In this document: piece by piece, positions 1 to 64,000 of the stretch
Position numbering within the stretch: position 1 is the stretch's first letter
Layout: each line of letters begins with the position of its first letter
Assembly: GCA_024102635.1 (NCBI GenBank)
Contig: JAGFJO010000044.1
Coordinates: 26,453 to 90,452, forward strand
DNA from: Deltaproteobacteria bacterium
GTDB taxonomy: Bacteria > Bdellovibrionota_C > UBA2361 > JAGFJO01
Reading direction: 5' to 3'
DNA length: 64,000 nt
Notes under the pieces: generated by a model
The model's database searches: none
Told to the model about the DNA's origin: nothing
Seen by the model: only the letters and a program-made list of their open reading frames with translations
Translations under genes and position numbers: made by a program

Positions 1-976
1 ACGCGCCGCACTCGCGCTGCCCGGCCTTATAAAATATCTGCAGCGCGAAAAGCCGGCCGCTCTTTATGCAACTGTGGCTCACGTTAATACCTTGGCGATA
101 ATCGCTGCAAAGCTCTCCGGATCTCCCGCCAAAGTCATAGTGCGCGAGTCTAGCGCTCCGTCTGCCGAACAGATACATACCGCCTCCGCCAGAATAACTC
201 ATGCCCTTTCGCATGCACTCTATCGATATTCCGACGGCATAATTGCCGTTTCGAACGGGGTACGCGATAAGCTGGCCTCCTTGATGCCGGCTGCCGCAGA
301 GAAAATTAGAGTTCTGCCCACTCCGGTTATTGATGAATATATTTTCAGCCTGGCGGAAGGCGAGATCGAACATCCATGGCTCAAAAACCGCGAACTTCCG
401 GTAATACTCGGCGCAGGGCGGCTTGTAGAGGAGAAAAACTTCGCGTTGTTAATTCGAGCGTTTCAGGCTGTAGTGCGAAGGCGGCCGGCAAGGTTAGTTA
501 TTTTAGGAGAGGGGCGGTTGAGGAGTTCGTTGACCGAACTGATTGATAGGCTGGATCTAAATCACTCGGTATCGATGCCTGGATTTAGAGTTAATCCGTT
601 CCCCTATTTAAAACACTGCGATCTCTTCGTTCTATCATCCGTATCTGAAGGGATGCCGAATGTATTGCTGCAGGCTATGTCTTTCGGAACGCCGGTTGTA
701 GCCACTGACTGCCAGAGCGGGCCGCGCGAGTGCCTTTCAGATGGATACTACGGAGATCTGGTGCCTTTAAATGATCCGGCCTCATTAAGTGAAGCCATGC
801 TCCGTTCAATCGATTCGCATAGACGCAATGACGCAGCTGCGTATGTGATGCAGAATTACTCCGTGAGCGCGGCAACCAAAGCCTACCTGAGCCTGGCGGG
901 AATCGGTACCATCAGCCGGGATACAGCTCCCCGGAACGAGGTTCCTCTGCTTGCGGGGTTCGAGGCTGTGCAATGA
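1..976 (+). CDS. Glycosyltransferase family 4 (group 1 GT), 5' end probably outside the window
   Basis: C-terminal GT-B signature EGMPNVLLQAMSFGTPVVATD; the ORF begins with GTG at 74 but the GT4 N-domain appears to run to the window edge. Confidence 0.8.
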   Translation, partial: RAALALPGLIKYLQREKPAALYATVAHVNTLAIIAAKLSGSPAKVIVRESSAPSAEQIHTASARITHALSHALYRYSDGIIAVSNGVRDKLASLMPAAAEKIRVLPTPVIDEYIFSLAEGEIEHPWLKNRELPVILGAGRLVEEKNFALLIRAFQAVVRRRPARLVILGEGRLRSSLTELIDRLDLNHSVSMPGFRVNPFPYLKHCDLFVLSSVSEGMPNVLLQAMSFGTPVVATDCQSGPRECLSDGYYGDLVPLNDPASLSEAMLRSIDSHRRNDAAAYVMQNYSVSAATKAYLSLAGIGTISRDTAPRNEVPLLAGFEAVQ

Positions 977-1126
977 TACCTCCTCCACTCGACACCGCCT
1001 AGAAGGACTCGCTTGTGGAAAGCCATTCATTGTGGTCAAGTGCAGAGGTTCTAAGCACATTTATTTACCGGGCTCACGTCACACGATTAGTGGCAGAAGA
1101 GCGCTCTTGTCAGTGCAGCACAGGTG

Positions 1127-2482
1127 TCAGTGCACAGGTTGGTATAAGCCGCGTTCAACGGCTCTAATATCCGCTGCCGATGGCGTCCTGTCCTCCCCTA
1201 CTTGGGCGTAGACGACGTAAAGCTTCGGTGGGCGGGACGCCGCCCACCTCCAGCGCGCTTTCACTGCTGATTCGGTCAACAGCATGCCTAGTAGCATGAG
1301 AAAGGGGCGCTGTTCGAGTATATTGTGACTGAAGAATCCGCCCACAATAGCGACCGTAATAAGGCCCATCCCGGCAGGACATTCCCGTTTGAAATAAACC
1401 CACCAAGAACCGATTAGCAGCATCAGATAGGCGAGAAGGCCTAATAGTCCGCAGTTCACCCACTGCTGCAAGTAAATGTTATGAGGAGGAGTTTCCAGAA
1501 AGCGGCTATGGCCTGTGCCGTGGCCTAATATCGGTGAATCATCTATTTTCTCAAGAGCTGCCTTTGCAGCTTGAATTCTATCACTGCTCGATCCGTCGTC
1601 GATCTGGCTATTGCCGCCCAGTCTATCGAGTCGCGTTCTATAGCCTTCGAACATCGCCGTGTTATTGGCTAACAGCACTGCAACTAGCGCTATAGAAGCA
1701 AGCAGCACCACAATAGATGCGATCCATGCAGCAAGTCTTAAAGCGCTCCATCCTCCTGCTGCCTGACAGTAAATGAAATAGAAGGACAAAAGCGCCAAAA
1801 ACTCTAAAATACCGCTGCGAGACTGTGTCGTGAATACGCCAACCGCGGTCAGTCCGAGGTAAAATAGATCTCCTTTCTTCATCACGGTTGCAGTGCGATA
1901 TGTCAACGACGCCGCGCATAAAAAATTAAGGACGAGGGCGCCATAATTGGAATTACCTGGAAATCCCGCCGCCCTTGATGGCACTACAGAGAAGAAGCCG
2001 GGCAGCATCAAGTCCGTCATCATCGAGAGAAAGAGCGCTACTAAAGCCGCCCGCGCGAAGATTAGGCGCGCACTTCGGAAGCGGCGGTGCAGCAGCAAAA
2101 ACAACGAAAGCACAAAAATTATAAATCCATAAGAATCCAGAAAAATATATTTGGCCCCGTCATGCCAAAATGCTGTAGGGTGCAAGGCCCAGGCAAAGGA
2201 GGCACAAACAATCAGCAGAAATGCAGAGATTGGAAGCAGATTAGCCTCTACCGTCTCCCTTATTGGCAGACCTCTATCTTTAAACCCCGAAACGGTCGAT
2301 ACAACAGCGATCGGAAGCAAAAGCAATATCGCCATGATCGTGGGCGTTGAGATGTAGCCGAATTTCCCAAGCGCCATATCACCCGTGCTCAAGAAAATCG
2401 CACACACAAAAACCACATAGGCATTAGCCAAGATAACTACAAGACGCTGCTTCGAGGTGATATTACTCATACTGAATCGCAT
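1127..2482 (-). CDS. O-antigen ligase/polymerase-like (Wzy/WaaL family) polytopic membrane protein
   Basis: About 10 predicted TM helices with a large periplasmic loop; sits among GT and flippase genes. Confidence 0.6.
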   Translation of the reverse strand: MRFSMSNITSKQRLVVILANAYVVFVCAIFLSTGDMALGKFGYISTPTIMAILLLLPIAVVSTVSGFKDRGLPIRETVEANLLPISAFLLIVCASFAWALHPTAFWHDGAKYIFLDSYGFIIFVLSLFLLLHRRFRSARLIFARAALVALFLSMMTDLMLPGFFSVVPSRAAGFPGNSNYGALVLNFLCAASLTYRTATVMKKGDLFYLGLTAVGVFTTQSRSGILEFLALLSFYFIYCQAAGGWSALRLAAWIASIVVLLASIALVAVLLANNTAMFEGYRTRLDRLGGNSQIDDGSSSDRIQAAKAALEKIDDSPILGHGTGHSRFLETPPHNIYLQQWVNCGLLGLLAYLMLLIGSWWVYFKRECPAGMGLITVAIVGGFFSHNILEQRPFLMLLGMLLTESAVKARWRWAASRPPKLYVVYAQVGEDRTPSAADIRAVERGLYQPVH

Positions 2483-2605
2483 GGTTTACATTACGTCAAT
2501 CAGATACCCTTCAGAACATTCTTATCATGATCCTCGTAAGCCATTTTAGGAGGATTTAAGCAGCGGTATGGATCATGCTGTAAGAGCCGATTATCCGGAT
2601 GAAAA

Positions 2606-4135
2606 ATGATTGATCGCGATCAGCTAAGCTCAAAAGTATTGTCAGGCCTGTCGTGGTCTTACTGCTCTGCCGCCATTGACGCCATCTCCCGTCTGGCCAT
2701 CATATCGATTCTCGCTCACCTTCTTACGCCCAGAGACTTCGGAATCGTCGGACTGGCAATTATCTTCACTACCTTCGCCGAACGGGTGGGACAATTTGGG
2801 ATCGGACCGGCAGTTGTACAGTCAGAAATTCTAACCCGCCGCCACATCGATTCTGCCGTCGTAATATCCCTAATCACAGGGCTTGTAATGGCTGGCACTT
2901 TATTTATGGCCAGCTACCCAATAGCGGGCTTTTTCAAAGAGCCGATATTACAACCGGTAACAGCTGTGCTTGCTCTTGTATTTATATTTGACGCAATAAC
3001 TCAGGTACCACTTTGTCTTCTCATGAGAGACATGCAGTTTAAGCAGCTCATGATAGTGGAAAACGGGGCGTATCTGCTGGGAAGCGGCGCCATGGGTATC
3101 GCGCTTGCTCTAAGCGGATTTGGCGTGTGGGCATTGGTGTTTTCGCACCTAGGATCGCGGCTAATAAAGCTTCTACTAACTCTAAAAATGTCACGGTCCG
3201 GCTGGTCGATCTCTATACACAAACAGGAGGCGTCTCAGCTTTTTCGCACCGGCGTTGGTTTCAGTTTAGGACGATTGCTGAACTTCGTCGCGCTTCAGGG
3301 AGATAATCTGGTAGTGGGCCGATTTCTGGGAGCCGCTGCTTTAGGTCTATATAGCAGGTCATACCAGCTAATGACGCTTCCTTCGACCTATATCGCTCAA
3401 ATAATCGATCGCGTCCTTTTTCCTGCAATGGCTCAACGTCAAAGCAACCCTGCCAAACTAAGTGCAGTTCTACTGGTAGGAATCGAGCTAATAGGACTGG
3501 TGTCGCTGCCTTTCTCCGTTTTTGTGCTGCTTTTTTCACGGGAGATAATTTCACTTTTGTTCGGATCTCATTGGATTGGCGCCGCCGGTGTGCTGCAGGT
3601 GCTCTCCCTTGGGATTTTTTTTAGGTGCGCCTATAAATGTGGAGATACCGTGCTGAGAGCTTTAGGCGCCGTTTTTCAGCATGCCGGAATACAGGCGGCC
3701 TATGCTGCGCTTGTGATCGGGGGTTGTATTCTAGGCAGCCGTTGGGGACTAACAGGAATAACAATTGCGGTTCTAGCGGCTGTATTCATCAACTACCTGC
3801 TTTTGTCATACCGCGCCCTTCAGCTGTTGAGGTTGAATGTACAACAATTCTTAGCTGCACATCTTCCGGGTATATGGCTGAGCGCCGCTCTTGCGGCCGT
3901 ACTGCTACCACTACAAATTTGGATCCGTTCAGTGACCTCCTCTGATTTGGTGGTTCTGCTCACCGCTGCCTCTGTCAGTACTGCGGTGCTACTCGCGGGC
4001 AGCAGAGCCGCACCGGACGGCTTCAAACCTATTGAAAGCGCCAAGCTCCTGGGAAGGCTTCAAAGACCATACTGGCTGCTGCGCGGAGCCGAGTTCGTCA
4101 CCGGCATGCAGATGCGGGCAGCCGAGAGGTTGTAG
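2606..4135 (+). CDS. Wzx-type polysaccharide flippase (MOP superfamily polysaccharide biosynthesis protein)
   Basis: 509 aa with 12-14 TM helices and typical Wzx hydrophobic architecture; the stop is 1 bp before the next GT start. Confidence 0.7.
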   Translation: MIDRDQLSSKVLSGLSWSYCSAAIDAISRLAIISILAHLLTPRDFGIVGLAIIFTTFAERVGQFGIGPAVVQSEILTRRHIDSAVVISLITGLVMAGTLFMASYPIAGFFKEPILQPVTAVLALVFIFDAITQVPLCLLMRDMQFKQLMIVENGAYLLGSGAMGIALALSGFGVWALVFSHLGSRLIKLLLTLKMSRSGWSISIHKQEASQLFRTGVGFSLGRLLNFVALQGDNLVVGRFLGAAALGLYSRSYQLMTLPSTYIAQIIDRVLFPAMAQRQSNPAKLSAVLLVGIELIGLVSLPFSVFVLLFSREIISLLFGSHWIGAAGVLQVLSLGIFFRCAYKCGDTVLRALGAVFQHAGIQAAYAALVIGGCILGSRWGLTGITIAVLAAVFINYLLLSYRALQLLRLNVQQFLAAHLPGIWLSAALAAVLLPLQIWIRSVTSSDLVVLLTAASVSTAVLLAGSRAAPDGFKPIESAKLLGRLQRPYWLLRGAEFVTGMQMRAAERL

Positions 4136-4136
4136 A

Positions 4137-5315
4137 ATGAAAGGCGATCCCTCCAAGATAATGCACTGTATTACTTCGCTTCATGGCGACGGCGCACAAC
4201 GCATGCTGCTGCGGCTTACTACTGCACTTAATGAACTCGGCCTGAATAACATAATCGTTTCACTTAGCGGCAAAAGTGAACTCGCTGAAAACTTCAAGAA
4301 GGCCGGCTCCACGGTACTCGAGCTGTGCATGCCCGCTGGCCGTCCTACATTCGCCGGCTTTCTGCAATTGACAAGGTTAATCAAGCGGCATCGTCCCGGC
4401 ATAATCCAGGGGTGGATGCATCATGCCAATCTCGCAGCGACGGTGGCAAGTTGGGCCTCCGGCGTCAGGCCGTACGTATATTGGAATATCCGCAGGTCCC
4501 TCTACGATCTAAGCTATGACGGCCTCTCAACAAAGGCGGCAATAACGCTGGGTGCTTTGCTCTCGCACCATACACGAGCGATTATCTACAACAGTGATGT
4601 CAGCAGACGCCAGCACGAAACCATCGGATACTGCGCGAAGCGTTCGATTATGATTTACAATGGGTTCGACTATAGTAGATATCGTCCAGATCCATCGGCC
4701 CGAATTGCGCTGTTGCAACGCTTGAATATTCCCGGGGACGCTATAATCGTGGGCTGCGTTGGAAGGTTCCACCCTCATAAGGGTCAGAGCTATCTTTTGG
4801 AGGCAATTCCCCACGTAGTGGCAAAGGTGCCGCACGCTCATTTCGTGCTGGCTGGCCGAGAGGTCGACGCTCGAAATAATGAGATCGCGCGGCTTTTGAA
4901 AAATAGAGAAGTATCAAATGTGCATCTACTCGGAGGATCAGAGAACGTCGAGAAGTTAATGGCGGCTTTTGACGTTTACTGTTCCCCTTCAACTAGCGAG
5001 GGGTTCCCGAATGTACTTGCAGAGGCGATGTCATGCGGAGTTCCGTGTGTGGCAACAGATGCTGGAGCATCGGCCCAGCTGCTGGAAGGACTCGGACTTA
5101 TCGTAGAGAGAGGGAACTCAAGTGCTATTTCACAAGCCATCCTTTCGATGATTCAGCTCGGGCCGCTAAAGCGGGCGAAACTTGGCGAACTCGGGCGCCG
5201 GAGAATAACAGAACAGTACTCTATGGAGCTCGTGATCGAGAGATACCGCCGTTTATATCTACCAGAGACGGCCCTTGCGCCGGCGGCTATAGCGGGTCCA
5301 TACGTAGGCGTCTAA
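4137..5315 (+). CDS. Glycosyltransferase family 4
   Basis: N-terminus MKGDPSKIMHCITSLHGDGAQRMLL and the EGFPNVLAEAMSCGVPCVATD motif; GAGG RBS before the ATG at 4137. The track start at 4032 overlaps wzx and is unlikely. Confidence 0.85.
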   Translation: MKGDPSKIMHCITSLHGDGAQRMLLRLTTALNELGLNNIIVSLSGKSELAENFKKAGSTVLELCMPAGRPTFAGFLQLTRLIKRHRPGIIQGWMHHANLAATVASWASGVRPYVYWNIRRSLYDLSYDGLSTKAAITLGALLSHHTRAIIYNSDVSRRQHETIGYCAKRSIMIYNGFDYSRYRPDPSARIALLQRLNIPGDAIIVGCVGRFHPHKGQSYLLEAIPHVVAKVPHAHFVLAGREVDARNNEIARLLKNREVSNVHLLGGSENVEKLMAAFDVYCSPSTSEGFPNVLAEAMSCGVPCVATDAGASAQLLEGLGLIVERGNSSAISQAILSMIQLGPLKRAKLGELGRRRITEQYSMELVIERYRRLYLPETALAPAAIAGPYVGV

Positions 5316-5360
5316 AACCCGCAAGCTCGTAACTACCGGGGCTAGCAATGAAACCAGCGA

Positions 5361-5401
5361 GAGCGGTGAGATAAAAGCTCAATCTCCTCTCGCTGACCTC
5401 G
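5361..5401. terminator. 9-bp-stem hairpin between convergent genes (CAGCGAGAG ... CTCTCGCTG), no clear U-tract
   Basis: Inverted repeat read directly in the 5316-5417 intergenic space. Confidence 0.3.
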
Positions 5402-5417
5402 CCGGCCTCTTGGTTAT

Positions 5418-7208
5418 TTAAGTTTTACTCTTACGTTGCCTTTTTAACCTCAGTCTTTCGAGCTTGTTCTCCCTTGCACGAATCAGACGGCGAAGCGCCT
5501 TCCCTCGTATGTTGAGAGAAGCAAGCACTCTTCTAGCCTTTTTGCACGAGCGCGATTTATCATCACGGCAAACAACTCTGCTTTTAACCAGCTCTAACCG
5601 TTTTAGCGCCGCACAAGACCCGGAAGGGGCACTTGCCGGGCAGCCTTTGCCGCCACCTGCTCTGTGCTGCTTCTGCTTGTTTTTCTTCTTCGATTTTTTC
5701 CCCTTTCCCTTCTGCTTCTTTTTCTTGCCGTCCGACGGCTTGTTTGGTTGGGCGGTAGGCGTATTAGGAGAACCCGGTGTAGCAGCAGGTGGCTTAGGAG
5801 AGGACGGCGGCTTGGTTGCATCCGGCGGCTGGGCCGGGGTCGGACCTCCCGGGGCGGCTCTTCGCCCTTCCACCTCGGCAGCCATAGAGTGTAACCACTC
5901 CTCCAATATGGTGTATCCGTTTCCATCCGGGTCAGAATTGAAATTATCAGGCACTGAAAGTGCTCTATAGTTTTGCGCCCTGGCAGGCCACCCACCTGCA
6001 TGGCGGGAGCATCCTGACACACAATCCTTTAGCGTCCCCGTACCATTAGCCACCTCAGAGATCACTCTCGCATCGACGTCGTTTCGATCAGCCGGCCTAG
6101 AGCCTGCATTGGCCAGAACGAACTGAAATGTATCGCTTGGTGAACGGGCCGCAGTGGTCATGTTAAGTGGCGGCGATGACGCTTGATATGGGGACTGCGG
6201 CATGCTGGAGATCAACCACTCGCTGCCGCTATTGGTCGGCCGTGTCGGGCCGATGTTATTACTCACGTATGCGCGAGAACCGGATTCCAGATTGCGGCCA
6301 TACAATGGGGCATGAAAGGGGCTGTTTGGTCCTCTCTTATAGACGTTTCCCACCATGTTAAGAAGGATCGGAGCGCCAACGTTGGTGTCGTCGGACATAT
6401 TCATCAGATTCGATCCGCTCGTACCGCCCCAGTTGTAAATGACGTTGTTGATAAAATCTATCGTCGCACCCGCCTTCAACCTGATATTGCGGTCATTGTT
6501 GTGGGCAAATAAAGAATTATGAACCGATATACGAGTTGTAAAATCGCCAATCAGCATGCCCGAACCGTGAGGACCTTCAGGATGAAGAGAGTCGTGAAGC
6601 GACTCCGAAACAATGCTCTTGCTGAATGTGACCTCATGGGTTGATGAATGGTAGGTGCTAGCGTTCTCATCAATTCCCCAGCTGATGGAAAGATGATCTA
6701 GAAATACCTTGTAAGCCCGTCTGCTGCTGGAAGACGTTCCAACTGTCAAACCATCACGGCTCTCTGCCTTCGTGCCCGCTCCATCGCCCGGTCTCACCTC
6801 CATGTGCTGCACCAGTACATTGTGGGACTCTATGCGTAGAGAGGCGCCGGTTAGAAGAATTCCCGGGCTTGGAGCCGTCTGCCCCGCAATAGTGATGTAC
6901 GGACTTCGAATGCTGAGATCTTGGGTTAGTTTAATCTGGCCCGAAACCTCAAAGACACAGACTCTTGGCACCACCGCATCGACACACTCCCTAAGCGAAC
7001 CGCTTCCGCTGTTGTTTAAATTAACCACTTTATAAACAGTGGTTCGCGGGGTAGAGAGATGGCGCCCGCTTCCCGCCACAGTATCCGACCCATATCCTTC
7101 CGCACCGGGAAAGACGGGAACCTGAGCGTTAACGGGCGCCGAAGTAGCACTAACTGCCAGTGCCGCTATCAAGAAGGTTGCGGCGAACCTTGAAAAACCA
7201 ACTGCCAT
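5418..7208 (-). CDS. Secreted pectate-lyase-like polysaccharide lyase (PL1-like beta-helix) with C-terminal Pro-rich linker, poly-Lys tract and Cys/basic tail
   Basis: Signal peptide MAVGFSRFAATFLIAALAVSATSAPVNAQ. PL1-like motifs GAEGYG...GSGSLR, VFLDHLSISWGIDE and HNNDRNIRLKAGATIDFINNVIYNWGG. Tail reads PAQPPDATKPPSSPKPP...DGKKKKQKGKGKKSKKKNKQKQ. Confidence 0.6.
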   Translation of the reverse strand: MAVGFSRFAATFLIAALAVSATSAPVNAQVPVFPGAEGYGSDTVAGSGRHLSTPRTTVYKVVNLNNSGSGSLRECVDAVVPRVCVFEVSGQIKLTQDLSIRSPYITIAGQTAPSPGILLTGASLRIESHNVLVQHMEVRPGDGAGTKAESRDGLTVGTSSSSRRAYKVFLDHLSISWGIDENASTYHSSTHEVTFSKSIVSESLHDSLHPEGPHGSGMLIGDFTTRISVHNSLFAHNNDRNIRLKAGATIDFINNVIYNWGGTSGSNLMNMSDDTNVGAPILLNMVGNVYKRGPNSPFHAPLYGRNLESGSRAYVSNNIGPTRPTNSGSEWLISSMPQSPYQASSPPLNMTTAARSPSDTFQFVLANAGSRPADRNDVDARVISEVANGTGTLKDCVSGCSRHAGGWPARAQNYRALSVPDNFNSDPDGNGYTILEEWLHSMAAEVEGRRAAPGGPTPAQPPDATKPPSSPKPPAATPGSPNTPTAQPNKPSDGKKKKQKGKGKKSKKKNKQKQHRAGGGKGCPASAPSGSCAALKRLELVKSRVVCRDDKSRSCKKARRVLASLNIRGKALRRLIRARENKLERLRLKRQRKSKT

Positions 7209-7470
7209 TTGAACCTCTCTGGTTACGAATTAACGAAAAAACGAGAACCCACCCAGGTGACCCGGGCACAACCGGAAAAACCAAGGCAAGCATAATGCCA
7301 GTCATAGACAACAACACGGGGGCCTCTAGCACAAGCGTGGCGGATGATTTATTGATGCAGAATTTGAGATGGTGTTGCACTGCTTCTGGTGAAAACTTCC
7401 GAAACTACGCAAAAAGATAGGATCAAAATGACGTTGGTCAAAGGTATAAAATGAATTCTTGCCCAAAAAA

Positions 7471-7501
7471 AAATGAAAACCTCCGTTTGGAGGTTTTCAT
7501 T
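7471..7501. terminator. Bidirectional rho-independent terminator
   Basis: AATGAAAACCTCC-gttt-GGAGGTTTTCATT with a perfect 13-bp stem; A9 run on one side and T-rich on the other; 44 bp downstream of the minus-strand gene ending at 7544. Confidence 0.7.
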
Positions 7502-7543
7502 TCATTTAAACAACGATGGTGTGGTTCGCGATGCGAGACGCCG

Positions 7544-8758
7544 TTACTTAGAGCGAATCTTCGCTTTCGTCCCGGCCTTGCGGGCCTGCTTTTTAATCAC
7601 AGAGGAGATCGCTTTTGTGCACAAAGCTTGCCCACTGGGCCTCTGAGATCTCTTCTCGATTGACTGCAAAAGTGGATATTCCGAGAATGTGGAGTACCCG
7701 CTGGCCTGAAGATAAGTATCAACCAGCTTCCTAACCGATTTTTTCAATTTTACATTCCTGGGCGATGCTCCGGCAGTTGTAATAGTTTGCCCCAGGCCAT
7801 TTTGGTAATCCGCGACTGTCAAGTTAACCAGCTCATCGACCCTAAGATTGTTCGCCAAGAGTAGGGAAGCGATGATCTTGTCTCGCAGGGCGGTAAGAGT
7901 CTTGAATTTTGAGCGAAGAATTCTCTTTTTGAACTCGCGGGCAATCTTTACCTTGCCGGCGGGCCTAATATCACCGCCCTCGCAGAACGACGCATTAAGC
8001 ACAGCCGGAGGAAGATTTTCCACCTGGCGGCACTCCTTAGCGAAGGTGCTGTTGGAGGTAAACCGCTCCTCGGTTGAAGCGTCAACAAGAGTGAAATTAT
8101 CGATTCTTACCCGCCCATGTGCGACCGGCACAAAGACGCCGAAGGCTGATACCGGTCCAGCCGAAGGCAGCGCAACACCTGAATTTGCCGGTGGTACCGG
8201 CCCCACCCCAGGGGTGTCTGGAGAGGTGCCATAGGTAAGCTCATGAGGTGACAATACTACCGCCTCGAAAAACCCTCGATCTACCTGGCGGGTGACCAGG
8301 TCCGAAAAATACCAGGTTCCGTTAATCAATAGCGCTAACTGGGAGCCGTCCGGGACTCCTTCGAGACTTATACCGCTAAGCCTTTGGTGGTATTCAACCT
8401 GAACGAGGCTGGAGACGTCGAAGCTTAACTCCTCAGTGTAAATTGTAAGCCCGCTAACCTCTCGTGCCCAGAATCCGGCCCCATCCTCAGAACCTCGCGG
8501 ATTGGAGTTTATATCCGTTACATTGCCAGGGCCTCCTGGGGGATGCACCTTCAAGTTTCCGATTTTTGCGCGTCTTATGCCTGGTAAAACTGCGCGCCAA
8601 TCCGCCACCTCAAAGGCATTACGGTGCGGGTTGTGAGCTGACCCGCAGTAGCTGAAGGTCTCGCGGTAGAATGGTGTAGCAGAAGCAGGTACAGTTGCCG
8701 CTAACGCCACTAACATTACTACTATAAAGGAAGTTGATTTGTGTGTTGCGTTTTCCAT
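7544..8758 (-). CDS. Secreted hypothetical protein whose C-terminal ~130 aa resemble a truncated tyrosine-recombinase catalytic domain (box I, no HxxR/Y)
   Basis: Signal peptide MENATHKSTSFIVVMLVALAATVPASA. C-terminus ALRDKIIASLLLANNLRVDELVNLTVADYQ...KKSVRKLVDTYL...PLLQSI...ISSVIKKQARKAG matches the integrase box I/box II pattern; the ORF stops before the HxLRH/Y region. Confidence 0.5.
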   Translation of the reverse strand: MENATHKSTSFIVVMLVALAATVPASATPFYRETFSYCGSAHNPHRNAFEVADWRAVLPGIRRAKIGNLKVHPPGGPGNVTDINSNPRGSEDGAGFWAREVSGLTIYTEELSFDVSSLVQVEYHQRLSGISLEGVPDGSQLALLINGTWYFSDLVTRQVDRGFFEAVVLSPHELTYGTSPDTPGVGPVPPANSGVALPSAGPVSAFGVFVPVAHGRVRIDNFTLVDASTEERFTSNSTFAKECRQVENLPPAVLNASFCEGGDIRPAGKVKIAREFKKRILRSKFKTLTALRDKIIASLLLANNLRVDELVNLTVADYQNGLGQTITTAGASPRNVKLKKSVRKLVDTYLQASGYSTFSEYPLLQSIEKRSQRPSGQALCTKAISSVIKKQARKAGTKAKIRSK

Positions 8759-8923
8759 AATGACATTCCCTCGTATTTAGGAATGTCAAAGTAACAACTG
8801 ACGATGCTCCGCTCAAACAGTGAATGCAGCCGCTTGGGTGAGTCCGATCATGACCGATGAAAAAAAGCTGCGTTTGGGCGGCTATGGATTGACGAGCGTT
8901 AAAGTGAAAAGGCGCGGGCTTGG

Positions 8924-9286
8924 CTAGTGGAGAATTATCTTCTTTGAATCGGAGCCATCTATAATCTCCGTTTCCTGAACTCCCCGGTGAACCTGTACGC
9001 CGTGCACGTAGACTTTGGCCTCAAAATCCCGTGCCATTTTTTGCAGTTTTCGCTTTATCTGCATTAACTTCCACCCGACGAAGGCAACCACTATCCCCAT
9101 CGAGATGAACAGCAGCGCGATTAACCCGAGAAAAAAAGTCGGTGCGACAATGATGCCGACTCCAATCAGCAAAAGAACTAAACCGGGTGAGACCATGAGC
9201 ATCTGCTCTCGGTCGGCCTTAAGAGCGGACACATGAGATTTCATTGACAAAAACATCTCTTTTGGAAGCTTGCGAGGCTTTTTCAT
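8924..9286 (-). CDS. Small two-TM membrane protein, hypothetical
   Basis: 120 aa with two hydrophobic helices and a basic juxtamembrane region; no recognised family. Confidence 0.35.
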   Translation of the reverse strand: MKKPRKLPKEMFLSMKSHVSALKADREQMLMVSPGLVLLLIGVGIIVAPTFFLGLIALLFISMGIVVAFVGWKLMQIKRKLQKMARDFEAKVYVHGVQVHRGVQETEIIDGSDSKKIILH

Positions 9287-9446
9287 CGTTCGTCGACCCC
9301 TCCCTGAATAAGGGCACCGTTATAAAGTGGTTGATGAAGAAGAAACTATCTATATTTAATCATGTAATCACTCGATTTACAAATGACGAGCTTACCTATA
9401 TCTATTCAATGAATCTAAAGGCCATGGTTCTCATCTCCGCCGATCA

Positions 9447-9932
9447 ATGAATGCACAGCAAGCAATTCAATCGCTCTCTTCAATCCCGATCGATTTTAAC
9501 TATTGGATTTTACAATCGATTGCCATGGGCATCACCTGCTTCCTGATCAGAGGTCTTTCTCTCTCCAGCCCTCTAGGAGCGCTTTTTATAGTGCTTGGCC
9601 TGGCATTTGTGAATTCCTTTGCCTGGGATGCGGCGCTCTTTTTCAGTATTCCCGACCGGTTCACATATCATGCGGCACTTCTTCTTCTAATGAACGGCTT
9701 GATTTTTTGGCTGCTGGTTAAGCTACTGCCGGGAATCGAGGTTAGAGGGATTTTGCCGGCGTTGATTGCTCCTGTTGTATTTACAATCACTAGTATGCTG
9801 ATTGAGAAATATGGCAATGACCTTTCCGTTGGCGCCGTATTTCAGATCCTGTTACATCAAGTGCAAGAATTAAAGGAAATGCTGCTCAGCGCAGCACCGG
9901 CAACCGAACATGCAGCCCTCACACAACCCTAA
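9447..9932 (+). CDS. 4-TM membrane protein, possibly phage-holin-4 superfamily-like
   Basis: 161 aa with four hydrophobic segments resembling the PF04020-type small membrane proteins; weak. Confidence 0.35.
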   Translation: MNAQQAIQSLSSIPIDFNYWILQSIAMGITCFLIRGLSLSSPLGALFIVLGLAFVNSFAWDAALFFSIPDRFTYHAALLLLMNGLIFWLLVKLLPGIEVRGILPALIAPVVFTITSMLIEKYGNDLSVGAVFQILLHQVQELKEMLLSAAPATEHAALTQP

Positions 9933-10845
9933 CTCCGGCCTCCCTCAATCCGGGATAGGACAGGTGACCGGTGCGACTAGGCGCTTTGTTCAGCTAAGGC
10001 TCCCAAGTGGAACCACGTTTTCGGCCAAAAGTTCAACTAAAGCTCTTGATGCAACAGTAGGTGATTTCGCGGAGTATTCACTTAAGGGGCAGGAATATTT
10101 CATAGAACGGCTCCATGCACGTTTCAACTCCCTGAAGCGCACATATTTTGGCCAGCAGAAAGTTTTGGCCGCAAATGCTGACTTGCTTCTTGCGGTGACT
10201 GCAGTCGGTCTATTGAACACAGCCTTCTTGGATCGAATACTGGTTGCCGCCGCGGTCGAGCATATTCCAGCTTGTATCGTTCTAAATAAGATCGACCAGG
10301 ATACCGGCGGCACCGCTATCCAAATGCTGGCTGCATACTCCAAGCCAGACATCCGCATTTTGCCTATAAGCGCTCTCACCGCAGAGGGAATCGAAACGAT
10401 TCATGAACTTTTAAAAACTCCGAAGTACTCTACGATTGTGCTGGCTGGACTCTCAGGAGTTGGTAAGAGCACTCTGCTTAATCGGCTGATTCCCGGGTCA
10501 GATGCAAAAACAGGAGACCTCAGCATAAAAAGCCGGCAGGGACGTCAAACGACTACCCATGCAAGCGCTTATAACTACGCGCGGCAGCCTGAACCGCCCG
10601 CTTTGGTGATTGATCTACCGGGCCTCAGTAATTTTGGATTGAGTCATCTCACAGCGCAGCAAGTACGCGATGCATTCCCCGAGTTTTTGCTTTACCAAGT
10701 TCAGTGCCAGTTTTCCAACTGCTTTCATCTTAATGAGCCGGAGTGTGCAGTTAAGAGATCGGTTCAGGAAGGCCGCATTGCCCCGTCCCGCTATGCGTCA
10801 TATACCGAAATTATTGAAGAAATTAACGCAGCAAAGCCGTATTAA
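9910..10845 (+). CDS. rsgA: Ribosome small subunit-dependent GTPase A
   Basis: GLSGVGKSTLLNRL P-loop and C-terminal zinc motif CQFSNCFHLNEPECAV. Confidence 0.85.
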   Translation: MQPSHNPNSGLPQSGIGQVTGATRRFVQLRLPSGTTFSAKSSTKALDATVGDFAEYSLKGQEYFIERLHARFNSLKRTYFGQQKVLAANADLLLAVTAVGLLNTAFLDRILVAAAVEHIPACIVLNKIDQDTGGTAIQMLAAYSKPDIRILPISALTAEGIETIHELLKTPKYSTIVLAGLSGVGKSTLLNRLIPGSDAKTGDLSIKSRQGRQTTTHASAYNYARQPEPPALVIDLPGLSNFGLSHLTAQQVRDAFPEFLLYQVQCQFSNCFHLNEPECAVKRSVQEGRIAPSRYASYTEIIEEINAAKPY

Positions 10846-10917
10846 GGCCAGGCCAAAGGAGCAGGTTCGCAGCGAAAACTACTTACTTTTTGTCTACCGA
10901 TGGCCGATATAGAAACC

Positions 10918-11094
10918 ATGTCAGATATAAGTGCTGCAAGCAGTTCAACCATTAGTTATGCGAGTGCCCAAGCAAGTGTTCAAACCGGCGCCAGTCAGCA
11001 GCTTGAAGCCGTAATGGCGGTGCTGCTAGAAGGGCTTGAGTACGCAGCCTCCTCGTCAGGAACTTCAGGGGGAACATTGCTGGCTGTAGCATAG
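10918..11094 (+). CDS. Small Ser/Ala-rich helical protein (possible YjfB-like), may be spurious
   Basis: MSDISAASSSTISYASAQASVQTGASQQLEAVMAVLLEGLEYAASS in the rsgA-ung intergenic region. Confidence 0.2.
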   Translation: MSDISAASSSTISYASAQASVQTGASQQLEAVMAVLLEGLEYAASSSGTSGGTLLAVA

Positions 11095-11196
11095 CAGAAC
11101 GCTCAATTCCGACGTAGATTTCCGCTCTAAAATCCGGCTCGCTTTCTGGGCTCTAATTCGATATTTTTAGAAGGCCTTGGTCTGTAGACCCTTTTA

Positions 11197-11904
11197 TTGA
11201 CACCAATGGACAACAGCCAACTAGATTTTTTTCGGGCTCCGAAGCAAGAGCTGAGCTGGCGCCAGGTTCTTGAAGGAGAGAAGGAGTCGGCCTACTTCAA
11301 GGAGCTGCTGTTATTCCTAGAAGGCGAGCGCCGGAAGGGCAAAAAGATTTATCCTCCGGCGCCGGACATCTTCAATGCGCTGAGCCTTACGCCTTTTAAT
11401 CAGGTGAAGGCGGTGATAGTCGGACAAGATCCATACCACGGACCCGGCCAGGCTCATGGGCTTTGCTTCTCCGTTAAACCTGGTGTTGCGATTCCGCCTT
11501 CTCTAGATAACATCTTTAAAGAGCTGCAAAGTGATCTTGGGATGCCACGCCCCGCTCACGGATCTCTCGAAAAGTGGGCCCGCGAAGGAGTTCTCCTTTT
11601 GAACGCTGTGCTTACGGTAGAATCGGGGAAACCTCAATCACATGCGGGAAAGGGATGGGAGAGGTTTACCGATCGCGTTATCCGAGAGTTGAATATAAGA
11701 AGACAAGGTTTAGTGTTCCTGCTTTGGGGCTCGCATGCACAGAAAAAGTGTGAAGGGATCGATCAGCATAAGCACCTTGTCTTGAGAGCGCCTCACCCAT
11801 CGCCTCTCTCCGCTCACCGCGGCTTTTTGGGATGCCGCCATTTTTCAAAAACTAACGAATATCTGATTAGGTCCGGCCAAGCGCCTATTAACTGGAGTTT
11901 ATGA
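11197..11904 (+). CDS. ung: Uracil-DNA glycosylase, family 1
   Basis: [18 protein letters not shown] and HPSPLSA motifs. Confidence 0.9.
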
Positions 11905-13829
11905 GCAGCACATTCGAGTTACGTAAGTTGGTAAAGATGTATTACCAGCTTGTTTTAGTCCTCTGCCTTTCATTTGTGATTATAGGCTACCCGAAGGCAG
12001 CCGCCCAGCATGAAGCGATACAGCTTCCGCCGAGCGGCTCTCAAACAGACGTCAGCGCGAATAGGGAAAGCCGCCTTACATACTTTATCCTAGATGCCTC
12101 TCGTTCAATGTGGGGCCGGATTGAAGAGAAGCCAAAGATTGAGATTGCTAAGCAGGTGATAACCGATCTGTTGTCGGCCCTCGGCAGCCAGCATAAAAGC
12201 GGAGTAACCGTCTTTGGACATCGGCGGGCGGACGACTGCAGTGATATCGAAGAGATAGTACCTATCGGAGCAGGCCCCCGCGTCGATCAAACCTCTAAAA
12301 TCGCAACCTTGAACCCGGTGGGAAAGAGCCCGATCGCTGACTCCATCTTGCAGGTGGTTGAGCGCATCAAGAACCATCCCGGCAATCGGCGGATAATCTT
12401 GATAAGCGATGGAGTAGAGGCTTGTGATAAAGATCCGTGTGTTACAGTCCGCAGTCTAAAGGGACAAAACATTGAGTTCACGCTTGATGTGGTTGGCATG
12501 GCGGTATCTGCCGAGGAGGCCAAGCTCCTACAGTGCATCGCCGAGGCAGGCGGTGGAAAATTCACGGCCGCTAATCATTCCGGTGAGCTGCTGGCTTCCC
12601 TCACTGCCATTACTGTTCCTGAGGCACTGCCATCTGCTACCCCGCTACCCGTTGCGACTCTCTCTCTGAATTCCGCCCCGACGATAAGCCTTCCAACACC
12701 TATATCCGGGACAATAAGAAAGGCGGTCCCATCACCGGCCTTCAATGCAGTTTCTTTAACGGCAAAGCGGGGTCAAGGAAAGCTCGTTTTGAAACGTGAT
12801 GTATGGCTGCTTAAGCCCTTCTATTGGAAGCTCATAGATGTGGAGAGTGGAGCCGAGGTGGCAAAAAAATCAAGCTTTGAAGAGCAAGTTCCTGAGGGCA
12901 ACTATCTTCTTGCATGGAGGCAATATGAGCACGGCAGTACTGAGGTGATTGTGGATAGCGACGTTTCTATCACCAAAGATGAAACCACCACCGTGAATCT
13001 CAGTACCGCAATCCGCCTAAACGTACCCTCCTTCGTAAGACAGCCCAACTATTGGGGCCTGCGCGATCCTGAGAGCAAGGAGGAGTTGGCCATCTTCCGC
13101 ACTTTTGAGCCGTTCTTAGTTCCTCCGGGCGAATACGAGCTTATTTGGAGGCAGTATGACGATAGGGCCGAAACGCTATCTTTCGGCACCATAATTGTTG
13201 AAGAGGGAAAAACCAATTACTTCACTCTTAACTCTTCATTGCGCATCAAGCCTGCGGACTGGATGCCGGATGAGGTGCACTATTGGGGTCTCAAAGCAAA
13301 AGGCACCGATGAATTTGCCGCTCGCTACTATGATTCTTTCGATTCGCAGCTTGTTCCGCCCGGAAGCTATACTGTCATTTACCGTCAAAGCGAAGCAGAC
13401 AGCAGTGATTCTCTATTGGGAGAAGTCGAAGTTACCATGGGCGGTGAAAGCGAGTTCGCTATAGAAACCGGTGTTAGGGTGGTTAACCCAAGCGCTCAAC
13501 TTCAGGCGCGATCGGTGGAGTTCGCAAAGCTGGACTCTGAAGGGAAAATTGTGCGCGTTGTGCGGCAATCTAATCTCAGCCTTCCCATGCCTTTAGAGCC
13601 CGGTGTTTACAGAATATCCTACAATAGCTTCGACAGCTCGCTACAGCATTCTATCACGGTAGCAGAGAGTTTCGAGATACCGCCGGGGGTGCTTACCGAG
13701 CTCAATCTGGAAGAGCTTCTTAATCCTGAGCCGGAGCCAGAAGAAGATCTGCTGGCCCCGCTTCTTGAACTGGAACCGGAGGAGACTCCCCAAAGACCGG
13801 CTTTTGACTCCCGTGACCTGCTGGAATAA
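11901..13829 (+). CDS. Secreted vWA-domain protein with four ~45-aa internal repeats
   Basis: Signal peptide; vWA core [12 protein letters not shown]...ILISDG; repeats of type NYWGL(R/K)...LVPPG(E/S)Y(E/T)(L/V)I(W/Y)RQ; start overlaps the ung stop (ATGA). Confidence 0.7.
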
Positions 13830-13831
13830 CT

Positions 13832-14251
13832 TCAGGCGTTCTGTCCGATTGCTTTAAGCCACTTATCCGTGGGAGCCACCAGCTTTCTGGCTTTGGTATC
13901 GAAGAGTCCGAAGAGAAACTCCGCGTCGCAATAAATTACTCCATCGCTTCCCTGCATCTCCTGCCGCACACGGCAAAGTTTGCTCCTAGCCTCGGTAACA
14001 AAAGTGTTTATTGTGATTCGAGATCGAAGTGTAAGCTCCTTTCGGAAGATGGCCTTAAGTTCGAGTATCACCGGTCCTAGCCCCGTGGATTTTACGACAT
14101 CAAGTCCGTAACCGTTGCCGGTGATCCATTCCCATCGAGCTTCCTCAAAGATCTGAAGGTAAGTAGCATTGTTAACGTGTCCAAAAGTGTCTAGGTGATG
14201 CTCTTTGATAACGATGCTATAGACATGATTAGGTGATTGTGAGCTGCTCAT
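13832..14251 (-). CDS. Acyl-CoA thioesterase, hot-dog fold (YbgC/FadM-like)
   Basis: YSIVIKEHHLDTFGHVNNATYLQIFEEARWEW; start moved to the ATG at 14251 with a GGAGAG RBS. Confidence 0.8.
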   Translation of the reverse strand: MSSSQSPNHVYSIVIKEHHLDTFGHVNNATYLQIFEEARWEWITGNGYGLDVVKSTGLGPVILELKAIFRKELTLRSRITINTFVTEARSKLCRVRQEMQGSDGVIYCDAEFLFGLFDTKARKLVAPTDKWLKAIGQNA

Positions 14252-14369
14252 AACTCTCCGCGTTAAGGCCTGCAGAATATAGCACCTTACCACGCATAAG
14301 TTAAGTGGCGGATCTCCGCGGAATGGTCCAATAAATGAAATTGTGATACCAGAGGAAAAGAGAAGATCA

Positions 14370-16466
14370 ATGAATCACCACACATTCAACGCTCCCCGGC
14401 TTGCACTTACAAAGCTAATCGCGGAGGCGACAATTACCTCTTTTTTAGCACTGTGGTGTTGCATTACCCCTGCTTTAGCGCAGCGCGTCGACGCACGGAT
14501 TATCACGGACTACGCTTCTGTTAGCGGAAACCAGAGAACACGTATCGGGGTGCATTTTAAGATTGAGCCGGGCTGGCACCTTTACTGGAAGAATCCCGGC
14601 GACTCGGGCATGGCCCCAAAAATTAAATGGACCGTGCCTGAGGCAGTCAAATTGTCTCCCCTCCCCTGGCCCGCTCCGAAGAGGCTTCCTGTCGGTCATC
14701 TGATGAACTTTGGATACGAGAACGAACTTCTACTCGGGGAGGAAGTTACTTTACGACCCGGCTTTGGCGGCGACAGGGCCACGATATCGGCAGAGATTGA
14801 ATGGTTGGTTTGCAAAGAGGATTGTTTGCCGGGTGAAGCAAAGCTTAGCGCCGATCTGGAAGTCACCAGAAACCGCGAAGAGAGCGCAGACAGTGCCATT
14901 TTTGAACGCTTTGAGAAGCTTTATCCTGTAAAGGGGGCAATTGAGTCCGCAACGTTCACGGAAAACTCTTCGTTCTTAGAGCTCTCGTTTAAGACTACGG
15001 ATAATATAAAGGTTGCTAAAGATCTCTTTTTTTTCCCCGAGGTTCCCGGCATTGTAAGAAATGCAGCCCCTCAGCGCTTTACGGCTGGCAAGGATCGCTC
15101 CACTCTGCGAATCGAAAAAGACACCAATGCGCACAGCATTCCCCGGACTTTTAAAGGGGTCCTCACATTTGATGGTTCGGGGGGACCAGAAGCTGTAACT
15201 ATAGATGCGCACGCCGCCCGCTCAGCCTCCGCTGCAGCTTCACTGCAAACAGTATTCTTTGCTCAGATCGCTCTCGCGTTTATCGCCGGAATAATTCTGA
15301 ATGTAATGCCGTGTGTCTTCCCGGTGCTTTCGATAAAGGTACTGCGGCTTATAGAGATCTCGGGTAAGGACACACAATTGATCCGGCATCACGGAATCAT
15401 GTTTTCGGCCGGTGTAGTTGTCTCCTTTCTAGTTCTCGCTCTCATTTTAATAGGGCTGCGCGGCCTGGGTGAGGGACTGGGTTGGGGCTTCCAGCTTCAG
15501 TCCCCTCTATTTGTGATGAGCATGGCGATGTTCATTACGGCGCTGGCACTTAATCTCTTGGGGGTCTTCGAGGTCGGAGCCTCTGTTCAGCGCGCAGCGG
15601 GAAAGATTGAGACAGGAAGCTCATCCGCCGGGTCTTTTGTAGACGGGGTGCTTGCGACTCTTCTTGCCTCACCGTGCAGCGCACCCTTCATGGGCGGCGC
15701 GGTAGCCTATGCCCTTAACGCCTCTTCCGCTGAAGGGCTTGCCCTATTTGCCGTACTGGGATTCGGAATGGCGTTCCCGTTTTTGCTGCTAAGTTTCTTT
15801 CCGGCGGCACTGCGCCTGCTGCCGCGGCCTGGCGAGTGGATGGAGCTATTTAAGAAGTTTATGGCCTTCCCACTTTTTGCCACTATAGCCTGGCTTGTCT
15901 GGGTATTTGGAAAGCTAAGCGGAGACAATTCAGCATTTGTGCTGCTGCTATCGTTAATAACGCTGTCTGTGGGCTTTTTTATTCTCGGCACCATCGGCCC
16001 GAAGCAGCGAAGCGCCAAATCGCGGCGCGTCTGCGGCGTGATCGGTTTGGGCATCGTATTGCTTTCAATTGGAGCGGCAGCGAGCTACTCCGTTGAGGCC
16101 AACGAACCGGCTAATCAGGATTCACTATGGCGTGAGTATGACGAGCACTTGGTGAATGCTGCCATTGCCGAGGAGCGCCCTGTCTTCATAGATTTTACCG
16201 CAGCTTGGTGCATCACCTGCCAAGTTAACAAAGCGCTGGTGCTAAGCGATGCGGCTGTTATAGAGGCATTTAAAAGGAGAGATGTGCTCTTACTGCGTGG
16301 TGATTGGACGCGTAGAAGCGAGAAGATTACAGCCGCTCTTTTAAGCTATGGATATAAGAGCGTTCCCCTGTATGTGCTGCATAACCCTGCGAAGAGAGTG
16401 CCCGTGATCTTTCCCTCTGTTCTCTCCATAAGTATGATAAATGACGCACTGGGCGAGTTGCCGTAA
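14370..16466 (+). CDS. dsbD: Thiol:disulfide interchange protein DsbD (protein-disulfide reductase)
   Basis: N-terminal DsbD-alpha-like domain, central polytopic domain and C-terminal thioredoxin with WCITCQ; start at the ATG at 14370 (the track uses the GTG at 14343). Confidence 0.85.
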   Translation: MNHHTFNAPRLALTKLIAEATITSFLALWCCITPALAQRVDARIITDYASVSGNQRTRIGVHFKIEPGWHLYWKNPGDSGMAPKIKWTVPEAVKLSPLPWPAPKRLPVGHLMNFGYENELLLGEEVTLRPGFGGDRATISAEIEWLVCKEDCLPGEAKLSADLEVTRNREESADSAIFERFEKLYPVKGAIESATFTENSSFLELSFKTTDNIKVAKDLFFFPEVPGIVRNAAPQRFTAGKDRSTLRIEKDTNAHSIPRTFKGVLTFDGSGGPEAVTIDAHAARSASAAASLQTVFFAQIALAFIAGIILNVMPCVFPVLSIKVLRLIEISGKDTQLIRHHGIMFSAGVVVSFLVLALILIGLRGLGEGLGWGFQLQSPLFVMSMAMFITALALNLLGVFEVGASVQRAAGKIETGSSSAGSFVDGVLATLLASPCSAPFMGGAVAYALNASSAEGLALFAVLGFGMAFPFLLLSFFPAALRLLPRPGEWMELFKKFMAFPLFATIAWLVWVFGKLSGDNSAFVLLLSLITLSVGFFILGTIGPKQRSAKSRRVCGVIGLGIVLLSIGAAASYSVEANEPANQDSLWREYDEHLVNAAIAEERPVFIDFTAAWCITCQVNKALVLSDAAVIEAFKRRDVLLLRGDWTRRSEKITAALLSYGYKSVPLYVLHNPAKRVPVIFPSVLSISMINDALGELP

Positions 16467-16508
16467 TAGCGCCTGTTGCATAAAACTCACCTCAATGAAG
16501 GAGATTAT

Positions 16509-17144
16509 ATGCGCTTTTCGAAGCTTTTTACGTCCACCATTTTTACCTTAGCCTTGCTAATTCAACTTAATGCTCCGTCGGCCTTCGCAGCCCCAAAGCA
16601 GGCAAAGATCGGCGAGAGTGCTCCCGAGTTTACACTTACCGATAACAACGGAAAGCAGCACCGCTTAAGCGACTATAAGGGAAAGTATGTGATCTTGGAG
16701 TGGTTCAATAAAGACTGTCCTTTCGTAAAGAAGCACTATGAGAGCGGCAACATGCAGAAACTGCAGAAGGAGGCTGCCGATAAAGGAGCCGTTTGGTTCA
16801 CAATCACATCAAGCGCAGAGGGTAAGCAGGGATACATGACAAATGAGATAGCCACCAAAGTTCTGGCAGATTCCAACGCACAGCCCACAGCTTGGCTGGC
16901 TGATCCGACAGGAGAAGTCGGCAAGGCGTACGACGCGCGTACAACTCCCCATATGTACGTTATCAACCCCGAGGGTAAGCTGGTTTATGCCGGTGCGATT
17001 GATGACAAAGCAACCACCGATGAAGATGACATAGCGGAAGCGACTAACTACGTTTCTTCCGCCCTTAGTGAATCGATGGCCGGACAGGAAGTGTCTACTG
17101 CGTCTACTCAAGCTTACGGCTGCTCGATAAAGTACGCCGGTTAG
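16509..17144 (+). CDS. Secreted thioredoxin-fold redoxin (AhpC/TSA-like)
   Basis: Signal peptide MRFSKLFTSTIFTLALLIQLNAPSAFA; WFNKDCPFVKKHY thioredoxin-fold active-site region; GGAG RBS before the ATG. Confidence 0.6.
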   Translation: MRFSKLFTSTIFTLALLIQLNAPSAFAAPKQAKIGESAPEFTLTDNNGKQHRLSDYKGKYVILEWFNKDCPFVKKHYESGNMQKLQKEAADKGAVWFTITSSAEGKQGYMTNEIATKVLADSNAQPTAWLADPTGEVGKAYDARTTPHMYVINPEGKLVYAGAIDDKATTDEDDIAEATNYVSSALSESMAGQEVSTASTQAYGCSIKYAG

Positions 17145-17159
17145 TTCGATCAAAGTATT

Positions 17160-17193
17160 GGGGATAGGGAGCAAAAGTTTTCTATCCCCCTTT
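17160..17193. terminator. Hairpin between convergent genes (GGGGATA ... TATCCCC, then CTTTGAGTT)
   Basis: 7-bp stem with a 16-nt loop and a weak T tract. Confidence 0.35.
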
Positions 17194-17291
17194 GAGTTCA
17201 AAAGAAAACGGGCACTAGCCCGAATGTTGCGCGAGAGTGCAGTGTTTGATTCAGTAATTGATCTAGTGAGTGTAGGAACTCTTCAGCTTGA

Positions 17292-18488
17292 CTAGCCCCT
17301 ATGCTTTATAGCATCGCTTTGGGAAGTTTGCATCTTCGGCGCATCCTTAAGCAGCAGGTAGTATAGCTGCCCAAGGCCGTACAAATTATTGGCCAGTCTT
17401 TGAGCTTGCGGGCCCGATCCCATATAAAGATCTACTCTTCCTGCGCCCTTGATCGCCGAACCACTGTCATGATCCAGAACGAATCTGAACGACTTTTCAT
17501 GGTGAATCCGTCCACTCGGAGAGAACTCCGGAAGATTGGCTTTTATCAATCCTACTGCTCCCGGCGGAAAGCGCAGCTTGTCTGTAGCGATCGAACGCCC
17601 TGGTGTTACAGGAAGTCCTAAGCTGCTAAGCGGCGTACCATGAGGATTCTCAGTAAAGAAGATGAAGCGGTTATTTCGCGAGATGATCTCATCGAATATC
17701 TCGGGATGACTTCCGAAAAAAACATCTAGCTTATTCCACGGGACGCCGTACTTTTTCAAAATTGAAGCTGAGATCCCTTTGAAAGGATGCTCAGTTCCGG
17801 CGGCGAATCCTATCGCCACGGGCTCCTCACCTTCAAATTCCAGCACAGCGGATCCTTGCAGGTGGATCATAAAGACATCAAATCGATTTTTAAGCCACGC
17901 TAACTCAGAACCGTAGAGAAGAGTCTGTGGACCACCCAAACCTTGCGGCCCCTCGAGTTCAACTCTGGTGGGATGCGGCTTGTTCCACAGAGGAAAGTGA
18001 GGCGGAAGATAATAGATCGGATAGCGATACTCATCAGTGCGAGTTCTCTTGGCTTCATAAGAGGGCTGAAAATATCCGGTGAACCTTACAGTTCCTCGGC
18101 CGTCGAAGCCTTTGGCGCGGAATACGGCAAATTCATTCCGTATGGCCTGGTCAAGGTCATCAGGCGAACTGCTTTCAAGAAGCAGCTCTCGCAGGCGTTC
18201 CAGGCTCTTCTCTACATGTTCAAGAGTAATTTCAGGACTGTTAAAACGCTCATACGATTTTTTTGCACCTTCCGTTCTCAAATATCCAAGACTGGCTTCG
18301 ATCCCTTCAACCAAAGCGGTTTTATCCGCCCATAAAGTTCTATCGAGCAGAACTGTGCGGGGAGGCATTTCATAGCTGACACGCTCTAATCCAAGCAAAG
18401 GAGCTGCTTGTGCCGGCGAACAAGGAAAGCCCCCTGCCACGAGTGCCAGCGCCACAATTAGTGATGTGCGTATTAAAGATTGAAACAT
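17292..18488 (-). CDS. mltA: Membrane-bound lytic murein transglycosylase A
   Basis: MltA/3D-domain motifs DHDSGSAIKGAGRVDLYMGSG; signal peptide MFQSLIRTSLIVALALVAGG from the ATG at 18488 (the track ORF extends spuriously upstream). Confidence 0.8.
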   Translation of the reverse strand: MFQSLIRTSLIVALALVAGGFPCSPAQAAPLLGLERVSYEMPPRTVLLDRTLWADKTALVEGIEASLGYLRTEGAKKSYERFNSPEITLEHVEKSLERLRELLLESSSPDDLDQAIRNEFAVFRAKGFDGRGTVRFTGYFQPSYEAKRTRTDEYRYPIYYLPPHFPLWNKPHPTRVELEGPQGLGGPQTLLYGSELAWLKNRFDVFMIHLQGSAVLEFEGEEPVAIGFAAGTEHPFKGISASILKKYGVPWNKLDVFFGSHPEIFDEIISRNNRFIFFTENPHGTPLSSLGLPVTPGRSIATDKLRFPPGAVGLIKANLPEFSPSGRIHHEKSFRFVLDHDSGSAIKGAGRVDLYMGSGPQAQRLANNLYGLGQLYYLLLKDAPKMQTSQSDAIKHRG

Positions 18489-18706
18489 GCAGCCAGCCAC
18501 CGATTCATCTTTATCACTATAACACCCATTGCCACCGCTACTAAGCCCCCAAGTTCTTCTATGCCTTGAGGAGAAGGGTGACAAGGTAAAAAGCACCAAT
18601 TGGAATATCGGAATACTTCCTATAATGTGATATGCCGAATTTAGGCTCCTCTTTCGCACTTTTGTGCGCGAAAAACACCTTTAATTGCGAAAGCTTAGAG
18701 CGTCCG

Positions 18707-18727
18707 GCAATCTACTATGTAGATTGC
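18707..18727. promoter_or_regulatory. Perfect 9-3-9 palindrome GCAATCTAC-TAT-GTAGATTGC upstream of mltA
   Basis: Read directly; lies between mltA start and the 3' end of the small gene 18805-19098. Confidence 0.35.
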
Positions 18728-18804
18728 AATTTTCCGGCCAGATAATTCTGATGGAGTGAGTGCTAATGGAACTGATGTGCGGGCTTCCCCGACTTGGGCA
18801 GATG

Positions 18805-19098
18805 CTACTCACCTGCTAGAAGTTTGTTCACTAGGTCCTGCCACTCCTCGCTAAGGTTTCCTCTACACTGCGGCACCCCGGCGCGTGAGTACCAGTACCT
18901 AGCATTTCCGAGGTCTCCCTCTTTACGGTGAAGGTAGGCATGCACCAGGGCGCCTTTAGCAGATTCGTCCTCTTGGGCGATTTCATGAGCTCGATTCCAA
19001 TCACCGCGTGCATCAAACCACATCGCCTGGAGAAGTTTGGGAAGGCTCTTATCTAATGCCCCGCTTTCGATTGAATCTATGAATGCTGCCATGTCCAT
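18805..19098 (-). CDS. Hypothetical 97-aa protein
   Basis: ORF with reasonable codon usage; no family recognised. Confidence 0.35.
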   Translation of the reverse strand: MDMAAFIDSIESGALDKSLPKLLQAMWFDARGDWNRAHEIAQEDESAKGALVHAYLHRKEGDLGNARYWYSRAGVPQCRGNLSEEWQDLVNKLLAGE

Positions 19099-19169
19099 CT
19101 AGTGTAATTCTCCCATGCCCCTCTTTCGGCCAGCTTGGAGATCCACTTATTGATTCGGGAATATAGCAT

Positions 19170-20600
19170 TTAACACTGAGAACTACCGATACACCGATTC
19201 GCATTTATCGGGCCGTAGCATTTTCCACCGAAATTCGCGTAAACATTGGGGCTACCGCTGCTGCGCTCTGCGTTACGAGCCACAGTTGCGCCGTTATACG
19301 CGGTACTCGACCCACATCCTATCCCGGCATAGTAGCGTGCTGCCCATCCGTTACCGGTTGCGTAAAGTCCGAGGTAGGCCGCTACTTTTCCGTTACGGTC
19401 AACCATGGAGATACAGTTAGGGAAAGGCCCCCGTGTACCGGGCTTGAGGATTAAACCAATGGTGTTGCGCCGAATATCGGTAAAGTGGTGCGAGCCTATC
19501 GTTTTATAGATATGACTGCTCGGCCATGAAGAGATAGAGTTACAAGAGGCCACATCCGAGGGGCCTCCACCGCCGCCGCTATCATCGTCATCGTCATCAT
19601 CGTCTCCTCCGCCGCTTTCCGATCGTAAGGTGTTTATATTGATGTGATCGGTCGGGATGCCATCGGCGGTAGCAACACTTGACGATTGGCCGTCAAAAGC
19701 GTTGTAGGTCGTGAATCCAGCAGAGGTCTTGATTGCTACCTCCTCTCCGGGACTAGAGGTAAAATTGCCCACTATTACATCTCCTGTACCGGGCAAGGTG
19801 CCGATGGCGATCCGGCTTCCATCAAAGTTATGAAAGTGTACCTCTGTATTGCCTGCCTTTTTCTTTGTAAAGCCAAGCACATCTATTCCACTTGCTTGCC
19901 GGACAGGAAACGGCCTCGGCCTAGCTCCCTTGCTTATAAATCCCGGAAACTTCGATATAGTTCTCGATTCTCCAGTCAGCGGATTTTTCAGTTTGATCTG
20001 CGATCGTCCTTTCTTATTTTTACCTGCAACCCCCAGCCAATCGAACGCGCCATCCGGGCTTGCAAAGAATATCCTATCTCCGGCGACTCCGAATCTCATC
20101 GTTGATGGGTTCTCCTGGCCTACCGCTCTATCAAACATGTCATACGATATGCTCCATTCTACGCGGCCTTTCTTTAATCGAGCCACTGCTGCATCTGCCT
20201 TCCCGTTTCCGTTAAAGTCCGCTCCGGAGATCGCTGTATCGCCATCACTGCCTAGTTCGCGCTCCTCCATGGTGGACTGGTCGTTTATGATCTTCCAAAG
20301 AAGCGCTCCGCTTGTATCATCAAGCGAAACCACTCCGATCTGAGGCGAACTCAGCCCCTTCCAAGGAGCAATGATTAAATGATCTCCCGTGCTCCCAATC
20401 GAGCCCAACGTGCTTGAGATCCCAGTTAGGGCACTTGTATAGCTCCAGTTCAGCGCCTGGTTCTGCTGTATCGAGACGAGCACATATTCGGAAACTCCAT
20501 CGTTATCAAAGTCTGTCTGTGTTGTTTGTGCTTCAACTGTGCGGAGTGCAAGCAGTGCTAGAATGAAGACGAATGAGATTCTCTTGATTAATTTAAGCAT
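19170..20600 (-). CDS. Secreted FG-GAP/VCBS-like repeat protein with poly-Asp/poly-Gly linker and Cys-containing C-terminal domain
   Basis: Signal peptide MLKLIKRISFVFILALLALRTVEAQ; DNDGVSEY and FNGNGKADAAV repeat motifs; GGGDDDDDDDDSGGGGG. Confidence 0.55.
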   Translation of the reverse strand: MLKLIKRISFVFILALLALRTVEAQTTQTDFDNDGVSEYVLVSIQQNQALNWSYTSALTGISSTLGSIGSTGDHLIIAPWKGLSSPQIGVVSLDDTSGALLWKIINDQSTMEERELGSDGDTAISGADFNGNGKADAAVARLKKGRVEWSISYDMFDRAVGQENPSTMRFGVAGDRIFFASPDGAFDWLGVAGKNKKGRSQIKLKNPLTGESRTISKFPGFISKGARPRPFPVRQASGIDVLGFTKKKAGNTEVHFHNFDGSRIAIGTLPGTGDVIVGNFTSSPGEEVAIKTSAGFTTYNAFDGQSSSVATADGIPTDHININTLRSESGGGDDDDDDDDSGGGGGPSDVASCNSISSWPSSHIYKTIGSHHFTDIRRNTIGLILKPGTRGPFPNCISMVDRNGKVAAYLGLYATGNGWAARYYAGIGCGSSTAYNGATVARNAERSSGSPNVYANFGGKCYGPINANRCIGSSQC

Positions 20601-20871
20601 CGGACTAACCTTGTAAACTTCCTTCATTACTCCATAAACCGGATTGGTGCACCACCCGGTAAATTCTTGAAAGGACACCCTGCCATAAGGACACCGTGGC
20701 GCAACCATTTAGATGAGCGGCCGGCGCAAAATGTCGCGGCTTGGGAACAAATATACCCAATTAAAAACGCTCAAGATCAGGAACTTCCTGGCCGTTCTTA
20801 TAGGTGATCTAACGGCATATAACTTGCAGACTTTAATTTAAACCCAAATTTTCAAGCGACTACGGAGTTTT

Positions 20872-21396
20872 ATGAAGTCACTCTTACGCCTCTTTTTCCT
20901 ATCGATCGGGACGGTGGCCCTGACCGCTATCAGCGCCTTCGCATTAGATGTCGGCGCAACTGCGCCGGAATTTTCGCTGCCGACAAGGGATGGCAAGCAG
21001 GTCACACTCTCCGATTTACGGGGTAAGGTAGTGTACCTGGATTTCTGGGCCTCTTGGTGCGGTCCATGCAAGCGCTCTCTTCCGTGGATGAACAAACTAA
21101 AACGGCAGTTCGGAGAGGAACGCCTGCATGTTTTGGCAGTGAATCTGGATACCGACAAAGATGATGCTGAACGGCTTTTAAAAGAAACTGCATCTAATAT
21201 TCCTGTGGCCTTCGACGCGGCTGGCTCTGTAGCGGAGCTCTACCGCCTCACGACCATGCCGACCTCTTTTCTAATAGATGGGTCAGGCAAGGTCTTGCAG
21301 GTCTATGAGGGGTTTCATGAGAAAGATGAAGAGAAGATTGAAAGTGCTATTAAAGAGCAACTTGAAGGAGGCATACGACATGTTAAAGCGAACTAA
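20872..21396 (+). CDS. TlpA/ResA-like periplasmic thiol-disulfide oxidoreductase
   Basis: Signal peptide; WASWCGPCKRSLPWMNKL CxxC thioredoxin motif. Confidence 0.8.
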   Translation: MKSLLRLFFLSIGTVALTAISAFALDVGATAPEFSLPTRDGKQVTLSDLRGKVVYLDFWASWCGPCKRSLPWMNKLKRQFGEERLHVLAVNLDTDKDDAERLLKETASNIPVAFDAAGSVAELYRLTTMPTSFLIDGSGKVLQVYEGFHEKDEEKIESAIKEQLEGGIRHVKAN

Positions 21397-21601
21397 TTTA
21401 TTGATCGCAGCGGTTGCGCTGATAGTTGCAATATTGGGATGCGCCGAAGTGAAGCCATGGCAGAAAGGCAATCTTGCTAAATCTCATATGGCCTTTGATA
21501 CCGATCCGGCCGAGTCGAGATTTACGCAGCATGTGTATACCTCAAAAGAGGGAAGCCATGGCGGATACGGAATCGGCGGCGGCGGTTGCGGCTGCAATTA
21601 A
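21380..21601 (+). CDS. DUF4266-family small lipoprotein
   Basis: MLKRTNLLIAAVALIVAILGC lipobox and C-terminal GGYGIGGGGCGCN; GGAGG RBS; overlaps the tlpA stop by 17 bp. Confidence 0.65.
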   Translation: MLKRTNLLIAAVALIVAILGCAEVKPWQKGNLAKSHMAFDTDPAESRFTQHVYTSKEGSHGGYGIGGGGCGCN

Positions 21602-21648
21602 GCGATTGTTTCCAGTTTTAACTCAAAGGTTCTTTCCTGGTTTTCGAG

Positions 21649-22794
21649 ATGACAAATTCATTCATAGACGAAAAAAAGCAACGCCTTTCCGGATACGAAG
21701 CGTTACCTAAATTGGTGTCTGCTGCGCTTGCAATTCCTGCCGTAGCAGCGACTGTACCGGCTAACGCCGAAAGTCCTTCAGAAGGGCCGATCATAAAGTT
21801 CTTTTACGGGGACTATGATGATAGGCAGCAGGGCGCAAGCCGCATGCACGTTAAAGCTCCGATGGTCTGGGTTAAATCTCCTATAAAAGATGGACTTGAA
21901 GCTGAGGGTAGCTTCGTGTGGGATAGTATGGGAGGCGCCTCGCCCTACTATCATAATACTTTAACTGGAGCCTCCGGACTGGGTGTCGAAGATATCAGGC
22001 GGGCAGGTGATTTGAAAGTAACCAAATACTTCGAGGACTTCAGCTTGGGCGGCGTGGTGGTTGCATCAGATGAGGATGACTACACCTCTATTGGCGGCGC
22101 AATTGAAAGCCGCATCTGGACCGCAGATAAAAATACCACTTTTACTGTCGGTTTCGGCGGAAATGAAGATGAGATTACTTCCAGCATAGCGCCCAATCTT
22201 GACGAGTCGCGCACGGTATTTAATGCGATCTTTGGAATTACTCAGGTAATAAATTCAGTTTCAATTATCCAGAGCAATATAACCTTATCTACCGGGGATG
22301 GATTTTATTCTGATCCCTACAAAACGCTGGATCGCAGACCCGAATCACGTGACCAATTGGCCTGGCTGACACGTTACAATCTGTATATTCCCGAACTGGA
22401 AGGATCACTGCATAGCGACTACCGCTTCTATACAGACAGCTGGGAGGTGAACTCCCATATGTTGGAATTCGCATGGTACCAGCCGATCGGCGAACGCTTC
22501 ATGGTGCGCCCCGGCGTACGATATTACTCTCAGGACTCTGCAGAGTTCTGGGTAAATGAGTTTCCACCTGAAGACCTAGAGAGCTTTATTACGGCCGATC
22601 AGCGCTTATCCAGCTTCGGTGGCGTAACCGGCAGCTTTAAAGTCATGGCCGATCTTTGGTACGGTTTCTCAGCGGACTTCGCTTATAACTATATGGAGCA
22701 GCGTCCTGAATGGCAGCTAGGCGGAGGGGGTTCGGATATTATGCTTCCATTTACAGCACATTGGGTCACAGTCGGCCTATCCAAGCAGTTTTAA
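21649..22794 (+). CDS. DUF3570-family protein (exported)
   Basis: N-terminal signal-like segment; family assignment from memory of the conserved DUF4266-DUF3570 pairing; contains the motif YYHNTLTGASGLG. Confidence 0.55.
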   Translation: MTNSFIDEKKQRLSGYEALPKLVSAALAIPAVAATVPANAESPSEGPIIKFFYGDYDDRQQGASRMHVKAPMVWVKSPIKDGLEAEGSFVWDSMGGASPYYHNTLTGASGLGVEDIRRAGDLKVTKYFEDFSLGGVVVASDEDDYTSIGGAIESRIWTADKNTTFTVGFGGNEDEITSSIAPNLDESRTVFNAIFGITQVINSVSIIQSNITLSTGDGFYSDPYKTLDRRPESRDQLAWLTRYNLYIPELEGSLHSDYRFYTDSWEVNSHMLEFAWYQPIGERFMVRPGVRYYSQDSAEFWVNEFPPEDLESFITADQRLSSFGGVTGSFKVMADLWYGFSADFAYNYMEQRPEWQLGGGGSDIMLPFTAHWVTVGLSKQF

Positions 22795-22849
22795 CGTGAT
22801 GGCATGAGATACGGCCCGGATTCCGCCTGAATAGCTCTACTCCGATTCA

Positions 22850-25027
22850 CTAAGCTGGGACCGATTCTCTCTCTCTGTTCCAAAACCGGTACTGCCCAAT
22901 TGCCTTTATGAATTCCCGGTTTAGCTCATCTAGTGTTGCCGCCGGCTCTATACCGGCTACATCTTTTGCTTTCTTCAAAGTCTCGGCGATTGCGCGGGCT
23001 GTAATTACTCCATTATTATTCCGCACTGCCGTGCCTTCCTGGTCCAAAGATATACCCGGCAGCCCCGATAGCAAATCAACCGCTTCCGCCATTGCCGCAA
23101 TCGGTTTGCAGTGCATGAACGCCTCGCGGATAAAGTGAATCGCTTTGCCACTGCCGCGTAAAGCCTTAACGTTTTCCGCCCCGCTAGGGATGTAAACGGC
23201 ATCGAATAGAACGGAGGCCGTAGTTAAAAAGTTTTCATCTACTAAAACTTCCACATTGTCGCTCCCCTCGATAGCGCCGCTCCGCGGAGCAACTACCTTG
23301 CACATTACTTTCTCCGATTGAAGTGCTGCTTTAAGAACCTCTACCTCCTGTCCCCTTACTCCATCTGCGGCAAGTATCGCCACCTTTCGCCCCTTAATCG
23401 CCCTCGTGCCATTCTCCATACTTAGCGCCTGAGATGCCCCTACCCCCTTCTTTTTCCGGCTCGGCCGGGGAGACGATGATTTTTCCAGGTAGGTAAGATC
23501 GCCGTTGATGTCCTTGACACCAACAAGCGGGCCTGCCCGTTCGGCGATCTCCGGAGATACGTTATAGAAAAGCTTTATAATCCGTTCGCGGATGTGCATG
23601 TTTTCCACTTTCCCGATCTCGAATTTAATCGCCTCGACTATATGTTCTTTCTCCGGCGCACTCATGCTGTTCCAGAATAGCTCAGCCTGTGAAAAGTGAT
23701 CGTTGAAACTCTCCGGCCGGGCGCGCAGCTTCGTACCCTGCTGCTTTTCGGTGTAGCTTACGAAACCGCGCTCCTTATCCTCTCGCGGCCGTCCTTCTTG
23801 CAAAGAGTTTGGTTCATAATTTACGCGCCCTGAACGTATGGTATGGCGCATGAATCCATCTTGGTTATTGTTGAAAATAGGGCACTGCGGCCGATTAATG
23901 GGAATCTCCGCAAAGTTTGCGCTTTGAAAGCGGTTGATCTGTGTGTCCAAATAAGAGAAGAGCCTCGCTTGCAACAGCGGATCATTGGTAAAATCAATTC
24001 CCGGAACCACATGACCGGGATGAAAAGCGACCTGTTCCGTCTCCGAAAAGAAATTATCGGGATTACGATTAAGCGTCATCTTCCCTACCCGCCGCACGGG
24101 CACAAGCTCTTCAGGCACAATCTTAGTGGGATCAAGGATATCAAAGTCGAATTTTGCAGCCTCTTCCTCGGTGAAAAGCTGAAAGCCAAGTTCGAATTCA
24201 GGATAAATGCCGTTCTCTATTCGCTCCCATAAGTCACGGCGATTGAAGTCGGGATCTTTTCCGGCAATCTTCTGCGTTTCATCCCAAACAAGTTGGCTAA
24301 CTCCCTCAAGCGGCTTCCAATGAATCTTACACAGAGTAGACTTCCCTTTTTCGCTTACAAGCCTGAAGGTGTGAACGCCGAATCCTTCCATCTGAGCGTA
24401 ACTTCTGGGGAGCGCTCTATCGGAGAGCACCCATAGAAGCATGTGAGTGATCTCCGGCGTAAGCGAGGCAAAGTCCCAGAAGTTATCATGAGCGGCGGAT
24501 GCTTGCGGCATTTCGTTGTGCGGCTCCGGCTTGATGGCATGCACTAAGTCGGGGAACTTTATTCCATCCTGTATGAAGAAAATAGGAATATTGTTACCCA
24601 CTAAATCGTACACGCCCTCGGACGTATAAAACTTCGTGGCAAAGCCGCGCACATCCCGCACCGTATCGGCCGAACCGCGAAACCCTACCACGGTTGAAAA
24701 GCGCGTAAAGACAGGCACCTCGTGCTGTGGATCGATAAGGAATCTCGCCTTGGTGAAGGCCTTCATTGAATCGTCATATACAGAGAACACTCCATGAGCT
24801 GCCGACCCTCGCGCATGCACTACCCGCTCCGGTATTCGCTCATGGTCGAAATGCATCATCTTCTCCCGGAAGATGAAGTCCTCCATTAGAGTTCCGCCAC
24901 GCGGTCCCGCGGTAAGCTGATCTTGATTGTTCGCAACCGGGCACCCCTGATTGGTCGTCAAGGTTTCTGTATCCTTGCTGTCAAGTGCGCTCTCGCTCGG
25001 TCTTGGCACCGCATCCTTCCTCTTCAT
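22850..25027 (-). CDS. katE: Large-subunit catalase HPII
   Basis: [15 protein letters not shown] and RLFSYLDTQ motifs; C-terminal DJ-1/PfpI-like domain; start at the ATG at 25027 (MKRKDAV) with an AGGAGAT RBS. Confidence 0.9.
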
Positions 25028-25214
25028 ATCTCCTCTATTCTCCTTTATTCCCTTGACGCTAAGCCCGGTTGGGGGCTTCCTGATGCAAAGAACAAACACT
25101 ATACCGTTGAGGTTGGATCTTCTATGTTAAGGATCAGTCTAAATCACCAACTCTCTTAGAGCTGATTAGTATGCGCGAAGAAGGGTGATAATCCAGCCGA
25201 ATTGGTGCGCTGAT

Positions 25215-25766
25215 CTATTTGGCAGCAACCGAACTGCCCTCGAACAATATCTTAGAAGTCTCTGGGTCGATAACCGGCCCCAACTCATATACGTTGCGAT
25301 ATCCGTATGTATAGAGCGCGGGAAGTGTCGAAAGATTAAGAGATGCGCCAAGAGCTTTGGTGGCGAAATCCTGCGGGGAATTCTCCACATTATTGTTGCA
25401 GTAAATTAATATTCTCGTCTCTTTGGAAGGTACTACTTTGGCCAGCGCCTGTTCTGTGAACTCCGTAAACGGAAGCGATTTTGCTCCGGCAATATGAATC
25501 CGCTCATACCTCTCCGCAGTGCGTGCATCCAGAATGATTGTGTTCGGATCGCCGGCCATATCTATAAATCGCTCCTCACTAACACGCCTCGATTCTCTGT
25601 CGGCGTGTGCCGCCATAACATCTGCCAGAAAGGCTTTTTGATCTATTAACCTGTTTGGTATCGGTGTGGACTGACCAAATACAGCCAATGGAAAAGAGAT
25701 CACTAAAACAAAAAGTAAAACCCGCACCGTTTCCTCATTACAAAAGGGGATGAATAATTTTACCAT
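25215..25766 (-). CDS. Secreted single-domain rhodanese-like protein
   Basis: Signal peptide; rhodanese fold with active-site loop IYCNNNVENSP; AGGGGAT RBS at the ATG at 25766. Confidence 0.7.
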   Translation of the reverse strand: MVKLFIPFCNEETVRVLLFVLVISFPLAVFGQSTPIPNRLIDQKAFLADVMAAHADRESRRVSEERFIDMAGDPNTIILDARTAERYERIHIAGAKSLPFTEFTEQALAKVVPSKETRILIYCNNNVENSPQDFATKALGASLNLSTLPALYTYGYRNVYELGPVIDPETSKILFEGSSVAAK

Positions 25767-25926
25767 ATCCCCTGATTTCATTGGCAGGAAAGAGGATTCG
25801 CACTTATTCGGAGTGGATTCTGAGTCTTAAATAGGCCCGCTGCCGATTACGATTATTTCAACGGATTATTTTAGGATAGGCGACTGAAATCCTGCTGTTT
25901 ACAAATTGTTGTAGTGAGCTTAATTC

Positions 25927-26829
25927 TTGGTAATGCCGTTGCATCTATATACATTTCCCTTCAAAGCTTTGGGTTCATCCTGCGAGGTGCAGCTCTATCA
26001 TACCGGCAAGCTGCCTGACCTGGCGCGCACTATCGCCGCCGAGGTAGAGAGGAAGGTATCAGATGTAGAGAGACGATATTCCCGATACAGAGATGAGAGT
26101 ATCGTGAGCCGCATCAACGCACGTGCCGGCGGGGAAGCTATAGAGGTGGACCCTGAGACTGCGGATCTCCTTGATTACGCCGGGAGCGCATTTGAGCAAA
26201 GCGGAGGGGTCTTTGATATTACCTCCGGGGTTCTAAGAAGAGTGTGGAATTTTAAGCATCCCCGTGTACCGCAGCAGGACGAAATCAGGGAGATGCTGAA
26301 ACTGGTAGGATGGGACAAGGTCGAGTGGCATCGCCCGCTCATTAGGCTGAAGCTGCCAGGAATGGAGCTTGACTTCGGTGGTTTCGGAAAGGAGTACTGC
26401 GTAGATGCCGCCGTTTCAGTGCTTATGAAGCACGGCGTTTCAAACGCCCTTGTGAATCTCGGCGGAGATGTTCGAGTTCTTGGCGGGCATCCTGACGGGC
26501 GGCCGTGGAGTATCGGCATAGCGCATCCACGCCGGGCCGGCGAAACAGCAGCCAGCTTAGAGCTTAAAAGCGGGGCTCTCGCTACAAGCGGCGATTACGA
26601 GAGGTACTTTGAAGTCGATGGGCACCGTTATTGTCACATATTGAATCCGAAAACCGGTTGGCCGGCCGACGGATTTCAATCGGTCACGGTCTGTAGTGAC
26701 CTCTGCCTGGTGGCTGGAACAGTTTCTACCACCGCAATGTTGCTTGGAGAAGGCGCGGGTCTTGAGTTCTTACGTTCTAGCGGCGTACAGTTTCTAAGCA
26801 TCAATAAGAGAGGAGAGACTGTTGTTTGA
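25927..26829 (+). CDS. apbE: FAD:protein FMN transferase
   Basis: ApbE family; DFGGFGKEY motif. Confidence 0.85.
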   Translation: MVMPLHLYTFPFKALGSSCEVQLYHTGKLPDLARTIAAEVERKVSDVERRYSRYRDESIVSRINARAGGEAIEVDPETADLLDYAGSAFEQSGGVFDITSGVLRRVWNFKHPRVPQQDEIREMLKLVGWDKVEWHRPLIRLKLPGMELDFGGFGKEYCVDAAVSVLMKHGVSNALVNLGGDVRVLGGHPDGRPWSIGIAHPRRAGETAASLELKSGALATSGDYERYFEVDGHRYCHILNPKTGWPADGFQSVTVCSDLCLVAGTVSTTAMLLGEGAGLEFLRSSGVQFLSINKRGETVV

Positions 26830-27924
26830 AGTTTTCATCTCACCTTGCGCCGCTTTACTGGCCACGGCTTTACCGGCAAGCGTACCGCAAGCGGCATTTA
26901 TGTCCTTTCCCCCCGAGTAGCGGCGAGCTACCGGCTGCCTAAGATGCTTGGATAGCGCATCACGGAAGAATTTCATCTCGCTTTCACTGGGAGGTTGATA
27001 TTGACCTCTGGAATCAGTGGCGTCAATCAGATCAAGTCTTACGGGGAGATCTCCAATTAGAGCGGCTAGCTCGACTGCGTCCTGTTCGGAAACATTGAAC
27101 CCGGAGATACAAACATAAGAGAGGTTGATTCTGTCACGGCGCGATTCGCTGTAGCGCCGAGCGGCCTTGATGACCTCATTCACAGGAGTTCGTGCGGCCA
27201 CCGGGACTAATGCAGCGCGTTTTTCATCGGTTGCGCCTCCTAGACTAATTGAGAGGCGAAAGGGATGCTTCTCAATGGTAAATCTTTCAATTTCGGGGAC
27301 CAATCCTACTGTGCTTATGGTGATGGCCTTGGCGCTTATTGCTCCGCTTACAGGATAGCATAGTAGCTTAGCAGCGGCGATCACTCTGTCGTAGTTTAAA
27401 AACGGCTCTCCCATACCCATGAAAACAGCTCCCGTAACCCTCTTGTTCTGAGAGCGCGCAATTTGCCGGGCTTTGATAAATTGTTCTACTATCTCCCAAG
27501 TGCGAAGGTTTCTGCGCTGCGCCATCTTTGCCGTAGCACAGAAAACGCATCCCATTACACACCCTACTTGGGAAGAAAGGCAGATACTTACACAGTTCTC
27601 TTTGTGCAGGGGGATTATTACCGTTTCGACAGGCAGGTTGTCCGGTGTATAGAAAAGCAGTTTCTGGAAGCCGTCTATTTGTGACACTGCCGACTCAGCA
27701 AGTTTAAGACAACGAGAGCAATCGAACAGCGCGGCTTTCGCTGCGGAGATAATTCCTCGGCTAGTCCAATCGACCGGCACCATTTCTCCTCTTTCTAATG
27801 TAGAAGCCAGTAGGCGCCGCATCTCCCTAGGTGATACGCCATGCTTTTTGCAAGCGCTTTCAAGCGCTGCGGGAGGCAAATCTCGCGGGTCAATTGAGTC
27901 GAAAGCTGTAAGTGCCGTTAACAT
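26794..27924 (-). CDS. rlmN: 23S rRNA (adenine2503-C2)-methyltransferase, radical SAM
   Basis: CVMGCVFC radical SAM cluster; RlmN/Cfr architecture; 36-bp convergent overlap with apbE. Confidence 0.85.
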   Translation of the reverse strand: MLTALTAFDSIDPRDLPPAALESACKKHGVSPREMRRLLASTLERGEMVPVDWTSRGIISAAKAALFDCSRCLKLAESAVSQIDGFQKLLFYTPDNLPVETVIIPLHKENCVSICLSSQVGCVMGCVFCATAKMAQRRNLRTWEIVEQFIKARQIARSQNKRVTGAVFMGMGEPFLNYDRVIAAAKLLCYPVSGAISAKAITISTVGLVPEIERFTIEKHPFRLSISLGGATDEKRAALVPVAARTPVNEVIKAARRYSESRRDRINLSYVCISGFNVSEQDAVELAALIGDLPVRLDLIDATDSRGQYQPPSESEMKFFRDALSKHLRQPVARRYSGGKDINAACGTLAGKAVASKAAQGEMKTSNNSLSSLIDA

Positions 27925-28045
27925 TGATACAACTCAATGGGGCTGGGCAGCCGCCCCTATGATAATAGTCATCGCGTCACCCTCTTGGCGGTGCGAGGGT
28001 ATTACATCTTATAAAGAGCAGTAATATCCAGTAAGAGAGGAGCAG

Positions 28046-28683
28046 ATGAAAGTTAATCTTAAGCCGCTTAAACATCAAGTAATAGTCATTACCGGCGCCA
28101 CAAGCGGGATCGGTCTTGTTACGTCCCGCATGGCGGCAAGAAAGGGGGCGCGGCTCTTTCTGACCGCACGTGATGAAGCAGGGCTTCGTATGCTTTGCGA
28201 GGAGATAAACTCGGATGGCGGTGAAGCGGACTATCACCCCTGTGATGTAGGAAAGTTTGATGAGCTAAAGAGTTACCGCCGCTTTATTCTCCTGAGACGG
28301 TTGCTCGAGCTATTCTATATGCGTCTCAGCACCCGATAAGGGATATCTTCGTCGGCTTTGGCAGTAGAGCTATCAGTGCTCTCGGTCGATTCATGCCTCG
28401 CACATCTGACCTGCTTACGGAAAAGACATTGCAAGATATGCAGAGGACCGAGATGCCTCGCGATGGAGGTGCAGATTCACTTTATGAAACTGCCGATGAC
28501 AGACTGCGGGAGCGGGGCGAGCAAGAAGGCCGGGTGATGGAAAGAAGCCTTTATACAATGGCAAGCCTGCATCCTCTTGTTACCACTGCAGTTACAGCAG
28601 GGCTGGCATACGGGATTTCATCGCTAATGCGCCGATCGGAGAGCGGCACAATGCCTGAGGAGCCAATCAACAGGCCGAATTAG
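28046..28683 (+). pseudogene. Short-chain dehydrogenase/reductase remnant with ~150-aa internal deletion and frameshift
   Basis: N-terminus VIVITGATSGIGLVTSRMAARKGARLFLTARD (Rossmann TGxxxGxG) stops at 28339. The SDR C-terminal segment PETVARAILYASQHPIRDIFVG continues in another frame from ~28273 to 28683. The catalytic YxxxK core is absent. Confidence 0.5.
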
Positions 28684-28755
28684 CCGCAAATATTTGATCT
28701 CTTAAGCTTTTCCGCCAAAGGGCCGAACCTCAAAAGAGGGGATATTTCCCGCTTT

Positions 28756-30789
28756 TTGGGGGAAGCATTGGGAGATCAATCAGATTCATTTCGTCGAGCA
28801 CGTTTTCCCGGAGCAGCAGTTTTGGCGCTGCTGGCTGCGCTTCTGCTCTCACTCTCAGGGGGAGGACTTAAATTTGAGCGGCAGCTACTTGATACGATTT
28901 CTTATACTTCAACCGGCAACGTATATGGAGCGGAAGATCTTATAATCGTCGCCCTCGATGATATAACCTTTGACCTTATCTCTGAAGAGCTTGACGGGCT
29001 AACGTGGCCCTTTCCGAGAGCTGTGCATGCGCAACTGCTTAAAAACTTGGTTGCGGCAGGCGTTAAACAGGTATTCTTTGATGTAGTCTTCGACATACCT
29101 TCGCGCTTCGGCGAAGAAGACGATCTGGCGCTTGCCGAATTGATGCCGCAACTTCCAATTTACTTGGCTGCTGAACAGAGTGGACAAGCAATAACTCCTC
29201 CGCTCGAGATATTGACATCCTCGGGAGGAACAGCTGTGAATGCAGCGCTTCCGGTTGATATGGACGGAATCATTCGATGGACACCTGGAGCCCGAATATT
29301 ACCGCGTAGTTTTGGCGAAGGAGTGTCATATCTGCTAGGTAAGCCACTGCCGGTCATATCGGCTTCATCCCTGCCCGCCGCAGCCGAGATGCTAACGCAA
29401 TCGCCCTCAACTGCCCCCGGGCTTTTACGGTACCTGGGTCCGGCAGGAACGATTCGCCGTATTTCATATTACGAGCTTTACTCCACCGAGCTTGCTCGCC
29501 CCTATTTTAAGGAACTACGGGGCAAAACAATTCTGATAGGCAGCACCCCGAGCGTATCGATAACTCCGGAGCAAGCCGCCGATACCTTCCTCTCCCCGCT
29601 CGGACTGATGCCGGGAGTAGAAATTCACGCCAACCACGCTCTAGCCTTACGCTCGAAGAAACTTCCGGAACCGTTGCAGGGCTGGCCTATTCCAGCATTA
29701 TTATTAATCTGGAGTGTCATTCAGAGCTGGGGCTCTAGGCAGTGGCCCGATCCTCTAAAGGGGTTTGCCTTTATTTCTGTTTCGCTTCTTGTATGGATTG
29801 CTCTGGTAGTAGTTGCTCTACAATTCGCAATCATTGTACCGATACTGCTGCCTGTCACTGTGTGCTTCTTTTTGTATATCGCTTCATTGGCTGTGCATTA
29901 TCTGACAGAGCGCGATGAGAGGCTAATAACGCGTGCTCAACTCTTCCATTATCTTCCGGCTAAAGTAGCAGAATACGTTTTGAAGAATCCGACGCGGCTC
30001 GCAATGGGTGGTGACCGCAGCGAAGCAACTCTGCTGTTTGCAGACGTTGCAGGCTTTACAACGTTATCGGAGGAATGCCCGCCTGAGGATGTTTTAAGTC
30101 TGCTGCAGGAACATCTGCAAGCTATGACGGAGGTGATTTTCCAAAACCAGGGCACCCTCGATAAATATTTAGGGGATGGCATAATGGCCTTCTGGGGCGC
30201 ACCCGAACCGCAGGAAAATCATGCTGATCTGGCTCTTAAGGCCGCGGTGGACATGCTCACTAAAGTGGAACAACAGAATGTTGAGAGAAGAAGACGCGGC
30301 GCCCCTGAGCTTGTTCTGCGTATTGGTCTACACAGTGGAGAGGCTATCGTTGGCAATATTGGTTCCGATCTATTTATCGATTACACGGCTATCGGAGATA
30401 CAGTAAATACCGCCGCACGGCTTGAGGGGGTAAATAAAGTTTTCGATACCCGCCTTATCGTAAGCGACGATTGCCTAGAGCGATTGAAAAGTCCCCGGCA
30501 GTTCAGAACTTACCCGCTTGGCCGTGTGGCGGTTAAGGGGAAATCGGATGCAGTTGGAATAAGCACCGTAGTCGATCCAAAGGAAGAAGAAAAGTATCGT
30601 GTGCTGCAATCCGCCCTCAAAAGCTTCGACTCTGGAAACCTTGAGAGCGGCAAAAGAGATTTAATCGAATTACTAACAAAGGACCCGAGCTTTGTTCCTG
30701 CCCGCTTTCACCTAGATCAGATAGCAAAGAGCGGCGCGCTTCTGGGCGATGAAAATGGCCGCACCTATTGGCAGCTGGATGCAAAGTAA
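28756..30789 (+). CDS. CHASE2-sensor class III adenylate/guanylate cyclase
   Basis: N-terminal TM, periplasmic CHASE2, TM bundle, then LLFADVAGFTTLSE...GDGIMAFWGAP cyclase motifs; TTG start with an AGAGGGG RBS. Confidence 0.8.
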   Translation: MGEALGDQSDSFRRARFPGAAVLALLAALLLSLSGGGLKFERQLLDTISYTSTGNVYGAEDLIIVALDDITFDLISEELDGLTWPFPRAVHAQLLKNLVAAGVKQVFFDVVFDIPSRFGEEDDLALAELMPQLPIYLAAEQSGQAITPPLEILTSSGGTAVNAALPVDMDGIIRWTPGARILPRSFGEGVSYLLGKPLPVISASSLPAAAEMLTQSPSTAPGLLRYLGPAGTIRRISYYELYSTELARPYFKELRGKTILIGSTPSVSITPEQAADTFLSPLGLMPGVEIHANHALALRSKKLPEPLQGWPIPALLLIWSVIQSWGSRQWPDPLKGFAFISVSLLVWIALVVVALQFAIIVPILLPVTVCFFLYIASLAVHYLTERDERLITRAQLFHYLPAKVAEYVLKNPTRLAMGGDRSEATLLFADVAGFTTLSEECPPEDVLSLLQEHLQAMTEVIFQNQGTLDKYLGDGIMAFWGAPEPQENHADLALKAAVDMLTKVEQQNVERRRRGAPELVLRIGLHSGEAIVGNIGSDLFIDYTAIGDTVNTAARLEGVNKVFDTRLIVSDDCLERLKSPRQFRTYPLGRVAVKGKSDAVGISTVVDPKEEEKYRVLQSALKSFDSGNLESGKRDLIELLTKDPSFVPARFHLDQIAKSGALLGDENGRTYWQLDAK

Positions 30790-30884
30790 TGCTTTCCTGC
30801 GAAATAAAGATCTCATTGATTGCGCGTAAAGTGATTGTATGCGAGCATCCTGATGATCAACTCAAGCAACCATCAGGGAAACTT

Positions 30885-31307
30885 ATGCGTTCCATAAAGG
30901 CGTTGGTATTTGCACTGATAGTAAGCCTAGCAGCAGCGTATCCACACGATGCGCAGGCCATTAGAGCATGTAAAGCGCTCCCTAAAAAAATCAAGGTTTT
31001 GAAGAAGAGCAGCCAATGCGGCAAGGTCCCAACTGTCGCTCTCAGCGGCACCTGGAAAAATAGCTTCAGTGCCGCATTCCGCTGGGACGACGGCTCTGAA
31101 GACGGGGAAGATCGCAGTCCTTTTGATCTCGACAATCCCGATGCTCAGTCGAGCCCTTACAAAACTCAGCGGCGCATTCGCACAGCCCGGACGGATTACT
31201 TGTGCTATGGCAAGTTCATAAAGCGTGCGGGCTATCCGACACCTGTACAACTTACGATTAAAAAGACTGCCGCTCCTAACTTGAATCGCTTTTGCGTTTC
31301 CTTCTAA
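30885..31307 (+). CDS. Small secreted hypothetical protein
   Basis: MRSIKALVFALIVSLAAAYPHDAQA signal peptide; no family recognised. Confidence 0.35.
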   Translation: MRSIKALVFALIVSLAAAYPHDAQAIRACKALPKKIKVLKKSSQCGKVPTVALSGTWKNSFSAAFRWDDGSEDGEDRSPFDLDNPDAQSSPYKTQRRIRTARTDYLCYGKFIKRAGYPTPVQLTIKKTAAPNLNRFCVSF

Positions 31308-31439
31308 AAGTCGGCTTTTTCCGGCAGATCTTGCTGCTGGAATCATTGATGAAACCGGCAGCTATGCGCGTGATAGCCACCCTTTAAATAGGGCCCTTTT
31401 ATTGATAGTATTCCCGGCGGAACCGTATTTGAGGTTGTC

Positions 31440-32570
31440 ATGCTAAAATCTCCACCAACTGAAGAGATTATTCGTAAAGTGCGCTCTGGTGCTCGTATCG
31501 AGTCACTCGAGGCGCAGCAGCTTTATAACTCATGCGATCTGTTGGAGCTTGGCCAACTTGCTAATATTCAGCGGCAGCGGGCTGTTCCCGGAAATGTCGT
31601 TACCTACCTAGTTGATCGAAATATCAACTATACGAACGTCTGCAACACGGACTGCTCCTTCTGTGCATTTTACAGGCACGACCCAAAAGATCCGGAAAGC
31701 TATGTGCTGCCGCGTGAACTACTAAGCCGCAAGATTGAGGAGGCTCTAGAATGCGGAGCCACCCGAATTCTTCTCCAGGGAGGACATAACGATGAACTCC
31801 CCTACTCCTTCTACGTTGAAATGATTGCGTGGATAAGTAGTAGATACAAAATTCAGCTTAACGCCTTTTCGCCTTCAGAGATTCAGCAGATGGAGCGGAT
31901 CTCGGGTAAGCGGGCGGAAGCGATTCTTTTGGAACTGAAACAGGCCGGCCTAACCGGGCTTCCGGGAGGCGGCGCAGAGATCCTTGATGACGATGTCCGG
32001 CAGCGAGTTAGCCCTAAAAAGATTAGGGCTCGCGAGTGGATTGATATAATGGAGGCAGCACAATCGCTTGATCTGATAACCACGGCCAGCATGGTCATCG
32101 GATTCGGCGAAACGGTAGAGCAGCGGCTCAATCATCTTGAACTTTTACGAGATTTACAGACCCGCACTCGCGCTGCCGGCAAAAGCGGCTTTAACATGTT
32201 CATCTCTTGGACCTTGCAGTTAAATGAAAATACCTCGATGGGACGAAGCCGCCACGCCGGCCGGTACCAGGTCGGAGCTGCCGAGTATCTCAAAAATCTC
32301 TCGCTTGCCAGGATCTACCTCGATAACATAGAACACCACCAGTCAAGCTGGCCCACTCTGGGGCCTGAAATAGCTCAGGTTGGCTTAAATTTCGGGTGTG
32401 ATGACATCGGCAGTACCATGATGGAGGAAAATGTAGTGTCACAGGCGGGTGGCCATACACGTAGCAAGTGGCACATGAGCCCTGAAGAGCTTAGGGGTTA
32501 TATCCGCGGGGCCGGATTTATCCCTGCGGAGCGCGATTCGCTATGCAATATCCTTCGCGCGTTCGACTAG
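31440..32570 (+). CDS. Radical SAM enzyme, MqnC/MqnE-like (futalosine menaquinone pathway) or CofH-like
   Basis: CNTDCSFCAF cluster motif and the overall ~370-aa architecture typical of MqnC/MqnE. Confidence 0.65.
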   Translation: MLKSPPTEEIIRKVRSGARIESLEAQQLYNSCDLLELGQLANIQRQRAVPGNVVTYLVDRNINYTNVCNTDCSFCAFYRHDPKDPESYVLPRELLSRKIEEALECGATRILLQGGHNDELPYSFYVEMIAWISSRYKIQLNAFSPSEIQQMERISGKRAEAILLELKQAGLTGLPGGGAEILDDDVRQRVSPKKIRAREWIDIMEAAQSLDLITTASMVIGFGETVEQRLNHLELLRDLQTRTRAAGKSGFNMFISWTLQLNENTSMGRSRHAGRYQVGAAEYLKNLSLARIYLDNIEHHQSSWPTLGPEIAQVGLNFGCDDIGSTMMEENVVSQAGGHTRSKWHMSPEELRGYIRGAGFIPAERDSLCNILRAFD

Positions 32571-32606
32571 CTTAGGTTTGACCAGGCGCAGATCCGGCCC
32601 GTTCCC

Positions 32607-33410
32607 TTAATCCCGGGCAGAAGCTATTTTTTTGGCGGCGCTCTGCATTGTGCAGGCGTGATGCACGGTAGTGGGCATCTTTCTCAAAACCTTCAGCAAA
32701 TCTTCCGAGTCGAAGGGCTTTTTTAGAAACCCGGCTATAGTTTCTCCTTCGAACTCCTGCATTACCTGACGGTCCGAGTACCCGCTCATCAGTAGTACTC
32801 TAACCTCGGGATCAATCGCTTTAAGCCGCGCAAATACCAGATTTCCTCTTATATAGGGCATAGTAAGATCCAGTAGCACGCTATGAATCCTGCTGCGCTG
32901 ATCTTCGAAGATTTTGATCCCCTCTTTGCCGCTTCCCGTGGCCACGACTCTGAATCCGGCCCGTTCAAGTATCGCTGTGCTGACGTTCCGCACCACCTCC
33001 TCGTCGTCAATTACGAGGATCGTGTCTACCTCCCCCTCCAGACTGCTGAAGCTTTCTTGGATTCTCTTGAGCAGTCTAGGCGGGAGCTGCAGTGCAGCAT
33101 CGCTCTCTTGCATCACATACTGTGAAATCTCGCCGCTCTCTTCCAAATGATGAAGTTTAGCGGTAAGGCGGGTGCACCGTTCGGCACATCTAATTATCTC
33201 GTCTACAAGTCCTACCGCGGAGGGCTTCACGTGCTTTTCCTCCAGAAGGAAGCGCGCATTGCCAATAATCCCTACGAGAAGGTTGTTAAAATCATTCGCA
33301 AGATCGAGCAGCATTTCCTTTATCTCGGAATTGCTGTAAATTTTCCCACTAGTTTTAACGGGTGCTTTTTCATCGCTCATATTCTCATCGCTCATATTTT
33401 CATCGCTCAT
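32607..33410 (-). CDS. Response regulator: N-terminal helical, degenerate HisKA-like domain plus C-terminal receiver
   Basis: Receiver ILVIDDEEVVRN...LLDLTMPY...; N-terminal MSDENMSDENMSDEK; HisKA-like LLDLANDFNNLLVGIIGNARFLL lacking His; ATG at 33410 with a GAGG RBS (the track TTG at 33425 is unlikely). Confidence 0.7.
   Translation of the reverse strand: MSDENMSDENMSDEKAPVKTSGKIYSNSEIKEMLLDLANDFNNLLVGIIGNARFLLEEKHVKPSAVGLVDEIIRCAERCTRLTAKLHHLEESGEISQYVMQESDAALQLPPRLLKRIQESFSSLEGEVDTILVIDDEEVVRNVSTAILERAGFRVVATGSGKEGIKIFEDQRSRIHSVLLDLTMPYIRGNLVFARLKAIDPEVRVLLMSGYSDRQVMQEFEGETIAGFLKKPFDSEDLLKVLRKMPTTVHHACTMQSAAKKIASARD
33371..33410. repeat. 15-bp in-frame tandem repeat CATCGCTCATATTYT x2.7 at the 5' end of the response-regulator gene
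   Basis: Direct inspection; encodes (MSDEN)n. Confidence 0.8.
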
Positions 33411-33430
33411 AAGAGTGCGCCTCAAAAATT

Positions 33431-33476
33431 ATGACCAAGAACAACGCATGACCAAGAACGAAGCATGACCATAAGG
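33431..33476. promoter_or_regulatory. Three direct repeats ATGACCAAGAAC / ATGACCAAGAAC / ATGACCATAAGG with 17-bp period upstream of the response-regulator gene
   Basis: Direct inspection; located -21 to -66 relative to the regulator start codon. Confidence 0.35.
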
Positions 33477-33728
33477 AGATGAACAAGCTGCGCAGAAGTT
33501 AATGGCAAGAACTAAAGGCAAAACGGAGCACAGGTATCGAAACTTGTTTCGTGCAATTCCGTGCCGCGCCTACTTCTTTCTAAGCTACTTCTGTATAACT
33601 ACTTATAACTGGAATACTGCTGAACCTGAGGAGTGAACCTTTTTTTGTTGAAGAACTCAGTCTAGCAAAGTGAAGCAGAGTTGTTAAACTAAAATTGGCT
33701 TCGGGTTAGAATTTAGAATAAATATTCT

Positions 33729-34730
33729 ATGGAAAAAAAACTAAAGCGCTCGTTAACAGGCATCAGAGCCAGCGGTAATGTACATCTCGGTAACTATCTT
33801 GGCGCGATTAAACCCGCTCTCGAGCGTCAAGCTGATTATCAGTGCCTCTACTTCATTGCGGATCTTCATGCGCTAACCACGACTAAGGATCCGCAGCTGC
33901 TCCGTTCGTCAACTCTTGATCTTGTCGCTACTTGGCTGGCATTGGGGCTCGATGTGACTCGAAACCTGCTTTACCGCCAATCGGATGTTCCAATGGTCAC
34001 CGAATTCGCGTGGTACCTTAGCAGCTGTACCGGCCTCGGCTTGCTTGAGAAAAGTCATGCCTACAAAGACGCATTAGCGAATGACAAAGAGGTGAATCAC
34101 GCCACCTTCGCCTATCCGGTGCTAATGGCCGCCGATATTTTGATGTACGATGTTGATATCGTGCCTGTGGGTAAGGATCAAAAGCAGCATGTTGAAATGG
34201 CGCGGGACATGGCTGGCTCATTCAATGCTGTTTATGGAGCACCGATAATCAAGCTGCCACAGCCGGTCATTGAGGAGAGCGTTATGCTAATCCCGGGGCT
34301 TGATGGTAGAAAGATGTCCAAATCTTATGGCAACGAGATTCCACTGTTTACGGCAGAAAATCAGCTTAAGAAGTTGGTGATGTCCATCAAAACTGACTCA
34401 ACGCCGCTAGAGGAACCTAAGATGCTCTCCGGTTCATTATTAGGGGACCTGTTTAAAGTTTTTGCGGATACCGCTACGTATGACGATCTGGAAGGACGGC
34501 TCGCTAAAGGAGGGCTTGGTTGGGGACACGCAAAGGCAGAGCTGTTCGAAGTGATCAATCAGGAGCTCAAAGAACCTCGCGCCAGATACTTCGAATTAAG
34601 AAAGGATGAATCCTCGCTGATTAGGCTGTTAAAGGATGGTGCACAGCGGGCTATTGAGATCGGTCAGCCGGTCTTGAACCGGGTGCGGGAAGCTATCGGA
34701 TTCCCGAGCAGGAGCTACAAACCCGCCTAG
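33729..34730 (+). CDS. trpS: Tryptophan--tRNA ligase
   Basis: VHLGNYLG (HIGH-type) and KMSKS motifs. Confidence 0.9.
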   Translation: MEKKLKRSLTGIRASGNVHLGNYLGAIKPALERQADYQCLYFIADLHALTTTKDPQLLRSSTLDLVATWLALGLDVTRNLLYRQSDVPMVTEFAWYLSSCTGLGLLEKSHAYKDALANDKEVNHATFAYPVLMAADILMYDVDIVPVGKDQKQHVEMARDMAGSFNAVYGAPIIKLPQPVIEESVMLIPGLDGRKMSKSYGNEIPLFTAENQLKKLVMSIKTDSTPLEEPKMLSGSLLGDLFKVFADTATYDDLEGRLAKGGLGWGHAKAELFEVINQELKEPRARYFELRKDESSLIRLLKDGAQRAIEIGQPVLNRVREAIGFPSRSYKPA

Positions 34731-34823
34731 ATTGGTTATTCCACGCCAAGCTTATGATTCTGTTGTAAAAACTTCGCTGCCTCCGGCAGGCTGTTGCAAA
34801 ATTCAAGGGCAGTGCTTATCTGA

Positions 34824-35057
34824 TTGGTTATGGACGAATCAAAGGACCCAAATCCGGATAGTGACAAGGCTCGCAAAGAGGGCAATTTTTGTATCGCTAC
34901 CGGGCTAGGCGTAGGAGCTGTAGGCGTAACATCGGCATTAGCGGCCGGGGTAGTATGCCCGCTTTGCTATGTTGTGCCGCCGGTGTTGATCGGAATGGGG
35001 CTTATCCGCCGAAGGCAATGTGGCGGCCCTAAAAAGCCCGGCGATTCAGAGGACTGA
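34824..35057 (+). CDS. Small hypothetical membrane protein with CPLC motif
   Basis: 77-aa ORF with one hydrophobic helix; may be spurious. Confidence 0.25.
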   Translation: MVMDESKDPNPDSDKARKEGNFCIATGLGVGAVGVTSALAAGVVCPLCYVVPPVLIGMGLIRRRQCGGPKKPGDSED

Positions 35058-35083
35058 ACTAGCTAGTTTACCGACGAACCGTA

Positions 35084-35947
35084 TTAGCCTCCCAAGAGCT
35101 GGAGCGCTAGCTGTGGCTGCTGGTTAGCCTGTGCAAGAATTGCGGTTCCTGCCTGCTGCAGAATCGTTAAGCGAGTCAGTTCTGCAGCTTCGAATGCGAC
35201 GTCCACGTCGCGAATTCGGCTCTCCGCTGCTGAGAAGTTCTCCCTAGCAATCTGCAAATTTTCAATTGTTGTGGCAAGTCTACTCTCCGCAGCACCCAAA
35301 GTACCGCGATTTCGAGTAACCGAGACTATCGCTGTGTTAACCGCATCGAGCGCCTGCCGTGCTGCGGACTGTGACAGCTCGTCCGTTGCGCCGGTGATTG
35401 AGTATGTGTGTACCGATGAGTTGGGCGAAGCTAGCCCCAAGGCCGCGAGAGTCGCTTGTACTCCCGAGTACATGACCTGCGAGAGGGAGCTTCCGTCAAA
35501 CCCCACCTGAAAAGTTACATTTCCCCCTCCGCTGAGCAGATAGAGCCCGTTAAACTCTGTAGTGACAGCGATACGCTCTACCTCGCTCATAAGAGCGCTA
35601 AACTCAAGCTGCAGCGCCGATCGCTGGCCATTGCTGAAAACTCCGTTAGCTGATTGCTCGGCAAGTTCTGCCAGACGGCTTAGAACGTTTGTTATCTGGC
35701 CAATTGCGCCGTCGGTAATGGCAATAACCGAAATGCCGTCATTTGCATTTCGAATCGCCACTGTTGCTACCCGTGCGTCGGCTTTCAGGCTCTCGGCGAT
35801 TGCGAGTCCGGCTGCGTCATCCTTTGCCCTGTTGATTCTTAAACCGGAAGAGAGCCTCTCGTATGCGGTCCTGAGTCTCTCAGTTGACAGCCCGATGTTC
35901 CTCTGGGCTGCTAATGATGGTAAGTTAGTCCTAATATTGAGTGTCAT
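35084..35947 (-). CDS. fliC: Flagellin, short 287-aa type
   Basis: N-terminus MTLNIRTNLPSLAAQRNIG...LSSGLRINRAKDDAAGLAIAESL and C-terminus ESRIRDVDVAFEAAELTRLTILQQAG...LAQANQQPQLALQLLGG. Confidence 0.85.
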   Translation of the reverse strand: MTLNIRTNLPSLAAQRNIGLSTERLRTAYERLSSGLRINRAKDDAAGLAIAESLKADARVATVAIRNANDGISVIAITDGAIGQITNVLSRLAELAEQSANGVFSNGQRSALQLEFSALMSEVERIAVTTEFNGLYLLSGGGNVTFQVGFDGSSLSQVMYSGVQATLAALGLASPNSSVHTYSITGATDELSQSAARQALDAVNTAIVSVTRNRGTLGAAESRLATTIENLQIARENFSAAESRIRDVDVAFEAAELTRLTILQQAGTAILAQANQQPQLALQLLGG

Positions 35948-36064
35948 TTGCTACCATCCTTTTGGTATTTACCGCTTAATCCTGTTCAACAGTTTACCTC
36001 CAGTTTTACTTCTCATAGCGGGAGCGAGACTCACTATGGAGCGGCGCTCCCGCCGCGGGCTTCA

Positions 36065-36928
36065 TTATCCACCGAGCAGCTGCAGCGCGAGCTGCGGCTG
36101 AGCGTTAGCCTGCGCCAAGACGGCTGCGCCGGCCTGTTGCAGAATGTTAATTCTCGTTAGCTCAGCGGCCTCAGATGCTACATCAACATCCCGGATGCGG
36201 CTCTCGGCAGCCTTAAAGTTTTCGCGGGCCACTTGCAGGTTACTGATAGTAACCTCGAGCCGGCTTTCAGCCGCCCCCAAAGTACCTCTGTTCCGGGTAA
36301 TCGAAACGATAGCAGCATTAATTGCATCAAGGGCCAACCGAGAGGCGCTTTGCGAGAGAATGTCGGTCGAGTCAATAATTGAGTAGGTAACCGCCGAGGT
36401 TCCAGCTGGTGCTAACCCGAGCGCAGCAAGGGTTGTTTCTACTCCGGTGTATGACACTTGCGAAGTCGAAGCAGCATCGAAGCCGACCTGGAAAACCACC
36501 GTACCGGCGCCGCTCAGCAGTTTGAGTCCGTTGAATTCAGTAGTGAATGCGATACGCTCAATCTCACTTGTCAACGCGGTGAACTCGTTAGCAAGGGCTG
36601 ATCTCTGCGTATTACCGTACACACCGTTAGCCGATTGCTCGGCCAGCTCTGCAAGTCGGGTGAGAACGTTTCCAATTTGGCCGATCGCTTGATCGGCAAT
36701 GGAGATTATGGAGATACCGTCGCTGGCATTTCTGATAGCCACCGTGGCTACACGAGAATCGGCCTTCAAGCTCTCGGCGATAGAGAGACCGGCCGCGTCG
36801 TCGCGAGCGCGATTTATCCGGAGACCTGACGATAACCGCTCATAGGCGGTGTTCAATAATCCCGTCGAAGCGTCGAGGTTGCGCTGCGCTATGAGTGAAG
36901 GAACGTTGGTGCGAATATTGATTGCCAT
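36065..36928 (-). CDS. fliC: Flagellin paralogue (287 aa), in tandem
   Basis: MAINIRTNVPSLIAQRNL...; conserved D0/D1 termini; about 60% identical to the neighbour. Confidence 0.85.
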   Translation of the reverse strand: MAINIRTNVPSLIAQRNLDASTGLLNTAYERLSSGLRINRARDDAAGLSIAESLKADSRVATVAIRNASDGISIISIADQAIGQIGNVLTRLAELAEQSANGVYGNTQRSALANEFTALTSEIERIAFTTEFNGLKLLSGAGTVVFQVGFDAASTSQVSYTGVETTLAALGLAPAGTSAVTYSIIDSTDILSQSASRLALDAINAAIVSITRNRGTLGAAESRLEVTISNLQVARENFKAAESRIRDVDVASEAAELTRINILQQAGAAVLAQANAQPQLALQLLGG

Positions 36929-37112
36929 TGCCTGCTCTCCTTGGCGATTACGTTAAGACTGCCTCCCAAAAGTGAGATCCGATCGCTCTTAAAATCTAAT
37001 TGACTGCCAAAACTTCTCGCGCTTGCTGTGAGCTTTTTTCCACATCACGAGCTCAATGCACTCTAGTGCAAACCGCTTGCCAACTTAAAAAGGTCCCCCA
37101 TTTTAATTTGAA

Positions 37113-38027
37113 TCAACCTTGAAATTTCTGCTCAAACTCGCGCTTGTACCGCAGGACACGCATTACGTATTCACGTGTAGAATCGGGAAGGTAGGGTGCA
37201 ATATCCTCGTAGCGAGAGGGATCGTTGCCGCGCCTAACAGCACGTGCTTGAGCGGAGGCCACTCGACCCTCCCCTGCGTTGAACGCAGCAACGGCAAGTT
37301 TTTCCAGCGAGGAGGAATTTGCCGCCGGTATAGTTTTCAGCTCATTAGGTAGAGCAGTATCTTTGGAGAATATTTCATGAAGATAACGAAGATAACTTAC
37401 CCCGAGTTGGACGTTGAGTTTCGGATCAAAGGGGTTGTACTCTTTTTCGATATTGGAGCGCTCGAGCAGAGTGTGCCCGGTGCTATCGAGAAGTTGAAAT
37501 AGTCCCTTGCTGCTGAAACCATCGCTACTAACGGCGTTATGGTCAAAGGAGGACTCTTGTGCGACTACTGCCATGCTGAGCGCGGGATTAATCCCCTGCT
37601 CCAGCCCTACCTCTTCTATCAATGTGCGTACTTTTTCGACCCTCTCACTATGCTTAAGTCCTGCAAATGAATCCGCCTCTCTCTCAATGCGGCGGGCATC
37701 GACAATGGTTGGAGTTTTGACACCCTCCGATGTTTTATCGTTGGGTATCTCGGAAGGTATAAGTGGCTGAAGTTCCAATTCAAGGATACGAAGGCGGTTG
37801 TTAGATAACCTTGCATGGGCCTCTTCCAGCGCAGGATCTTCTGTTTCCGGACGCACACTCTTCGGCGGCAAGGTCTCAATTTGGCTAAGTTTTTCCTTGA
37901 AGCGTGGAGAGATGCTGGCAAGGATGTCCTGAAAGCCGGAGGATGTCGGCTCCTTGACATTCGCCTTAGCGGGCGAATCCACTAAACGTTTAATATCCTT
38001 GAATAAAGAATCGAAATTTATCCGCAT
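37113..38027 (-). CDS. Lytic transglycosylase (SLT domain) protein
   Basis: AVVAQESSFDHNAVSSDGFSSKGLFQL catalytic motif (ES...GLMQ-type); ATG at 38027. Confidence 0.7.
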   Translation of the reverse strand: MRINFDSLFKDIKRLVDSPAKANVKEPTSSGFQDILASISPRFKEKLSQIETLPPKSVRPETEDPALEEAHARLSNNRLRILELELQPLIPSEIPNDKTSEGVKTPTIVDARRIEREADSFAGLKHSERVEKVRTLIEEVGLEQGINPALSMAVVAQESSFDHNAVSSDGFSSKGLFQLLDSTGHTLLERSNIEKEYNPFDPKLNVQLGVSYLRYLHEIFSKDTALPNELKTIPAANSSSLEKLAVAAFNAGEGRVASAQARAVRRGNDPSRYEDIAPYLPDSTREYVMRVLRYKREFEQKFQG

Positions 38028-38165
38028 GAGCACCGCCAAATGGTTCTGGTGAGCTAAATTGCACGTTCTGGGCCATCACCAGCACCGGATTGTTAAGCAG
38101 CTCAAGTCGACCTTCCTCCCTAACCGACAATAGAAACAGGGGAATAAGACTAGGCGACGAACGGA

Positions 38166-40040
38166 ATGGGAAGCTCTCAGCTCTTTAACAAAGGCGAACT
38201 TTTCGCTGAACGTTACAAGATCGAGCGCCACGTGGGTGATGGCGGTATGGGCGATGTGTACCTAGCACTAGATCTATTTTTAAACGAACAGCCGGTAGCC
38301 ATAAAAATAATCCAGCCCGACCTTCACAAAGATCCTTTGATAGCTCATCGATTCATGCGGGAGGTACAGATAGCCCGCGGCATTACGGATCGGCGCGTTG
38401 TGCGCACCTACGAATGTGGAGAGGTTGAAGGCAAGCTTTACCTCATAATGGAATTTGCGGATGGCGCTACGCTCAAGGAGATTCTAGCAGACGGCCCGAT
38501 GGATTGGGTGTCAGGTGCTAAAGTGGCTTACGATCTCTGCATCGGACTTTCGGCCATTCATGCCGCTGGAGTTATTCATCGAGATCTTAAGTCCAGCAAT
38601 GTCATTCTGACTTATGATGGACAGACGAAGATTTGCGATTTCGGAATTGCCCGTCCCAATCAGTCAGAATTGACGACCGGCGGCCAGATAATCGGCAGTG
38701 CGCAGTACATGGCACCGGAACTTTGGAGTGGCTCCGATGTGTCTTTCGCTGCTGACCTCTATGCTCTTGGGGTCCTTCTTTTTGAAATCGTCTCGGGTAC
38801 ATGTCCATTTTGCTCGGAGATCCCGGCGCAGCTAATGTACCATCATCTTTCAACCCAGCCGACATTCAGTGTCCAGACTATCGATACTACTCCCTCAGAG
38901 ATGCGCGAGTTGATTGTAAAACTGCTTGAAAAAGACCCGAAGCGGCGGCCCTCCATTCGAGAAGTGATGAAAGGGCTGGGAGAGATCCTGCTTAAAGCCG
39001 GAATTCCCCTTCCCGCTGTGTCATCCGAGTCCATTACCTTCCCCTCCTCCGGCAGCAACAAAATCAACCTTGATATCGCCGTTGATGCTCCACCTCCCAT
39101 TTTCTCATCGGCCACATTTGGGACAAGCGGTGCTCACTCATCAATCAGGACCTCCATCATTCAAAGCATGCTTATTAACGAGCAAAGGCGCCCCATAAAA
39201 GATTGGAAGATAGCCATAGTTGTCTGGTTGGCGATCATAGGCTACCTGGCCTTCATTGCATATGAAAAGCGGCATTCAGAGCAAGGCGCATTCAATCCCT
39301 TCCTGCAACAGGGGAAAGCAAAGGAGGTTTCGCCCTTTGAGCTACTAGCTCATTTCTCTGCTGAGACGTTACAATTAAGTGCAGGTTCCGCGGTCCCCGG
39401 CATTTCGGCCATCAATGCCAGTGCTCTCTCTCTCTCCCAGGCGGACGAGAGCTTCCGGCCCTCGTTAGAGATCCTTGAACTTAAAAGCGGCAGTCAACTT
39501 CCTGTATTACGCTTTGACGGAAACAATTATCTGGCGGGGGACGGACTGGCACGCAAAATCCGCTCGTTGAACGCGGTGAGTGTAGTGCTGATAGGAAGAA
39601 TGGAGCCGTCGCATCAGCTCGCCACCCTCTGGTCGATAGAACAAGGAAACGAGTATTCTGTAGCTCACATTCAGCAAGATCCTCATGGGAGAGTGATCCT
39701 GCGTGCAGGATCGAGTGTTGAAGGAAATACGGACGCGGTAGCCGGGCCGATCGATCTAACAGATTTATCTATTGTAACTTCGATAATTGACCCCGCTAAA
39801 GCGCGCCTTTTTATTAACGGTAAGCCAACCGTCGAATACTACATAAAGAATCATATTCGCTTTTATGAGTCAGCATTTTTTAGCGTTGGACAAAGCTACA
39901 CCAATAATCAAAAAACGCACTTCCTGAAGGGGGATATCGCTGAAATTTTAATCTTCTCAGGAGTGCTTCCTGAGGAGCAGCGGCTTGATTTGGAGAGGGA
40001 GTTGGCTGGAAGATATTCAATCCAGATACTCTCAGATTAG
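38166..40040 (+). CDS. Hanks-type Ser/Thr protein kinase with TM segment and extracellular LamG (Laminin_G_3) domain
   Basis: HRDLKSSNVIL, DFGIAR and APE motifs; TM IAIVVWLAIIGYLAFIAY; C-terminal FLKGDIAEILIFSGVLPEEQ LamG-like signature. Confidence 0.8.
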   Translation: MGSSQLFNKGELFAERYKIERHVGDGGMGDVYLALDLFLNEQPVAIKIIQPDLHKDPLIAHRFMREVQIARGITDRRVVRTYECGEVEGKLYLIMEFADGATLKEILADGPMDWVSGAKVAYDLCIGLSAIHAAGVIHRDLKSSNVILTYDGQTKICDFGIARPNQSELTTGGQIIGSAQYMAPELWSGSDVSFAADLYALGVLLFEIVSGTCPFCSEIPAQLMYHHLSTQPTFSVQTIDTTPSEMRELIVKLLEKDPKRRPSIREVMKGLGEILLKAGIPLPAVSSESITFPSSGSNKINLDIAVDAPPPIFSSATFGTSGAHSSIRTSIIQSMLINEQRRPIKDWKIAIVVWLAIIGYLAFIAYEKRHSEQGAFNPFLQQGKAKEVSPFELLAHFSAETLQLSAGSAVPGISAINASALSLSQADESFRPSLEILELKSGSQLPVLRFDGNNYLAGDGLARKIRSLNAVSVVLIGRMEPSHQLATLWSIEQGNEYSVAHIQQDPHGRVILRAGSSVEGNTDAVAGPIDLTDLSIVTSIIDPAKARLFINGKPTVEYYIKNHIRFYESAFFSVGQSYTNNQKTHFLKGDIAEILIFSGVLPEEQRLDLERELAGRYSIQILSD

Positions 40041-40099
40041 CTCGTCGCCCTGCAAACGGAGCCTAAGGCGCAGGCGGATAACGTTTTCTACAGAGCATA

Positions 40100-41605
40100 T
40101 TAGCAGTTGAATTTATGCCCATTTCTCTTGCACCACTCGGAGAAGTCAGGTAGCGCAAAAAGCTTGGCTAACTTCTCGTCTACCCCGTGATTCACGGCCT
40201 CCTCGAAACGCGTCTCCGAGATCAGCCCCTTCAGCCTAGATAACGCTTCGCGAACTTCTCGCGTGATATTTTGCAGCATCTGTTCTTCAACGCTAAGTTT
40301 CAACTCGGAAATGGCTTGCTTACGTTCAACCAGGTAGCGCGACTCCAGCGTAAAATCGGTTTTGGAGGACGCCTTACCGGAGGATTTTTGTGCTCGCGGT
40401 TCTTTTATATGCTGTGTAGAACTCGCTCCATCCCCTCTCGAGTAACCGCCCATGTCCTCCCCGGGCAGCATAAAGCTTTCAACATTCTCGACCGCCCGGT
40501 ATAGAAACCCGACCGGGCTTCTCTGTACTAGCTTGCTATTCCCGGCTATCAGCTTGTCCACATGCTCTATGACTCTGCGTATCTTGCCCCTAAGCTCAAG
40601 TGATCGCCCAGACACCAGGCGGCGCGCTTGAGGCGCAGAAATGCCTCTATTGATCAGTAATCCTGCGAGCTCACGATCTTCATCGCCAACCGGCTCACTT
40701 GGCGGCAGCAACATCGGCTGCACAGGCCTTCCGCTCTCCTCTTCGGTCGGTTTATCCAAAGAGCGCGGTTTACCGCGTGCAGCATACATCACTATTTCGC
40801 AGTCGCTGCCCTTACCGTAATACTCCACTTTGGAGAGAAAGCCCGTATGTATCAGCTCCTCAAAAGCCGGATCAAGCTGCTGCCGTATCGAACTAGTATA
40901 TTTATAATTCCGGGAAATACCGACCTTTTCATGCGCGAAGCAAAACAAATTCATCTGCACTTTGGCTTTATACCAAAAATGCTTATCCAGAAACCGGTAA
41001 ACCCGCTTTGAAATAGCGCTTTTCAAACTCAAATAAAATTCGAGGTCGAGTTTTTTTATGAACCCGACCTGAAAACTTTTGAAAAGCACTTCACTCCAGA
41101 TGAAAAAACTGCGCTTGTTCTCCCCGTCCCTTCCGTCGTTGATCTCATACCCGTCGATAATGCCGAAATTCTTCGTATGGTGCAGTTTTGTTTCATTGTC
41201 GTAAAAAGCGTTGGTGGCCTTTATTCTAACGCCGCTAAGCCGATCCAAGGCGCGCTGCAGCCGGGTATAACTGCGGCCCTCGGTTGTCCATCTCAAGGTT
41301 TTGAGTATCTCATAGCGAGTAAAATACACCTTTGGATTTCGCATCCCGCTCTCGACGGTTAGCTTCAAAAGACCAAGCAGAACCTCGTCATCCGATGCTG
41401 TCGGTAATCCAAATTTATCGGCCCCGGTAATTATCCATTTTCGATCCACCAGTTCGCCGTTCTTTGTTCGAATATTGTCGCTGAACTCTAGAGTTTTAGT
41501 TTTAGGATTAGAGCGTGTAGATAGAACCGTTAGTGGAAATTCAGCCAAATTCATCTCATCTCTCGAGAGACGTTTCGGCATCTGTGTAAGTATTAACTGA
41601 TCCAT
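40100..41605 (-). CDS. repA: Plasmid-type replication initiator protein RepA (RPA family)
   Basis: N-terminus MDQLILTQMPKRLSRDEMNLAEFPLTVLS, characteristic of the replication initiator protein A family; followed by an iteron array; ATG at 41605. Confidence 0.7.
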   Translation of the reverse strand: MDQLILTQMPKRLSRDEMNLAEFPLTVLSTRSNPKTKTLEFSDNIRTKNGELVDRKWIITGADKFGLPTASDDEVLLGLLKLTVESGMRNPKVYFTRYEILKTLRWTTEGRSYTRLQRALDRLSGVRIKATNAFYDNETKLHHTKNFGIIDGYEINDGRDGENKRSFFIWSEVLFKSFQVGFIKKLDLEFYLSLKSAISKRVYRFLDKHFWYKAKVQMNLFCFAHEKVGISRNYKYTSSIRQQLDPAFEELIHTGFLSKVEYYGKGSDCEIVMYAARGKPRSLDKPTEEESGRPVQPMLLPPSEPVGDEDRELAGLLINRGISAPQARRLVSGRSLELRGKIRRVIEHVDKLIAGNSKLVQRSPVGFLYRAVENVESFMLPGEDMGGYSRGDGASSTQHIKEPRAQKSSGKASSKTDFTLESRYLVERKQAISELKLSVEEQMLQNITREVREALSRLKGLISETRFEEAVNHGVDEKLAKLFALPDFSEWCKRNGHKFNC

Positions 41606-41734
41606 ATTCAAAAACTTGAAAGGAACTTTAACTTACTTTTAGTTAGTTAAACAATCAGTGTTAAGGTTACTAGTTAGATAGTGAGCGGCACTGATTGCAA
41701 AAGATAAGAGATACTTACAACCGCAAATTTCTTT

Positions 41735-42005
41735 CAGATCACGACGATCCTTAGTTCGCATCACGATAAGATCATAACTCGATGCACGATCAAAATTATC
41801 TCAGCGCGCGATTCGATTTATTCTCGTGCTCGATACTTCTGATTCGGAAGCACGAACTGGATTTACGATGGATCACGACACTTACCCGAGCGCACTATAC
41901 TTAATGCTAATAAAACGAATAAAAACAGGTAGTTAGCATAGCCAAGAGCGGGTAATAAGTACAAGGCAGTCTGCGGAAGCAACGATTTACTTGGTGTCAC
42001 GATTC
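41735..42005. promoter_or_regulatory. oriV-like iteron array: at least 7 copies of (A/G)(T/C)CACGA at 22-23 bp spacing, one inverted, in an AT-rich region
   Basis: Core hexamers at 41739, 41761, 41784, 41824 (inverted), 41850, 41873 and 41997, read directly from the sequence. Confidence 0.5.
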
Positions 42006-42160
42006 GACGTCTGCTCTTCTCTGCCCCTCTCTCACTTAAAGAAGGTTCCTAAGTGCTACTATTTTTTTCTAACTGTGGCTATTCCTGACTTTAATCTGGA
42101 TCTCCATACCCTTTTCTGCAAAATTACTTATCTCAGTGCACGTATCTTTTGGGGGTTCAG

Positions 42161-42949
42161 GTGGCAACAGTAATCGGAGTAGTGAATCAGAAAGGTGGAG
42201 TTGGAAAAACTACTACAACGGTTAATCTAGGTGCGGCACTTGCGAAGCATGGCAAGCGAACCTTACTCATAGATATCGACGCTCAAAGCAATCTAACGAC
42301 TCATCTTGGCCTTGGGCCGAAAGAAGATGCAGAAGCGGTAGAGAAGCCTTTAATACCAGAGTTCACTATTTACGACGTTCTGAAAGGCAACAAAGAGCTC
42401 AAGGATGTGGTTATACATAGAAGCGATAATCTCGATGTGGTCCCTTCTAGCCTGTTTTTGAGTGCTGCAGATCTAGAGCTTGGCGGAGTGGTCGGAAGGG
42501 AGCTTATCTTGAGGCGGGCCCTAGCTTCTGTAATGGATAGCTACGACTTTGTACTTATTGATTGTCCCCCTGCCCTTGGTCTTCTCTCGCTTAACGCGCT
42601 TGCGGCAGTAAACCGCGTCGTCATTCCTGTCCAGAGTGAGTACTTAGCGCTTCACGGAGTCCGTCAACTACTGGATACTATTGATCAGGTTAGAGGCATA
42701 TATAATCCTGCACTTGTTGTCGGGGGAGTTCTTATCTGCCTTCACGATAACCGCAAGCGATTGGCGCGAGCAGTGTCAGATACTATACGCGCCTATTTCG
42801 GCGATCTGGTCTTTGATACTGTAATCCGATCAAATGTGGCACTAGCTGAGGCGCCCGCAAGTGGGCAAACTATATTCGAATATTCGCTGAAGTCTTCTGG
42901 TGCAGAGGATTATGAGGCGCTCGTAAAGGAGATTTTGGAAGATGTCTAA
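42161..42949 (+). CDS. parA: ParA-family partition ATPase
   Basis: VIGVVNQKGGVGKTTT deviant Walker A; GTG start at 42161 with a GGGGG RBS (the track TTG at 42149 is also possible). Confidence 0.85.
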   Translation: MATVIGVVNQKGGVGKTTTTVNLGAALAKHGKRTLLIDIDAQSNLTTHLGLGPKEDAEAVEKPLIPEFTIYDVLKGNKELKDVVIHRSDNLDVVPSSLFLSAADLELGGVVGRELILRRALASVMDSYDFVLIDCPPALGLLSLNALAAVNRVVIPVQSEYLALHGVRQLLDTIDQVRGIYNPALVVGGVLICLHDNRKRLARAVSDTIRAYFGDLVFDTVIRSNVALAEAPASGQTIFEYSLKSSGAEDYEALVKEILEDV

Positions 42950-43808
42950 AAGAAAACTGGTATTAGCGAATAATCCCCTACTTTCCGGTCCCGCGCTCGG
43001 TGAACGCGAACGAATCGGCATTCCCTACCGCCAACTTGCTTTGAATGCAATTGAACGAGATCCAAACCAGCCTCGAGTACACTTTGATGAAGATAGACTG
43101 CAGGAGCTGGCCTCGTCCATTCGGACCTATGGTATTCTGAGCCCCCTTCTCGTGCGGCCGTCAAAAGTAGCAGGCAAGTATATTCTTATCTCCGGCGAGC
43201 GGCGGATGAGAGCGGCTCAACTTGTCGGACTGGCCACTGTACCTGCGCTGATTGATCAAACCGAGGTCGAATCGGGCGAGAGAACTCTAGCAATGCAGCT
43301 GGTTGAAAATCTTCAGCGGGCAGATCTAAGTCCATTGGAGCGGGCGCATGCAATTGGCGCACTAAAGGAGAGCTATTCTCTCAGTATTCGAGAAGTTGCT
43401 GATAGATTGGGAGTATCAAAAGGAATGGTTCAGAGGAGCTTGGATATCTTGGAGCTTCCTGATGATCTGCTAAATGCATTGAGAGAGGGTGCTTCCGAGT
43501 CTAAGATCCTTCTACTTTCCAAGATTGAGAATGAGGAGATACGCGCCAGCTACTTAAAGGATCTGGATGTACTTACGCGCAATCAGTTAAAAAAAGACAT
43601 TGAGAAGAGCTCTACAGAGAGCGAAGAGAGCACGAACGCACTCAGCCCCGAAGACCACCGAATTGCCGATGAAATTCGAAGAGCACTCGGCACAAAGGTT
43701 AGAATGTTTCGGCCGAAACCTGATTCTGAAGGTGGACGAATTACCATCGACTTTTATACCAACGAGGACCTACAGGTAATATTCCGAAGGCTAGTGGCTG
43801 AGGGGTAG
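42942..43808 (+). CDS. parB: ParB/Spo0J-family partition protein
   Basis: ILISGERRMRAAQLVG ParB box and HTH; overlaps the parA stop. Confidence 0.85.
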   Translation: MSKRKLVLANNPLLSGPALGERERIGIPYRQLALNAIERDPNQPRVHFDEDRLQELASSIRTYGILSPLLVRPSKVAGKYILISGERRMRAAQLVGLATVPALIDQTEVESGERTLAMQLVENLQRADLSPLERAHAIGALKESYSLSIREVADRLGVSKGMVQRSLDILELPDDLLNALREGASESKILLLSKIENEEIRASYLKDLDVLTRNQLKKDIEKSSTESEESTNALSPEDHRIADEIRRALGTKVRMFRPKPDSEGGRITIDFYTNEDLQVIFRRLVAEG

Positions 43809-43871
43809 ACCATTTCCATATCCCGGCACCATAGGTGTGAAGTCGAATGGGGTGCCTGCCACTATTCTGAT

Positions 43872-44090
43872 GGACTCGCTTCATTCGATACGGGCGCAAT
43901 TCGCCCTTACTCCCCTCGACTCGCTTCGCTCGCTCAAGACAGGTCTTTCGACAAGCTCAGGAACAGTCCTTCGACTCGCATTGCTCGCTCAAGACAAGAC
44001 CTTCGACAAGCTCAGGAACAGTCCTTCGACTCGCTTCGCTCGCTCAAGACAGGTCTTTCGACTCGCTTCGCTCGCTCAAGACAGGCTGTA
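43872..44090. repeat. Tandem direct repeats (32-bp unit x4 interleaved with a 23-bp unit x2) downstream of parB; candidate centromere
   Basis: TCGACTCGCTTCGCTCGCTCAAGACAGGTCTT at 43916, 43971 (variant), 44026 and 44058; TCGACAAGCTCAGGAACAGTCCT at 43948 and 44003. Confidence 0.6.
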
Positions 44091-44207
44091 CCACCGAGGT
44101 ACACTTTTAGGCTGAAAAAATTCGACCGGTTTAAGTTGCAATTTCTCGCTCTTTCGTGAAAGCTCGTGAAGTGTACCGCCGCGGTACACAACCACTTCAA
44201 ATCGAAT

Positions 44208-45527
44208 ATGGAAGCTTCTAGCCCTACTGAGGGTCTTTTATACCTAAAGCAATTGGGAACCTGGAATGGCCGCTCGCAGTTCAAGTTGGATTCATTGCGC
44301 ATGGTGATGCGTGAACTTGGAGATCCTCAGGACCGAATCAAATCTGTAATTGTAGGCGGTACCAACGGCAAAGGATCTGTGTCTGCCGCGTTAGCAGCGA
44401 TATTAGGGCAGGGGGGTAGTAGAGTTGGGCTGAACATATCTCCCCACCTAACTTCAGTTGAAGAAAGGATAGTAATCGATGGCGTGGCCGTATCGAGTGA
44501 TGACCTAAATCGAGCTGCAATAATCATTCGTGATACGGCGAAAGCGGTTGGGACATTCCTGAGCTTTCATGAAGCAATAACCGCGACGGCCTATCTGCTA
44601 ATGCATGATCTTAATTGTGAATGGGGAGTTTTTGAGGTTGGAGTGGGGGGAAGGCTTGACGCAGCCAATATTATTCGGAATCCGGAGGCCTCGGTGATTG
44701 TTTCGGTCGGGCTCGATCATCAGCTTCTATTGGGTGACACCATATCCAAAATTGCGCGCGAGAAGGCCGGCATAATGCGGGAAAATACGCCCGTTATTAC
44801 GGGACAAATGCAGCCAGAGGCCGAAAAGGAGCTCTCTGAGTGCGCATTGAGTGTGGGGGCTCGGAGGTATTCATATGGTCGAGACTACTCGGTTATGCTC
44901 GAGTCCCACGAGATTCCTTATTTCAGATCACGAGAGTGGGGTGATGTGGCGCTCGCCCCGTCATTAGTAGGCGAGCATCAGATACATAATATGTCAGTTG
45001 CCATCTGCGCCGGACGTGTACTCGGTAGTTCGATTGGAAACTGCTCGGGCGGCGTTTCATCGGTTCACTGGCCTGCCAGACTGGAGCGGGTCAGTTACCA
45101 TGGTAGGGAGATACTTTTAGACTGTGCTCACAACGTACCGGGAGTAGAAGCACTGTGTCATTACCTTCGATCAAGAAAGTTATTTAATATTACCTGTATC
45201 TTCGGCGCTATTAAGACTAAGGAGTGGCGGGAGATGGCTACCCGTTTAGCGCCATATGTTTCTCGCTGGTTGCTACTAGAGCCAGTATCTGAGCATGCTG
45301 TAAGTTGTTTGGAGCTTTCAAAATTTCTTTCTGGATTCGACGCGAAGCAGGAGGTGTTCGGCGGTGATTATGAGCGGTTACTTGCAAAGGTGGCGGGAGA
45401 GAAGGGGAGTGGGGGCATAGTGGCCACAGGATCTATTTATATGATAGGAGGACTTAGAGCGTTAATTGTTCCAAATGATCGTCCCTTATGGCACCGTATT
45501 CCCTTTAAAAGGACTGCAAATAGTTAA
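44208..45527 (+). CDS. folC: Bifunctional folylpolyglutamate synthase/dihydrofolate synthase
   Basis: Mur-ligase P-loop VIVGGTNGKGS; ATG at 44208. Confidence 0.8.
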   Translation: MEASSPTEGLLYLKQLGTWNGRSQFKLDSLRMVMRELGDPQDRIKSVIVGGTNGKGSVSAALAAILGQGGSRVGLNISPHLTSVEERIVIDGVAVSSDDLNRAAIIIRDTAKAVGTFLSFHEAITATAYLLMHDLNCEWGVFEVGVGGRLDAANIIRNPEASVIVSVGLDHQLLLGDTISKIAREKAGIMRENTPVITGQMQPEAEKELSECALSVGARRYSYGRDYSVMLESHEIPYFRSREWGDVALAPSLVGEHQIHNMSVAICAGRVLGSSIGNCSGGVSSVHWPARLERVSYHGREILLDCAHNVPGVEALCHYLRSRKLFNITCIFGAIKTKEWREMATRLAPYVSRWLLLEPVSEHAVSCLELSKFLSGFDAKQEVFGGDYERLLAKVAGEKGSGGIVATGSIYMIGGLRALIVPNDRPLWHRIPFKRTANS

Positions 45528-45554
45528 TATTAACGAATCTAGATTCATAGTTTT

Positions 45555-46430
45555 ATGGGAAATGCCGCAGAGATTGTTTCCGAGCTCGATAGTGCTTCCT
45601 ACTGCTCACTAATCGATCGCCATTTAAGTGCTATTCTAGAGGCCGACTCGGCCGTTTCGCCGCTGAAGGACGCGATGCGTTATGCTGTGCTTGCTCCCGG
45701 CAAGCGTTTTAGGCCACTCATTGCAACACTGCTTTATCAGGACTTGGGTGGACTTGAGCTTGATAAAATGGCCCGACTTGCATGCTCTTTGGAGCTCCTC
45801 CATGCAGCTTCGCTGGTTCACGATGATCTGCCGGCGATTGATAACGATGACATGCGGCGGGGACAACAGTCCTGTCACGTAGCGTTTAGCGAGGCCACGG
45901 CCATACTCGCAGGTGACTACCTGGCATCACTTGCTTTCAGAAATGCAGCAGAGGCAGAGTTTTCTACTGATGCCCGGCTCGCAGTTTGCCGCACGGTGGC
46001 AGAGTGCTACATGAAACTGTGCAGCGGACAGCAGCTTGATATCCTGAAAAGTGAGGCAGATTTTGACCAAGTGGCGCGCCTTAAGACCGGGGCATTGTTT
46101 AGTGCCGCTATGTCGATACCGTGCAGCTGCCTTCAGTTGCGATTGGACCATATTGCCGCGGCTGAAAAGGCGGGCTCGGATCTTGGGGTCCTTTTTCAAA
46201 TAGCAGATGACTTCAGTGATCAGCACACACGGGATCACCGCAGTGCGGATGTACACGCGGGAATCAGCGCTGAACTGGTTCATAGTGAAAAGTGGGTTGT
46301 AGCGAGGGATAGGTTTAATCTCGCGCTCGGTGCGCTAGAGCGTCACGCCGCGTCTCTTACTTCTGGATTACACCGATTAAGAGCGATAATTGATAGTTTG
46401 CTGCCCGGCTCGATTGCAATGCCGGCCTAG
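45555..46430 (+). CDS. ispA: Polyprenyl diphosphate synthase (farnesyl/geranyl transferase)
   Basis: Two DDxxD motifs, LVHDDLPAIDNDDMRRG and FQIADDFSD. Confidence 0.8.
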   Translation: MGNAAEIVSELDSASYCSLIDRHLSAILEADSAVSPLKDAMRYAVLAPGKRFRPLIATLLYQDLGGLELDKMARLACSLELLHAASLVHDDLPAIDNDDMRRGQQSCHVAFSEATAILAGDYLASLAFRNAAEAEFSTDARLAVCRTVAECYMKLCSGQQLDILKSEADFDQVARLKTGALFSAAMSIPCSCLQLRLDHIAAAEKAGSDLGVLFQIADDFSDQHTRDHRSADVHAGISAELVHSEKWVVARDRFNLALGALERHAASLTSGLHRLRAIIDSLLPGSIAMPA

Positions 46431-46447
46431 CTATCTTATTGAAATAA

Positions 46448-46765
46448 CTATTTAAATTGATAAAGATAGCGCTTAAGGTCTATGACTGCTCCCCGTCCTA
46501 TGGGGATGCCTTCTTGTTTTAGCATCTCTACTTTTTTGGCGGTGCCTAGGGCGTAGCCTCCAATCTCCCCGCTGGAGCGCACAACCCGGTGGCACGGAAC
46601 GGCGGGTGCGTTGGGGTTTCTGTTCATTGCATTGCCCACAGCTCTGTAGGCCTTGCTTCGAAGTTTACGGGCAATCAATGCGTAAGTCGTTACCTTGCCC
46701 TTCGGAATCTGACGAAGAAGTTCGTAGCACTTTTGATCAAAGGATTTCTTACTCACAACTATCAA
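46448..46765 (-). CDS. MGMT-family methylated-DNA-protein-cysteine methyltransferase, DNA-binding/active-site domain only
   Basis: PCHRVVRSSGEIGGY active-site motif; only 105 aa. Confidence 0.7.
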   Translation of the reverse strand: MIVVSKKSFDQKCYELLRQIPKGKVTTYALIARKLRSKAYRAVGNAMNRNPNAPAVPCHRVVRSSGEIGGYALGTAKKVEMLKQEGIPIGRGAVIDLKRYLYQFK

Positions 46766-46806
46766 TGCATAATTCGAAAAATAATCAGTACAGAAGAGGT
46801 ATCATA

Positions 46807-47607
46807 ATGCAACTGAAGATAGAAGCGGAAACTGTTTCCTTACTGGAGGAGCTCGCTCGAACAGCCGGAGCAAAGCTGCTTGAATACTGGCCGGGCAATC
46901 CACAGCATAATGGTTCTCTGGCTGTCACTGATAAGGCTGACGGCTCGCCAGTAACAGCAGCAGACCTTGCATCGAATAGTATAATTATAGAGGGCTTGAG
47001 AAAACTTTTTCCCGACTTCGGCATACTTTCAGAGGAGATCCCTGATCGGGGAGATCTCGAGTCGAAAAATTGCGTATGGATAATTGATCCTCTGGACGGC
47101 ACACGATCTTTTGTAAAAGGTTATGATGACTTCTCGGTCTTAATGGGACTTACGATAGAAGGGAGTCCGAGATTCGGCATTATGTACTTTCCGGCTCGCA
47201 ACGTAATGGCGATAGCGGAAAAGGGTAAGGGCACGCTTATCAATGGAGTGCGAGGAGAGGTATCAAAGGCGCAGGATTTGCGGTCGGGGTCCCTTTACTA
47301 CCGCAATTTATCTCTGCCCGATGCCGACTACCTCCATAAAGAATGGATGGATTCCGGCATGGCATTTTTAGCTCTCTGTCGCGGAGAGCTTGATGGAGTG
47401 GTTATCCGTATGACAGCGCATAAGGAGTGGGATATAGCAGCACCGATAGTCGTAGTGGAGGAGAGCGGCGGCCAAGTGAGCGACGAAAACGGAGAACCGA
47501 TCACGTTTAGTAAAAGCGAGATGAATTTTAAGTATCTTGTTGCCTCTAATGGATTAGTGCATGAACGGCTTTTAGAGCTTATAGAGGCAGCCGAGGCGGC
47601 TAGTTGA
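46807..47607 (+). CDS. Inositol monophosphatase family / 3'(2'),5'-bisphosphate nucleotidase CysQ-like
   Basis: WIIDPLDGTRSFVKG motif; ATG at 46807. Confidence 0.75.
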   Translation: MQLKIEAETVSLLEELARTAGAKLLEYWPGNPQHNGSLAVTDKADGSPVTAADLASNSIIIEGLRKLFPDFGILSEEIPDRGDLESKNCVWIIDPLDGTRSFVKGYDDFSVLMGLTIEGSPRFGIMYFPARNVMAIAEKGKGTLINGVRGEVSKAQDLRSGSLYYRNLSLPDADYLHKEWMDSGMAFLALCRGELDGVVIRMTAHKEWDIAAPIVVVEESGGQVSDENGEPITFSKSEMNFKYLVASNGLVHERLLELIEAAEAAS

Positions 47608-47629
47608 ATTTCAAGAGATCATTCGCCTT

Positions 47630-48466
47630 TTATGGCCCGTGCCATAACTGCATATCCTGGGCGGAGGACTCTGCTTGAAGCTTCACGTACTCCGCATACT
47701 GACCGGGAGCCAAGATCTCCTTCAACTTTTCGCTCAGTAGGTTATCACGCAGCTGAGATTCGGTGAGAATTTTATTTAATATGAGCTGACGGCCCGCAAG
47801 CTCTCGAGGGACGTTTGTAAACAGCTCCTGCATCTTTCGGTTAACCTCTTCATCGGTTGCAGAGTATGCGTTTCGCAGCATTGATTCCTGCTGCTCAGTC
47901 AGCTGAAGCTTCCTTGCAAAGTACAAGATCTCCTTCTCGATTGATTCACTCTTGGCCCGTTCAAATGATTTTCTGCGGAGATCCCTGTAAAACTTTGCGT
48001 TTCCCTCTCCGATGATCTCCTCCAATGTTTCTCCTGCCTTCTGGCCTGAAAGTTCCAGCTCAAATTTGCTTCGCAGCCGCTCACGTTGCGCATCGGTAAG
48101 GCTAAACATCTTCTGCATAGCATTAATTCTGGAGTCTGCTACCAGCCGTCTATTAGCTTCTGCCATGCCGCTTTCAGCTGGACGATCATCGGGTTTGACC
48201 GGTTTCGGTCGCTTAGAGACGGCCGATGACTCGGGCGGGGTGGTGGTGGTGATGGCTGCTGCCCGTGACGTCTCAATAGCGCTCAGCCTGCTTACCTCGC
48301 TTCTCGAGGCCGCCAATGCTGCCTCTACCTGTTCAAGTCGTTTGGAAAGATCATCGGCCCGAGTTCGTTGCTCGCCGGTTCGGCGATATTGCTTCTTCAG
48401 CTCATAAGAAAGCACTGCTATTAAGCATGCAAATAGGACGATGATAACTTTACTTTTCATATTCAC
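47630..48466 (-). CDS. Periplasmic LTXXQ-motif (Spy/CpxP-like) coiled-coil protein
   Basis: Signal peptide; LTDAQRERL and LQLTEQQESML motifs. Confidence 0.5.
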   Translation of the reverse strand: MNMKSKVIIVLFACLIAVLSYELKKQYRRTGEQRTRADDLSKRLEQVEAALAASRSEVSRLSAIETSRAAAITTTTPPESSAVSKRPKPVKPDDRPAESGMAEANRRLVADSRINAMQKMFSLTDAQRERLRSKFELELSGQKAGETLEEIIGEGNAKFYRDLRRKSFERAKSESIEKEILYFARKLQLTEQQESMLRNAYSATDEEVNRKMQELFTNVPRELAGRQLILNKILTESQLRDNLLSEKLKEILAPGQYAEYVKLQAESSAQDMQLWHGP

Positions 48467-48626
48467 TCATAGCACCTACCAAGATTGTAGGGGTGATGAC
48501 AATTATATTATGTTATAGTGCTATAAAGATCATCCCAAGCGGCAAACGGTTACGAGGCTGCTGCTGGTGGTGGGTTTTTCTACCATATCTTTAGATGGCT
48601 CTCTCACCATAGCTGGTAGGATTTGA

Positions 48627-50057
48627 ATGCGGCGAATCACGATATTGCTTCTAATGCTGGCGGTTCTATGCGCGCTGTTTTTTGTCAGCATGCCCGGACG
48701 CCGCCAGACAGCTAAACCGGTTGCAGGCTCAGCGGCCTCGCAGGAGGGCGCTGCTCAGTCCGCAAAAGAAGGTGCACTGAATGTTAGAAGCGCAAAAGTT
48801 CGGGAATCCGAGCCGGGCTTCACTCTGGATGAGCTTTTAAATTTACCTACTCAGGGTGCTGGTGAGCAGGCCAGTGATGAAATCGAAAGAGGCGGTGGCC
48901 GAGCCCAATCTCAGACCGTTAGAGCACGAGCTTTAGAGAGTGGGGGGCAGTCCGGTTATTCATCAAGTTCGGGTGATTCCTCAGGGGCCGGCTATTCGAG
49001 TTCACCGGCAATAGAGGCGCTACGCGAAATCGAGGAGAGCGCCAGTGCCTCGCGAGGCACCTTTTTAGGAGGGGTCCGAGTTAGCGGGTCTCCAACCCTT
49101 GCTCAGGAGGTTATCGAAGATGAACCTGAGGTGTTTCCCACCGCAACTCCGACGGCCGAGCTGGTCAGGGTAGGGGGTCAGGCCAGGGGATACACGATGC
49201 TTTATTTGATGCACCCTAAAGCGCGTGCGACTGTTGAGAAGCAGATAGAAATCCTCCTTAAGGCCCAAGTTCAAGATGTTTATTTGGGGGTGCTGACCGA
49301 CGGGACTTTCTCAAAAGACTTCAACTATCTTTCCGACGTGATTCGGCGCCTCTCTCGCGCAAACAGATCGGTAACTCTGGTTGTATACCTGACTAATGGC
49401 GCCACGATGCGAGCCTTTGATAGTAATATTAGCACTGAGGGATTTAATAGCATTGACCCCACCGAGTTTCGCAGCTTGATACGGTTTGACGCGGGCATCC
49501 GCGATCGATTTGTGCGTCTTATAAGACCGGTGATTCCCGCATTAGCTCTAAATAGAAGATTGAACGAGCGCAGCCGTAATCATGTAATCGTGATGCTCGA
49601 GGACAACCTTGATGATGAATCATATCTCGCGATGCGCCGGCTGGCAGAGTCAGTGATAGGGAACCGGGCGAGTTTCATTCGCAACCCGTGTCCTGGCTGC
49701 TGGGAGGGAAATACGCTGAACCCCTTTGGAGATGGACTGGAGCTGCACCGGCCGGAGGAGATCGACAGTTTAAATACCCGAGACGGCTTTTCACTCGATG
49801 GCTATGGCTACTCTCTTGCGAGCGGTTCGGAAGCGGATGGCGCGCCGCTCTCCTATGAAGAAACCCGCCAGCTTATGATTAGAGCCGCAAGCCGAGGATT
49901 GAGATACTTCGGGCTGTGGCGCTTTGAACGGCAGGGACTTAGACTTGGGCAGCCGGTTATACCGCCGGATGAGAGAGAGTTTGAAGTGCCAAGTGATGCC
50001 GATGTTGCTTTAGAGATAGAGCTTCTTCGTTCAGGCTTGGCGCCCGTTGAAAACTAG
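48627..50057 (+). CDS. Secreted hypothetical protein with Ser/Gly-rich N-terminal region
   Basis: Signal peptide MRRITILLLMLAVLCALFFVS; alternating strand pattern consistent with a barrel fold; no family recognised. Confidence 0.4.
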   Translation: MRRITILLLMLAVLCALFFVSMPGRRQTAKPVAGSAASQEGAAQSAKEGALNVRSAKVRESEPGFTLDELLNLPTQGAGEQASDEIERGGGRAQSQTVRARALESGGQSGYSSSSGDSSGAGYSSSPAIEALREIEESASASRGTFLGGVRVSGSPTLAQEVIEDEPEVFPTATPTAELVRVGGQARGYTMLYLMHPKARATVEKQIEILLKAQVQDVYLGVLTDGTFSKDFNYLSDVIRRLSRANRSVTLVVYLTNGATMRAFDSNISTEGFNSIDPTEFRSLIRFDAGIRDRFVRLIRPVIPALALNRRLNERSRNHVIVMLEDNLDDESYLAMRRLAESVIGNRASFIRNPCPGCWEGNTLNPFGDGLELHRPEEIDSLNTRDGFSLDGYGYSLASGSEADGAPLSYEETRQLMIRAASRGLRYFGLWRFERQGLRLGQPVIPPDEREFEVPSDADVALEIELLRSGLAPVEN

Positions 50058-50139
50058 AACGATTCTCAATAGGAATCCCTTAGTAAGGGACAAATTAACG
50101 TTAGCCAAAGCGCTAATGTTCTGAGTGGCAGGAGAGACG

Positions 50140-50586
50140 ATGCTTCTAAGAGTGATTGCGATTGCAATTCTAATACTGACCTCGGGCTGCGGGATAATGC
50201 GCCACGGGGATACTCCTAATATCTCGCTGGTTGACATTCAGTTTAGCGACATTACTCTGTTCGAAACATCAGCCGATATAGTGGTGCGAATTGAGAATCC
50301 GAACCCATTCCCAATTGAGATAGATGGAGCATCTCATGACCTCTATATTAATGGCATCGAGATCGGCACTGGACTTAGCGATCAAGAGCTGGAGATACCA
50401 CGGTTAAGCTCGGCCATACAAAAAGTAAAACTTAGACTCAGTAATCTGACCGTAATCCGCAACATTCAAGACCTCGTCGACAAGCGGGACTTTGATTACC
50501 GCATAGAAAGTACGCTTTATGCGCCAAACGCATTGGGATTGGGAAGTTACACAGTGTCCCGGAAGGGCCGCTTTTCTACATCATAG
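50140..50586 (+). CDS. LEA_2 (LEA14/water-stress-like) domain lipoprotein
   Basis: MLLRVIAIAILILTSGCG lipobox; DIQFSDITLFETSADIVVRIENPNPFPIEIDGASHDLYINGIEIG. Confidence 0.55.
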   Translation: MLLRVIAIAILILTSGCGIMRHGDTPNISLVDIQFSDITLFETSADIVVRIENPNPFPIEIDGASHDLYINGIEIGTGLSDQELEIPRLSSAIQKVKLRLSNLTVIRNIQDLVDKRDFDYRIESTLYAPNALGLGSYTVSRKGRFSTS

Positions 50587-50613
50587 CCGATATTATTGAT
50601 AGCAGCAGATAGC

Positions 50614-51384
50614 ATGGCAAAGCGCTTGCGGCTCGATAAGCTGCTTTTTGAAAGAGGGCTTGTGGATAGCTTGGAACGGGCTTCAGCGCTCATTTTGGCA
50701 GGCAAGGCTATCGTGAACGGAGAGAAGGTCGATAAAGCAGGAGCCTCTGTGTCTTCCGATAGCGTTGTTACCATCCTTTCAAGTCCCGATCATGTAGGGC
50801 GGGGAGCGCTCAAGTTGGAGGCGGCCTTCGAGAAGTTTTCAGTTTCGGCAGAGGGTGCGGTGTGCGCCGATGTAGGAGCGTCTACCGGAGGGTTTACAGA
50901 GGTGCTGCTTTCGAAGGGAGCGTCTAGAGTATATGCAATCGATGTCGGATACGGCGAACTCGACTGGCGCCTGCGGTCGGACCCGAGGGTTGTCTCCCTT
51001 GAGCGGACCAATGTTAGATTTCTCAAGGAACTGCCCGAGAAGGTATCCCTGATCACAGTTGACCTTTCGTTCATATCGCTGCGGCTGGTTCTCCCTGTAG
51101 TGGTGAATTGGCTCTGCCAGGCGGCAGATATAATTCTGCTTATTAAGCCACAGTTTGAAGTTCGCCAGTCAGAGGTCGGAGAGAAAGGTATCGTCACGGA
51201 CCGGCAACTGCATAAGCGCGTAGTGAAAGAGATAATTTCCGCCGCAGCGGAAATAGGCATCAAGACATGCGGTGTTGTGCCTTCACCGATCAAGGGACGC
51301 AAGGGCAATCAGGAGTATCTGGCCTGGATGGTACGGGGAAAAGGCGAGCTTGCGGATATAGACCGGCTTCTAGAAGCTATTTAG
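50614..51384 (+). CDS. tlyA: TlyA-family rRNA 2'-O-methyltransferase (haemolysin A homologue)
   Basis: S4 domain MAKRLRLDKLLFERGLV plus FtsJ-like MTase GASTGGFTEVLL. Confidence 0.85.
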   Translation: MAKRLRLDKLLFERGLVDSLERASALILAGKAIVNGEKVDKAGASVSSDSVVTILSSPDHVGRGALKLEAAFEKFSVSAEGAVCADVGASTGGFTEVLLSKGASRVYAIDVGYGELDWRLRSDPRVVSLERTNVRFLKELPEKVSLITVDLSFISLRLVLPVVVNWLCQAADIILLIKPQFEVRQSEVGEKGIVTDRQLHKRVVKEIISAAAEIGIKTCGVVPSPIKGRKGNQEYLAWMVRGKGELADIDRLLEAI

Positions 51385-51535
51385 AACGAGTCCCAGAAAG
51401 GTTTGACGGCTCTGAGGTGATGGCTGCCCCGGGAAACAGTTCCGCTAGCCAAACTATGCGGACCGCTATAACGTGATTCTCAGACCGATTACTATAGAAC
51501 CGAATTGATAGACGACGACAGCTCACAGGGCCGTA

Positions 51536-52933
51536 ATGCGACAAGCCGTTTCCCATCCATTCTATTCAGTTTTAACGGCGCTTCTTGACGGCTTTCTGAT
51601 TGCGGCTCTAGTTGAGCAGATCTTTTGGCAGGGAGATTCTTCCACGTTTCTTTTTTCTGCAGGCGCCCTCTATTTTGTTGTATGCCTGCTTGAGCCTCTT
51701 AGAGCCGCCAAACTAGCAGCAGTTATTTTGGTAATCTGCGGGGGCAGTTTGGCGTTACTGGGAGTTTTCAGATCGTCCCCGATTGAAAAGCTAGTCTGGT
51801 GGGGAGCGGGGATCTTTATCCTGAGCGTTAATTATCGGGCGTCACGCGTCAAAACACTTTCGCTAGCTCCCCCATTGTTCCTAGTGCTTCTCTACTGCGT
51901 GCTTTTATGGTTTGGAGCGGCTGCTTCTTCCGGCGAGCGGGAGTTTCAAATGTTGGCTGGAGAGAGCTCGATAACTAACGCCTTGCCGGATCTGTTAGCA
52001 TCGGCCGCGCTATTTTTTATCTCGGTTTCATTTATCTGGAAGGCTACCCGTACCCTTTACTTCGCCGCTGGTTTTCTGCTCGCAGCGATCTCATTCTGTA
52101 TGATGCTACCGCTAATTGCTCAACTCCCATCCGAATCATTAACCTATTCCCGTAGCTCGATTGAAGGGGTAGCGTTGCATTCACTCACGCTACTTTTGGT
52201 AATTTTCAGATTTGCTGCTGCGGTGCCGGTGAGAGGCTCATGGTTTTTCCTGCCTCGCAGCGTTGATCTGCTGATTTTAGCAGTGCCGGTATTGGCAGTG
52301 GCCACATCGGCGGGTTACGCCGGCTATCTTATTCGGACCGATCCTCTGAAGCCGCTCATGCCATATCCCATCTCAGAGCATTTTCTGGTTCCCCTTTTTA
52401 CTGCCGAGGACCCCCGTTTCTTTACTCATAATGGGGTCGACTATCAGCGGCTTCGAAAAGTGACAAGAGAAACTATGGAGAGAGGAGTAATAAAGAGGGG
52501 AGCAAGCACGCTTCCGATGCAGCTCGCAAAAGTTGCATACCTAGGACATCAAAAAACGTTTGTCAGAAAATTCAATCAAATAGTCATGGGGTATATATTG
52601 GAGCTGCAATACTCTAAACAAGAACTTTTAATTCAATATGTCGAGTCGATCCCCTACGCTCCTGGGATTAAAGGGCTGCAAAATGCCAGCCGCCATTTTT
52701 TTGGCATCGAACCTGCAGCGTTAAATCGGCGCCAAGCGCTGCAACTGGTTTTAAGTATATATAATCCGGTCGAGTACCATTTAGGCATGGAGCAAGAGCC
52801 GAGGGTCATTGAGGCTCGTAGAGCTATACTATTGGCACGTGCAAAGGCTTTCGCCTCCGTCCTCGTTCCTCAAATTAGAAAGCGGCGTTTGAGTACTTTA
52901 GATACAACGTTAGGCGCGAAAAGTGAGCAATGA
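51536..52933 (+). CDS. Monofunctional peptidoglycan glycosyltransferase (GT51) fused to a ~250-aa polytopic N-terminal membrane domain
   Basis: GT51 motifs EDPRFFTHNGVD, GASTLPMQLAKV and ILELQYSKQELLIQYVESIPYA; 8 or more predicted TM helices upstream. Confidence 0.65.
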   Translation: MRQAVSHPFYSVLTALLDGFLIAALVEQIFWQGDSSTFLFSAGALYFVVCLLEPLRAAKLAAVILVICGGSLALLGVFRSSPIEKLVWWGAGIFILSVNYRASRVKTLSLAPPLFLVLLYCVLLWFGAAASSGEREFQMLAGESSITNALPDLLASAALFFISVSFIWKATRTLYFAAGFLLAAISFCMMLPLIAQLPSESLTYSRSSIEGVALHSLTLLLVIFRFAAAVPVRGSWFFLPRSVDLLILAVPVLAVATSAGYAGYLIRTDPLKPLMPYPISEHFLVPLFTAEDPRFFTHNGVDYQRLRKVTRETMERGVIKRGASTLPMQLAKVAYLGHQKTFVRKFNQIVMGYILELQYSKQELLIQYVESIPYAPGIKGLQNASRHFFGIEPAALNRRQALQLVLSIYNPVEYHLGMEQEPRVIEARRAILLARAKAFASVLVPQIRKRRLSTLDTTLGAKSEQ

Positions 52934-53187
52934 GATTACAGCACTCTGTTTTTTTTTATTAAAAAAACGTCCGTTTTCTTGCGCTACGGGGAGCACCATG
53001 TGATCACTAGGCTCATCTTACACTCTACGTATAGAGTTTGTACGGATTAGCTCAAGCTGGCCAAAGTGAGATTTTTTGGGAACTTTTCACTTAACCTTGA
53101 GCGCAGTTATGTCGACAAGAAGGCAGTAAACTTAAGGCAGTGGACAGCCTTCGGGCAGTTGGATCCAACTTGGAGAACTATTAGGGG

Positions 53188-53592
53188 ATGAAGGATATGA
53201 AATTGATACACAAACTTTCAGTACTTGCTATCGCATTGGGCAGCCTTGTTGTGCTTCCCTTAAATGCTTCAGCTCAGGCGACATGCGACAACGACGATGA
53301 AGTTTTAGCTTGTAACGCTGGAGCAATTGCTGATTGCCGAAGCGCTTGGTCTTGCGAGGACAGCTCGGATACAACGACCCTCACTTCGCAGGACGTTGTT
53401 GATGATGCCGCTGAGTGCTGCACGAAGTCCCAGAAGAAGGCTCGCAAATGCCTTAACAGGTATCAGAAGAAATTAGGTGAGAGCGTTTCAAAAGCTCCTA
53501 CATTCGTAAAAGGATTCTTGAGATACTCCAGAACAAAAGTTCGGCTCTTGAGACTCAACGGCTGCGATACAGGTACCTTGGGTGACCTGTAA
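53188..53592 (+). CDS. Small secreted Cys-rich hypothetical protein
   Basis: Signal peptide KLSVLAIALGSLVVLPLNASAQA; 8 Cys; good terminator downstream. Confidence 0.4.
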   Translation: MKDMKLIHKLSVLAIALGSLVVLPLNASAQATCDNDDEVLACNAGAIADCRSAWSCEDSSDTTTLTSQDVVDDAAECCTKSQKKARKCLNRYQKKLGESVSKAPTFVKGFLRYSRTKVRLLRLNGCDTGTLGDL

Positions 53593-53612
53593 AGGTAGAC
53601 CGATAAAATAAT

Positions 53613-53641
53613 AAAGGCGGCCTTGTGCCGCCTTTTTTTTC
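53613..53641. terminator. Bidirectional rho-independent terminator
   Basis: AAAGGCGGC-cttgt-GCCGCCTTT followed by T9; A-rich upstream; lies between convergent genes. Confidence 0.75.
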
Positions 53642-53734
53642 TTTATCTGTGGCTCAGTAGAAAACTTCCCCATACTTCGTTACACTTCGCTCGGCAAGCC
53701 TGCGACTTACTACAGTAATTCTGATTAGCCGAGC

Positions 53735-54700
53735 TTAATTCTCGACCCGCGACTCAACAAAGCTCATTCCCAAGCGCGCCAGCAGATGCGCATCGCGGTC
53801 GTCTCCAGGGTTAGGAGTCGTTAGAAGCTTTTCGCCGGCAAAAATGGAGTTAGCCCCCGCCAGAAAACATAGTGCCTGGGTTTCATCGCTCATCTCGTTG
53901 CGTCCTGCGGAAAGCCTCACCATCGATTTCGGCATAATAATACGCGCTGTCGCCACCATTCGCACAAAATCAAGCGGCTCAAGAGGAGGAGCGTTCTCTA
54001 ATGGCGTTCCCTGTACCTTTACAAGCATATTTATAGGCACGCTTTCGGGGTGAGGGTTCTGGGAGGCAAGCTGCTGCAATAATCCAAGCCGGTCATCAAC
54101 CGACTCACCCATTCCGACAATTCCTCCGCAGCATATCGTCATACCGGCGCTTCGCACATGCTTCAAAGTTTGCAGCCTATCTTCGTAAGTGCGTGTAGAT
54201 ATAATCTCACCATAAAACTCCGGTGAAGTGTCCAGGTTGTGATTGTAAGCGTAGCAACCGGCAGCTTTGAGCCGCTTAGCTTGCGAATCCGTCAGCATGC
54301 CTAAAGTGCAGCAAACTTCCAAACCTTTCGCTGCAACGCCCTCCACAATCTCCAGAATATTGTCAAACTCGGGGCCGTCCTTTATCTGACGCCACGCAGC
54401 TCCCATACAGAAACGGGTCGAACCGGATTTCTTGGCCTCCTCGGCCTTGTGGTAAATGACCTCCTTGGGCAATAGCTTATGGCGCTCCAAGCCGGTGTCA
54501 TAGCGAGAGCTCTGTGGGCAATAGGCGCAATCTTCAGAACAGCCACCAGTTTTTATGGAGAGCAGGGTTGAACGCTGAACTTGCAGCGCAGAGAAATTCT
54601 TGCGGTGTACCGTTTGTGCCTGGTAAATAAGATCGGGAAAGGGCTGTTGATAGAGCGCCTTAATATCCTCAAGAGACCAATCGTATTTCAAATCCGTCAT
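53735..54700 (-). CDS. bioB: Biotin synthase
   Basis: CSEDCAYC radical SAM motif and YNHNLDTS. Confidence 0.9.
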
Positions 54701-54804
54701 CGCAGTGCCGCGGGTAAGCCTTTCCGATAAGTTCCAGTTGTATACCCAAAGTATAAGCCGGTAGAATGGCTGGAACGGAGTGAGAATACCGTATTACGCA
54801 TCGC

Positions 54805-55596
54805 ATGTATACTCTGCTTGATTCCAGCCAGCATTTTGAGTTTTTGGACGGAGAGGCCAAGAGGTTAGCTTCTCAATTGGTGTCTTTAATTACACCTATC
54901 GAAAAAGATCTTAGAATCGCAGCCGGCACTGATTTTGCCAAGCTATGCGCCGACGGTAGTTTCTTCTCTCTTAAAGATGGTCATCTTGCTTTTAAGCGGG
55001 GCGGGAGCAACCTGTTTTTTTATAACGAAGGGGACTTAGTGGGGCTGGAAGGTGCGGTACATAAGATTCAAGGAGAGATAAGCTCTGAGTTTGGGGTGGT
55101 GGCCGATCGATTTTCTATGGCCGACCTGTTTGGTCCATCAGCCGCCCCGCAGGTTTCCCAGGCGGCGCTAAAGTATATGAGTGTGCATTACCAGGCCATG
55201 GTCGAACTTAATTCAACCCTTCTAAAAGGAGAGGTGGCATTAAGCCCTGAGATTAAGCATTTTGAACCGGGCACGGTGATCATAGAGCAGGGCGATCCAG
55301 CCGATCTTGTGTATACACTTGTAGAGGGGCGCGCTGATGCATTGGTTGATGGTGTGAAGGTGGGTGAGATAGGCCCAGATCAGGTTTTTGGCATGCTTGC
55401 TGTAGTAACCGGGACACCGCGCACTGCGCGAGTGGTAGCCGTCTCAAAGTGTTTAGCAATTGCAATCCAACGGGAACGCTTCATCGAGTTGATCCAGCAA
55501 AAGCCGCATACAGTTCTAAAGCTTATAGAGGATATGGCAAATACGATCGTCTCTCTAAATACTCAGGTGGTTGGCCTCAGCAAGCCGGTGTATTAG
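54805..55596 (+). CDS. Cyclic-nucleotide-binding (CAP-family effector domain) protein
   Basis: C-terminal cNMP-binding fold FEPGTVIIEQGDPADLVYTLVEGRADALVDGVKVGEIGPDQVFGMLAVVTGTPRTARVVA. Confidence 0.7.
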   Translation: MYTLLDSSQHFEFLDGEAKRLASQLVSLITPIEKDLRIAAGTDFAKLCADGSFFSLKDGHLAFKRGGSNLFFYNEGDLVGLEGAVHKIQGEISSEFGVVADRFSMADLFGPSAAPQVSQAALKYMSVHYQAMVELNSTLLKGEVALSPEIKHFEPGTVIIEQGDPADLVYTLVEGRADALVDGVKVGEIGPDQVFGMLAVVTGTPRTARVVAVSKCLAIAIQRERFIELIQQKPHTVLKLIEDMANTIVSLNTQVVGLSKPVY

Positions 55597-55683
55597 CATC
55601 AGCCAAAACCCCGCTGGCATTGCTGCAGCTCGGCATCTCAGCCTTACTTGCCTCTCGCGATATGGTGGGATAGAAACTTCCCG

Positions 55684-56889
55684 ATGAAAAAAACCATGTC
55701 ATTTGCCAATGAGGAGTCACGTTCGTTCACTGCTGCGACGGCGTTCCTGCTCTCCACATGCCTGCCGCTTTTCTTTGTATCCCAGCTGCTCCTGCCCGGC
55801 AGATTCTCTGCTTTAATTCCGTTCGCAATCTTTGCTGTGCTTGCGTTCTTGGTGTTTTTGCTCAGTAAATTGCGTCTGTTTCGCTGGGAGCTTTTCATAA
55901 GTTTTGCCGCGCTCAATTTATTTCTCATCACACCGGAAGTTATTCTCAGGTGGTCCGGCTTTAGGTTTGAATCGGGAATACATAGCACTATTCCAAATGC
56001 CGAAGAGTTTCGTTCGTTCGTCAGTGACAAGGACCTACTCTGGAAGCTCTCCCCGGACGGGAAGGACGTAAACTCAATGGGATTTTTAGGACCTGAGGTA
56101 GAGATCCCGAAGCCATCCAATACGATAAGGAGCGTTTTTCTCGGAGATTCTTGCACTTATCAAGGGTACCCCAAGATAGTGAAAAGAAGGATTAACAAGA
56201 AAGTTAAAAGAAGGGGAGCGCGTTTTGAGGCTGTTAATCTGGCCTTACCCGGTTACTCGAGCTATCAAGGCAAAGTTGTAGCGGAAAAGTACGCGCTTAA
56301 AGTCGACCCTGATGTGGCCGTTATTTTTTACGGCTGGAATGATCACTGGCTTTCTCGGCTGAGTGACGAAGCTAGAGCAAAAAATCAGACAGATGCCGCC
56401 CATCATCTTATAGAGAAAGCTTACGGTACCTTTCGAACGGCGCAGTTTTTTCTCTGGCTGTTTGCCGATAGTCACAGCGAGAAGATGGCGCAGCTACGGG
56501 TGCCGCTGGATGAGTATAAAGGAAATCTTATCGAGATAGCCGCCCTATTTCAGCGGCAGGAAGTACCGGTACTTTTTGTAACAGCGCCAACAACACACTA
56601 CATAAATGGAGTGCCTCCATTTCTTGTGGACCATCAGTACGGCGAATCAAAGCGTTCTATCGTTGAACTGCATAAGTCATACGCGGAGGCTACCCGCGAG
56701 GCAGCCGTGCAAAGCGGTGCAAAACTTATCGACCTGGAAGACGAGTTCAGCCAGTTTGGGAAATATCAGCAGATAAACCTTTTTACCAACGACGGCATCC
56801 ACTTTAGCAAGCTAGGCAATAAGGCAGTGGCAAAGCGGATTGCCAAGGGCCTGAAGAGTGCTTTGCACCTTCGAAGGCATCCAAAATAG
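55684..56889 (+). CDS. Membrane-anchored SGNH/GDSL hydrolase
   Basis: N-terminal TM helices; FLGDSCTY (GDS block) and DGIHFS (DxxH block); ATG at 55684. Confidence 0.7.
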   Translation: MKKTMSFANEESRSFTAATAFLLSTCLPLFFVSQLLLPGRFSALIPFAIFAVLAFLVFLLSKLRLFRWELFISFAALNLFLITPEVILRWSGFRFESGIHSTIPNAEEFRSFVSDKDLLWKLSPDGKDVNSMGFLGPEVEIPKPSNTIRSVFLGDSCTYQGYPKIVKRRINKKVKRRGARFEAVNLALPGYSSYQGKVVAEKYALKVDPDVAVIFYGWNDHWLSRLSDEARAKNQTDAAHHLIEKAYGTFRTAQFFLWLFADSHSEKMAQLRVPLDEYKGNLIEIAALFQRQEVPVLFVTAPTTHYINGVPPFLVDHQYGESKRSIVELHKSYAEATREAAVQSGAKLIDLEDEFSQFGKYQQINLFTNDGIHFSKLGNKAVAKRIAKGLKSALHLRRHPK

Positions 56890-57000
56890 ACCGTTATTTC
56901 AGCGGTTTATAAGAAAACTGAATCAATACCTTTAATTAACAGGATAGGGTGATATGCCCTTAATCTATTTATCGCAGCAGGTTTTTTTGTGGAGGCGGTT

Positions 57001-57600
57001 ATGGCCAACCTTTTGCACGGAGATATGACCGTGAAGCGTGCCGGCGTCGCAAAAAATGTATCTCAGGAGAGAGGCGGCGTTATCGTCGAATTCTTAATCA
57101 CTCTTCCACTGCTGATCGTTTTTCTTGTCGGGATACTCTCTTCGGGCCGCCTTCTCAGCGCACTCGCCACTACGGGGCAGGCAGCCTTTCTAGGAGGTGT
57201 AATGGTTTCGCAGGTTAACAATCTTTCAGAGTTGGATTTGGTTCCCGAACGAGTTCACAAGATCTTGTGCTTACAAAACAGGCGCCTTAAGAACCTGAAC
57301 TGCGGCGGCGTAACGCTACCGGGCGGCCTCGTTACAAAAACTACGGACACTGGGAATAGAACTATTAGCATCAAGGTCGATGGCGAGTTTGATTTCATGC
57401 TCAAACATATCGACCTTGACGTTAAGGTAACCGCACCGATGCTGCTATTAGATCAATTGCCGCTGACTGAACTTGCGAACCCCAAAAACACGGTAGAGTA
57501 CAAATGTGAAGTAATCGATGGAAGCAATTCGAAGTGTGATTGTTGCTCTGGTGCCTCAGCCAAGGGGGATTATTGTAAGCCAGGCGTATGTACTCCGTAG
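57001..57600 (+). CDS. TadE-like Flp-pilus pseudopilin
   Basis: ERGGVIVEFLITLPLLIVFLVGILS TadE N-terminal motif; GGAGG RBS before the ATG at 57001. Confidence 0.65.
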   Translation: MANLLHGDMTVKRAGVAKNVSQERGGVIVEFLITLPLLIVFLVGILSSGRLLSALATTGQAAFLGGVMVSQVNNLSELDLVPERVHKILCLQNRRLKNLNCGGVTLPGGLVTKTTDTGNRTISIKVDGEFDFMLKHIDLDVKVTAPMLLLDQLPLTELANPKNTVEYKCEVIDGSNSKCDCCSGASAKGDYCKPGVCTP

Positions 57601-57716
57601 GGGTTGGAAAGGCCATGTAGAAGCAGCTATATCGGGGGCTGCTATAGCTTTTACATTCTGGTATACTGTTTAAACGAGTCGGTTTTTGGCCTTGTCACTA
57701 GTAGAGGGATGCACAG

Positions 57717-59075
57717 TTGCCTGTAAGGATTTTTCGTCAACGTTCCGGGTTGAAGGCCGCCTCCGCCATCGAAACAGCTATATCGCTGCCCGTCTTCCTT
57801 TTCATGGTGCTTTTTCTAATAGATTTGGCACGTTATTTTCTAATTAATGTAGGCTTGAATTATGCCGCTCATCTTGCAGTTGATTATGCCAGTAAGATAG
57901 AGGTTGAGACCTCCACGTACGACACTTCAATTCCCAGCGATCCTTCCCTGTCAAGCCGTTGCTCGTCCAACATTTGTACCTGTAAAAATCCGGGGAGTAG
58001 CGATCCTCTAAAGCCTGATGAATGCAGTGAATATAGAGCGCGAGTTATAGAGATTATGAATCGAGCGCAAAATGCCGCCGCGCTCTTTGCCCGTGGATCA
58101 TCAGACGCCGGGAGCACTAAGTTATACAAGATGGAGCTTTATCCAAAAACCGGAGATTCGGCGAATTGCGATTATACAGATATCTCCGGTATTCCGGATT
58201 CACCAGCACTCGAATTTGATGGAGCGTTTCTTAGGACGGGGGCGTGTGCCTTGGTAATAGATGGGCCTGTGACATATGTCCAACATTCGAGCCGCCCTTT
58301 TAGTTACGGCTGGCCCGAGTCAAGCAAGGACGAAAGTTGGCCGGCAGTTTTGAGCCAAGATCCGCTTGAGGTCCGGTTCTTATTGAATTTCGACTGGATT
58401 ACGCCAGGTATTAGCGATACTACGATGGACATCCGTGCGCATGCTTACAGAGTGACCAAGGCGTTTGGTGTTGGGGCTCCTCCGCAAAACACACACACTC
58501 CGACAAGAACTAGAACCCCGACCAGAAGCCCAACCAACACCAGTACTATTACTAATACGCCTACGATTACAAGTACACCAACAGCAACCGGTACTCCGAC
58601 AGCAACCGCCACTGTCACTCAAACACCGACTATAACACAAACCCCAACCGTTACCCCTACTCCTACTGTCACGAACAGTCCTACAGTAACGCGCACTCCG
58701 ACATGGACGCCTACATTTACCCACACATTTACACCAACGACTACGGGAACGGCGACTCGTACGCCGACTATTACTCCGACGTTTACAGCTACGGGTACAC
58801 CGACAATTACGCGCACTCCGACTCAGACCGGGACGCCTACTGCTACCGCAACGCAAACTGCAACACCGACTGTGACCGCTACCAGAACCAAAACTAGTAC
58901 CCCGACTGTAACAAGCACACCTACTGCGACACGCACTATAACGCCCACGGCTACAGCTACCGCGACTCCCGATTGCAGTGGCCGGTGTAATGGATACCTT
59001 ATGGCATGTTCGGATGAGAACCAGGACTTTTGTACAACTTTTTGCGATTGGGATTGTTTATTAGGAGGTGATTAG
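57717..59075 (+). CDS. TadE-like protein with ~160-aa Thr/Pro-rich repeat region and Cys-rich C-terminus
   Basis: [28 protein letters not shown] TadE-like N-terminus; (TPT/TxT)n from ~58500 to 58970; C-terminal [29 protein letters not shown]; TTG start uncertain. Confidence 0.55.
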
Positions 59076-59114
59076 GAAGGCGATAGCCAATTCTATCCTT
59101 CACGGGTTTTTTAT

Positions 59115-61142
59115 ATGAAAATTTTAAGGCGGTTAAAAAAGCAGTCGGGAATCTATATAGTCGCAACTGTAGCAGTGGTAGTAGCGCTTATTGCGCTTGC
59201 CATTCTAGTGGTCGGAGTGGGGTATCGCGCCGGAGACAAGGTGCTGCTGCAGAATATCGCTAATCTGCTTTCATTAGGCGCTATGGAGGCATACTCCACC
59301 TCAACTAGTCAGGTATATAGCGACAAGGTCGCGGCCGGCATTGCTCGTGCTAATGTGCTGGTTCAACGTAATACCATCAAGGGCATTAGCTCCAGCGGGC
59401 TTGCTGAGGTCGGCTATGCAGGCGAGGGAAAGGATGGTGGCGATATAGAGTTTGGGCTGTGGCATGAGAAGTATACAGCAGCAGAGCCTTGCGGCAGCGA
59501 TCCTAAGAACTACCCATGCTTCATAAGAAATGAATCACCTCTAGCGATAACTGCGCCGAACCCATCCGCCAATGCAGTGTTTCTACGCTTAAGAAATCCC
59601 TCTACTAATCCCATAGTGGCGCCTTTAGTGGGAAACCTAGGGACGGTAGAGGTTGAAAGCTATGCCATCATGGTGCCGCGCTGCCTTGCTAACTTAATGG
59701 ACCTTTCGTACTCGGTAGTGCAACAAACGCACCCCGCTTGCGAGGGGAAATGTTATTCTCTCACTGGAGGTAATCCCCAAGCGGTTCCTACCCACCCGGA
59801 CTACCGGCGGCAAGGTTTTTTCGCGTATTCAGGTTTTGTGAATTCAGCGCTGGATTGCAGTAACCTCGCCCCATATACGGATTTTCCGGCGCTGACAAAT
59901 CTCTACTCTGCCATCTATTGGTGCAGCATGCCGCAACTCCGCTCCAGCGATCCTACAAATGGCACTAACCCCAGATATTTCTTCCGAGAGGACTTTGATT
60001 TCGAAGACCGTCCTGGCGGAGGGTATATGATCGACAAGGTGCGCACTCCACAGCCCTTTGCCACCTATCTCTCCGCGATGAACGGGGCACTGCGATTAAT
60101 TAAACAAACCAGTACACAGGGCGATAAAGCGATGTTGGCGGGCTTTACAGGCCTGAAAGACTTTAGGGCTAGGGTCCCCGGTACAAAACCGGATGGAACC
60201 GATGAGCCGGATACCCTTACAAATGAGATTGATTACCTTATCCAGCTTACCAATCCGAATAATATACTCTCGCCTAAAGTGTACCCTAACTTTCTTAACG
60301 CCGGTCTCATTCCGATCTACTCTAGAGATCAGAATGAATCAGGAACGAATCTTGTTGCAGCGATTTTTAACGCCGCACAGTCGATAGCTGACAGATCGCA
60401 ATGTGAAGAGATAGCTAAGAAATCGATAATTGTGGCGACAGACGGAATGGCAACTTGCGGGCCTATAGCTGGGCACACCGACCCGAAGACTAAAGAAGAA
60501 TTGGGAGCTGTACTTTATAGCTGTGATGCCGCCGATTATACCCGGTACAGTACGCAAGAAGCACTGCTTCTCGGAATTCTTAAGGACTATCTTATTGAGA
60601 ATAAAATTGCTGTTTCGTTTCTCATGGATAGTAACATAATCAATCCACATTTTCTGGATATATCAAAAAACCCAGACCCTAGCTCGGGAGGCCCATACTA
60701 TACGTTAGATGAACTGCGGCTAAGAGGTTACGGCATCCATTCCACAAAACCGCTATTCGAAACGCAAGCTACATGTGGCGGCGTCAATTGCACCGACGCT
60801 GAAGCTTATGAAGGGATCGGCACTGGGGGAGAGAATTTTACCTTTCCTAGGCCCCTTGCAACTCTGGGGCAGTTAGCATTGGAAACAGGAGGGGTGATTT
60901 GTCCCTTGCTCCAGCAGTGTGCTCCATCTGATTGCCCTGCCTGCACCGGTGGTTGTTACGATTCCGCCAAGAAAGATGGAGGGTACCCTACTCTAAAGGA
61001 CTGCGCGCGGCAGCATAACCGAGTGCAGACGTGCTCTTACATTGATGGGAATAAGACACAGCAGGCCGCTTACTGTGCTACCAAGGCTGTAGGGGGAAAC
61101 CCTTTTGCGCTAAGGGAGCCTGCATTTGTAACGGGGCCTTAG
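59115..61142 (+). CDS. TadG-like pilus-associated protein with vWA-like domain
   Basis: N-terminus MKILRRLKKQSGIYIVATVAVVVALIALAILVVGVGY of TadG type; 675 aa; a metal-binding-like block (IVATDGMATCG) inside. Confidence 0.55.
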   Translation: MKILRRLKKQSGIYIVATVAVVVALIALAILVVGVGYRAGDKVLLQNIANLLSLGAMEAYSTSTSQVYSDKVAAGIARANVLVQRNTIKGISSSGLAEVGYAGEGKDGGDIEFGLWHEKYTAAEPCGSDPKNYPCFIRNESPLAITAPNPSANAVFLRLRNPSTNPIVAPLVGNLGTVEVESYAIMVPRCLANLMDLSYSVVQQTHPACEGKCYSLTGGNPQAVPTHPDYRRQGFFAYSGFVNSALDCSNLAPYTDFPALTNLYSAIYWCSMPQLRSSDPTNGTNPRYFFREDFDFEDRPGGGYMIDKVRTPQPFATYLSAMNGALRLIKQTSTQGDKAMLAGFTGLKDFRARVPGTKPDGTDEPDTLTNEIDYLIQLTNPNNILSPKVYPNFLNAGLIPIYSRDQNESGTNLVAAIFNAAQSIADRSQCEEIAKKSIIVATDGMATCGPIAGHTDPKTKEELGAVLYSCDAADYTRYSTQEALLLGILKDYLIENKIAVSFLMDSNIINPHFLDISKNPDPSSGGPYYTLDELRLRGYGIHSTKPLFETQATCGGVNCTDAEAYEGIGTGGENFTFPRPLATLGQLALETGGVICPLLQQCAPSDCPACTGGCYDSAKKDGGYPTLKDCARQHNRVQTCSYIDGNKTQQAAYCATKAVGGNPFALREPAFVTGP

Positions 61143-61367
61143 GGCTTCTTTTACACTAACCCTTTGTATCCAATAGACAAGGAGGCCCTCAGCCGGCCTG
61201 ATCTGCGTCAATAAGTCCAGTAAGTCGGCGTTGTTGAATATTCTTGCGGCGTGATATACTGTACTCTGGTTCCGCTCTCTAGAGTTTGTCTTGATCGTGT
61301 TTGCTCTTGGCCTCTCTAGTTTGTGGCTTAATTGCTAAAGATTGGATCTCCTTCTGGAGGGGTTTAT

Positions 61368-61769
61368 ATGAGTAATCGTTTATATGTCGGGAATCTTCCT
61401 TACTCCGTTAATGATGGCGGGCTGCAAGAGATTTTCGCGCAAGCCGGACAAGTAGTATCGGCTAAGGTCGTTATCGATCGCGATAGCGGCAGAAGTAAAG
61501 GATTCGGCTTTGTCGAATTCGCAAGTGCTGACGACGCAGGCAAGGCGCTTGAACAGTTTGATGGCTATGAAATCGATGGCCGCAGAATGAAGGTCGCCGA
61601 GGCGCATCCACAGGATAGCGCTGGTGGCGGCGGAGGAGGCGGCGGCGGTGGACGCGGCGGGCCTCGTAGATTCGGCGGCGGAGGAGGCGGCGGTAAAGGC
61701 GGCTTCCGAAGCGGCGGGGGATCTCGCGGCGGTGGTGGCGGCGGACGCGGAAATTTCCGTCCTCGCTAA
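61368..61769 (+). CDS. RRM-type RNA-binding protein with Gly/Arg-rich C-terminal tail
   Basis: RNP-2 LYVGNLPYS, RNP-1 KGFGFVEF, (G)n RGG tail; GGAGG RBS. Confidence 0.85.
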   Translation: MSNRLYVGNLPYSVNDGGLQEIFAQAGQVVSAKVVIDRDSGRSKGFGFVEFASADDAGKALEQFDGYEIDGRRMKVAEAHPQDSAGGGGGGGGGGRGGPRRFGGGGGGGKGGFRSGGGSRGGGGGGRGNFRPR

Positions 61770-61825
61770 TCGACCGTAGTTCATCCTCGGGGCCGGTGTG
61801 GTAGTCTCAATACTGCGATAACCAC

Positions 61826-62254
61826 ATGACGGCCCCGCTTCACATCACATCCGGCATTACAGTTCCCGCCTCAGAGCTGACGCTCCGTTTCTCCCGATCT
61901 TCGGGAGCCGGGGGCCAGAACGTCAATAAAGTTAACTCCAAAGCATCGCTTATCTGGAGTCCCACAAGTACGAGAGCGCTTTCTCCCTCTCAGATAAGCC
62001 GTTTTACCAGCCGCTTTGGAACGCGAATCAATGTACGCGGCGAGCTGCGGCTCAGCTGCGACGCGCACCGCGATCAGGCAAAAAACATCGAGGAGTGCTA
62101 CCGCCGTCTTGCGTCTATGATTCGCGAGATTCTAGCACCGCCAAAAAAGAGAGTTAAAACCAAACCGGGGAAAGCAGTCAAAGAGCGCCTCCTTCAAGCG
62201 AAAAAGCGCCGCTCGCTTGCCAAAGCCTCACGCCGAAGGCCGGCGGTAGACTAG
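61826..62254 (+). CDS. arfB: Alternative ribosome-rescue factor B (peptidyl-tRNA hydrolase, YaeJ-like)
   Basis: GAGGQNVNKV GGQ motif; basic C-terminal tail. Confidence 0.8.
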   Translation: MTAPLHITSGITVPASELTLRFSRSSGAGGQNVNKVNSKASLIWSPTSTRALSPSQISRFTSRFGTRINVRGELRLSCDAHRDQAKNIEECYRRLASMIREILAPPKKRVKTKPGKAVKERLLQAKKRRSLAKASRRRPAVD

Positions 62255-62333
62255 TAAAATTCACTCTTATCGATTTTGCCCATCCAGAATAATTACGCTG
62301 GCCATCGGAATTGATAGTTAATACCATCCCGTC

Positions 62334-64000
62334 ATGGTAGCTTTCCGGCGCATTCAGTTTGCGACCCTTTTAGTGCTCGCCCTTGTTGTCGGCACGGTAC
62401 ATTTTATCTGCTTTGCTCCGGTCAGCATCATCTCTCCTCAAGTAGAGGCCTTCGAGAACCAGGCGCTTGATGTGATGTTTCGCCTTCGAGGTCCGCTACC
62501 GCCGCCAAATGACATTGTAGTGGTTGCTATGGACGAGGACAGCTACAACGTGCTGGATGTGCCGCTGAATCAGCCGCTCCCGCGAAGTGTTCATGCCCGC
62601 CTGCTTAAAGCATTAAAAGAATTCGGCGCGAAGCGGGTGGCTTTCGATATCCTATTTCTTGATCCCGGCGCCGATCCGGCTAGCGACGAGGCGCTGGCAG
62701 AGGCCATAAGCGGAATTCCCACCGTACTGGGCGTCGATTTCGGCATGGTTAGTGATACGCGGAGTCTTAAGTACTACCTACTGAGGCCGCTTGAGTTATT
62801 TGCTACTAAGGCCGCGCAGCTTGGGATCGTAGGCTTCAATGAGGACTTTGGCTACGTCAGGAGATTTTTTCGTTCTATACCGCCTGAGATCGGAACTTTT
62901 CCCACATTAGCAGAGGCTGCGGTAGCCGGTAGTGTACAAGACTTGCAGCTGCCTGACTCGCGCGCATTTATTAACTTCTATGGACCTCCGGGCACCATAC
63001 CTACTATTCCACTCTATCAGGTGGTTGATGAGGACGTGCCACCGGTCACCGTTCAAGCCCTTGACCGGGCGTTAAGGGATAAGGTTGTTTTTGTCGGACT
63101 TTCTCTTAAGACCGGCCTCGGGGCAGCGCAAAAGGACAGCTTCTTAACCTCCTTCGGTACACAGCAAAATATGTTCGGCGTTGAGATCCATGCGAACGCA
63201 GCCGGCAATCTCATAGCTGGAGATTGGATACGGCGAACCACATTGTTGCGAGAGGTCGGAGTATTAGGCTCAATCGCATTCGCCATGACAATTGCGCTTT
63301 TCGGTCTCAGGCCGCTTTGGGGCGGAATCCTATGGGTGAGCACGGTAACAGCATGGGCGGTTGTAGCCAATATTGCTTTCCGAAATGGTTTCTATGTGCC
63401 GGGAGCGTTTCTGATGTTAATTCTCCTGCCGCTTACCTATCTTAGCAGTACAGTGTACTACTACGCTTCCACACGTCTTAGTCAGCGGCGCCTTAAGAAG
63501 GCCTTTGAGTTTTACATCTCTCCTCACATGGCCGAGAACTTGGCGAAAAGCGGAGAGGTGCTCCGACTGGGAGGAGAGAAGGTGGAGGCTACTGCCCTTT
63601 TCACAGACATCCAAGGCTTTACCGCTGTCAGCGAGAAGCTGCAGGCAGAGGAAGTTGCAAGCATGCTAAATGCGTATTTTACCCAGGTCATGGATGCAGT
63701 GTTCGAGAATCAGGGAACGCTGATTAAATTCATCGGTGATGCTGTCTTTGTTCTTTGGGGGGCGCCTATAAAACTTTCCGACCATGCCGAACGGGCTTGC
63801 CGCACAGCTCTCATTATTCAGAGAGAGGTGAAGCGCTTCAATGAATCGGGCCGATTTCCGCCGCTCCATACCCGAATCGGTATTAACAGCGGGCCGATGG
63901 TTGTGGGAAATCTGGGCTCAGCTAAAAGATTCGATTTTACAGCTGTCGGTGATTCGGTAAACCTGGCCTCGCGTGTGGAAGGGCTTAACAAATACTTCGG
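62334..64000 (+). CDS. Second CHASE2-sensor class III adenylate/guanylate cyclase, 3' end beyond the window
   Basis: Same architecture as 28756-30789: TM, CHASE2, TM bundle, then ALFTDIQGFTAVSE...GDAVFVLWGAP; the reading frame is open to the window edge. Confidence 0.8.
   Translation, partial: MVAFRRIQFATLLVLALVVGTVHFICFAPVSIISPQVEAFENQALDVMFRLRGPLPPPNDIVVVAMDEDSYNVLDVPLNQPLPRSVHARLLKALKEFGAKRVAFDILFLDPGADPASDEALAEAISGIPTVLGVDFGMVSDTRSLKYYLLRPLELFATKAAQLGIVGFNEDFGYVRRFFRSIPPEIGTFPTLAEAAVAGSVQDLQLPDSRAFINFYGPPGTIPTIPLYQVVDEDVPPVTVQALDRALRDKVVFVGLSLKTGLGAAQKDSFLTSFGTQQNMFGVEIHANAAGNLIAGDWIRRTTLLREVGVLGSIAFAMTIALFGLRPLWGGILWVSTVTAWAVVANIAFRNGFYVPGAFLMLILLPLTYLSSTVYYYASTRLSQRRLKKAFEFYISPHMAENLAKSGEVLRLGGEKVEATALFTDIQGFTAVSEKLQAEEVASMLNAYFTQVMDAVFENQGTLIKFIGDAVFVLWGAPIKLSDHAERACRTALIIQREVKRFNESGRFPPLHTRIGINSGPMVVGNLGSAKRFDFTAVGDSVNLASRVEGLNKYF

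Follow-up and report, generated by a model that had tools for sequence, protein, structure and literature searches.

The characterised enzymes named for subfamily 2 of polysaccharide lyase family 1 (PL1_2), i.e. PelZ, BT_4115/4116/4119 and PfPL1, are all active on pectin, and the gene for PfPL1 belongs to a pectin-degradation locus (PMC11229556). The mechanism proposed for PfPL1 is an Arg-mediated β-elimination in which Ca2+ possibly serves substrate binding and not catalysis, and the enzyme is reported to be without a catalytic Ca2+ pocket (PMC11229556). In other systems the target of the lyase is a polymer of the cell itself: VexL, a Vi-antigen lyase encoded in the capsule loci of Burkholderiales, acts on the uronic-acid polymer that the same cell makes, and mutation of its R232/R235 abolishes activity (PMC6003464), while RbmB of Vibrio cholerae cleaves that organism's own Wzx/Wzy-type exopolysaccharide (EPS; here VPS, α-1,4 linkage) and disrupts biofilms (PMC11637428, PMC12993940). 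AlgL, a periplasmic protein, interacts with the secretion complex (PMC6003464). Chain length, polymer release and biofilm dispersal are under the control of glycanases encoded in EPS loci, and such enzymes serve as tools against biofilms; those known (AlgL, PslG, PelA, VexL, RbmB) come from a handful of model pathogens.

The gene compared here with these systems lies in a stretch of 64,000 nucleotides, which we call the window. It is a genuine open reading frame (5418..7208, minus strand; 596 aa) that begins with ATG, preceded by AGAGAGG, and its product is identical to NCBI MCO6430071.1, 'MAG: pectate lyase [Deltaproteobacteria bacterium]'. The protein consists of a signal peptide, a PL1_2-like core, a Pro-rich linker, a Lys run and a basic four-Cys helical end. 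The signal, about residues 1-28 (7125..7208, minus strand), is of the Sec type as read from the sequence, with a basic n-region, a hydrophobic core (the AF2 model has a helix at 5-20) and a VNA/Q cleavage motif (..APVNA/Q); neither a lipobox nor a twin-Arg motif was found in it. Two pairs of Cys in the core, 75/84 and 396/400, are invariant in the family and would fit disulfides in an exported protein, whether its final location is extracellular or periplasmic.

Residues 29-446 (5871..7124, minus strand) are confidently modelled by AF2 (pLDDT >90 for the core) as a right-handed parallel β-helix with a C-terminal α-helical adornment. In Foldseek this model is most like solved PL1 structures: 9buj ranks first (E = 2e-20, over an alignment of 483 columns), followed by 6fi2 (E = 2e-9) and then by other PL1 structures, with a probability of 1.00 for each of the leaders 9buj, 6fi2, 1idk, 2bsp, 1pxz, 1qcx and 1bn8, whereas PL9, PL6 and tailspikes are far weaker matches. 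A non-lyase β-helix family, which the first-pass annotation had named as the outcome that would overturn its proposal of a PL1-type lyase, is not indicated by this structure prediction. At the level of sequence the NCBIfam PelZ profile matches at 4.7e-67 across 403 of its 422 positions, and PfPL1 (9buj, PL1_2) is the top match in both sequence and fold, with sequence E-values of 1.2e-29 from the single sequence and 1.5e-47 from the profile (1e-7 for VexL); a Dickeya homologue of the PelZ clade (433 aa) is 34% identical over 446 columns. The closest similarity is to PL1_2 and extends over the full catalytic module, including the helical adornment (helices 357-367, 377-388 and 434-446) and the terminal pseudo-EF-hand with its DPDGNGYT motif.

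A Pfam scan of the lyase returned no match even at E ≤ 1, Pec_lyase_C (PF00544) included, and a precomputed Pfam lyase domain is absent from all the close homologues listed. In view of the support for PL1 from the PDB and NCBIfam results, this looks like a gap in the coverage of this branch by Pfam and not like evidence against PL1. The score of 226.6 bits with the PelZ equivalog NF041900 falls short of the 840-bit cutoff, so that we are dealing with a homologue and not an orthologue of PelZ; and since the radiation to which the protein belongs stands apart from the PelZ clade in an NJ tree, it could be either a PL1_2 enzyme or part of an unassigned PL1 branch. On sequence and model together we would place it in CAZy PL1, closest to subfamily 2 (PfPL1/9buj, PelZ), in agreement with the family originally proposed.

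The lyase motifs on which that proposal was based can all be located. The vWiDH-like block VFLDHLSISWGIDE (residues 168-181; 6666..6707, minus strand) contains VFLDH (168-172), which is aligned to WIDH in pectin lyase B and to IIIDH in PfPL1; DRNIRLK occupies residues 239-245 and INNVIYNW residues 253-260. The second of these motifs holds the putative catalytic block R240-N-I-R243-L-K245 (6474..6491, minus strand), an R-x-P-x-x-R/K arrangement in which Ile at 242 replaces the usual Pro. R240 aligns to R232 of the R232-N-P-R235 block of VexL and to the Arg at chain position 220 of PfPL1; the numbering of VexL is used here because no Arg is present at the aligned chain position 235 of PfPL1, where 'Arg235' is printed (PMC11229556). 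By this alignment R240 is the predicted Brønsted base, and R243 and K245 are predicted carboxylate partners.

In the family alignment R240, N241, D171, E181, H209 and H214 are invariant, D152, D180 and K245 (kept in 51/56) are nearly so, and conservation of H172 and D180 is 96% or higher. With the Ca2+ site of PelC (D131/E166/D170) as reference, D152 is aligned to the Asp in GGDAI of pectin lyase B, and D180, E181 and E202 vary little or not at all within the family; E202 is family-invariant, but PfPL1 has Ala there. The end of the conserved core is marked by DPDGNGYTILEEWLH (residues 426-440; 5889..5933, minus strand), which probably corresponds to the pseudo-EF-hand Ca2+ site at the end of the PfPL1 fold. 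Judged by alignment, the block around the catalytic Arg is intact, and no family-invariant residue has been lost. Conservation extends to acidic residues that may link Ca2+ to uronates, and the named PL1_2 enzymes are pectin-active (PMC11229556), both of which speak for a foraging pectinase, a secreted lyase that would act on plant or algal homogalacturonan-type polymers, with a tail that binds the substrate and an incidental adjacency to EPS genes.

What lies around the gene bears directly on this alternative. On one side of the lyase are EPS genes, and the Wzx/Wzy and glycosyltransferase neighbours reported in the first-pass annotation are found at 74-5315: a GT4 glycosyltransferase, GT4a, which the edge of the window probably cuts short (74..976, plus strand), a Wzy-type polymerase (Wzy_C; 1127..2482, minus strand), a Wzx flippase (Polysacc_synt_3, a TuaB-like MOP flippase; 2606..4135, plus strand) and a second GT4, GT4b (4137..5315, plus strand). 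The likely true start of GT4b is the ATG at 4137, directly past the Wzx stop, while the listed ORF begins with TTG at 4032. Among the loci of the relatives that were fetched, all four genes have their best match in a single one, L086 (GT4a 41%, with 42% also to L082; Wzy 38%; Wzx 43%; GT4b 39%), which carries a lyase homologue at 49% identity. No gene for a uronic-acid precursor, Wza or Wzc is seen in the window, as the locus continues beyond its edge. A 'Wzc' match at 42149-42949 was discarded as a ParA-type ATPase beside ParB and RepA, outside the EPS locus.

The lyase converges on GT4b across a gap of 102 bp. Upstream of it is a promoter-like site (TTGACC, 16 nt spacer, TATCTT; 7414..7441, minus strand; a consensus match only), and further upstream a strong intrinsic-terminator-like hairpin (15-bp stem and T run; 7470..7503, minus strand) that ends the upstream ORF. 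Since this hairpin closes the upstream ORF, the lyase appears to be a separate transcription unit; and, being convergent with GT4b, with its own promoter-like site and a terminator upstream, it stands outside the EPS operon in the window, where co-transcription with the biosynthetic genes was not found. Such a monocistronic gene, convergent on the EPS genes, is also what might be expected of a foraging enzyme.

On its other side the lyase is bordered by a truncated integrase-like ORF (7544-8758), which ends in a truncated XerC-like recombinase segment, and a gene of the Phage_holin_4_2 family follows at 9447-9932. As homologues of the lyase also exist in phages, these features could mean that a depolymerase derived from a mobile element or a phage landed beside the EPS locus. 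The phage homologues, which are encoded beside structural proteins, are just ~30% identical to the lyase, no closer than PelZ, and on this ground a recent phage origin was rejected. Moreover, the Sec signal is followed directly by the conserved core, with no room for a virion-attachment domain, no phage structural genes are nearby, the GC content is unremarkable, and the lyase occurs with the same EPS genes in other genomes; we regard an origin of this kind as very improbable.

The association with EPS genes was evaluated over 85 distinct loci of relatives, a locus being taken as EPS-linked if at least 2 EPS marker families were present within 10 kb (high-GC loci such as L045, in which greedy ORF picking gave spurious long ORFs, were left out of Pfam annotation). 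By this measure 25 loci are EPS-linked, and their distribution is uneven, with 24/59 among the non-PelZ single-domain relatives vs 1/26 among the PelZ and two-domain clades (Fisher p = 5e-4); the general background rate of EPS clusters is an estimate from assumed figures. The 24 EPS-linked relatives span many phyla, with Wzx/Wzy/Wza/Wzc/PGT clusters that contain or adjoin the lyase and often flank it on both sides. As an example, the L086 cluster, which is the locus of relative P0027, comprises Wzx, Wzy, Wza, Wzc, two GT4, PAPS-synthesis genes and a UDP-glucose dehydrogenase, and the start of its lyase overlaps the stop of a sulfotransferase gene. Two other of the nearest relatives also lie in EPS loci, P0086 directly after Wzy and P0012 beside GT4, Wzc and Wza, and in at least 6 loci, mostly of Steroidobacteraceae, the lyase gene precedes that for the initiating phosphoglycosyltransferase (PGT) by 54-244 bp in the same orientation. 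In some relatives, as judged from the overlap in L086 and from the PGT-adjacent loci, the lyase is likely to be co-transcribed with EPS genes. Genes for UDP-sugar dehydrogenase, sulfotransferase and PAPS synthesis are also present in several of the EPS clusters; UDP-sugar 6-dehydrogenases and AsnB-type amidotransferases are seen in the loci of relatives only, uronic-acid genes being unseen in the window. Among close relatives, P0065 (L083) and the one at L005 have no EPS genes within 10 kb, and the contig of P0004 is too short for its neighbourhood to be informative.

The lyase is thus encoded next to a polysaccharide locus, and the association is conserved, which gives weight to the first-pass suggestion of an enzyme dedicated to the organism's own acidic EPS. 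Against a foraging pectinase, a Pfam scan of the 40 larger window ORFs revealed no gene of pectin catabolism, the module of five genes is conserved with L086, the PelZ cutoff is missed widely, and the PelZ-type clade, made up of pectinolytic taxa, branches separately and has almost no EPS-linked members, while such members are frequent in the radiation of the lyase under study. In favour of foraging, additional N-terminal modules joined by PT-rich linkers are present in some relatives, as is typical of secreted catabolic enzymes. On balance a role in foraging seems unlikely, and by analogy with VexL and RbmB these results support a lyase that would act on the cell's own EPS.

A further alternative is an enzyme of antagonism or predation, a depolymerase directed against the capsule or EPS of other bacteria, with a tail that would bind LPS, capsule or teichoic acids on prey. 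The DNA comes from an uncultured bacterium of the Bdellovibrionota type, the best named matches of its TrpRS being Oligoflexia and Bdellovibrionales MAGs at 66-70%; paralogues are common (the query, P0001, and P0003 are probably from one MAG, and locus L050 of a Myxococcota MAG has five lyase homologues within ~11 kb); the ~30%-identity phage homologues beside structural proteins suggest that the fold is used against bacterial surface glycans; and this lineage is the only one with recurrent basic tails or inserts. Nonetheless, the lyase is embedded in EPS loci in many phyla, most of which are not known for predation, and in the nearest relatives of the query, and no predation-specific genes were recognised nearby in the window, so that we rate this explanation as quite improbable.

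Most members of the family end near residue 446, where the catalytic module ends, and the remaining part of the protein is unusual. It comprises a Pro-rich linker (residues 447-492; 5733..5870, minus strand), largely predicted to be disordered, with 33% Pro and 7 PxxP; a Lys run (493-517; 5658..5732, minus strand), also predicted to be disordered and encoded by an 85% purine tract; and a basic helical end (518-596; 5421..5657, minus strand) with Cys at 523, 532, 547 and 555. The PxxP-rich linker, the four-Cys segment and the basic end are as described in the first-pass annotation, while its figure of ~70% Lys over 25 residues is a mild overstatement: the 13 Lys in 493-517 amount to 52%, the best 25-residue window has 56%, and only the 19-residue core 495-513 (13/19) reaches 68%. 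The net charge is +37 for residues 446-596 vs -5 for the core. In the AF2 model helices are present at 531-543 and 553-595 (pLDDT 70-94), and residues 460-528 are below 50; the terminal helical module is probably stabilised by disulfides.

For the structured part of the tail (518-596) HMMER found no true homologue among 1.84 billion representatives; two matches, both to eukaryote-like tandem-repeat proteins, were judged spurious, as their scores were summed over repeats. Independent linker-plus-basic tails are carried by a probable paralogue in the same MAG (P0003) and by three further relatives; those of P0003, P0004 and P0082 are analogous to the tail of the query without alignable sequence. 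The tail of P0003 also has exactly four Cys, and pairwise comparison with the tail of the query gave no similarity (E = 15). Among the relatives, basic tails or inserts recur only in the Bdellovibrionota-type lineage, other members of the family carrying instead the N-terminal modules already mentioned. Since most EPS-linked relatives are without a basic tail, the tail is dispensable for the EPS association.

An extension with no homologue, with low complexity and a partly slippage-prone purine tract, attached to a core at which most members end, might be a non-functional or artefactual product of a lost stop, a frameshift or an assembly error, in which case the core alone would matter. This is highly unlikely, as an open frame of 157 codons past the core has P ~1e-3 at the window's own stop frequency, both other frames of the region are closed by stops, the terminal 65 residues are predicted to be helical with pLDDT 70-94, and independent tails of the same kind are present in the probable paralogue, four Cys included, and in the three further relatives. 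Nor does the tail reflect a general habit of basic tails, at least in the window, where no other plausible gene has a comparable run. Other basic-run matches in the window are in short or overlapping ORFs, or consist of a modest patch in the hydrolase at 55648-56889.

No signature, hydrophobic segment or family match for a C-terminal sorting or anchor signal (PEP-CTERM, MYXO-CTERM, GlyGly-CTERM, T9SS CTD) was recognised in the tail, which is predicted to be helical and not β, unlike a β-sandwich CTD. A link to PEP-CTERM/exosortase systems was also considered and dropped: matches of GT4b, AsnB-type and PGT proteins to XrtA/PEP-CTERM NCBIfam models were far below cutoffs, and no exosortase was seen. 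The terminal helix is very polar (mean hydrophobicity ≤-0.12), and its hydrophobic moment (≤0.61) was judged too weak for a surface-seeking amphipathic membrane anchor. The most likely role of the tail is that of an electrostatic tether to a polyanionic polymer or to the cell surface, and it is most likely a lineage-specific add-on that replaces the carbohydrate-binding-like modules of other family members.

Taken together, these observations incline us, if only slightly, towards a Sec-exported PL1 lyase that belongs to a conserved Wzx/Wzy/two-GT4/lyase EPS module and remodels the acidic EPS of its own cell, with the tail as an electrostatic tether. As the lyase travels with conserved EPS-building genes, the most likely target of its trimming is acidic slime made by the bacterium itself. 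The groove of the β-helix would bind a 4-linked, uronic-acid-containing stretch of the Wzx/Wzy-made EPS; R240 would take the C5 proton from a uronic acid while R243/K245 neutralise the carboxylate, possibly with Ca2+ held on the conserved acidic residues; and the chain would be cut by β-elimination, so as to trim, release or remodel the polymer as happens to Vi antigen through VexL and to Vibrio VPS through RbmB. The disordered Pro-rich spacer, the poly-Lys run and the basic helical module may hold the enzyme close to the polyanionic polymer or the cell surface. There is a low probability that the module is instead a polymer-level modifier that works by C5-proton abstraction, for example an epimerase, and not a depolymerase.

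We put forward more tentatively a broader reading, according to which a large, hitherto undescribed PL1_2-like branch, with Wzx, Wzy, two GT4 genes and the lyase as its five-gene core, is a regular part of Wzx/Wzy pathways for uronic-acid, often sulfated, EPS in numerous bacterial phyla, and the polycationic tails that recur in one Bdellovibrionota-type lineage, repeatedly acquired, fast-evolving and unrelated in sequence, tether the enzyme by charge, and not by a fold, to the polyanionic product of its own pathway. If this were true, environmental 'pectate lyase' annotations would need to be re-read, and sulfotransferase-bearing EPS clusters would be flagged in many non-cyanobacterial phyla, sulfated EPS having been described as unique to cyanobacteria among bacteria (PMC8205485). 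Such loci would also offer ready-made specific depolymerases for characterising these polymers, and the polycationic tail would provide a simple, testable case of electrostatic targeting of an enzyme to a polyanionic matrix. EPS lyases encoded in the cluster that they serve are already an established concept, and we therefore consider the finding useful and not paradigm-changing.

With respect to the systems described at the outset, PfPL1 and PelZ share with the lyase a parallel β-helix, a C-terminal helical adornment that ends in a DxDxDGY-type Ca2+ motif, and a catalytic Arg in an R-x-P/I-R block. Identity to them is just 23-34%, the lyase is outside the PelZ clade, and neither PfPL1 (a 458-residue chain) nor the Dickeya PelZ-clade homologue has a tail like that found here; PfPL1 and PelZ act on pectin, whereas the gene studied here adjoins EPS-biosynthesis genes. 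AlgL, to which the enzyme had been likened in the first-pass annotation, is a PL5 lyase with an α/α barrel that serves a synthase-dependent pathway, and since fold and family differ the analogy is functional only. The functional parallel itself stands, in that AlgL is a lyase encoded with acidic-EPS biosynthesis genes and acts on the cell's own polymer (PMC6003464), although it has no tail, and closer precedents are provided by VexL and RbmB. For the tail a partial parallel is offered by BT0996-C, a basic carbohydrate-binding module described as rich in positive residues and binding polygalacturonic acid (PMC9843283); it is folded, whereas most of the tail of the lyase is disordered, apart from a short helical end, and no homology of this tail to anything was detected.

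VexL (6fi2; PL1 subfamily 13) is likewise a PL1 β-helix lyase with a signal peptide, and its RNPR aligns with the RNIR of the lyase. It is remote from it in sequence (profile E = 1e-7, Foldseek 21% identity), and it serves an ABC-transporter pathway, not Wzx/Wzy, as a periplasmic, metal-independent enzyme without DXD acidic motifs (PMC6003464); the family of the lyase, unlike VexL, keeps invariant acidic residues, and VexL has neither linker nor tail. RbmB (9ozd), a β-helix polysaccharide lyase of a different family, shows a generic β-helix likeness (Foldseek rank 23, E ~1e-3, TM 0.18-0.26), and for a lyase beside a Wzx/Wzy pathway it is nevertheless the closest functional analogy.

The lyase gene (5418..7208, minus strand) is a single frame of 596 amino acids with an ATG start behind a good Shine-Dalgarno sequence (AGAGAGG), as the first-pass annotation had delimited it, and the protein is identical to NCBI entry MCO6430071.1 ("MAG: pectate lyase [Deltaproteobacteria bacterium]"). 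Its N-terminus reads as a putative Sec signal peptide ending in ..SAPVNA, with Q as the next residue. The motifs for which a PL1-type lyase had been proposed are where they had been placed: VFLDHLSISWGIDE at residues 168-181, DRNIRLK at 239-245 and INNVIYNW at 253-260. No Pfam family matches the lyase at E <= 1, and the NCBIfam PelZ model aligns with residues 12-421 over 403/422 positions (E 4.7e-67); its score of 226.6 bits is far below the cutoff of 840, so that the protein is a PelZ homologue and not an orthologue. By single sequence the only solid PDB match is 9buj (1.2e-29), the structure of PfPL1; it was the first to be solved in PL1 subfamily 2 (PL1_2), to which PelZ and three Bacteroides pectin lyases also belong (PMC11229556). 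With a 56-sequence profile the E-value for 9buj becomes 1.5e-47, VexL (6fi2) follows at 1e-7, and the fungal pectin lyases A and B now appear. A Dickeya homologue that falls in the PelZ clade is 34% identical to the query over 446 columns.

An AlphaFold2 model built from the family alignment has pLDDT above 90 for residues 30-446; Foldseek places 9buj first (E 2e-20), VexL second (2e-9) and the classic PL1 structures next, while PL9, PL6, tailspikes and RbmB are far weaker. The segment R240-N-I-R243 of the query aligns residue for residue with R232-N-P-R235 of VexL, where R235 binds the carboxylate, R232 has been proposed as the base, and little or no activity is left when either is mutated (PMC6003464); R240 is also aligned to the Arg at PfPL1 chain position 220. 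Invariant in the family alignment are R240, N241, D171, E181, E202, H209, H214 and the Cys pairs 75/84 and 396/400, while D152, H172, D180 and K245 are kept in at least 90% of it; the query has every residue of both sets. The PfPL1 fold terminates in a pseudo-EF-hand Ca2+ site (PMC11229556), of which the DPDGNGYT motif of the query is probably the counterpart. The proposal of a PL1-type lyase is thus upheld by the nearest folds and by an intact predicted catalytic Arg240, and we found neither an assignment to a non-lyase beta-helix family nor a loss of the catalytic Arg. On sequence, profile and modelled fold likeness, the enzyme is a predicted PL1 member closest to subfamily 2, below the PelZ equivalog cutoff.

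The exopolysaccharide (EPS) genes named as neighbours are confirmed by Pfam: a GT4 glycosyltransferase (GT4a, 74..976, plus strand), Wzy_C (Wzy, 1127..2482, minus), Polysacc_synt_3 (Wzx, 2606..4135, plus) and a second GT4 (GT4b). The listed GT4b frame starts at TTG 4032 (plus) and overlaps the Wzx gene by ~100 nt; its true start is probably ATG 4137, right after the Wzx stop (4133-4135) and ahead of the GT4 domain start, giving 4137..5315. GT4b and the lyase are convergent, with a gap of 102 bp. A terminator with a 15-bp stem (7503-7470, minus) closes the ORF upstream of the lyase and is followed, still upstream of the lyase, by a promoter-like site (7441-7414, minus); the lyase lies outside the operon of the window EPS genes. 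Two listed ORFs, 5464-5970 (plus) and 5603-6022 (minus), overlap the tail-coding region. Neither is a gene; both arise from the 85%-purine stretch (5658-5732) that codes for a Lys run, one as an antisense frame rich in Phe, the other as a +1 frame rich in Arg.

The upstream ORF (7544-8758, minus, 404 aa) has a signal-peptide-like N-terminus, a middle region without assignment and, over its last ~120 residues, a tyrosine-recombinase catalytic domain of which just the first half is matched. This C-terminus matches XerC-like residues 110-222 and positions 19-128 of 172 in Pfam Phage_integrase, and stops short of the catalytic Tyr region, with the strong terminator next; this might be the remnant of an integrase joined in frame, or an unusual re-use of the domain. 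The integrase-like fragment, together with a holin-family gene upstream, might point to a recent arrival of the lyase from a phage or mobile element, an origin that we hold to be very improbable given its low similarity to phage proteins and its Sec signal. Elsewhere in the window, a RepA-type replication initiator (PF10134) adjoins ParA and ParB (40100-43808), and the 92-kb contig may be a plasmid, chromid or secondary replicon, or contain the origin of one. Housekeeping genes are found on the same contig (TrpRS, a biotin-synthase-like radical SAM enzyme, a Mur ligase, flagellins), the flagellin genes including two in tandem of 287 aa each (35084-36928, minus). The best named matches of the TrpRS are Oligoflexia, Bdellovibrionales and "Deltaproteobacteria" MAGs (66-70% identity), which makes the host an uncultured bacterium of Bdellovibrionota type. 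An SGNH/GDSL hydrolase (55648-56889, plus), weakly AlgX-like and carrying the basic patch KIVKRRINKKVKRRGARF, lies 48 kb from the EPS locus and might be another polysaccharide-modifying enzyme.

We have studied the association of the lyase with EPS genes in 80 fetched genome loci with homologues (L-numbers) and eight more from contig look-ups, out of a family of more than 3,000 homologues spread over many phyla, scoring them with HMMs seeded from Pfam-annotated genes for nine marker families: Wzx, Wzy, GT4, Wza, Wzc, sulfotransferase, UDP-sugar dehydrogenase, AsnB-type amidotransferase and initiating phosphoglycosyltransferase (PGT). At least two marker families occur within 10 kb of the lyase in 25/85 distinct loci; a crude chance expectation, which assumes three 25-kb clusters per 5-Mb genome, is ~3%. 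Two clades split off in a neighbour-joining tree, one PelZ-type, with pectinolytic and related taxa, and one of two-domain proteins; between them they have 1/26 linked loci, versus 24/59 in the remaining radiation (Fisher p = 5e-4). The Pectobacterium, Dickeya and Samsonia homologues all lie in one clade and are ~35% identical to the query. In most linked loci the cluster genes flank the lyase on both sides, and at least six, mostly from Steroidobacteraceae, have a co-directional PGT gene 54-244 bp downstream of the lyase. By Pfam, the lyase of L026 (Nitrospinales) sits between two UDP-sugar 6-dehydrogenases, with WbpB/WbpD/WbpE-like enzymes, GT2, Wzx, Wzy and GT4; L012 (Steroidobacter) has an AsnB-type amidotransferase, a WcaJ-type PGT, Wzx and a sulfotransferase; and in L047 (Calditrichia) a sulfotransferase adjoins the lyase. 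The nearest of the listed protein relatives (P-numbers) repeat this pattern. P0086 (48% identity, from a Bdellovibrionales MAG) comes after Wzy, and its cluster also has AsnB, Wzx, sulfotransferase, GT4 and CapK-like genes; P0012 (52%) is beside methyltransferase, GT4, Wzc and Wza genes.

The closest counterpart of the window is L086, the best match among all fetched loci for 4/4 of its EPS genes (Wzx 43%, Wzy 38%, GT4a 41%, GT4b 39%); L082, L004 and L026 match them in part. The start of its lyase gene (P0027, 49% identity to the query) overlaps the stop of a sulfotransferase gene in a cluster with Wzx, Wzy, Wza, Wzc and two GT4 genes, after which come CysN/C, CysD and APS kinase (PAPS synthesis), a second lyase paralogue and UDP-glucose dehydrogenase. 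Because the five genes stay together in both loci despite a changed order, the comparison argues for a functional module, as opposed to chance adjacency or simple shared ancestry of close genomes. No uronic-acid gene is seen in the window, since the window edge cuts the EPS locus; the dehydrogenases and amidotransferases in the clusters of relatives would fit the need of a lyase for uronic acid. The earlier suggestion of a lyase for the organism's own EPS therefore gains support from comparative genomics, through the linked relatives and the module common with L086. That the enzyme is instead a foraging pectinase, as the known PL1_2 substrates and its separate transcription unit would allow, is unlikely in view of this EPS context and of the absence of pectin-utilisation genes among 40 of the larger window ORFs scanned against Pfam, whose functions are housekeeping, redox, cell-wall, flagellin and signalling. 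Sulfotransferase genes are recurrent in the lyase-bearing Wzx/Wzy clusters (L086 9315-14425, L012 16495-17742, L047 8663-9595, L082 3590-4516), those of L086 with the full PAPS-synthesis set, and this suggests sulfated EPS in several non-cyanobacterial phyla.

Proteins of ~860-1040 aa with two tandem PL1_2-like domains are an abundant class, mainly in Bdellovibrionota-, Deltaproteobacteria- and Proteobacteria-labelled MAGs (L019-L022, L025, L027, L035, L036, L049, L055; P0002, P0006-P0011 and others), with an EPS link in 0/10 loci examined. Three lyase copies are present in L029 and two each in L042, L047, L028, L054, L084 and L086; gene multiplication is therefore common. Homologues with 35-42% identity in archaeal and CPR MAGs (L028, Woesearchaeota, whose two copies adjoin a Wzx gene; L039, Thermoplasmata; L009, Falkowbacteria; L059, Saccharibacteria) could reflect horizontal transfer or binning contamination. 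Homologues occur in 36 phage records, among them a 'pectate lyase' of Cellulophaga phage phi10:1 (L088, KC821618.1, 3932-5422) that is ~30% identical to the query and directly follows three MS-verified structural proteins; the fold probably serves also as a virion-associated depolymerase. A weapon against the surface glycans of other bacteria would suit these phage homologues, a Bdellovibrionota-type host and a paralogue multiplicity that reaches five homologues in ~11 kb of a Myxococcota MAG (L050 42-11335, one of them opposite in strand to the other four), but it is at odds with the embedding in EPS clusters across many phyla, and we consider it quite unlikely.

The tail begins after the conserved DPDGNGYTILEEWLH (residues 426-440) and has three parts. 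The PxxP-rich linker described earlier is found at residues 447-492 (33% Pro, seven PxxP), and the basic end has its four Cys at 523, 532, 547 and 555. The Lys run is also present, with a 19-residue core (495-513) of 13/19 Lys (68%), but the figure of ~70% over 25 residues was slightly overstated: those 25 residues have 13 Lys (52%), and the densest stretch of that length reaches 56%. Net charge is +37 for residues 446-596 versus -5 for the core. An artefactual tail is highly improbable in our judgement; a read-through accident appears unlikely because the probability of 157 open codons is ~1e-3 at the window's own stop frequency and both other frames are closed in this region. In the AlphaFold2 model residues 460-528 are disordered and helices span 531-543 and 553-595 (pLDDT 70-94), the longer one very polar with a Leu/Ile stripe that is compatible with packing or coiled-coil formation. 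We rejected this helix as a membrane-surface anchor, judging it too polar; in the tail neither a hydrophobic segment nor a known sorting motif is present.

An exhaustive search of 1.84 billion representatives with residues 518-596 returned only two matches, both spurious repeat proteins; by sequence the structured tail end is an apparent orphan. P0003 (MCO6430280.1), encoded on a 17-kb contig, is probably a paralogue in the same MAG, since its accession is ~200 from that of the query under the same organism label; it carries a PT-rich linker of ~150 residues and then a basic end (+26) with exactly four Cys, modelled on the same plan at lower confidence, yet its tail cannot be aligned with that of the query (E = 15). 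P0004 terminates in a helical tail rich in Lys, Ala and Arg (+20), P0082 in one of SKK repeats (+16), and the two-domain P0002, P0040 and P0045 have polybasic insertions in or near the second domain. A net charge of at least +10 in 20 residues is reached by only 6/120 listed relatives; others have extra N-terminal modules on PT-rich linkers instead. The tail architecture recurs among relatives where its sequence does not. Since composition and charge are kept without sequence, where relatives bear other appended modules, we infer that the tail might be an electrostatic tether to a polyanion, for which the EPS (uronic or sulfated), the cell surface and eDNA are candidates; binding of polygalacturonate by a folded basic module is documented in PMC9843283. 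Most EPS-linked relatives are without such a tail, which is therefore an add-on outside the core system.

Taken with analogy to known enzymes, these data lead us to favour, at somewhat better than even chances, an exported PL1_2-like lyase whose substrate is the polymer, with uronic acid in it, made by the adjacent, conserved Wzx/Wzy module; the model calls for a 4-linked uronic acid. The chain would be cut by beta-elimination via Arg240, resulting in trimming, release or remodelling of the polymer, and the polycationic tail would hold the lyase on its polyanionic product or on the cell surface.

That an EPS cluster can carry the gene for a glycanase of its own is already well established. The nearest in function is VexL (PMC6003464), a periplasmic PL1_13 lyase that needs no metal, is encoded in a capsule locus and serves an ABC-transporter pathway; like the query it is a locus-encoded lyase, but the query is not in the VexL family. 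Also alike in function is RbmB, a lyase of beta-helix fold that acts on VPS, a polymer of Wzx/Wzy type (PMC11637428, PMC12993940); again the query is not in its family. The analogy with AlgL made in the first-pass annotation holds as a concept only. In the open-access literature searched we found no description of PL1_2-like lyases as parts of Wzx/Wzy clusters, including those with sulfotransferases, or of polycationic tails on such enzymes. Beside the established idea of cluster-encoded glycanases, the new elements would be a PL1_2-like branch of such breadth and a tail based on charge.

Follow-up and report, generated by a model that had tools for sequence, protein, structure and literature searches.

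The window analyzed here, a 64,000-nucleotide stretch of chromosomal DNA, carries on its reverse strand a complete gene for an exported two-domain protein of 404 amino acids (aa). On one side of this gene lie GT4, Wzy, Wzx and GT4 genes (74-5315), followed by a gene for a secreted PelZ-like pectate lyase at 5418-7208 (-). The other side is occupied by genes for a small membrane protein, a 4-TM holin-like protein, RsgA, UDG, a VWA protein, DsbD and AhpC, and genes for MltA, catalase, an MqnC-like protein, TrpRS and two flagellins are located further along the window. The window is ordinary chromosome populated by housekeeping and EPS genes; no mobile-element or transposon genes were identified in it or in 18 related loci, and no GC anomaly was observed, the GC content being flat across the region. 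The open reading frame (ORF) starts with ATG and ends with TAA, and the features of the locus, in the direction of transcription, are as follows.

8767..8772 (-): Shine-Dalgarno-like GAGGGA, 8 nt 5' of the ATG, read directly from the sequence.
7544..8758 (-): gene for the exported two-domain protein, complete, 404 aa plus stop; the product is identical to the NCBI MAG protein J5J00_04370 ('Deltaproteobacteria bacterium').
8678..8758 (-): Sec signal peptide, aa 1-27, with K in the n-region, a hydrophobic core (KD 3.3) and an AxA site; cleavage is predicted between ASA and TP.
8081..8677 (-): N-terminal beta-jelly-roll, lectin/CBM-like, aa 28-226, with the motifs YRETF, QRLSG, WYIS and GRVRIDNF; assigned from the AF2 model and weak Foldseek matches.
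7985..8080 (-): variable acidic linker, aa 227-258, including Cys243; delimited by the family alignment, with pLDDT <50 at aa 235-251.
7547..7984 (-): C-terminal truncated tyrosine-recombinase catalytic half-domain, aa 259-404, net charge +21, pI 10.5.
7883-7885 (-): codon of R292, which is Arg I, the sole catalytic residue kept in the half-domain.
7503-7470 (-): strong intrinsic-terminator-like site with a 15-pair stem and a T-run, ~40 nt past the stop codon of the 404-aa gene.

A sequence-only reading of this locus had described a signal-peptide protein with an exported N-terminal domain of ~270 aa, followed by a strong terminator 44 bp past the stop codon. The terminator and the signal peptide were recovered here, as was the exported domain, the size of which was overestimated: it covers aa ~28-226 and is followed by a linker of ~30 aa.

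The 404-aa protein belongs to a bona fide conserved exported family of uncultured Bdellovibrionota. A word-indexed protein search with this protein returned 27 further proteins beyond the identical J5J00_04370, and the 28 full-length homologues are 30-44% identical, with most of them spanning 87-98% of the query. In an exhaustive HMMER profile search of 1.84 billion representatives, 49 representatives were identified at E<=1e-30, about 35-40 of which are full two-domain members. Overall the family comprises ~50 cluster representatives, 25-45% identical, from metagenomes and from MAGs of uncultured Bdellovibrionota. When GTDB species genomes were scanned with a profile from a 12-sequence subset of the alignment, 16 loci were obtained, nearly all of them in MAGs titled Bdellovibrionota, Bdellovibrionales or 'delta proteobacterium' and originating from lakes, rivers and estuaries; the genome of one related locus (L001) encodes two paralogues. 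The members have a common layout, namely a signal peptide, an N-domain of ~200 aa, an acidic linker and an integrase-like domain of ~145 aa with the same end point. The signal peptide is variable in sequence, and the N-domain is conserved together with its four motifs. The linker is short in the 404-aa protein; in most relatives it is 70-110 aa long and rich in Pro, Thr and Asp, and its net charge in family members ranges from -1 to -12. In an alignment of 54 sequences, mean identity is 25% in the C-domain versus 42% in the N-domain, and the tail beyond the conserved Cys380 measures 17-34 aa in 50 of the 54; the extreme C-terminus of the family retains a conserved hydrophobic-basic pattern.

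The neighborhoods of the related loci are partly conserved. In 14 of 18 loci, the gene is followed 3' on the same strand by genes for a P1B heavy-metal ATPase, a secreted protein of ~470 aa and a protein of ~120 aa, and an FtsJ/TlyA gene and a PilS-like two-component pair are often found 5' of it. A homologue of the ~470-aa secreted protein is encoded in the window at 19170-20708 (-). Among the neighbors considered as operon partners, none but this heavy-metal ATPase and secreted proteins of unknown nature recurs. The P1B-ATPase synteny is missing around the window gene, L001 and L004, and since this neighborhood is also limited to one subgroup, it is read as lineage synteny rather than as an operon. 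The conserved 3' heavy-metal P-type ATPase of that subgroup is not accounted for by a binding-module model of the protein. Among conserved neighbors considered as a trans-complementing C-terminal half, the 118-aa protein proved to be a zinc-ribbon-like membrane protein and the 463-aa protein a secreted Cys-rich protein, both of which are unrelated. The adjoining PelZ-like lyase follows the same plan as the 404-aa protein, with a secreted domain that is joined through a Pro-rich linker to a hyper-basic C-terminus rich in Lys, a like layout that hints at polycationic C-terminal attachment as a theme in the source organism.

Homology and truncation together show that the C-domain is derived from a tyrosine-recombinase catalytic domain, of which it represents the first two-thirds. 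The Phage_integrase profile (PF00589) matches aa 288-402 over profile positions 19-128 of 172, with an E-value of 7.2e-6 when the whole 404-aa protein is the query and of 5.5e-7 (30.0 bits, against a gathering score of 27.1) with the last 138 aa alone. The NCBIfam XerA, XerC and XerD models give partial matches over the same residues, and the family profile matched the solved structures of XerA-like 4a8e (E 7.4e-9), XerA 5hxy and XerD 1a0p. The AF2 model, in which pLDDT is 80-94 across the C-terminal half-domain, superposes on XerD 1a0p over 133 columns with an rmsd of 3.4 A and 28% identity; XerA 5hxy and Cre also superpose with the model of the C-domain. An alignment with the nearest full-length integrases, P0104, P0105 and P0140, revealed several common motifs, namely 'LRDRA' (box I with Arg I), 'VNV..DY', 'PLF' and the 'KRRA..AG' helix. 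The integrase-like C-terminus seen in the sequence-only reading is borne out by the profile matches and the XerD superposition, and the Phage_integrase search of the tail that it had proposed was significant. Its observation that the ORF stops right before the expected HxLRH and catalytic Tyr also agrees with the alignment, in which the 404-aa ORF ends 0-8 residues before the 'CHxFRATG' box II of the full-length integrases.

The loss of catalytic residues is extensive. Neither the HxxR motif nor the second His/Trp nor the nucleophilic Tyr is present, according to both the alignment with full-length integrases and the 54-sequence alignment, and the Lys of the beta-hairpin (Lys-beta) is not conserved in the alignments of the family. 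Arg I, which in tyrosine recombinases contacts the scissile phosphate, is kept in 50 of the 54 members; as it is replaced in a few divergent ones, phosphate contact through Arg I would not be universal in the family. The core-binding domain is the source of sequence specificity in recombinases, and no Phage_int_SAM match to a SAM-like core-binding domain was obtained with the 404-aa protein at E<=10. Because Arg I is the only surviving catalytic residue, the 404-aa protein is predicted to be incapable of cleaving or joining DNA by the established tyrosine-recombinase mechanism. It is a derivative of the tyrosine recombinases rather than a member, as the homology extends to part of one domain only, and it departs from a recombinase in its catalytic residues, its missing core-binding domain, its export from the cytoplasm and its lack of an element context.

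Two further properties characterize the half-domain. Its net charge is +15 to +26 and its pI 10.3-12.0 in all 28 of 28 family members, compared with a net charge of only +5 to +13 for the same region in real integrases. In addition, the half-CAT portion occurs as two tandem copies in proteins of ~280 aa that have no signal peptide (P0090, P0095, P0110 and P0128) and as five copies in P0081; these tandem copies in unrelated proteins, along with the pLDDT of the model, argue that the half-domain is an autonomous folding module.

The protein could also handle DNA outside the cell or in the periplasm, retaining some chemistry or recognizing DNA specifically, for instance in the capture of prey or environmental DNA by predatory Bdellovibrionota; this is an unlikely reading that nevertheless deserves to be weighed. 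The near-invariant Arg I and a highly basic domain of DNA-binding enzyme ancestry would suit such a role, and Bdellovibrio is reported to secrete DNA-acting proteins (PMC7925074). However, a half-domain devoid of Tyr, HxxR and Lys-beta offers no known catalytic route, and specific recognition is made difficult by the absence of the core-binding domain.

The N-domain was modeled by AF2 from a 75-sequence alignment as an all-beta jelly-roll (pLDDT 94, pTM 0.91), and no Pfam or NCBIfam model matches it. Foldseek matches were weak (E ~1e-3 to 1e-5, TM about 0.3-0.5) and, all being of the binding-module kind, included in the PDB the calreticulin lectin domain, CIA30/NDUFAF1, CBM11, CBM22, CBM27, ERGIC-53 and a hyaluronan-binding module and, in BFVD, phage tail-fibre and minor-tail modules. 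Even the best of the fold matches are weak, namely the calreticulin lectin domain (E 8e-4), CIA30 (TM 0.48), CBM11 (TM 0.49) and CBM22 (TM 0.53). Relatives of the N-domain in other proteins are found alone behind a signal peptide and carry PEP-CTERM (PF07589, 8 of 75), IPTL-CTERM or dockerin tails, and others are embedded in large proteins with CBM96 and GH16, CHB_HEX_C_1/Fn3_assoc, BNR_2 or bacterial TSP3 repeats. According to its model, the N-domain appears to be an undescribed lectin/CBM-like module, and its occurrence with surface anchors and glycan-active domains suggests that it is extracytoplasmic and probably glycan-directed. Glycan binding by this domain is suggested at the level of fold.

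These associations also bear on the possibility that the C-domain is used for sorting or recognition by a specialized pathway of export or surface attachment, much like PEP-CTERM or the T9SS C-terminal domain, rather than as a ligand-binding module of the mature protein. The C-domain occupies the very position of the PEP-CTERM, IPTL-CTERM and dockerin elements in the N-domain relatives, its extreme C-terminus is conserved as a hydrophobic-basic pattern, and the adjoining secreted lyase ends in a polycationic extension as well. Such a pathway is nonetheless improbable, as the C-domain is a folded domain of 145 aa without a TM helix or a known sorting motif, the synteny of the related loci contains no conserved sortase-like or exosortase-like partner, and the exhaustive search found the domain on no other cargo proteins. 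PEP-CTERM (PF07589) itself was not found in the 404-aa protein or in the two-domain family.

With respect to cellular location, the N-terminal sequence MENATHKSTSFIVVMLVALAATVPASA, which continues beyond the predicted cleavage site as TPFYRETF, shows the tripartite organization (n-, h- and c-regions) of a classical Sec signal peptide, with K7 in the n-region. In all 54 aligned members, the signal peptide comprises a positively charged n-region and a hydrophobic core, with an AxA-type site directly before YRETF. These export signals indicate that the 404-aa protein is exported. In the same alignment, Cys38 and Cys243 are lost jointly in 4 of 54 members and never singly, and Cys259 and Cys380 are both present in 52 of 54. 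As the conserved cysteines vary as correlated pairs, they point to disulfides formed in an oxidising compartment, and the mature protein would be extracytoplasmic and disulfide-bonded, with Cys38-Cys243 and Cys259-Cys380 as the pairs predicted from covariation. A membrane-anchored cytoplasmic DNA-binding protein, in which an uncleaved N-terminal segment serves as the anchor and the C-domain faces the cytoplasm, would agree with the natively cytoplasmic nature of recombinase-derived domains. It is very unlikely, because a lone hydrophobic stretch at the N-terminus, with its positive n-region, leaves the bulk of the protein outside, the AxA motifs and the correlated cysteine pairs are those of an exported protein, and the N-domain relatives are surface-sorted.

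The sequence-only reading had also considered the C-domain as the scar of a lost mobile element, in which the 5' end of an integrase was replaced by an in-frame fusion, and had suggested that such a scar would mark the lyase/EPS region as horizontally acquired. A scar of this kind would also imply decay of the 3' end of the integrase. The partial catalytic domain and the adjacent EPS/lyase region, a type of region that is often horizontally acquired, could be viewed in this way. However, the same architecture and end point are shared by ~50 divergent representatives, 25-45% identical and not recent copies. When closer pairs were compared at the codon level, dN/dS was 0.05-0.06 in the N-domain and 0.09-0.15 in the C-domain, values that are approximate because few pairs were available and dS is near saturation; both domains are under purifying selection. 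A box II/Tyr remnant 3' of the ORF was sought by three-frame translation of 7100-7560 (-) and by tblastn, for which five complete integrase sequences served as queries (word size 2, E<=100), and none was found in any frame; the stop codon is followed by a clean terminator. The tblastn searches of the 64-kb window matched aa ~260-404 of the ORF and revealed no other integrase. Weak integrase-like matches at 32.9-33.1 kb, 35.2-35.4 kb and 37.2-37.3 kb fall in a response regulator, a flagellin and an SLT transglycosylase, respectively, and are attributed to chance. The related loci display the same two-domain protein in housekeeping synteny, no att-like or mobile-element genes are present, and GC is flat across the region of the gene. 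A scar is therefore extremely improbable on this evidence and, as that reading is refuted, the gene is no marker of horizontal acquisition of the lyase/EPS region.

The other artifact considered at the outset, a sequencing or assembly chimera of an exported-protein gene and an integrase fragment, is conceivable for a MAG with a domain junction in a low-complexity linker, yet it can be practically dismissed because the identical junction architecture is found in independent JGI, ENA, Logan and NCBI assemblies from many samples and in 16 GTDB species genomes. Family conservation favors the third alternative of the sequence-only reading, that an exported protein has co-opted a recombinase-like fold.

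We therefore consider the 404-aa protein to be a non-catalytic exported two-module binding protein, the recombinase-derived half-domain of which binds or anchors to polyanions, and assign this reading a probability of roughly 60%. Removal of the Sec signal peptide would leave a mature protein composed of the jelly-roll, a flexible acidic linker and the half-CAT domain of ~145 aa. The latter, having lost the HxxR-His/Trp-Tyr subdomain and the beta-hairpin Lys while keeping Arg I, has turned strongly polycationic and is probably disulfide-stapled. It would no longer perform DNA chemistry and may instead act as a polyanion-binding or anchoring module, with eDNA, LPS phosphates or acidic EPS as candidate ligands, by which the N-domain, with its resemblance to glycan-binding modules, would be held at the cell surface or within the matrix. 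This is the place at which the N-domain relatives of other bacteria bear PEP-CTERM, IPTL-CTERM or dockerin anchors, and together the two modules may constitute a surface or matrix adhesin or a cross-linker. A bolder and more tentative proposal, which we hold to be possible rather than probable, is that the tyrosine-recombinase fold has here its first derivative outside the cytoplasm, a polycationic half-CAT that is stabilised by disulfides and was exapted in Bdellovibrionota for extracellular nucleic-acid or polyanion binding, and that the protein, through its new lectin-like domain, cross-links glycans of the matrix or of prey surfaces to eDNA or LPS. The Bdellovibrionota phylum is known for predatory, envelope-active secreted proteins.

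To our knowledge, tyrosine recombinases are regarded as strictly intracellular DNA enzymes, and their known exaptations, such as TnsF and the eukaryotic Crypton-derived genes, are nucleic-acid-directed and intracellular; no description of an exported recombinase-derived domain was found in literature searches. The 404-aa protein is a new form of recombinase domain exaptation or pseudo-enzyme, somewhat surprising and with a function that we infer. The persistence of half a catalytic domain under selection, following a signal peptide and together with paired cysteines, indicates that the half-CAT subdomain is an autonomous folding unit and that it can be redeployed outside the cytoplasm. Two unannotated modules are defined, the YRETF/WYIS/RVRIDNF jelly-roll and the half-CAT, in proteins that are currently labeled 'hypothetical protein' in MAGs. 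For annotation, it should be noted that the PF00589 match in this family marks no integrase, mobile element or genomic-island boundary. The finding alone opens no long-standing question; if the polyanion-binding role is true, the family would provide Bdellovibrionota with a novel kind of module for attachment to the surface or matrix.

Several known systems share parts of this architecture. The Xer and phage integrases (PF00589; XerA 4a8e and 5hxy, XerD 1a0p and the metagenomic P0104, P0105 and P0140) are homologous in sequence and fold to aa ~260-404 over the first ~110-125 residues of their catalytic domain, with box I including Arg I ('LRDK/LRDRA'), the 'VNV..DY' turn, 'PLF' and the 'KRRA..AG' helix in common. 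The 404-aa protein differs from them in its signal peptide, its conserved cysteines and its more basic character, and it has no mobile-element or dif-type context. Surface proteins with PEP-CTERM, IPTL-CTERM or dockerin elements have a homologous N-domain behind a signal peptide (E down to ~1e-15 in profile search) and display the same logic of a binding module with a C-terminal attachment element, whereas here this element is a folded, recombinase-derived polycationic domain and not a sorting peptide or a dockerin. The tandem half-integrase proteins (P0090, P0095, P0110, P0128 and P0081) contain the same portion of PF00589 (~20-118) as a stand-alone unit without box II or Tyr, but in tandem copies, without a signal peptide or jelly-roll, and they are presumably cytoplasmic.

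TnsF of Tn6022-like Tn7 transposons is an inactivated tyrosine-recombinase derivative that functions as a DNA target selector (Faure et al. 2023, PMC10293859). Both TnsF and the 404-aa protein are tyrosine-recombinase derivatives without the part bearing the catalytic Tyr, kept for a non-catalytic binding role, which in the case of the 404-aa protein is a putative one. TnsF is cytoplasmic, combines CB-like and CAT-like domains with zinc fingers and binds comM DNA inside a transposon, whereas the family described here is exported, retains half of CAT only, is fused to a jelly-roll and is chromosomal. The domain layout differs accordingly from that of TnsF, and no TnsABC or Tn7-like transposon context was detected in the window or the 18 related loci. 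Among the systems compared, TnsF is the nearest conceptual precedent for this family.

The truncated integrase half-domain of the main gene product, that is, the front two-thirds of the PF00589 catalytic domain, also occurs in tandem among the proteins recovered by exhaustive profile search (P-numbers). Four of these proteins of ~275-305 aa (P0090, P0095, P0110, P0128) each consist of two copies, and the 871-aa P0081 carries five, every copy covering PF00589 positions ~20-118; signal peptide, box II and the catalytic Tyr are absent from all five proteins. They look like a separate use of the half-domain, and one that is apparently undescribed so far.

The N-terminal domain of the main gene product also recurs.

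8081-8677 (-): jelly-roll with the motifs YRETF...WYIS...GRVRIDNF; relatives in P0057, P0072, P0070, P0088, P0112 and P0131

Despite the absence of a Pfam or NCBIfam model for this region, the jelly-roll is widespread in other proteins, either as a lone domain followed by a PEP-CTERM, IPTL-CTERM or dockerin tail, or within large proteins alongside CBM96 and GH16, CHB_HEX_C_1, BNR_2 or TSP3 repeats, and it is a candidate for a new domain family.

Downstream gene order is conserved in the ~460-aa subgroup of main-gene homologues, seen at 13 loci besides L002, a related locus in another genome (9968-14582). The homologue is followed first by a P1B heavy-metal P-type ATPase (TIGR01525), next by a secreted, Cys-rich, FG-GAP-like protein of ~470 aa with no assigned function, and then by a Cys-rich membrane protein of ~120 aa. 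The genes directly upstream of the main gene, of which the first has no family match, are not kept beside its homologues.

19170-20708 (-): homologue of the ~470-aa secreted protein, about 10 kb from the main gene
8924-9286 (-): 120-aa two-TM protein, same strand as the main gene and 165 nt upstream
9447-9932 (+): four-TM Phage_holin_4_2-like protein, divergent, adjoining the two-TM protein

Further genes of the window are as follows.

2606-4135 (+): Wzx-like flippase ORF
4032-5315 (+): GT4 glycosyltransferase ORF, from a mechanical TTG start
35084-36928 (-) and 38166-40040 (+): region of two tandem 287-aa flagellin genes and, near them, a Ser/Thr protein kinase

From the TTG, the GT4 ORF overlaps the flippase end by ~100 nt; its true start probably lies further downstream, because the Pfam match begins only at aa 53. 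The kinase has a C-terminal concanavalin-like (Laminin_G_3) domain.

Beside the main gene lies a secreted lyase.

5418-7208 (-): PelZ-like pectate lyase, 596 aa

It matches NF041900 (E 4.7e-67) with a score under the equivalog cut-off, and has no match in Pfam. A Pro-rich linker leads into a C-terminal extension extraordinarily rich in Lys/Arg (KKKKQKGKGKKSKKKNKQKQ...RLRLKRQRKSKT). The lyase and the main gene product share a common layout, in which a secreted domain is followed by a linker and a polycationic C-terminus.

Follow-up and report, generated by a model that had tools for sequence, protein, structure and literature searches.

Gene clusters combining an ApbE flavin transferase with a DUF3570 protein, a thioredoxin-like protein and a DUF4266 protein have been described by Méheust, Huang, Rivera-Lugo, Banfield and Light, who named the system after DsbD; 227 such clusters contain DsbD and 316 do not (Méheust et al., 2021, eLife; PMC8238504). 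Their experiments showed that the DUF3570 protein of Chlorobium luteolum is flavinylated by its cognate ApbE at two [S/T]GA[S/T] motifs (tested pair ABB24424.1/ABB24423.1), and that the signal was abolished only when both Ser-to-Ala changes were made (PMC8238504). In addition, a preprint by Haft (bioRxiv 10.1101/2023.06.07.544157) placed TlpA, DUF4266 and DUF3570 genes beside JDVT-CTERM proteins in a few species. Here we analyzed a locus of this kind in a 64-kb stretch of DNA (the window) and compared it with related loci, 82 in all. The results showed that its genes for a TlpA-like protein, DUF4266, DUF3570 and ApbE form a further instance of the “DsbD/DUF3570” flavinylation-associated cluster that Méheust et al. 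(2021) had described.

The core genes and their linkage

The ORFs listed for this region in an earlier note were all present where it had placed them, and its family assignments were confirmed by the HMM searches, in which PF14086, PF12094, PF02424 and others scored above the Pfam curated cut-offs. The operon's first gene (20872..21396, + strand) encodes a TlpA/ResA-like thiol:disulfide oxidoreductase (Pfam AhpC-TSA 4e-26, Redoxin 6.5e-26) with a WCGPC active site and the signal peptide MKSLLRLFFLSIGTVALTAISAFA|LD; its best NCBIfam matches, ResA and TlpA, were under their equivalog cut-offs. The junctions that follow are as previously claimed, i.e., a 17-nt overlap between the TlpA and DUF4266 genes, a 47-nt gap from DUF4266 to DUF3570, and a convergent katE 55 nt past the DUF3570 stop. 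DUF4266 (21380..21601, + strand; PF14086 E=1.6e-23, full model covered) is a 73-aa lipoprotein with the lipobox AILG|C, Ala at +2, a mature length of 53 aa and the C-terminus GGGGCGCN, with a Gly-rich tail GGYGIGGGGCGCN that holds a CXC motif. Among the homologues in the extracted set, the lipobox Cys was found in 79/79, Asp at +2 in 0/79 and the GGCGCN end in 78/79. DUF3570 (21649..22794, + strand) is a 381-aa protein (PF12094 E=9e-52, 176.7 bits vs. a cut-off of 25), and 3.1 kb downstream of it lies the sole apbE gene within the window (25933..26829, + strand), encoding a 298-aa FAD:protein FMN transferase (PF02424 E=3.8e-84, model positions 1-263 of 266).

Upstream, the dsbD-redoxin pair pointed out previously is real, and consists of a full-length DsbD with α, β and γ domains (14343..16466, + strand; Pfam DsbD_N, DsbD_TM, Thioredoxin_7) and a redoxin (16476-17144). 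DsbD is located 4.4 kb (five genes) upstream of TlpA and seven genes upstream of DUF3570, and is therefore regarded as an associated, not contiguous, part of the cluster; counted from DUF3570, the distance is beyond the ±5-gene rule of PMC8238504, a paper that also accepts the DsbD-less clusters. Reducing equivalents for the TlpA-like protein probably come from this DsbD.

In the 82 loci, DUF3570 was accompanied by an adjoining DUF4266 in 82, by TlpA upstream on the same strand in 80, by ApbE in 64 and by DsbD in 47 (within 10 kb, mostly straight after ApbE or DUF3570), with TlpA-DUF4266-DUF3570 collinear in 80-82 of them, counts that are not independent events since a single family, Oxalobacteraceae, supplied most of the loci. 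The four core genes are linked far more often than expected by chance, and the pairing of DUF4266 with DUF3570 near ApbE and thioredoxin genes, which the earlier note had offered, is borne out by the neighborhood check on these loci. That note had also called the module uncharacterized. This no longer applies to it as a flavinylation substrate, because flavinylation of the C. luteolum DUF3570 has been published (PMC8238504).

Predicted acceptor sites and fold of DUF3570

The DUF3570 protein begins with a Sec-type signal peptide that was judged by eye to span approximately residues 1-40 (...PANA|ES), with a basic n-region, a conserved h-region LxSAALAIPAV and ANA|E; it contains zero Cys and ends in ...GLSKQF. 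Its predicted flavinylation region (21922..21990, + strand) maps to L2, the loop that joins strands 3 and 4, and holds two sites ten residues apart, D92-S-M-G-G-A-S98 (site 1) and T106-G-A-S109 (site 2). The motif YYHNTLTGASGLG that had been proposed earlier as a possible acceptor is present as site 2, and the proposal was right in kind, given that the homologous C. luteolum sites are flavinylated (PMC8238504); the better conserved site 1, upstream of it, had been overlooked. Site 2 is an exact fit to [S/T]GA[S/T], whereas site 1 reads GGAS, not [S/T]GAS, a form common to just 3 of 142 family members, in which Gly occupies the first, least constrained position and the Asp at -6 is kept. In an alignment with 64 homologues G96, A97, S98 and A108 were invariant and D92, G107 and S109 were at least 90% conserved; in the family, site 1 was found in at least 139 and site 2 in 121 of the 142 members. 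From these motifs, Ser98 and Ser109 are predicted to be the FMN acceptors.

DUF3570 is confidently predicted to be a 16-stranded outer-membrane β-barrel. The AF2 model (pLDDT 86.0, pTM 0.82) has 16 long antiparallel strands, in which turns of 2-5 residues make all the even-to-odd connections and every long loop is odd-to-even. The top Foldseek matches of the model were exclusively outer-membrane barrels at probability 1.00 (OmpG 3e-12, FadL, CymA; PelB/PgaA/BcsC with TM ~0.5), and the terminal residue, Phe381, is at least 90% conserved. Based on the AF2 secondary-structure map and general OMP rules, both flavin sites are predicted to lie on the outward side, within a long loop that is itself poorly modelled (pLDDT <50). 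In addition, conserved positions were enriched on the long-loop side (47/60 vs. 61% background, p=0.004).

The leaderless ApbE and the proposed electron route

No signal peptide or lipobox was found at the N-terminus of the linked ApbE, and an in-frame TAA at 25921 precedes the ATG at 25933 by four codons; the NCBI annotation likewise gives 298 aa (P0121). The start lies 7-11 residues ahead of the fold's first β-strand in crystallized mature ApbEs, and residues 8-12 align with the first strand of the signal-peptide-truncated crystallized proteins. Thus, by fold and Pfam this is an ApbE, of the leaderless kind, and not the canonical exported lipoprotein. Linked ApbEs without signal peptide were also present in approximately 60 other loci; at most 10 codons were available upstream of the gene in 42 of 62 loci, and in the others any N-terminal extension would run into the DUF3570 ORF and is not hydrophobic. 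With a transferase that lacks an export signal and an acceptor loop that would lie beyond the outer membrane, flavinylation would most likely take place on the unfolded DUF3570 precursor, with the cytoplasm, before Sec export, as the probable site.

It is possible, if doubtful, that the adjoining ApbE is not the in vivo flavinylator of DUF3570, or that it acts in the periplasm after non-classical export, and that an exported conventional ApbE encoded elsewhere in the genome would modify unfolded or BAM-bound DUF3570 in the periplasm. Such a reading fits the fact that every ApbE characterized as acting on exported substrates does so in the periplasm and that S. enterica ApbE minus its leader failed to complement (both in review PMC12052999); furthermore, our ApbE census covers only 64 kb of the genome, and in 18 of the 82 loci the nearest 10 kb hold no ApbE, which means that ApbE can act in trans. 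It is opposed by the spacing of the genes, since in 59 loci the leaderless ApbE has its start-equivalent position between -13 and +133 nt (median +7) relative to the stop of DUF3570 (the two overlap in L001), a tight coupling that argues for a dedicated enzyme-substrate pair, and by the finding that no signal-peptide-bearing ApbE adjoins any of the 82 loci. Also against it, co-expressing signal-peptide-less C. luteolum DUF3570 and ApbE in the cytoplasm of E. coli was enough for flavinylation (PMC8238504), although the DUF3570 protein was recovered from the insoluble pellet, so that ApbE needs no folded barrel.

In the model that we favor, the linked ApbE would move FMN from FAD onto Ser98 and Ser109 of DUF3570, and the barrel would hold its flavin loop and most of its invariant residues on the side of the long loops, facing outward or into the lumen. 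Electrons of cytoplasmic thioredoxin would reach the TlpA-like CxxC protein in the periplasm through DsbD and would pass from there to the CXC tail of DUF4266, anchored in the outer membrane, and from this tail to the DUF3570 flavins and a further acceptor; the direction could be reversed. We consider it unlikely that DUF3570 is instead primarily a substrate channel or receptor (e.g., for iron), whose flavins would reduce a passing substrate, as in assimilatory Fe(III) or siderophore reduction, and not relay electrons to a surface partner. The predicted fold does resemble the substrate channels OmpG, FadL and CymA, a substrate could be bound by the conserved charged residues of the loops, and the VIT1 ferrous-iron transporter is counted in 25 DUF3570 clusters in PMC8238504; however, neither the window nor any of the 80 clustered genome loci has an iron-transport gene beside the module, and in 43-45 Oxalobacteraceae loci the conserved extra neighbor, which precedes the cluster, is a surface-sorted cytochrome c-Ig-repeat protein, which points to protein-to-protein electron transfer.

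The katE-rhodanese insertion and relation to described systems

Between DUF3570 and apbE lie two genes of the opposite strand. The first encodes a KatE-type catalase of 725 aa from the ATG (22850..25027, - strand; Pfam Catalase 1.8e-170, Catalase-rel, Catalase_C) that scored 959.5 bits against NCBIfam HPII (NF008422), under the equivalog cut-off of 1102; it is a large-subunit catalase that need not be the equivalog of E. coli HPII. No signal peptide was found on KatE, which places it in a different compartment. The second encodes a secreted rhodanese-like protein of 183 aa from Met6 (25215..25781, - strand; PF00581 E=2.7e-10) with an N-terminal hydrophobic leader and an invariant IYCNNN active-site loop; its homologues have signal peptides and the invariant Cys, and those at 62-63% identity adjoin neither katE nor DUF3570. 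The earlier note's description of the whole set as periplasmic is imprecise for KatE and ApbE, which have no signal peptide, and for DUF3570, predicted to be an outer-membrane barrel and not a soluble periplasmic protein.

In the 81 other loci, no KatE or rhodanese homologue was found at 10 kb or less from DUF3570, and KatE/rhodanese/RlmN-like genes occurred in 1 of the 82, the window. The four core genes are contiguous in the closest relatives L001 and L084 (53-59% identity), and on contig P0003 ApbE lies 7 kb downstream; in these three, ApbE thus follows directly or within a few kb, without katE or rhodanese. The flanks are syntenic with those of the relatives (VWA, 4HBT, FG-GAP-like; CofH-like rSAM, tRNA synthetase, flagellins, SLT), indicating orthologous loci that received a katE-rhodanese insertion. 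Given their absence from the 81 other loci, KatE and the rhodanese are regarded as a 3.1-kb lineage-specific insertion and not as part of the module, and the sequence comparison indicates that they were inserted together, in this lineage only. The previous assignment of both proteins to the module is therefore not upheld, and the reading as an oxidative-stress defense rests on this insertion. That all six genes form one oxidative- or thiol-stress module, with the flavin/thiol proteins cooperating with catalase and sulfurtransferase, is highly improbable: the genes are interleaved in the window, a DsbD-redoxin pair is nearby and a dithiol-flavin couple could plausibly make or consume H2O2, by analogy with sulfhydryl oxidases, but katE and rhodanese form their own unit, KatE is leaderless, both are missing from the other loci, the three closest relatives included, and the near rhodanese homologues sit in unrelated contexts. 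The two may nonetheless have been recruited functionally in this lineage. Taken as a whole, the locus is very probably best explained as the known four-gene envelope redox module plus a separate, lineage-specific katE-rhodanese insertion.

The module shares with the NqrC/RnfG-type FMN_bind (PF04205) substrates of periplasmic lipoprotein ApbE the enzyme family and a short motif, D-x-x-s/t-g-A-S/T, ending in the modified Ser/Thr. It differs in that the predicted acceptor is a β-barrel loop with two sites, not an FMN_bind domain, and that the transferase has neither leader nor lipobox. As a hypothesis of how it may work, the module would resemble porin-cytochrome conduits of the MtrAB/MtrC type, with an outer-membrane β-barrel joined to redox cofactors and to a partner, periplasmic or a lipoprotein, that could enter the lumen; the Oxalobacteraceae clusters adjoin a gene for a surface-anchored cytochrome c. 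There is no homology between the two; the MtrB barrel has about 26 strands and DUF3570 a predicted 16, and covalent FMN on the barrel together with thiols is predicted in place of multihaem chains. The cytoplasmic ApbE of Klebsiella pneumoniae, which flavinylates a soluble fumarate reductase (review PMC12052999), also lacks a signal peptide, but its substrate is cytoplasmic, whereas the linked substrate here has a Sec signal peptide and the predicted barrel fold. As for the JDVT-CTERM/MrtJ sorting system, the TlpA, DUF4266 and DUF3570 genes adjoin JDVT-CTERM proteins in 42-45 of the 80 genome loci; the window differs in holding neither a JDVT-CTERM protein nor an Rce1-like protease, and its upstream neighbor is a different secreted protein.

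The closest match remains the clusters of Méheust et al. (2021), with which the locus shares PF12094, PF14086, a thioredoxin-fold protein, PF02424, a DsbD in the vicinity, two [S/T]GA[S/T]-type sites in DUF3570 and the C-terminal CXC of DUF4266. The differences are that apbE is split off here by the insertion, that DsbD lies outside the gene window used in that paper, that the thioredoxin-fold protein is Redoxin/AhpC-TSA and not PF13899 (here the DsbD γ domain), and that site 1 starts with Gly. The part of the paper available contains neither an outer-membrane barrel description of DUF3570 nor a remark on ApbE leaders in these clusters. Three points go beyond it, i.e., the predicted outer-membrane barrel of DUF3570, the leaderless linked ApbEs and the surface-sorted cytochrome c of Oxalobacteraceae.

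Gene content and conserved neighbourhood

In the window, a TlpA/ResA-like thioredoxin-fold protein (20872-21396, + strand) having a signal peptide (MKSLLRLFFLSIGTVALTAISAFA↓LD) and a WCGPC motif is encoded with a 17-nt overlap ahead of DUF4266, a 73-aa protein (21380-21601, +; PF14086 E=1.6e-23) with the lipobox AILG↓C and the C-terminus GGGGCGCN, and after a gap of 47 nt follows the gene for the 381-aa DUF3570 protein (21649-22794, +; PF12094 E=9e-52). Convergent with the latter is the gene for a large-subunit catalase (KatE; 22850-25027, −), a gene for a rhodanese with an N-terminal leader (25215-25781, −) lies upstream of katE on the same strand, and then comes apbE (25933-26829, +; PF02424 E=3.8e-84). 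A dsbD-redoxin pair at 14343-17144 encodes a protein with DsbD_N, DsbD_TM and Thioredoxin_7 domains followed by an AhpC-TSA/Redoxin protein. All genes that an earlier note had named from the sequence alone were present in the ORF map and the Pfam/NCBIfam scans, with the HMM matches confirming DUF4266, DUF3570 and ApbE and the domain matches establishing the dsbD-redoxin pair as real. The nearest named relatives are Bdellovibrionales, Oligoflexia and Bdellovibrionota MAGs. A promoter/terminator scan of 20.6-27 kb returned sites no more numerous than in shuffles.

The earlier note had also suggested an association of DUF4266 and DUF3570 near ApbE and thioredoxin genes, and had guessed that DUF3570 is an ApbE acceptor. 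The association was borne out and had been published in 2021, and the guess was right in kind: Méheust et al. (eLife 2021; PMC8238504) report that DUF3570 was found by mining the neighbourhoods of 'orphan' apbE genes and carries two conserved [S/T]GA[S/T] motifs, and that the Chlorobium luteolum protein became flavinylated when its cognate ApbE was expressed alongside it, the signal being abolished only when both serines were mutated. Their cluster counts were 227 with DsbD and 316 without, VIT1 iron transporters occurred in 25 DUF3570 clusters, and they proposed a hybrid thioredoxin-like/flavinylation system that is fed by DsbD and is of uncertain function. Since that work already covers the family, the gene linkage and the flavinylation of DUF3570, the cluster is a rediscovery here, and the window adds one more member, from a MAG labelled Deltaproteobacteria at NCBI. 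The additions worth testing are the prediction of an outer-membrane barrel, the outward acceptor loop and an ApbE that is consistently without a leader and coupled in translation. When 1.84 billion cluster representatives were searched with a profile, DUF3570 relatives numbered 3359 at the E<=1e-3 level and 2377 at E<=1e-10; the family is broadly distributed without being huge.

Neighbourhoods were compared over 80 loci from species-representative genomes plus two from metagenomes (L001 and L084), using a genome scan with a 12-sequence DUF3570 alignment and annotation with the window proteins as queries; counts are given for 82 DUF3570 loci including the window. The results showed a conserved neighbourhood in which DUF4266 adjoined DUF3570 in 82/82 loci, a TlpA homologue lay upstream on the same strand in 80/82, and ApbE and DsbD were found within 10 kb of DUF3570 in 64/82 and 47/82, respectively, these counts exceeding the number of independent observations because most of the loci are from Oxalobacteraceae. 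DsbD was usually encoded directly 3' of ApbE or DUF3570 (in locus L027 as a full α-β-γ protein), and neighbour clustering showed that the lineages have only the five known families in common. The module pattern was seen in Burkholderiales, one Pseudomonadales MAG and a Bdellovibrionota-like group. Several genomes, such as that of Undibacterium sp. Ji42W (L016, L050), contain a pair of paralogous loci, of which one has ApbE and the other has DsbD but lacks ApbE.

The probable katE-rhodanese insertion and the flanking genes

Homologues of KatE, the rhodanese or the RlmN-like radical-SAM protein occurred in 1/82 loci, that of the window itself, which argues against katE and rhodanese as members of the module. 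The oxidative-stress role that the earlier note had proposed for the whole set likewise found no support, as katE and the rhodanese gene are present, among the 82 loci, in that of the window alone and KatE has no signal peptide. That first reading was correct for the four-gene core and the acceptor idea, both of them published, and wrong on katE and rhodanese. In the closest relatives (53-59% identity) the TlpA-DUF4266-DUF3570-ApbE genes are contiguous, with the DUF3570 stop overlapping the ApbE start in L001; in a third close relative ApbE is located 7 kb downstream of DUF3570. Since L001 has the upstream VWA, 4HBT and FG-GAP-like genes in common with the window, and L084 the downstream genes for a CofH-like radical SAM protein, a tRNA synthetase, two flagellins, an SLT protein and an RPA initiator, the three loci are orthologous. 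The simplest history is that, in the window lineage, a 3.1-kb rhodanese-katE segment of opposite orientation was inserted to separate DUF3570 from apbE. Rhodanese homologues with 62-63% identity on other Bdellovibrionota-like contigs adjoin neither katE nor DUF3570. The catalase association, source of the stress-defence look of the locus, is not supported as a module and is most probably an accident of gene order.

The rhodanese itself belongs to a widespread family of secreted ~170-aa proteins (Bdellovibrionota, Cyanobacteria, Leptospira), and in the window protein and the 80 homologues compared the active-site loop is atypical in that it lacks Arg and invariably reads IYCNNN. Downstream of apbE, a gene for an RlmN/Cfr-family radical-SAM methyltransferase (26794-27924, −; NF011040 344 bits, under the cut-off of 441) overlaps the 3' end of apbE convergently by 36 nt, and a CHASE2-adenylate/guanylate cyclase is encoded at 28756-30789. 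Because both genes are missing from the syntenic L084, they look like another lineage-specific insertion. On the upstream side, ~12 kb from the module, a 404-aa ORF (7544-8758, −) gave a weak Phage_integrase match (E=7e-6, slightly under the cut-off). Further downstream, a plasmid-type RPA initiator (40100-41611, −; PF10134, E=4.7e-19) is encoded next to ParA (42149-42949) and ParB (42942-43808), where the cumulative GC skew of the window reaches its minimum (~40-42 kb), a combination that suggests a replication origin within the window, which would then derive from a plasmid-like or secondary replicon. L084 likewise terminates in an RPA gene.

Predicted barrel, acceptor loop and lipoprotein tail

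A confident AlphaFold2 model of DUF3570 from a 64-sequence alignment (pLDDT 86.0, pTM 0.82) had 16 long antiparallel strands, and Foldseek against the PDB returned outer-membrane barrels only (OmpG at 3e-12, FadL and CymA), the TM score to the 16-stranded barrels of PelB, PgaA and BcsC being ~0.5. DUF3570 is predicted from this model to be a 16-stranded outer-membrane β-barrel; its last residue is Phe and it contains zero cysteines. The even-to-odd connections in the predicted strand map are all 2-5 residues in length, and the long loops are all odd-to-even. Outer-membrane proteins as a rule have their termini and short turns in the periplasm, and for this reason the long loops of DUF3570, including the 19-residue loop L2 with both acceptor serines, would face outward, a sidedness that derives from the predicted strand map, with L2 itself being of low confidence in the model. 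The positions that are invariant or nearly so are concentrated on this side, 47 of the 60 falling in long loops or adjoining strand halves against a background of 61% (p=0.004), and many of them are charged (R65, R117, E142, D144, D222, K225, R230, R259, R291 and R319), as would suit a flavin-phosphate pocket.

Alignments of 64 and 12 homologues gave the acceptor-region consensus DSxSGASPxYHxTLSGASGxG, which in the window corresponds to D92-S-M-G-G-A-S98 (site 1) and T106-G-A-S109 (site 2), with G96, A97, S98 and A108 invariant. Of 142 family members, at least 139 have site 1 and 121 have site 2; the Gly with which the site 1 motif opens in the window is rare (3/142), although this position is the least constrained of the motif. 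Site 2 has been lost in a Burkholderiales paralogue group (L011, L024, L031, L033, L073 and L076-L078; ...SGASPAFHSYGLVKLRD...), and in two homologues of 503-507 aa (P0101, P0118) it is replaced by a Pro/Ser/Gly-rich low-complexity insertion of ~130 aa directly after the first SGAS. Since so large a disordered insertion is tolerated there, the acceptor loop is probably exposed. A third motif, QGAS at residues 61-64 (21829-21840) in the first hairpin turn, is not conserved among the homologues and is for that reason probably a chance match and not an acceptor.

The DUF3570 leader is of the Sec type and has no twin-arginine motif. A Tat signal, which would suit cytoplasmic cofactor loading, was considered and rejected, an RR-type motif being present in only 6 of 64 N-termini and not in that of the window protein. 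The leader region (residues 1-40, 21649-21768) has a long and very basic n-region, of up to ~35 residues in homologues, and, unusually for a signal peptide, its h-region keeps the sequence LLxAALAIPG, A25, A26 and P30 each being conserved to at least 90%.

All 79 DUF4266 homologues compared are lipoproteins, and none has Asp at +2. By the Lol rule, a lipoprotein without Asp at +2 is anchored in the outer membrane, which suggests this location for DUF4266. The mature protein is 53-60 aa in length with a Gly-rich tail ending CGC(N/S) in all 79. A flexible, thiol-bearing tail on an outer-membrane lipoprotein, together with a cysteine-free flavinylated barrel, suggests a putative contact in which the tail reaches the DUF3570 flavins through the barrel lumen.

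Leaderless ApbE and a possible surface electron conduit

The window ApbE has an in-frame TAA four codons 5' of its ATG at 25933, and the NCBI annotation of the protein is also 298 aa. Its residues 8-12 align to the first strand of crystallised, signal-peptide-truncated ApbEs, and the best 120 homologues are nearly all 290-330 aa in length. In 42 of 62 linked ApbEs there are at most 10 codons upstream of the equivalent start, and in the other 20, mostly from high-GC genomes, the sole possible extension is non-hydrophobic and would be read in a different frame within the DUF3570 ORF. Over 59 loci, the start-equivalent of ApbE fell between -13 and +133 nt relative to the stop codon of DUF3570, with a median of +7. 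As read from these sequences, the exported barrel is paired with a transferase without a recognisable export signal. Given that ApbE is leaderless and that the acceptor sites would end up beyond the outer membrane, we hypothesize that flavinylation acts on the unfolded DUF3570 chain, most economically in the cytoplasm before Sec export. Consistent with this hypothesis, the leaderless C. luteolum DUF3570 was reported to be flavinylated in the E. coli cytoplasm even when recovered in the insoluble pellet (PMC8238504). A 2025 review of ApbE (PMC12052999) does not mention DUF3570 and knows leaderless ApbEs for cytoplasmic substrates only. Alternatively, a second, exported ApbE may be encoded elsewhere in the genome, beyond the 64-kb window. 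The lack of an export signal in the dedicated ApbE prompts one to ask at what point, and in which compartment, an exported barrel receives its flavins.

The genes upstream of the module differ between lineages. In 43-45 Oxalobacteraceae loci, the product of the gene directly upstream of TlpA is ~710-745 aa long and combines a c-type cytochrome domain at the N-terminus (CxxCH; PF00034 24.5 bits vs a cut-off of 21.3) with Ig-like repeats and the JDVT-CTERM signal for sorting (GGGGC...DP-TM-RRR); its gene is itself preceded by that for an Rce1-like (MrtJ-type) protease (for example L012:6461-9054 and L027:7053-9284). The occurrence of TlpA, DUF4266 and DUF3570 beside JDVT-CTERM proteins was already noted in a preprint by Haft (bioRxiv 10.1101/2023.06.07.544157). 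A cytochrome that is sorted to the surface and encoded next to the module accords with electrons being passed to the cell exterior, and its position ahead of the operon in a large group of Betaproteobacteria is a further handle on function. The GGGGC motif of JDVT-CTERM also resembles the tail of DUF4266.

No JDVT cytochrome c protein is present in the window, where the divergent gene upstream of TlpA encodes a secreted protein of 477 aa (19170-20603, −) with weak FG-GAP similarity, a poly-Asp linker (GGGDDDDDDDDSGGGGG) and a Cys-rich C-terminal domain. It is found at the same place in L001 (41% identity) and L084 (54%), is absent from the Burkholderiales loci, and had no relative in the PDB. 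Its C-terminal Cys was considered as a conserved analogue of a processed JDVT signal and rejected, as the terminal Cys is present in L084 and not in L001.

Taken as a whole, we advance as a tentative and rather unlikely proposal that DUF3570 is an outer-membrane flavoprotein, flavinylated before export, that serves through the DUF4266 tail as a non-haem electron conduit across the outer membrane. The leaderless ApbE, dedicated to DUF3570 and coupled to it in translation, would load FMN onto two serines while the precursor is still unfolded in the cytoplasm, and the flavinylated chain would then be exported by Sec and assembled by BAM, placing the flavins at the outward mouth of the 16-stranded barrel. 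TlpA and DsbD would keep the Gly-rich CXC tail of DUF4266 reduced, and the tail would meet the flavins via the lumen, so that electrons would be relayed from thiol to flavin across the outer membrane and on to acceptors at the surface, which in Oxalobacteraceae would be the JDVT-sorted cytochrome c. The predicted outer-membrane barrel with outward flavin sites, the dedicated ApbE without an export signal and the surface-sorted cytochrome c ahead of the betaproteobacterial operon make the function of the DUF3570 system more testable. Should these features hold, they would provide an instance of cofactor attachment preceding Sec export, and the system would parallel the porin-cytochrome conduits with flavins and thiols as its carriers.

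Follow-up and report, generated by a model that had tools for sequence, protein, structure and literature searches.

The stretch of DNA analysed here (hereafter the window) is 64,000 nucleotides long and carries a plasmid-type replication and partition module between a Ser/Thr kinase gene and folC, where a previous sequence-only reading had placed it; both flanking genes were located. The features of the module and its borders are as follows (window positions):

38166-40040, Ser/Thr kinase gene, flank on the repA side
40100-41611, minus strand, repA, RPA-family replication initiator (iteron type), first TTG giving 503 aa
41637-41656, no strand, conserved 20-mer TTTTAGTTAGTTAAACAATC, located 25-50 nt before the repA start
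41726-41878, plus strand, iteron array, seven direct units in phase, 22-23 bp
41892-41926, no strand, candidate DNA-unwinding element, ~72% A+T, adjoining the iterons (40-nt composition scan)
41984-42004, plus strand, isolated iteron GATTTACTTGGTGTCACGATT, matrix score 15.7 bits
42124-42143, plus strand, near-iteron TTACTTATCTCAGTGCACGT, just upstream of parA
42149-42949, plus strand, parA, Walker-type ATPase for partition, chromosomal Soj type
42729-42749, plus strand, iteron-like site TTCTTATCTGCCTTCACGATA in parA, encoding VLICLHDN, 18.2 bits
42942-43808, plus strand, parB, predicted centromere-binding protein, 8-nt overlap with parA
43913-44085, no strand, tandem repeat, periods of 55 and 32 nt, with a 28-nt core in four copies (from 43916)
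44087-44103, no strand, parS-like palindrome 1 TGTACCACCGAGGTACA, 17 bp, directly after the tandem repeat
44154-44168, minus strand, two inverted iteron cores (plus-strand TCGTG at 44154-44158 and 44164-44168) between the parS-like palindromes
44172-44188, no strand, parS-like palindrome 2 TGTACCGCCGCGGTACA, 17 bp, upstream of the likely folC ATG
44166/44208-45527, folC, likely start ATG 44208, flank on the parB side
44907-44935, plus strand, outlying iteron in folC, CACGA core then TCCTTATTTCAGATCACGAGA, 23.6 bits

The repA product matched the Pfam RPA model PF10134 with 69.3 bits (cut-off 27 bits, E 4.7e-19), which supports its earlier assignment to an initiator family, and scored 20.9 bits against the TrfA model, under the 22-bit cut-off. 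Its true start is likely the ATG at 41605, giving a 501-aa product, as the 501 aa of NCBI protein P0001 fit this start. The initiator gene is intact and lies beside an AT-rich region as the sequence-only reading had it, but because repA is on the minus strand, its 5' end rather than its 3' end faces the iterons. The protein includes a lineage-specific C-terminal helical region of ~200 aa without a Pfam match; the N-terminal half of the predicted structure had a pLDDT of about 50, a Foldseek search returned no significant match, and no solved Rep protein was matched at the sequence level. In its nearest relatives on plasmids, repA adjoins parA or parA-parB.

The GC content of positions 41001-42000 is 42.7%, compared to ~50% across the window. 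Sequence inspection located all of the previously described iterons (at least seven at 22-23 bp, and one inverted copy): the cores begin at 41740, 41762, 41785, 41807, 41829, 41851, and 41874 (successive distances 22, 23, 22, 22, 22, and 23 bp), and comprise five CACGA and two degenerate cores (CGCGA and CTCGA), while the inverted TCGTG lies within the array at 41824-41828. The pattern CACGA-N16-18-CACGA had four matches in 64 kb, three of them in the array, against 0.24 expected. Both the iteron core and the 22-bp period are kept in about 70 related loci, and the distances between CACGA motifs over 73 loci peaked at 22 bp (142 pairs), followed by 44, 66-67, and 88-89 bp. The position-weight consensus of the iterons is TTTTTATTTCAATTCACGATA, and its matrix found 7.2 matches per kb in the repA-parA intergenic region of related loci. 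The score of the isolated iteron GATTTACTTGGTGTCACGATT exceeds the 25th percentile of the training iterons, and the near-iteron TTACTTATCTCAGTGCACGT is the counterpart of the iteron found immediately before parA in other loci. From its composition and position, the AT-rich stretch adjoining the array may act as the DNA-unwinding element. DnaA boxes are common in iteron-plasmid origins, though not universal; the 74 origin regions scanned here held one perfect and 12 one-mismatch boxes (0.4 and 10 expected, respectively) and thus no excess, and GATC was not generally enriched in the origins of this lineage.

Pfam searches confirmed both partition proteins, and the overlapping parAB operon proposed earlier holds. 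ParA matched AAA_31 (193 bits) as well as CbiA, has the deviant Walker A motif NQKGGVGKTT, and found its best solved relatives among chromosomal ParA/Soj proteins (8RAY, 193 bits; Thermus thermophilus Soj, 181 bits); it is 58-82% identical across related loci and 46% identical to Bacillus subtilis Soj, a value obtained with an unverified query sequence. ParB matched ParB_N (91 bits), HTH_ParB (37 bits), and NCBIfam TIGR00180 (144 bits), has a helix-turn-helix and a GERRxRA (CTP-binding) motif that reads ISGERRMRAA, and comes closest, among solved structures, to chromosomal ParB, Spo0J, and Noc. Outside the lineage ParB has no close relative, and scores fall to a plateau at 35-41% identity.

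The tandem repeats reported after parAB are present, but the centromere role given to them is not tenable: the repeat (~170-220 bp) had no match in any of the 80 related loci, and we therefore rejected it as the centromere. It is instead a genome-specific insertion between the parB stop codon and parS. The better candidate for the conserved centromere, on comparative grounds, is the pair of 17-bp palindromes. Their family, TGT(C/A)CCAC(C/G)GTGG(G/T)ACA, was present in 62 of the 63 loci that include the stretch in question, mostly as a pair immediately downstream of parB, with parS starting 13-39 bp downstream of parB in the related loci checked. Across the 73 mapped loci (about 1.2 Mb) we counted 135 such palindromes against 0.3 expected, every one on the parA side of the origin and no farther than about 2.5 kb from it; positions 4 and 14 were C-G in 107 sites, A-T in 10, and mixed in 12. 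The types of ParA and ParB are those of the canonical chromosomal ParABS system (Soj/Spo0J), whose 16-bp parS TGTTNCACGTGAAACA has a half-site resembled by TGTnCCAC here and likewise adjoins parB; the 17-bp sites differ in one extra central base and altered positions 4-5. A canonical parS is missing from the window even when three mismatches are allowed, and from the 1.34 Mb of the window and related loci together.

Iteron-like sites also occur beyond the origin. The site TTCTTATCTGCCTTCACGATA inside parA passed the threshold in roughly 25-30 related loci, but constraint on the encoded protein may suffice to preserve it. Where the window has the two inverted cores beside parS, many related loci carry a complete inverted iteron, and the folC iteron TCCTTATTTCAGATCACGAGA is the top iteron match in the whole window. 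Among related loci, the folC region had 0.85 iteron matches per kb, the far repA side 0.015 per kb, and the far parA side none in 279 kb. The sites beside parS and within folC form a second conserved field of iteron-like sequences.

The wider neighbourhood contains trpS, an FPP synthase gene, bioB, and genes for a TlyA-like FtsJ methyltransferase and an RF-1-domain ArfB-like protein, as well as rsgA and ung, and flagellin genes lie on the same contig as the module. Of the core genes said to lie within 15 kb, arfB is in fact ~20 kb away, and the supposed rlmN (26794-27924) is supported only by a radical-SAM match. Our domain scan took in nearly all open reading frames (ORFs) of at least 130 aa plus a number of shorter ones, the exceptions being some eight ORFs of 96-179 aa that all lie outside the module; it found no integrase, transposase, or conjugation domains in the scanned ORFs across the 64-kb window, in line with the first reading, and no ribosomal-protein domains. 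The window likewise has no rRNA or tRNA genes, and a search with an unverified Escherichia coli DnaA sequence found dnaA neither in the window nor within 10 kb of repA in 80 loci. Three related genomes have tRNA-Pro and tRNA-Ala genes near the origin.

Relatives of RepA were found in at least 221 species genomes, almost all of them Bdellovibrionota metagenome-assembled genomes (MAGs), and the best 80 of the 221 RepA-bearing genomes provided the loci compared here, 73 of which were mapped. The order repA, iterons, parA-parB-folC-ispA was kept in about 70 of the 80 fetched loci; taken gene by gene, synteny with parA, parB, folC, and ispA held in 55-71 of 80 loci, and with SLT and flagellin genes in 27. 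RepA identity drops to 44% across relatives and FolC is only 34-46% identical across the lineage, and RepA is better conserved than the adjoining housekeeping genes. The contigs bearing the locus reach 709, 601, 412, 377, and 336 kb, the origin lying at 391-412 kb of the 601-kb contig, and one contig holds a single arm of at least 680 kb. Judged from these comparisons, the module is most probably ancestral and vertically inherited in an uncultured, mostly freshwater Bdellovibrionota clade, and not a recent insertion.

GC skew across the 73 related genomes shows that replication begins at the repA-parA region. The skew was lower on one side of the intergenic region in all 51 loci, with a sign change in 44 of them, and the pooled skew in 1-kb bins was negative in nine of nine bins on the repA side and positive in nine of nine on the parA side. 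Third-codon-position skew went from -0.08/-0.10 to +0.07/+0.06 across the region regardless of gene strand; since the sign changes irrespective of gene strand, the region serves as a bidirectional origin. Within the window, where a switch near 41.8 kb had been anticipated, cumulative G-C dips to a local minimum at 42,134 and climbs steadily afterwards, but this minimum is second to the global one at 25,772, and the left-arm signal is weak. The claim of a complete plasmid-type replication and partition module is therefore upheld, by the RPA initiator, phased iterons, and parAB of the window itself and, for the origin role, by the skew of related genomes.

It is highly probable that replication and partition of a large core-gene replicon, vertically inherited in a Bdellovibrionota clade, are actively run from this locus. 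Mechanistically, RepA monomers would bind the seven in-phase iterons, all on a single face of the helix, melt the adjoining AT-rich stretch, and recruit the replicative helicase, with or without help from DnaA, and forks would then depart bidirectionally. ParB would load on the two 17-bp palindromes and spread via its CTP-binding N-terminal domain, while ParA would segregate the replicated copies. By analogy with low-copy iteron plasmids, the most likely role of the extra iteron-like sites (before and within parA, next to parS, and within folC) is to hold initiation back, either through titration of RepA or through handcuffing, in which they would pair with the iterons of the origin.

As for the type of replicon, we consider a secondary chromosome (chromid) that would exist alongside a DnaA-driven main chromosome the most likely. 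In keeping with the definition of a chromid, a plasmid-type replication and partition system shares its contig with core genes that are chromosomal in other bacteria (trpS, folC, the FPP synthase gene, bioB, rsgA, ung, and flagellin genes). A dispensable megaplasmid seems unlikely, given that synteny with folC, ispA, flagellin genes, and trpS is maintained in a lineage with FolC identities as low as 34-46%, on contigs of up to 709 kb.

It is rather doubtful that the same origin belongs to the main or only chromosome, in which, in an ancestor of the clade, a plasmid-derived RepA-iteron origin replaced dnaA/oriC, possibly through plasmid-chromosome fusion followed by loss of oriC, with dnaA now either missing or no longer used for initiation. 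In favour of this reading, few chromids would belong to so deep a lineage (RepA down to 44% identity, FolC 34-46%, 221 species genomes), the synteny of core genes around the origin is stable, and one arm extends over at least 680 kb. Such a chromosome would also suit the Soj/Spo0J chromosomal type of ParA and ParB, the lack of DnaA-box enrichment in 74 origin regions, the lack of dnaA in the window and within 10 kb of repA in 80 loci (unverified query), the lack of canonical parS in 1.34 Mb, and the tRNA-Pro and tRNA-Ala genes near the origin in three genomes. Against this stands a low prior, since to our knowledge no free-living bacterium runs its main chromosome from an iteron initiator. Moreover, a re-spaced parS is what one would expect of a ParB that must not interfere with a canonical chromosomal system present alongside it, the 35-41% identity plateau outside the lineage gives no sign that ParB is the native Bdellovibrionota ParB, and the 64-kb window lacks rRNA genes, tRNA genes, and, in the ORFs scanned, ribosomal-protein domains. 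We attach an equally low probability to the broader proposition that a RepA-iteron origin took over from DnaA/oriC and runs the main or only chromosome of a class- or order-level free-living Bdellovibrionota clade, whose re-spaced 17-bp parS replaced the otherwise near-universal 16-bp centromere.

Far less probable is an integrated plasmid, or its remnant, in a DnaA-driven chromosome, the module being silent or occasionally used: in its favour are the plasmid-like make-up of the module and the occurrence of the nearest relatives of RepA on plasmids, but the ORFs scanned across the window encode no integrase, transposase, or conjugation domains, att-like features are lacking, the borders of the module are conserved core genes, it occupies an equivalent position in about 70 species, and RepA shows stronger conservation than the housekeeping genes beside it. 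This explanation is already contradicted by the skew switch exactly at the module, independent of gene strand. An assembly or binning artefact joining a plasmid to chromosomal DNA can be practically dismissed: all sequences are metagenome assemblies, and the MAG UWPOB_DELTA1 carries the locus in two versions with 88% identity, which shows that strains are mixed in it, but both module junctions recur in dozens of independent assemblies from different groups and assemblers, long-read contigs included.

Plasmid-derived origins on replicons with essential genes exist in a handful of lineages, Vibrio, Burkholderia, Deinococcus, and rhizobia among them, usually at the level of a genus or family. The chromid favoured here resembles Vibrio cholerae chromosome 2 (PMC6090056, PMC6212839), which likewise combines a domesticated plasmid-type origin with core genes, has its initiator gene, iterons, and parAB adjacent, and carries extra initiator sites beyond the minimal origin, which there restrain initiation. 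The components differ, however: RctB is unrelated to RPA, its iterons are methylation-dependent 11/12-mers whereas GATC is not generally enriched here, and ParA2 is of the long plasmid type, compared to the short Soj type here. RPA-family RepA proteins (PF10134; 22-27% identity) also serve large replicons in Deinococcus (chromosome II and megaplasmids) and Thermus (megaplasmids), but these belong to another phylum, the similarity is distant, and the conservation here spans a much deeper lineage. A preprint on Deinococcus radiodurans describes cis elements upstream of parAB that interact with DnaA and ParBs (10.1101/2020.03.28.013953), in contrast to the lack of a DnaA-box excess at the Bdellovibrionota origin. 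The closest RepA on bona fide plasmids (33-38% identity, ~490-506 aa) is that of Planctomycetota plasmids such as pPL62-2 (86 kb), where repA adjoins parA-parB in the same direction, while here repA and parAB diverge around the iterons; moreover, those plasmids are small, with accessory and IS genes, and the pPL62-2 ParA is only 32% identical to ParA here. Compared to classical iteron plasmids (F RepE, R6K Pi, pPS10 RepA, and P1 RepA with incA), whose solved Reps it does not match at the sequence level, RepA here adds the ~200-aa C-terminal helical region, and outlying sites lie inside the housekeeping gene folC.

The origin, iterons, centromere candidate, and core-gene neighbours are conserved over no fewer than 221 species-level genomes from an uncultured clade of Bdellovibrionota, whose housekeeping proteins share just some 35-45% identity. 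As a chromid, the replicon would be unusually old and the first found for Bdellovibrionota, a full-text literature search having found none reported earlier; if it is the main chromosome, DnaA-dependent initiation would have been replaced in a free-living lineage. The locus offers a defined iteron consensus, a candidate natural parS variant with an extra central base, and putative initiator-binding sites within folC. Finally, the 20-mer TTTTAGTTAGTTAAACAATC upstream of repA, present once in the window, recurs as a single copy at the equivalent position in 49 of 80 related loci (up to three mismatches), and it may be a repA promoter or operator, or a piece of the unwinding region.

The sequence-only reading had described a plasmid-type replication and partition module (repA, iterons, parAB, and repeats) lying among core genes, and as an observation this was confirmed in the window. 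The repA gene, which encodes an RPA-family initiator, is separated from parA by a 537-bp intergenic region, where the A+T content of the window is highest (42.7% GC at 41-42 kb vs ~50%). The features of the module were as follows:

40100-41611, minus strand: repA
41637-41656: conserved 20-mer TTTTAGTTAGTTAAACAATC, just upstream of repA
about 41665-41688: second, partly conserved motif after this 20-mer, GTTACTAG..GAGCGG
41740, 41762, 41785, 41807, 41829, 41851, and 41874 (core starts): seven direct iteron units, spaced 22-23 bp
41824: inverted TCGTG within the iteron array
41984-42004: additional iteron
42124-42143: near-iteron, immediately 5' of parA
42149-42949: parA, with the expected domains
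42942-43808: parB, with the expected domains and an 8-nt overlap with parA
43913-44085: tandem repeat, 3' of parB
44087: first 17-bp palindrome, TGTACCACCGAGGTACA, after the tandem repeat
44172: second 17-bp palindrome, TGTACCGCCGCGGTACA, after the tandem repeat

The core is CACGA in five of the seven direct iteron units and degenerate in two, and the pattern CACGA-N16-18-CACGA matched four times in 64 kb (vs 0.24 expected), with three of the four matches in the repA-parA gap. The surrounding genes encode ordinary cellular functions (trpS, FPP synthase, bioB, rsgA, ung, catalase, DsbD, peroxiredoxins, two flagellins, lytic transglycosylases, a TlyA-like methyltransferase, and an ArfB-like protein). 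No integrase, transposase, or conjugation domains were detected in the ORFs scanned across the 64-kb window, in line with the earlier statement that no integrase or conjugation genes are visible.

Relatives of this RepA are numerous, with more than 1,000 in metagenomes at 50-63% identity and others in 221 GTDB species genomes. The best 80 of these 221 were nearly all metagenome-assembled genomes (MAGs) labeled Bdellovibrionota, Bdellovibrionales, Oligoflexia, or Deltaproteobacteria, many of them from lakes, and their contigs reached 709 kb (contig JBMNIF010000003.1 of JBMNIF01). Wherever the contig was long enough among these 80 related loci, the order repA, intergenic region, parA-parB-folC-ispA was kept (parA in 71, parB in 69, folC in 55, and ispA in 55), while on the opposite side the SLT gene and two flagellin genes recurred in 27 and trpS in 12 of the 80. 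Identities to the window proteins were 44-65% for RepA, 58-82% for ParA, and 46-73% for ParB, and fell to 34-46% for FolC and 33-48% for IspA. Such values mark the lineage as deep and show RepA to be under constraint no weaker than that on its housekeeping neighbors. The locus lies at 391-412 kb of a 601-kb ENA contig, ERZ22682847:k127_73338109, and has the same neighbors on a 377-kb JGI contig, which excludes both recent integration and chimeric assembly. Together, these comparisons show that the locus is ancestral to a large lineage. The 20-mer upstream of repA was likewise retained, with one copy per locus in 49 of the 80 loci despite only ~55% RepA identity among species.

Outside this lineage, the closest RepA proteins on real plasmids were those of Planctomycetota (33-38% identity, similar length), among which plasmid pPL62-2 also has repA adjoining parA-parB, followed by those of Deinococcus and Thermus megaplasmids (22-27%). 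A metagenome scan for very long or closely related contigs returned 51 loci; the longest contig measured 149 kb, and full-length matches did not exceed 69% identity. An exact-sequence look-up of the window RepA and its NCBI twin (P0001) returned no record, and the C-terminal 222 aa of RepA matched no Pfam domain. One MAG, UWPOB_DELTA1, contained two contigs with versions of the repA locus 87.8% identical over 1,152 nt; the likely cause is a mixture of two related strains in the bin, not the presence of two replicons.

We used GC skew to evaluate the origin in the loci with at least 4 kb on either side of the intergenic region (n = 51). Skew was lower on one flank in all 51, and in 44 of them the sign switched in the direction that an origin would give. 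Pooled in 1-kb bins, skew was below zero in every bin of the repA side (9 of 9) and above zero in every bin of the parA side (9 of 9), changing in the bin that contains the intergenic region. This switch is not due to gene orientation, as third-codon-position skew of the top strand kept one sign per side whichever strand encoded the gene: plus- and minus-strand genes gave -0.082 (n = 79) and -0.095 (n = 359), respectively, on one side, and +0.071 (n = 246) and +0.064 (n = 200) on the other. In the window itself, cumulative G-C reaches a local minimum at 42,134 and then rises unbroken to the window end, and 19 of the 21 selected ORFs (at least 90 aa) right of 42 kb are directed away from the origin. 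The window alone gives a less clear signal than the related loci, as its deepest point is at 25,772, slightly below the origin minimum on a nearly flat left arm. Minus-strand genes, the catalase gene (22850-25099) among them, lie across this dip (about 20000-25800). Almost no skew is seen along the left arm in this genome and its closest relatives (L002 and L003). Overall, the comparative GC skew shows that the intergenic region is used as an origin, and the comparative evidence as a whole considerably strengthens the earlier view of an active plasmid-type origin among core genes.

The iterons are also conserved. Across 73 intergenic regions, CACGA-CACGA distances peaked sharply at 22 bp (142 pairs, and 26 at 23 bp), with further peaks at 44, 66-67, and 88-89 bp, and the full unit has the consensus TTTTTATTTCAATTCACGATA. 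When related loci were scanned with the full iteron matrix (threshold, the median training score), matches per kb were 7.17 in the intergenic region, 0.85 in folC and its preceding gap, 0.51 in parA, 0.14 in ispA, 0.03 in parB, and 0 in repA; the distal parA side gave none in 279 kb and the distal repA side 0.015 per kb. Relative to the far repA-side flank, the folC region of related loci (2-4.2 kb from the origin) has a ~57-fold higher density of iteron-like sites. The top-scoring iteron of the entire window (23.6 bits) lies inside folC at 44915-44935, with another CACGA ahead of it at 44907 (span 44907-44935); folC itself probably starts at the ATG at 44208. This CACGA pair was first read as chance, since pairs outside the origin were scattered, until the full-length matrix revealed a real, conserved enrichment. 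The folC sites appear to form a second, conserved group of RepA-binding sites within a housekeeping gene, and by analogy with low-copy iteron plasmids and Vibrio chromosome 2, we infer that the outlying sites may titrate RepA or pair with the origin, either of which would limit initiation. Two inverted iteron cores also lie between the two palindromes of the window. The parA matches came mostly from a single site, which also encodes VLICLHDN (TTCTTATCTGCCTTCACGATA, 42729-42749 in the window); roughly 25-30 related loci have it in the same position. The protein sequence, RepA binding, or the two together may account for its retention. DnaA boxes were not enriched in origin regions. Dam control of the iterons was considered as a general feature and dropped: the window's origin has 6 GATC sites, but across all loci origin and background densities are both 4.7 per kb.

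Downstream of parB, the tandem repeat had been proposed as centromere-like, and this was not upheld. Its 28-nt core was absent from the rest of the window and from all 80 related loci, and in the relatives checked the palindromes start 13-39 bp past parB, so the repeat is an insertion private to this genome. A 92-aa ORF over it (43837-44115) had no Pfam match and is probably a mere by-product of the repeat. What is conserved instead is the palindrome pair. The family TGT(C/A)CCAC(C/G)GTGG(G/T)ACA was found in 62 of the 63 loci that include the region, with exactly two copies in 53, and 73 mapped loci (~1.2 Mb) had 135 palindromes vs 0.3 expected by chance, all on the parA side and no more than ~2.5 kb from the origin. 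Positions 4 and 14 paired as C-G in 107 sites and A-T in 10, and were mixed in 12. The half-site is similar to the one in canonical parS (TGTTNCAC), with the two arms set one base further apart, and no canonical parS was found in 1.34 Mb. The nearest solved relatives of ParA and ParB are chromosomal Soj/ParA and ParB/Spo0J/Noc rather than plasmid partition proteins; window ParA is 46% identical to B. subtilis Soj (with an approximate Soj query sequence) vs 32% to planctomycete plasmid ParA. ParB was also searched for a close outgroup by which to judge whether parAB is native, and 1.84 billion representative proteins yielded no close relative outside the lineage: scores were 200-360 bits within it and levelled off beyond it at 130-158 bits (35-41% identity), and most of the nearest clusters had no name.

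What kind of replicon this origin serves was weighed between two readings. A chromid, residing beside a DnaA-driven chromosome, is a plausible label and the one we favor. The prior for a free-living bacterium without DnaA-driven initiation is low, a re-spaced parS is what a second partition system sharing a cell would need, and the 64 kb are without rRNA and tRNA genes (tRNA and Rfam searches of the window gave no match) and without ribosomal-protein domains in the ORFs scanned. That the replicon is instead the main chromosome seems distinctly less probable, although it would fit a locus so deeply conserved, its stable synteny with core genes, an arm that extends for at least 680 kb, the Soj/Spo0J type of the partition proteins, and the absence of DnaA boxes and canonical parS. 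Neither the window nor the 10 kb around repA on each side in the 80 genomes yielded a dnaA gene, and full-text literature searches turned up no account of a RepA-type replicon, chromid, or dnaA loss in Bdellovibrionota or Oligoflexia.

The replicon carries tRNA genes in some members, as tRNA-Pro(GGG) and tRNA-Ala(GGC) lie ~5-10 kb from repA in three related loci (L046 20092-20357, L055 16051-16328, and L064 15100-15399). The Ser/Thr kinase gene between repA and the SLT gene (38166-40040), which is transcribed towards the origin and has a C-terminal Laminin_G_3-like region, is genome-specific, with a counterpart in 0 of 80 related loci. Two short tandem repeats (33370-33471; 15- and 17-nt units) occupy the 5' end of a response-regulator gene (32607-33425, minus strand) and the DNA just upstream of it. 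A 105-aa protein (46448-46765) consists of an O6-methylguanine methyltransferase DNA-binding domain alone, and it also adjoins ispA in L081, the locus on the 601-kb contig. The flagellin gene pair (35084-36928; 287 aa each) lies ~5 kb from the origin and is syntenic in 27 related loci at 68-84% identity. At the flagellin position of L081 (15829-18546), a 905-aa protein has flagellin N- and C-terminal domains around FG-GAP repeats and, judged from this domain arrangement, would be a giant flagellin.
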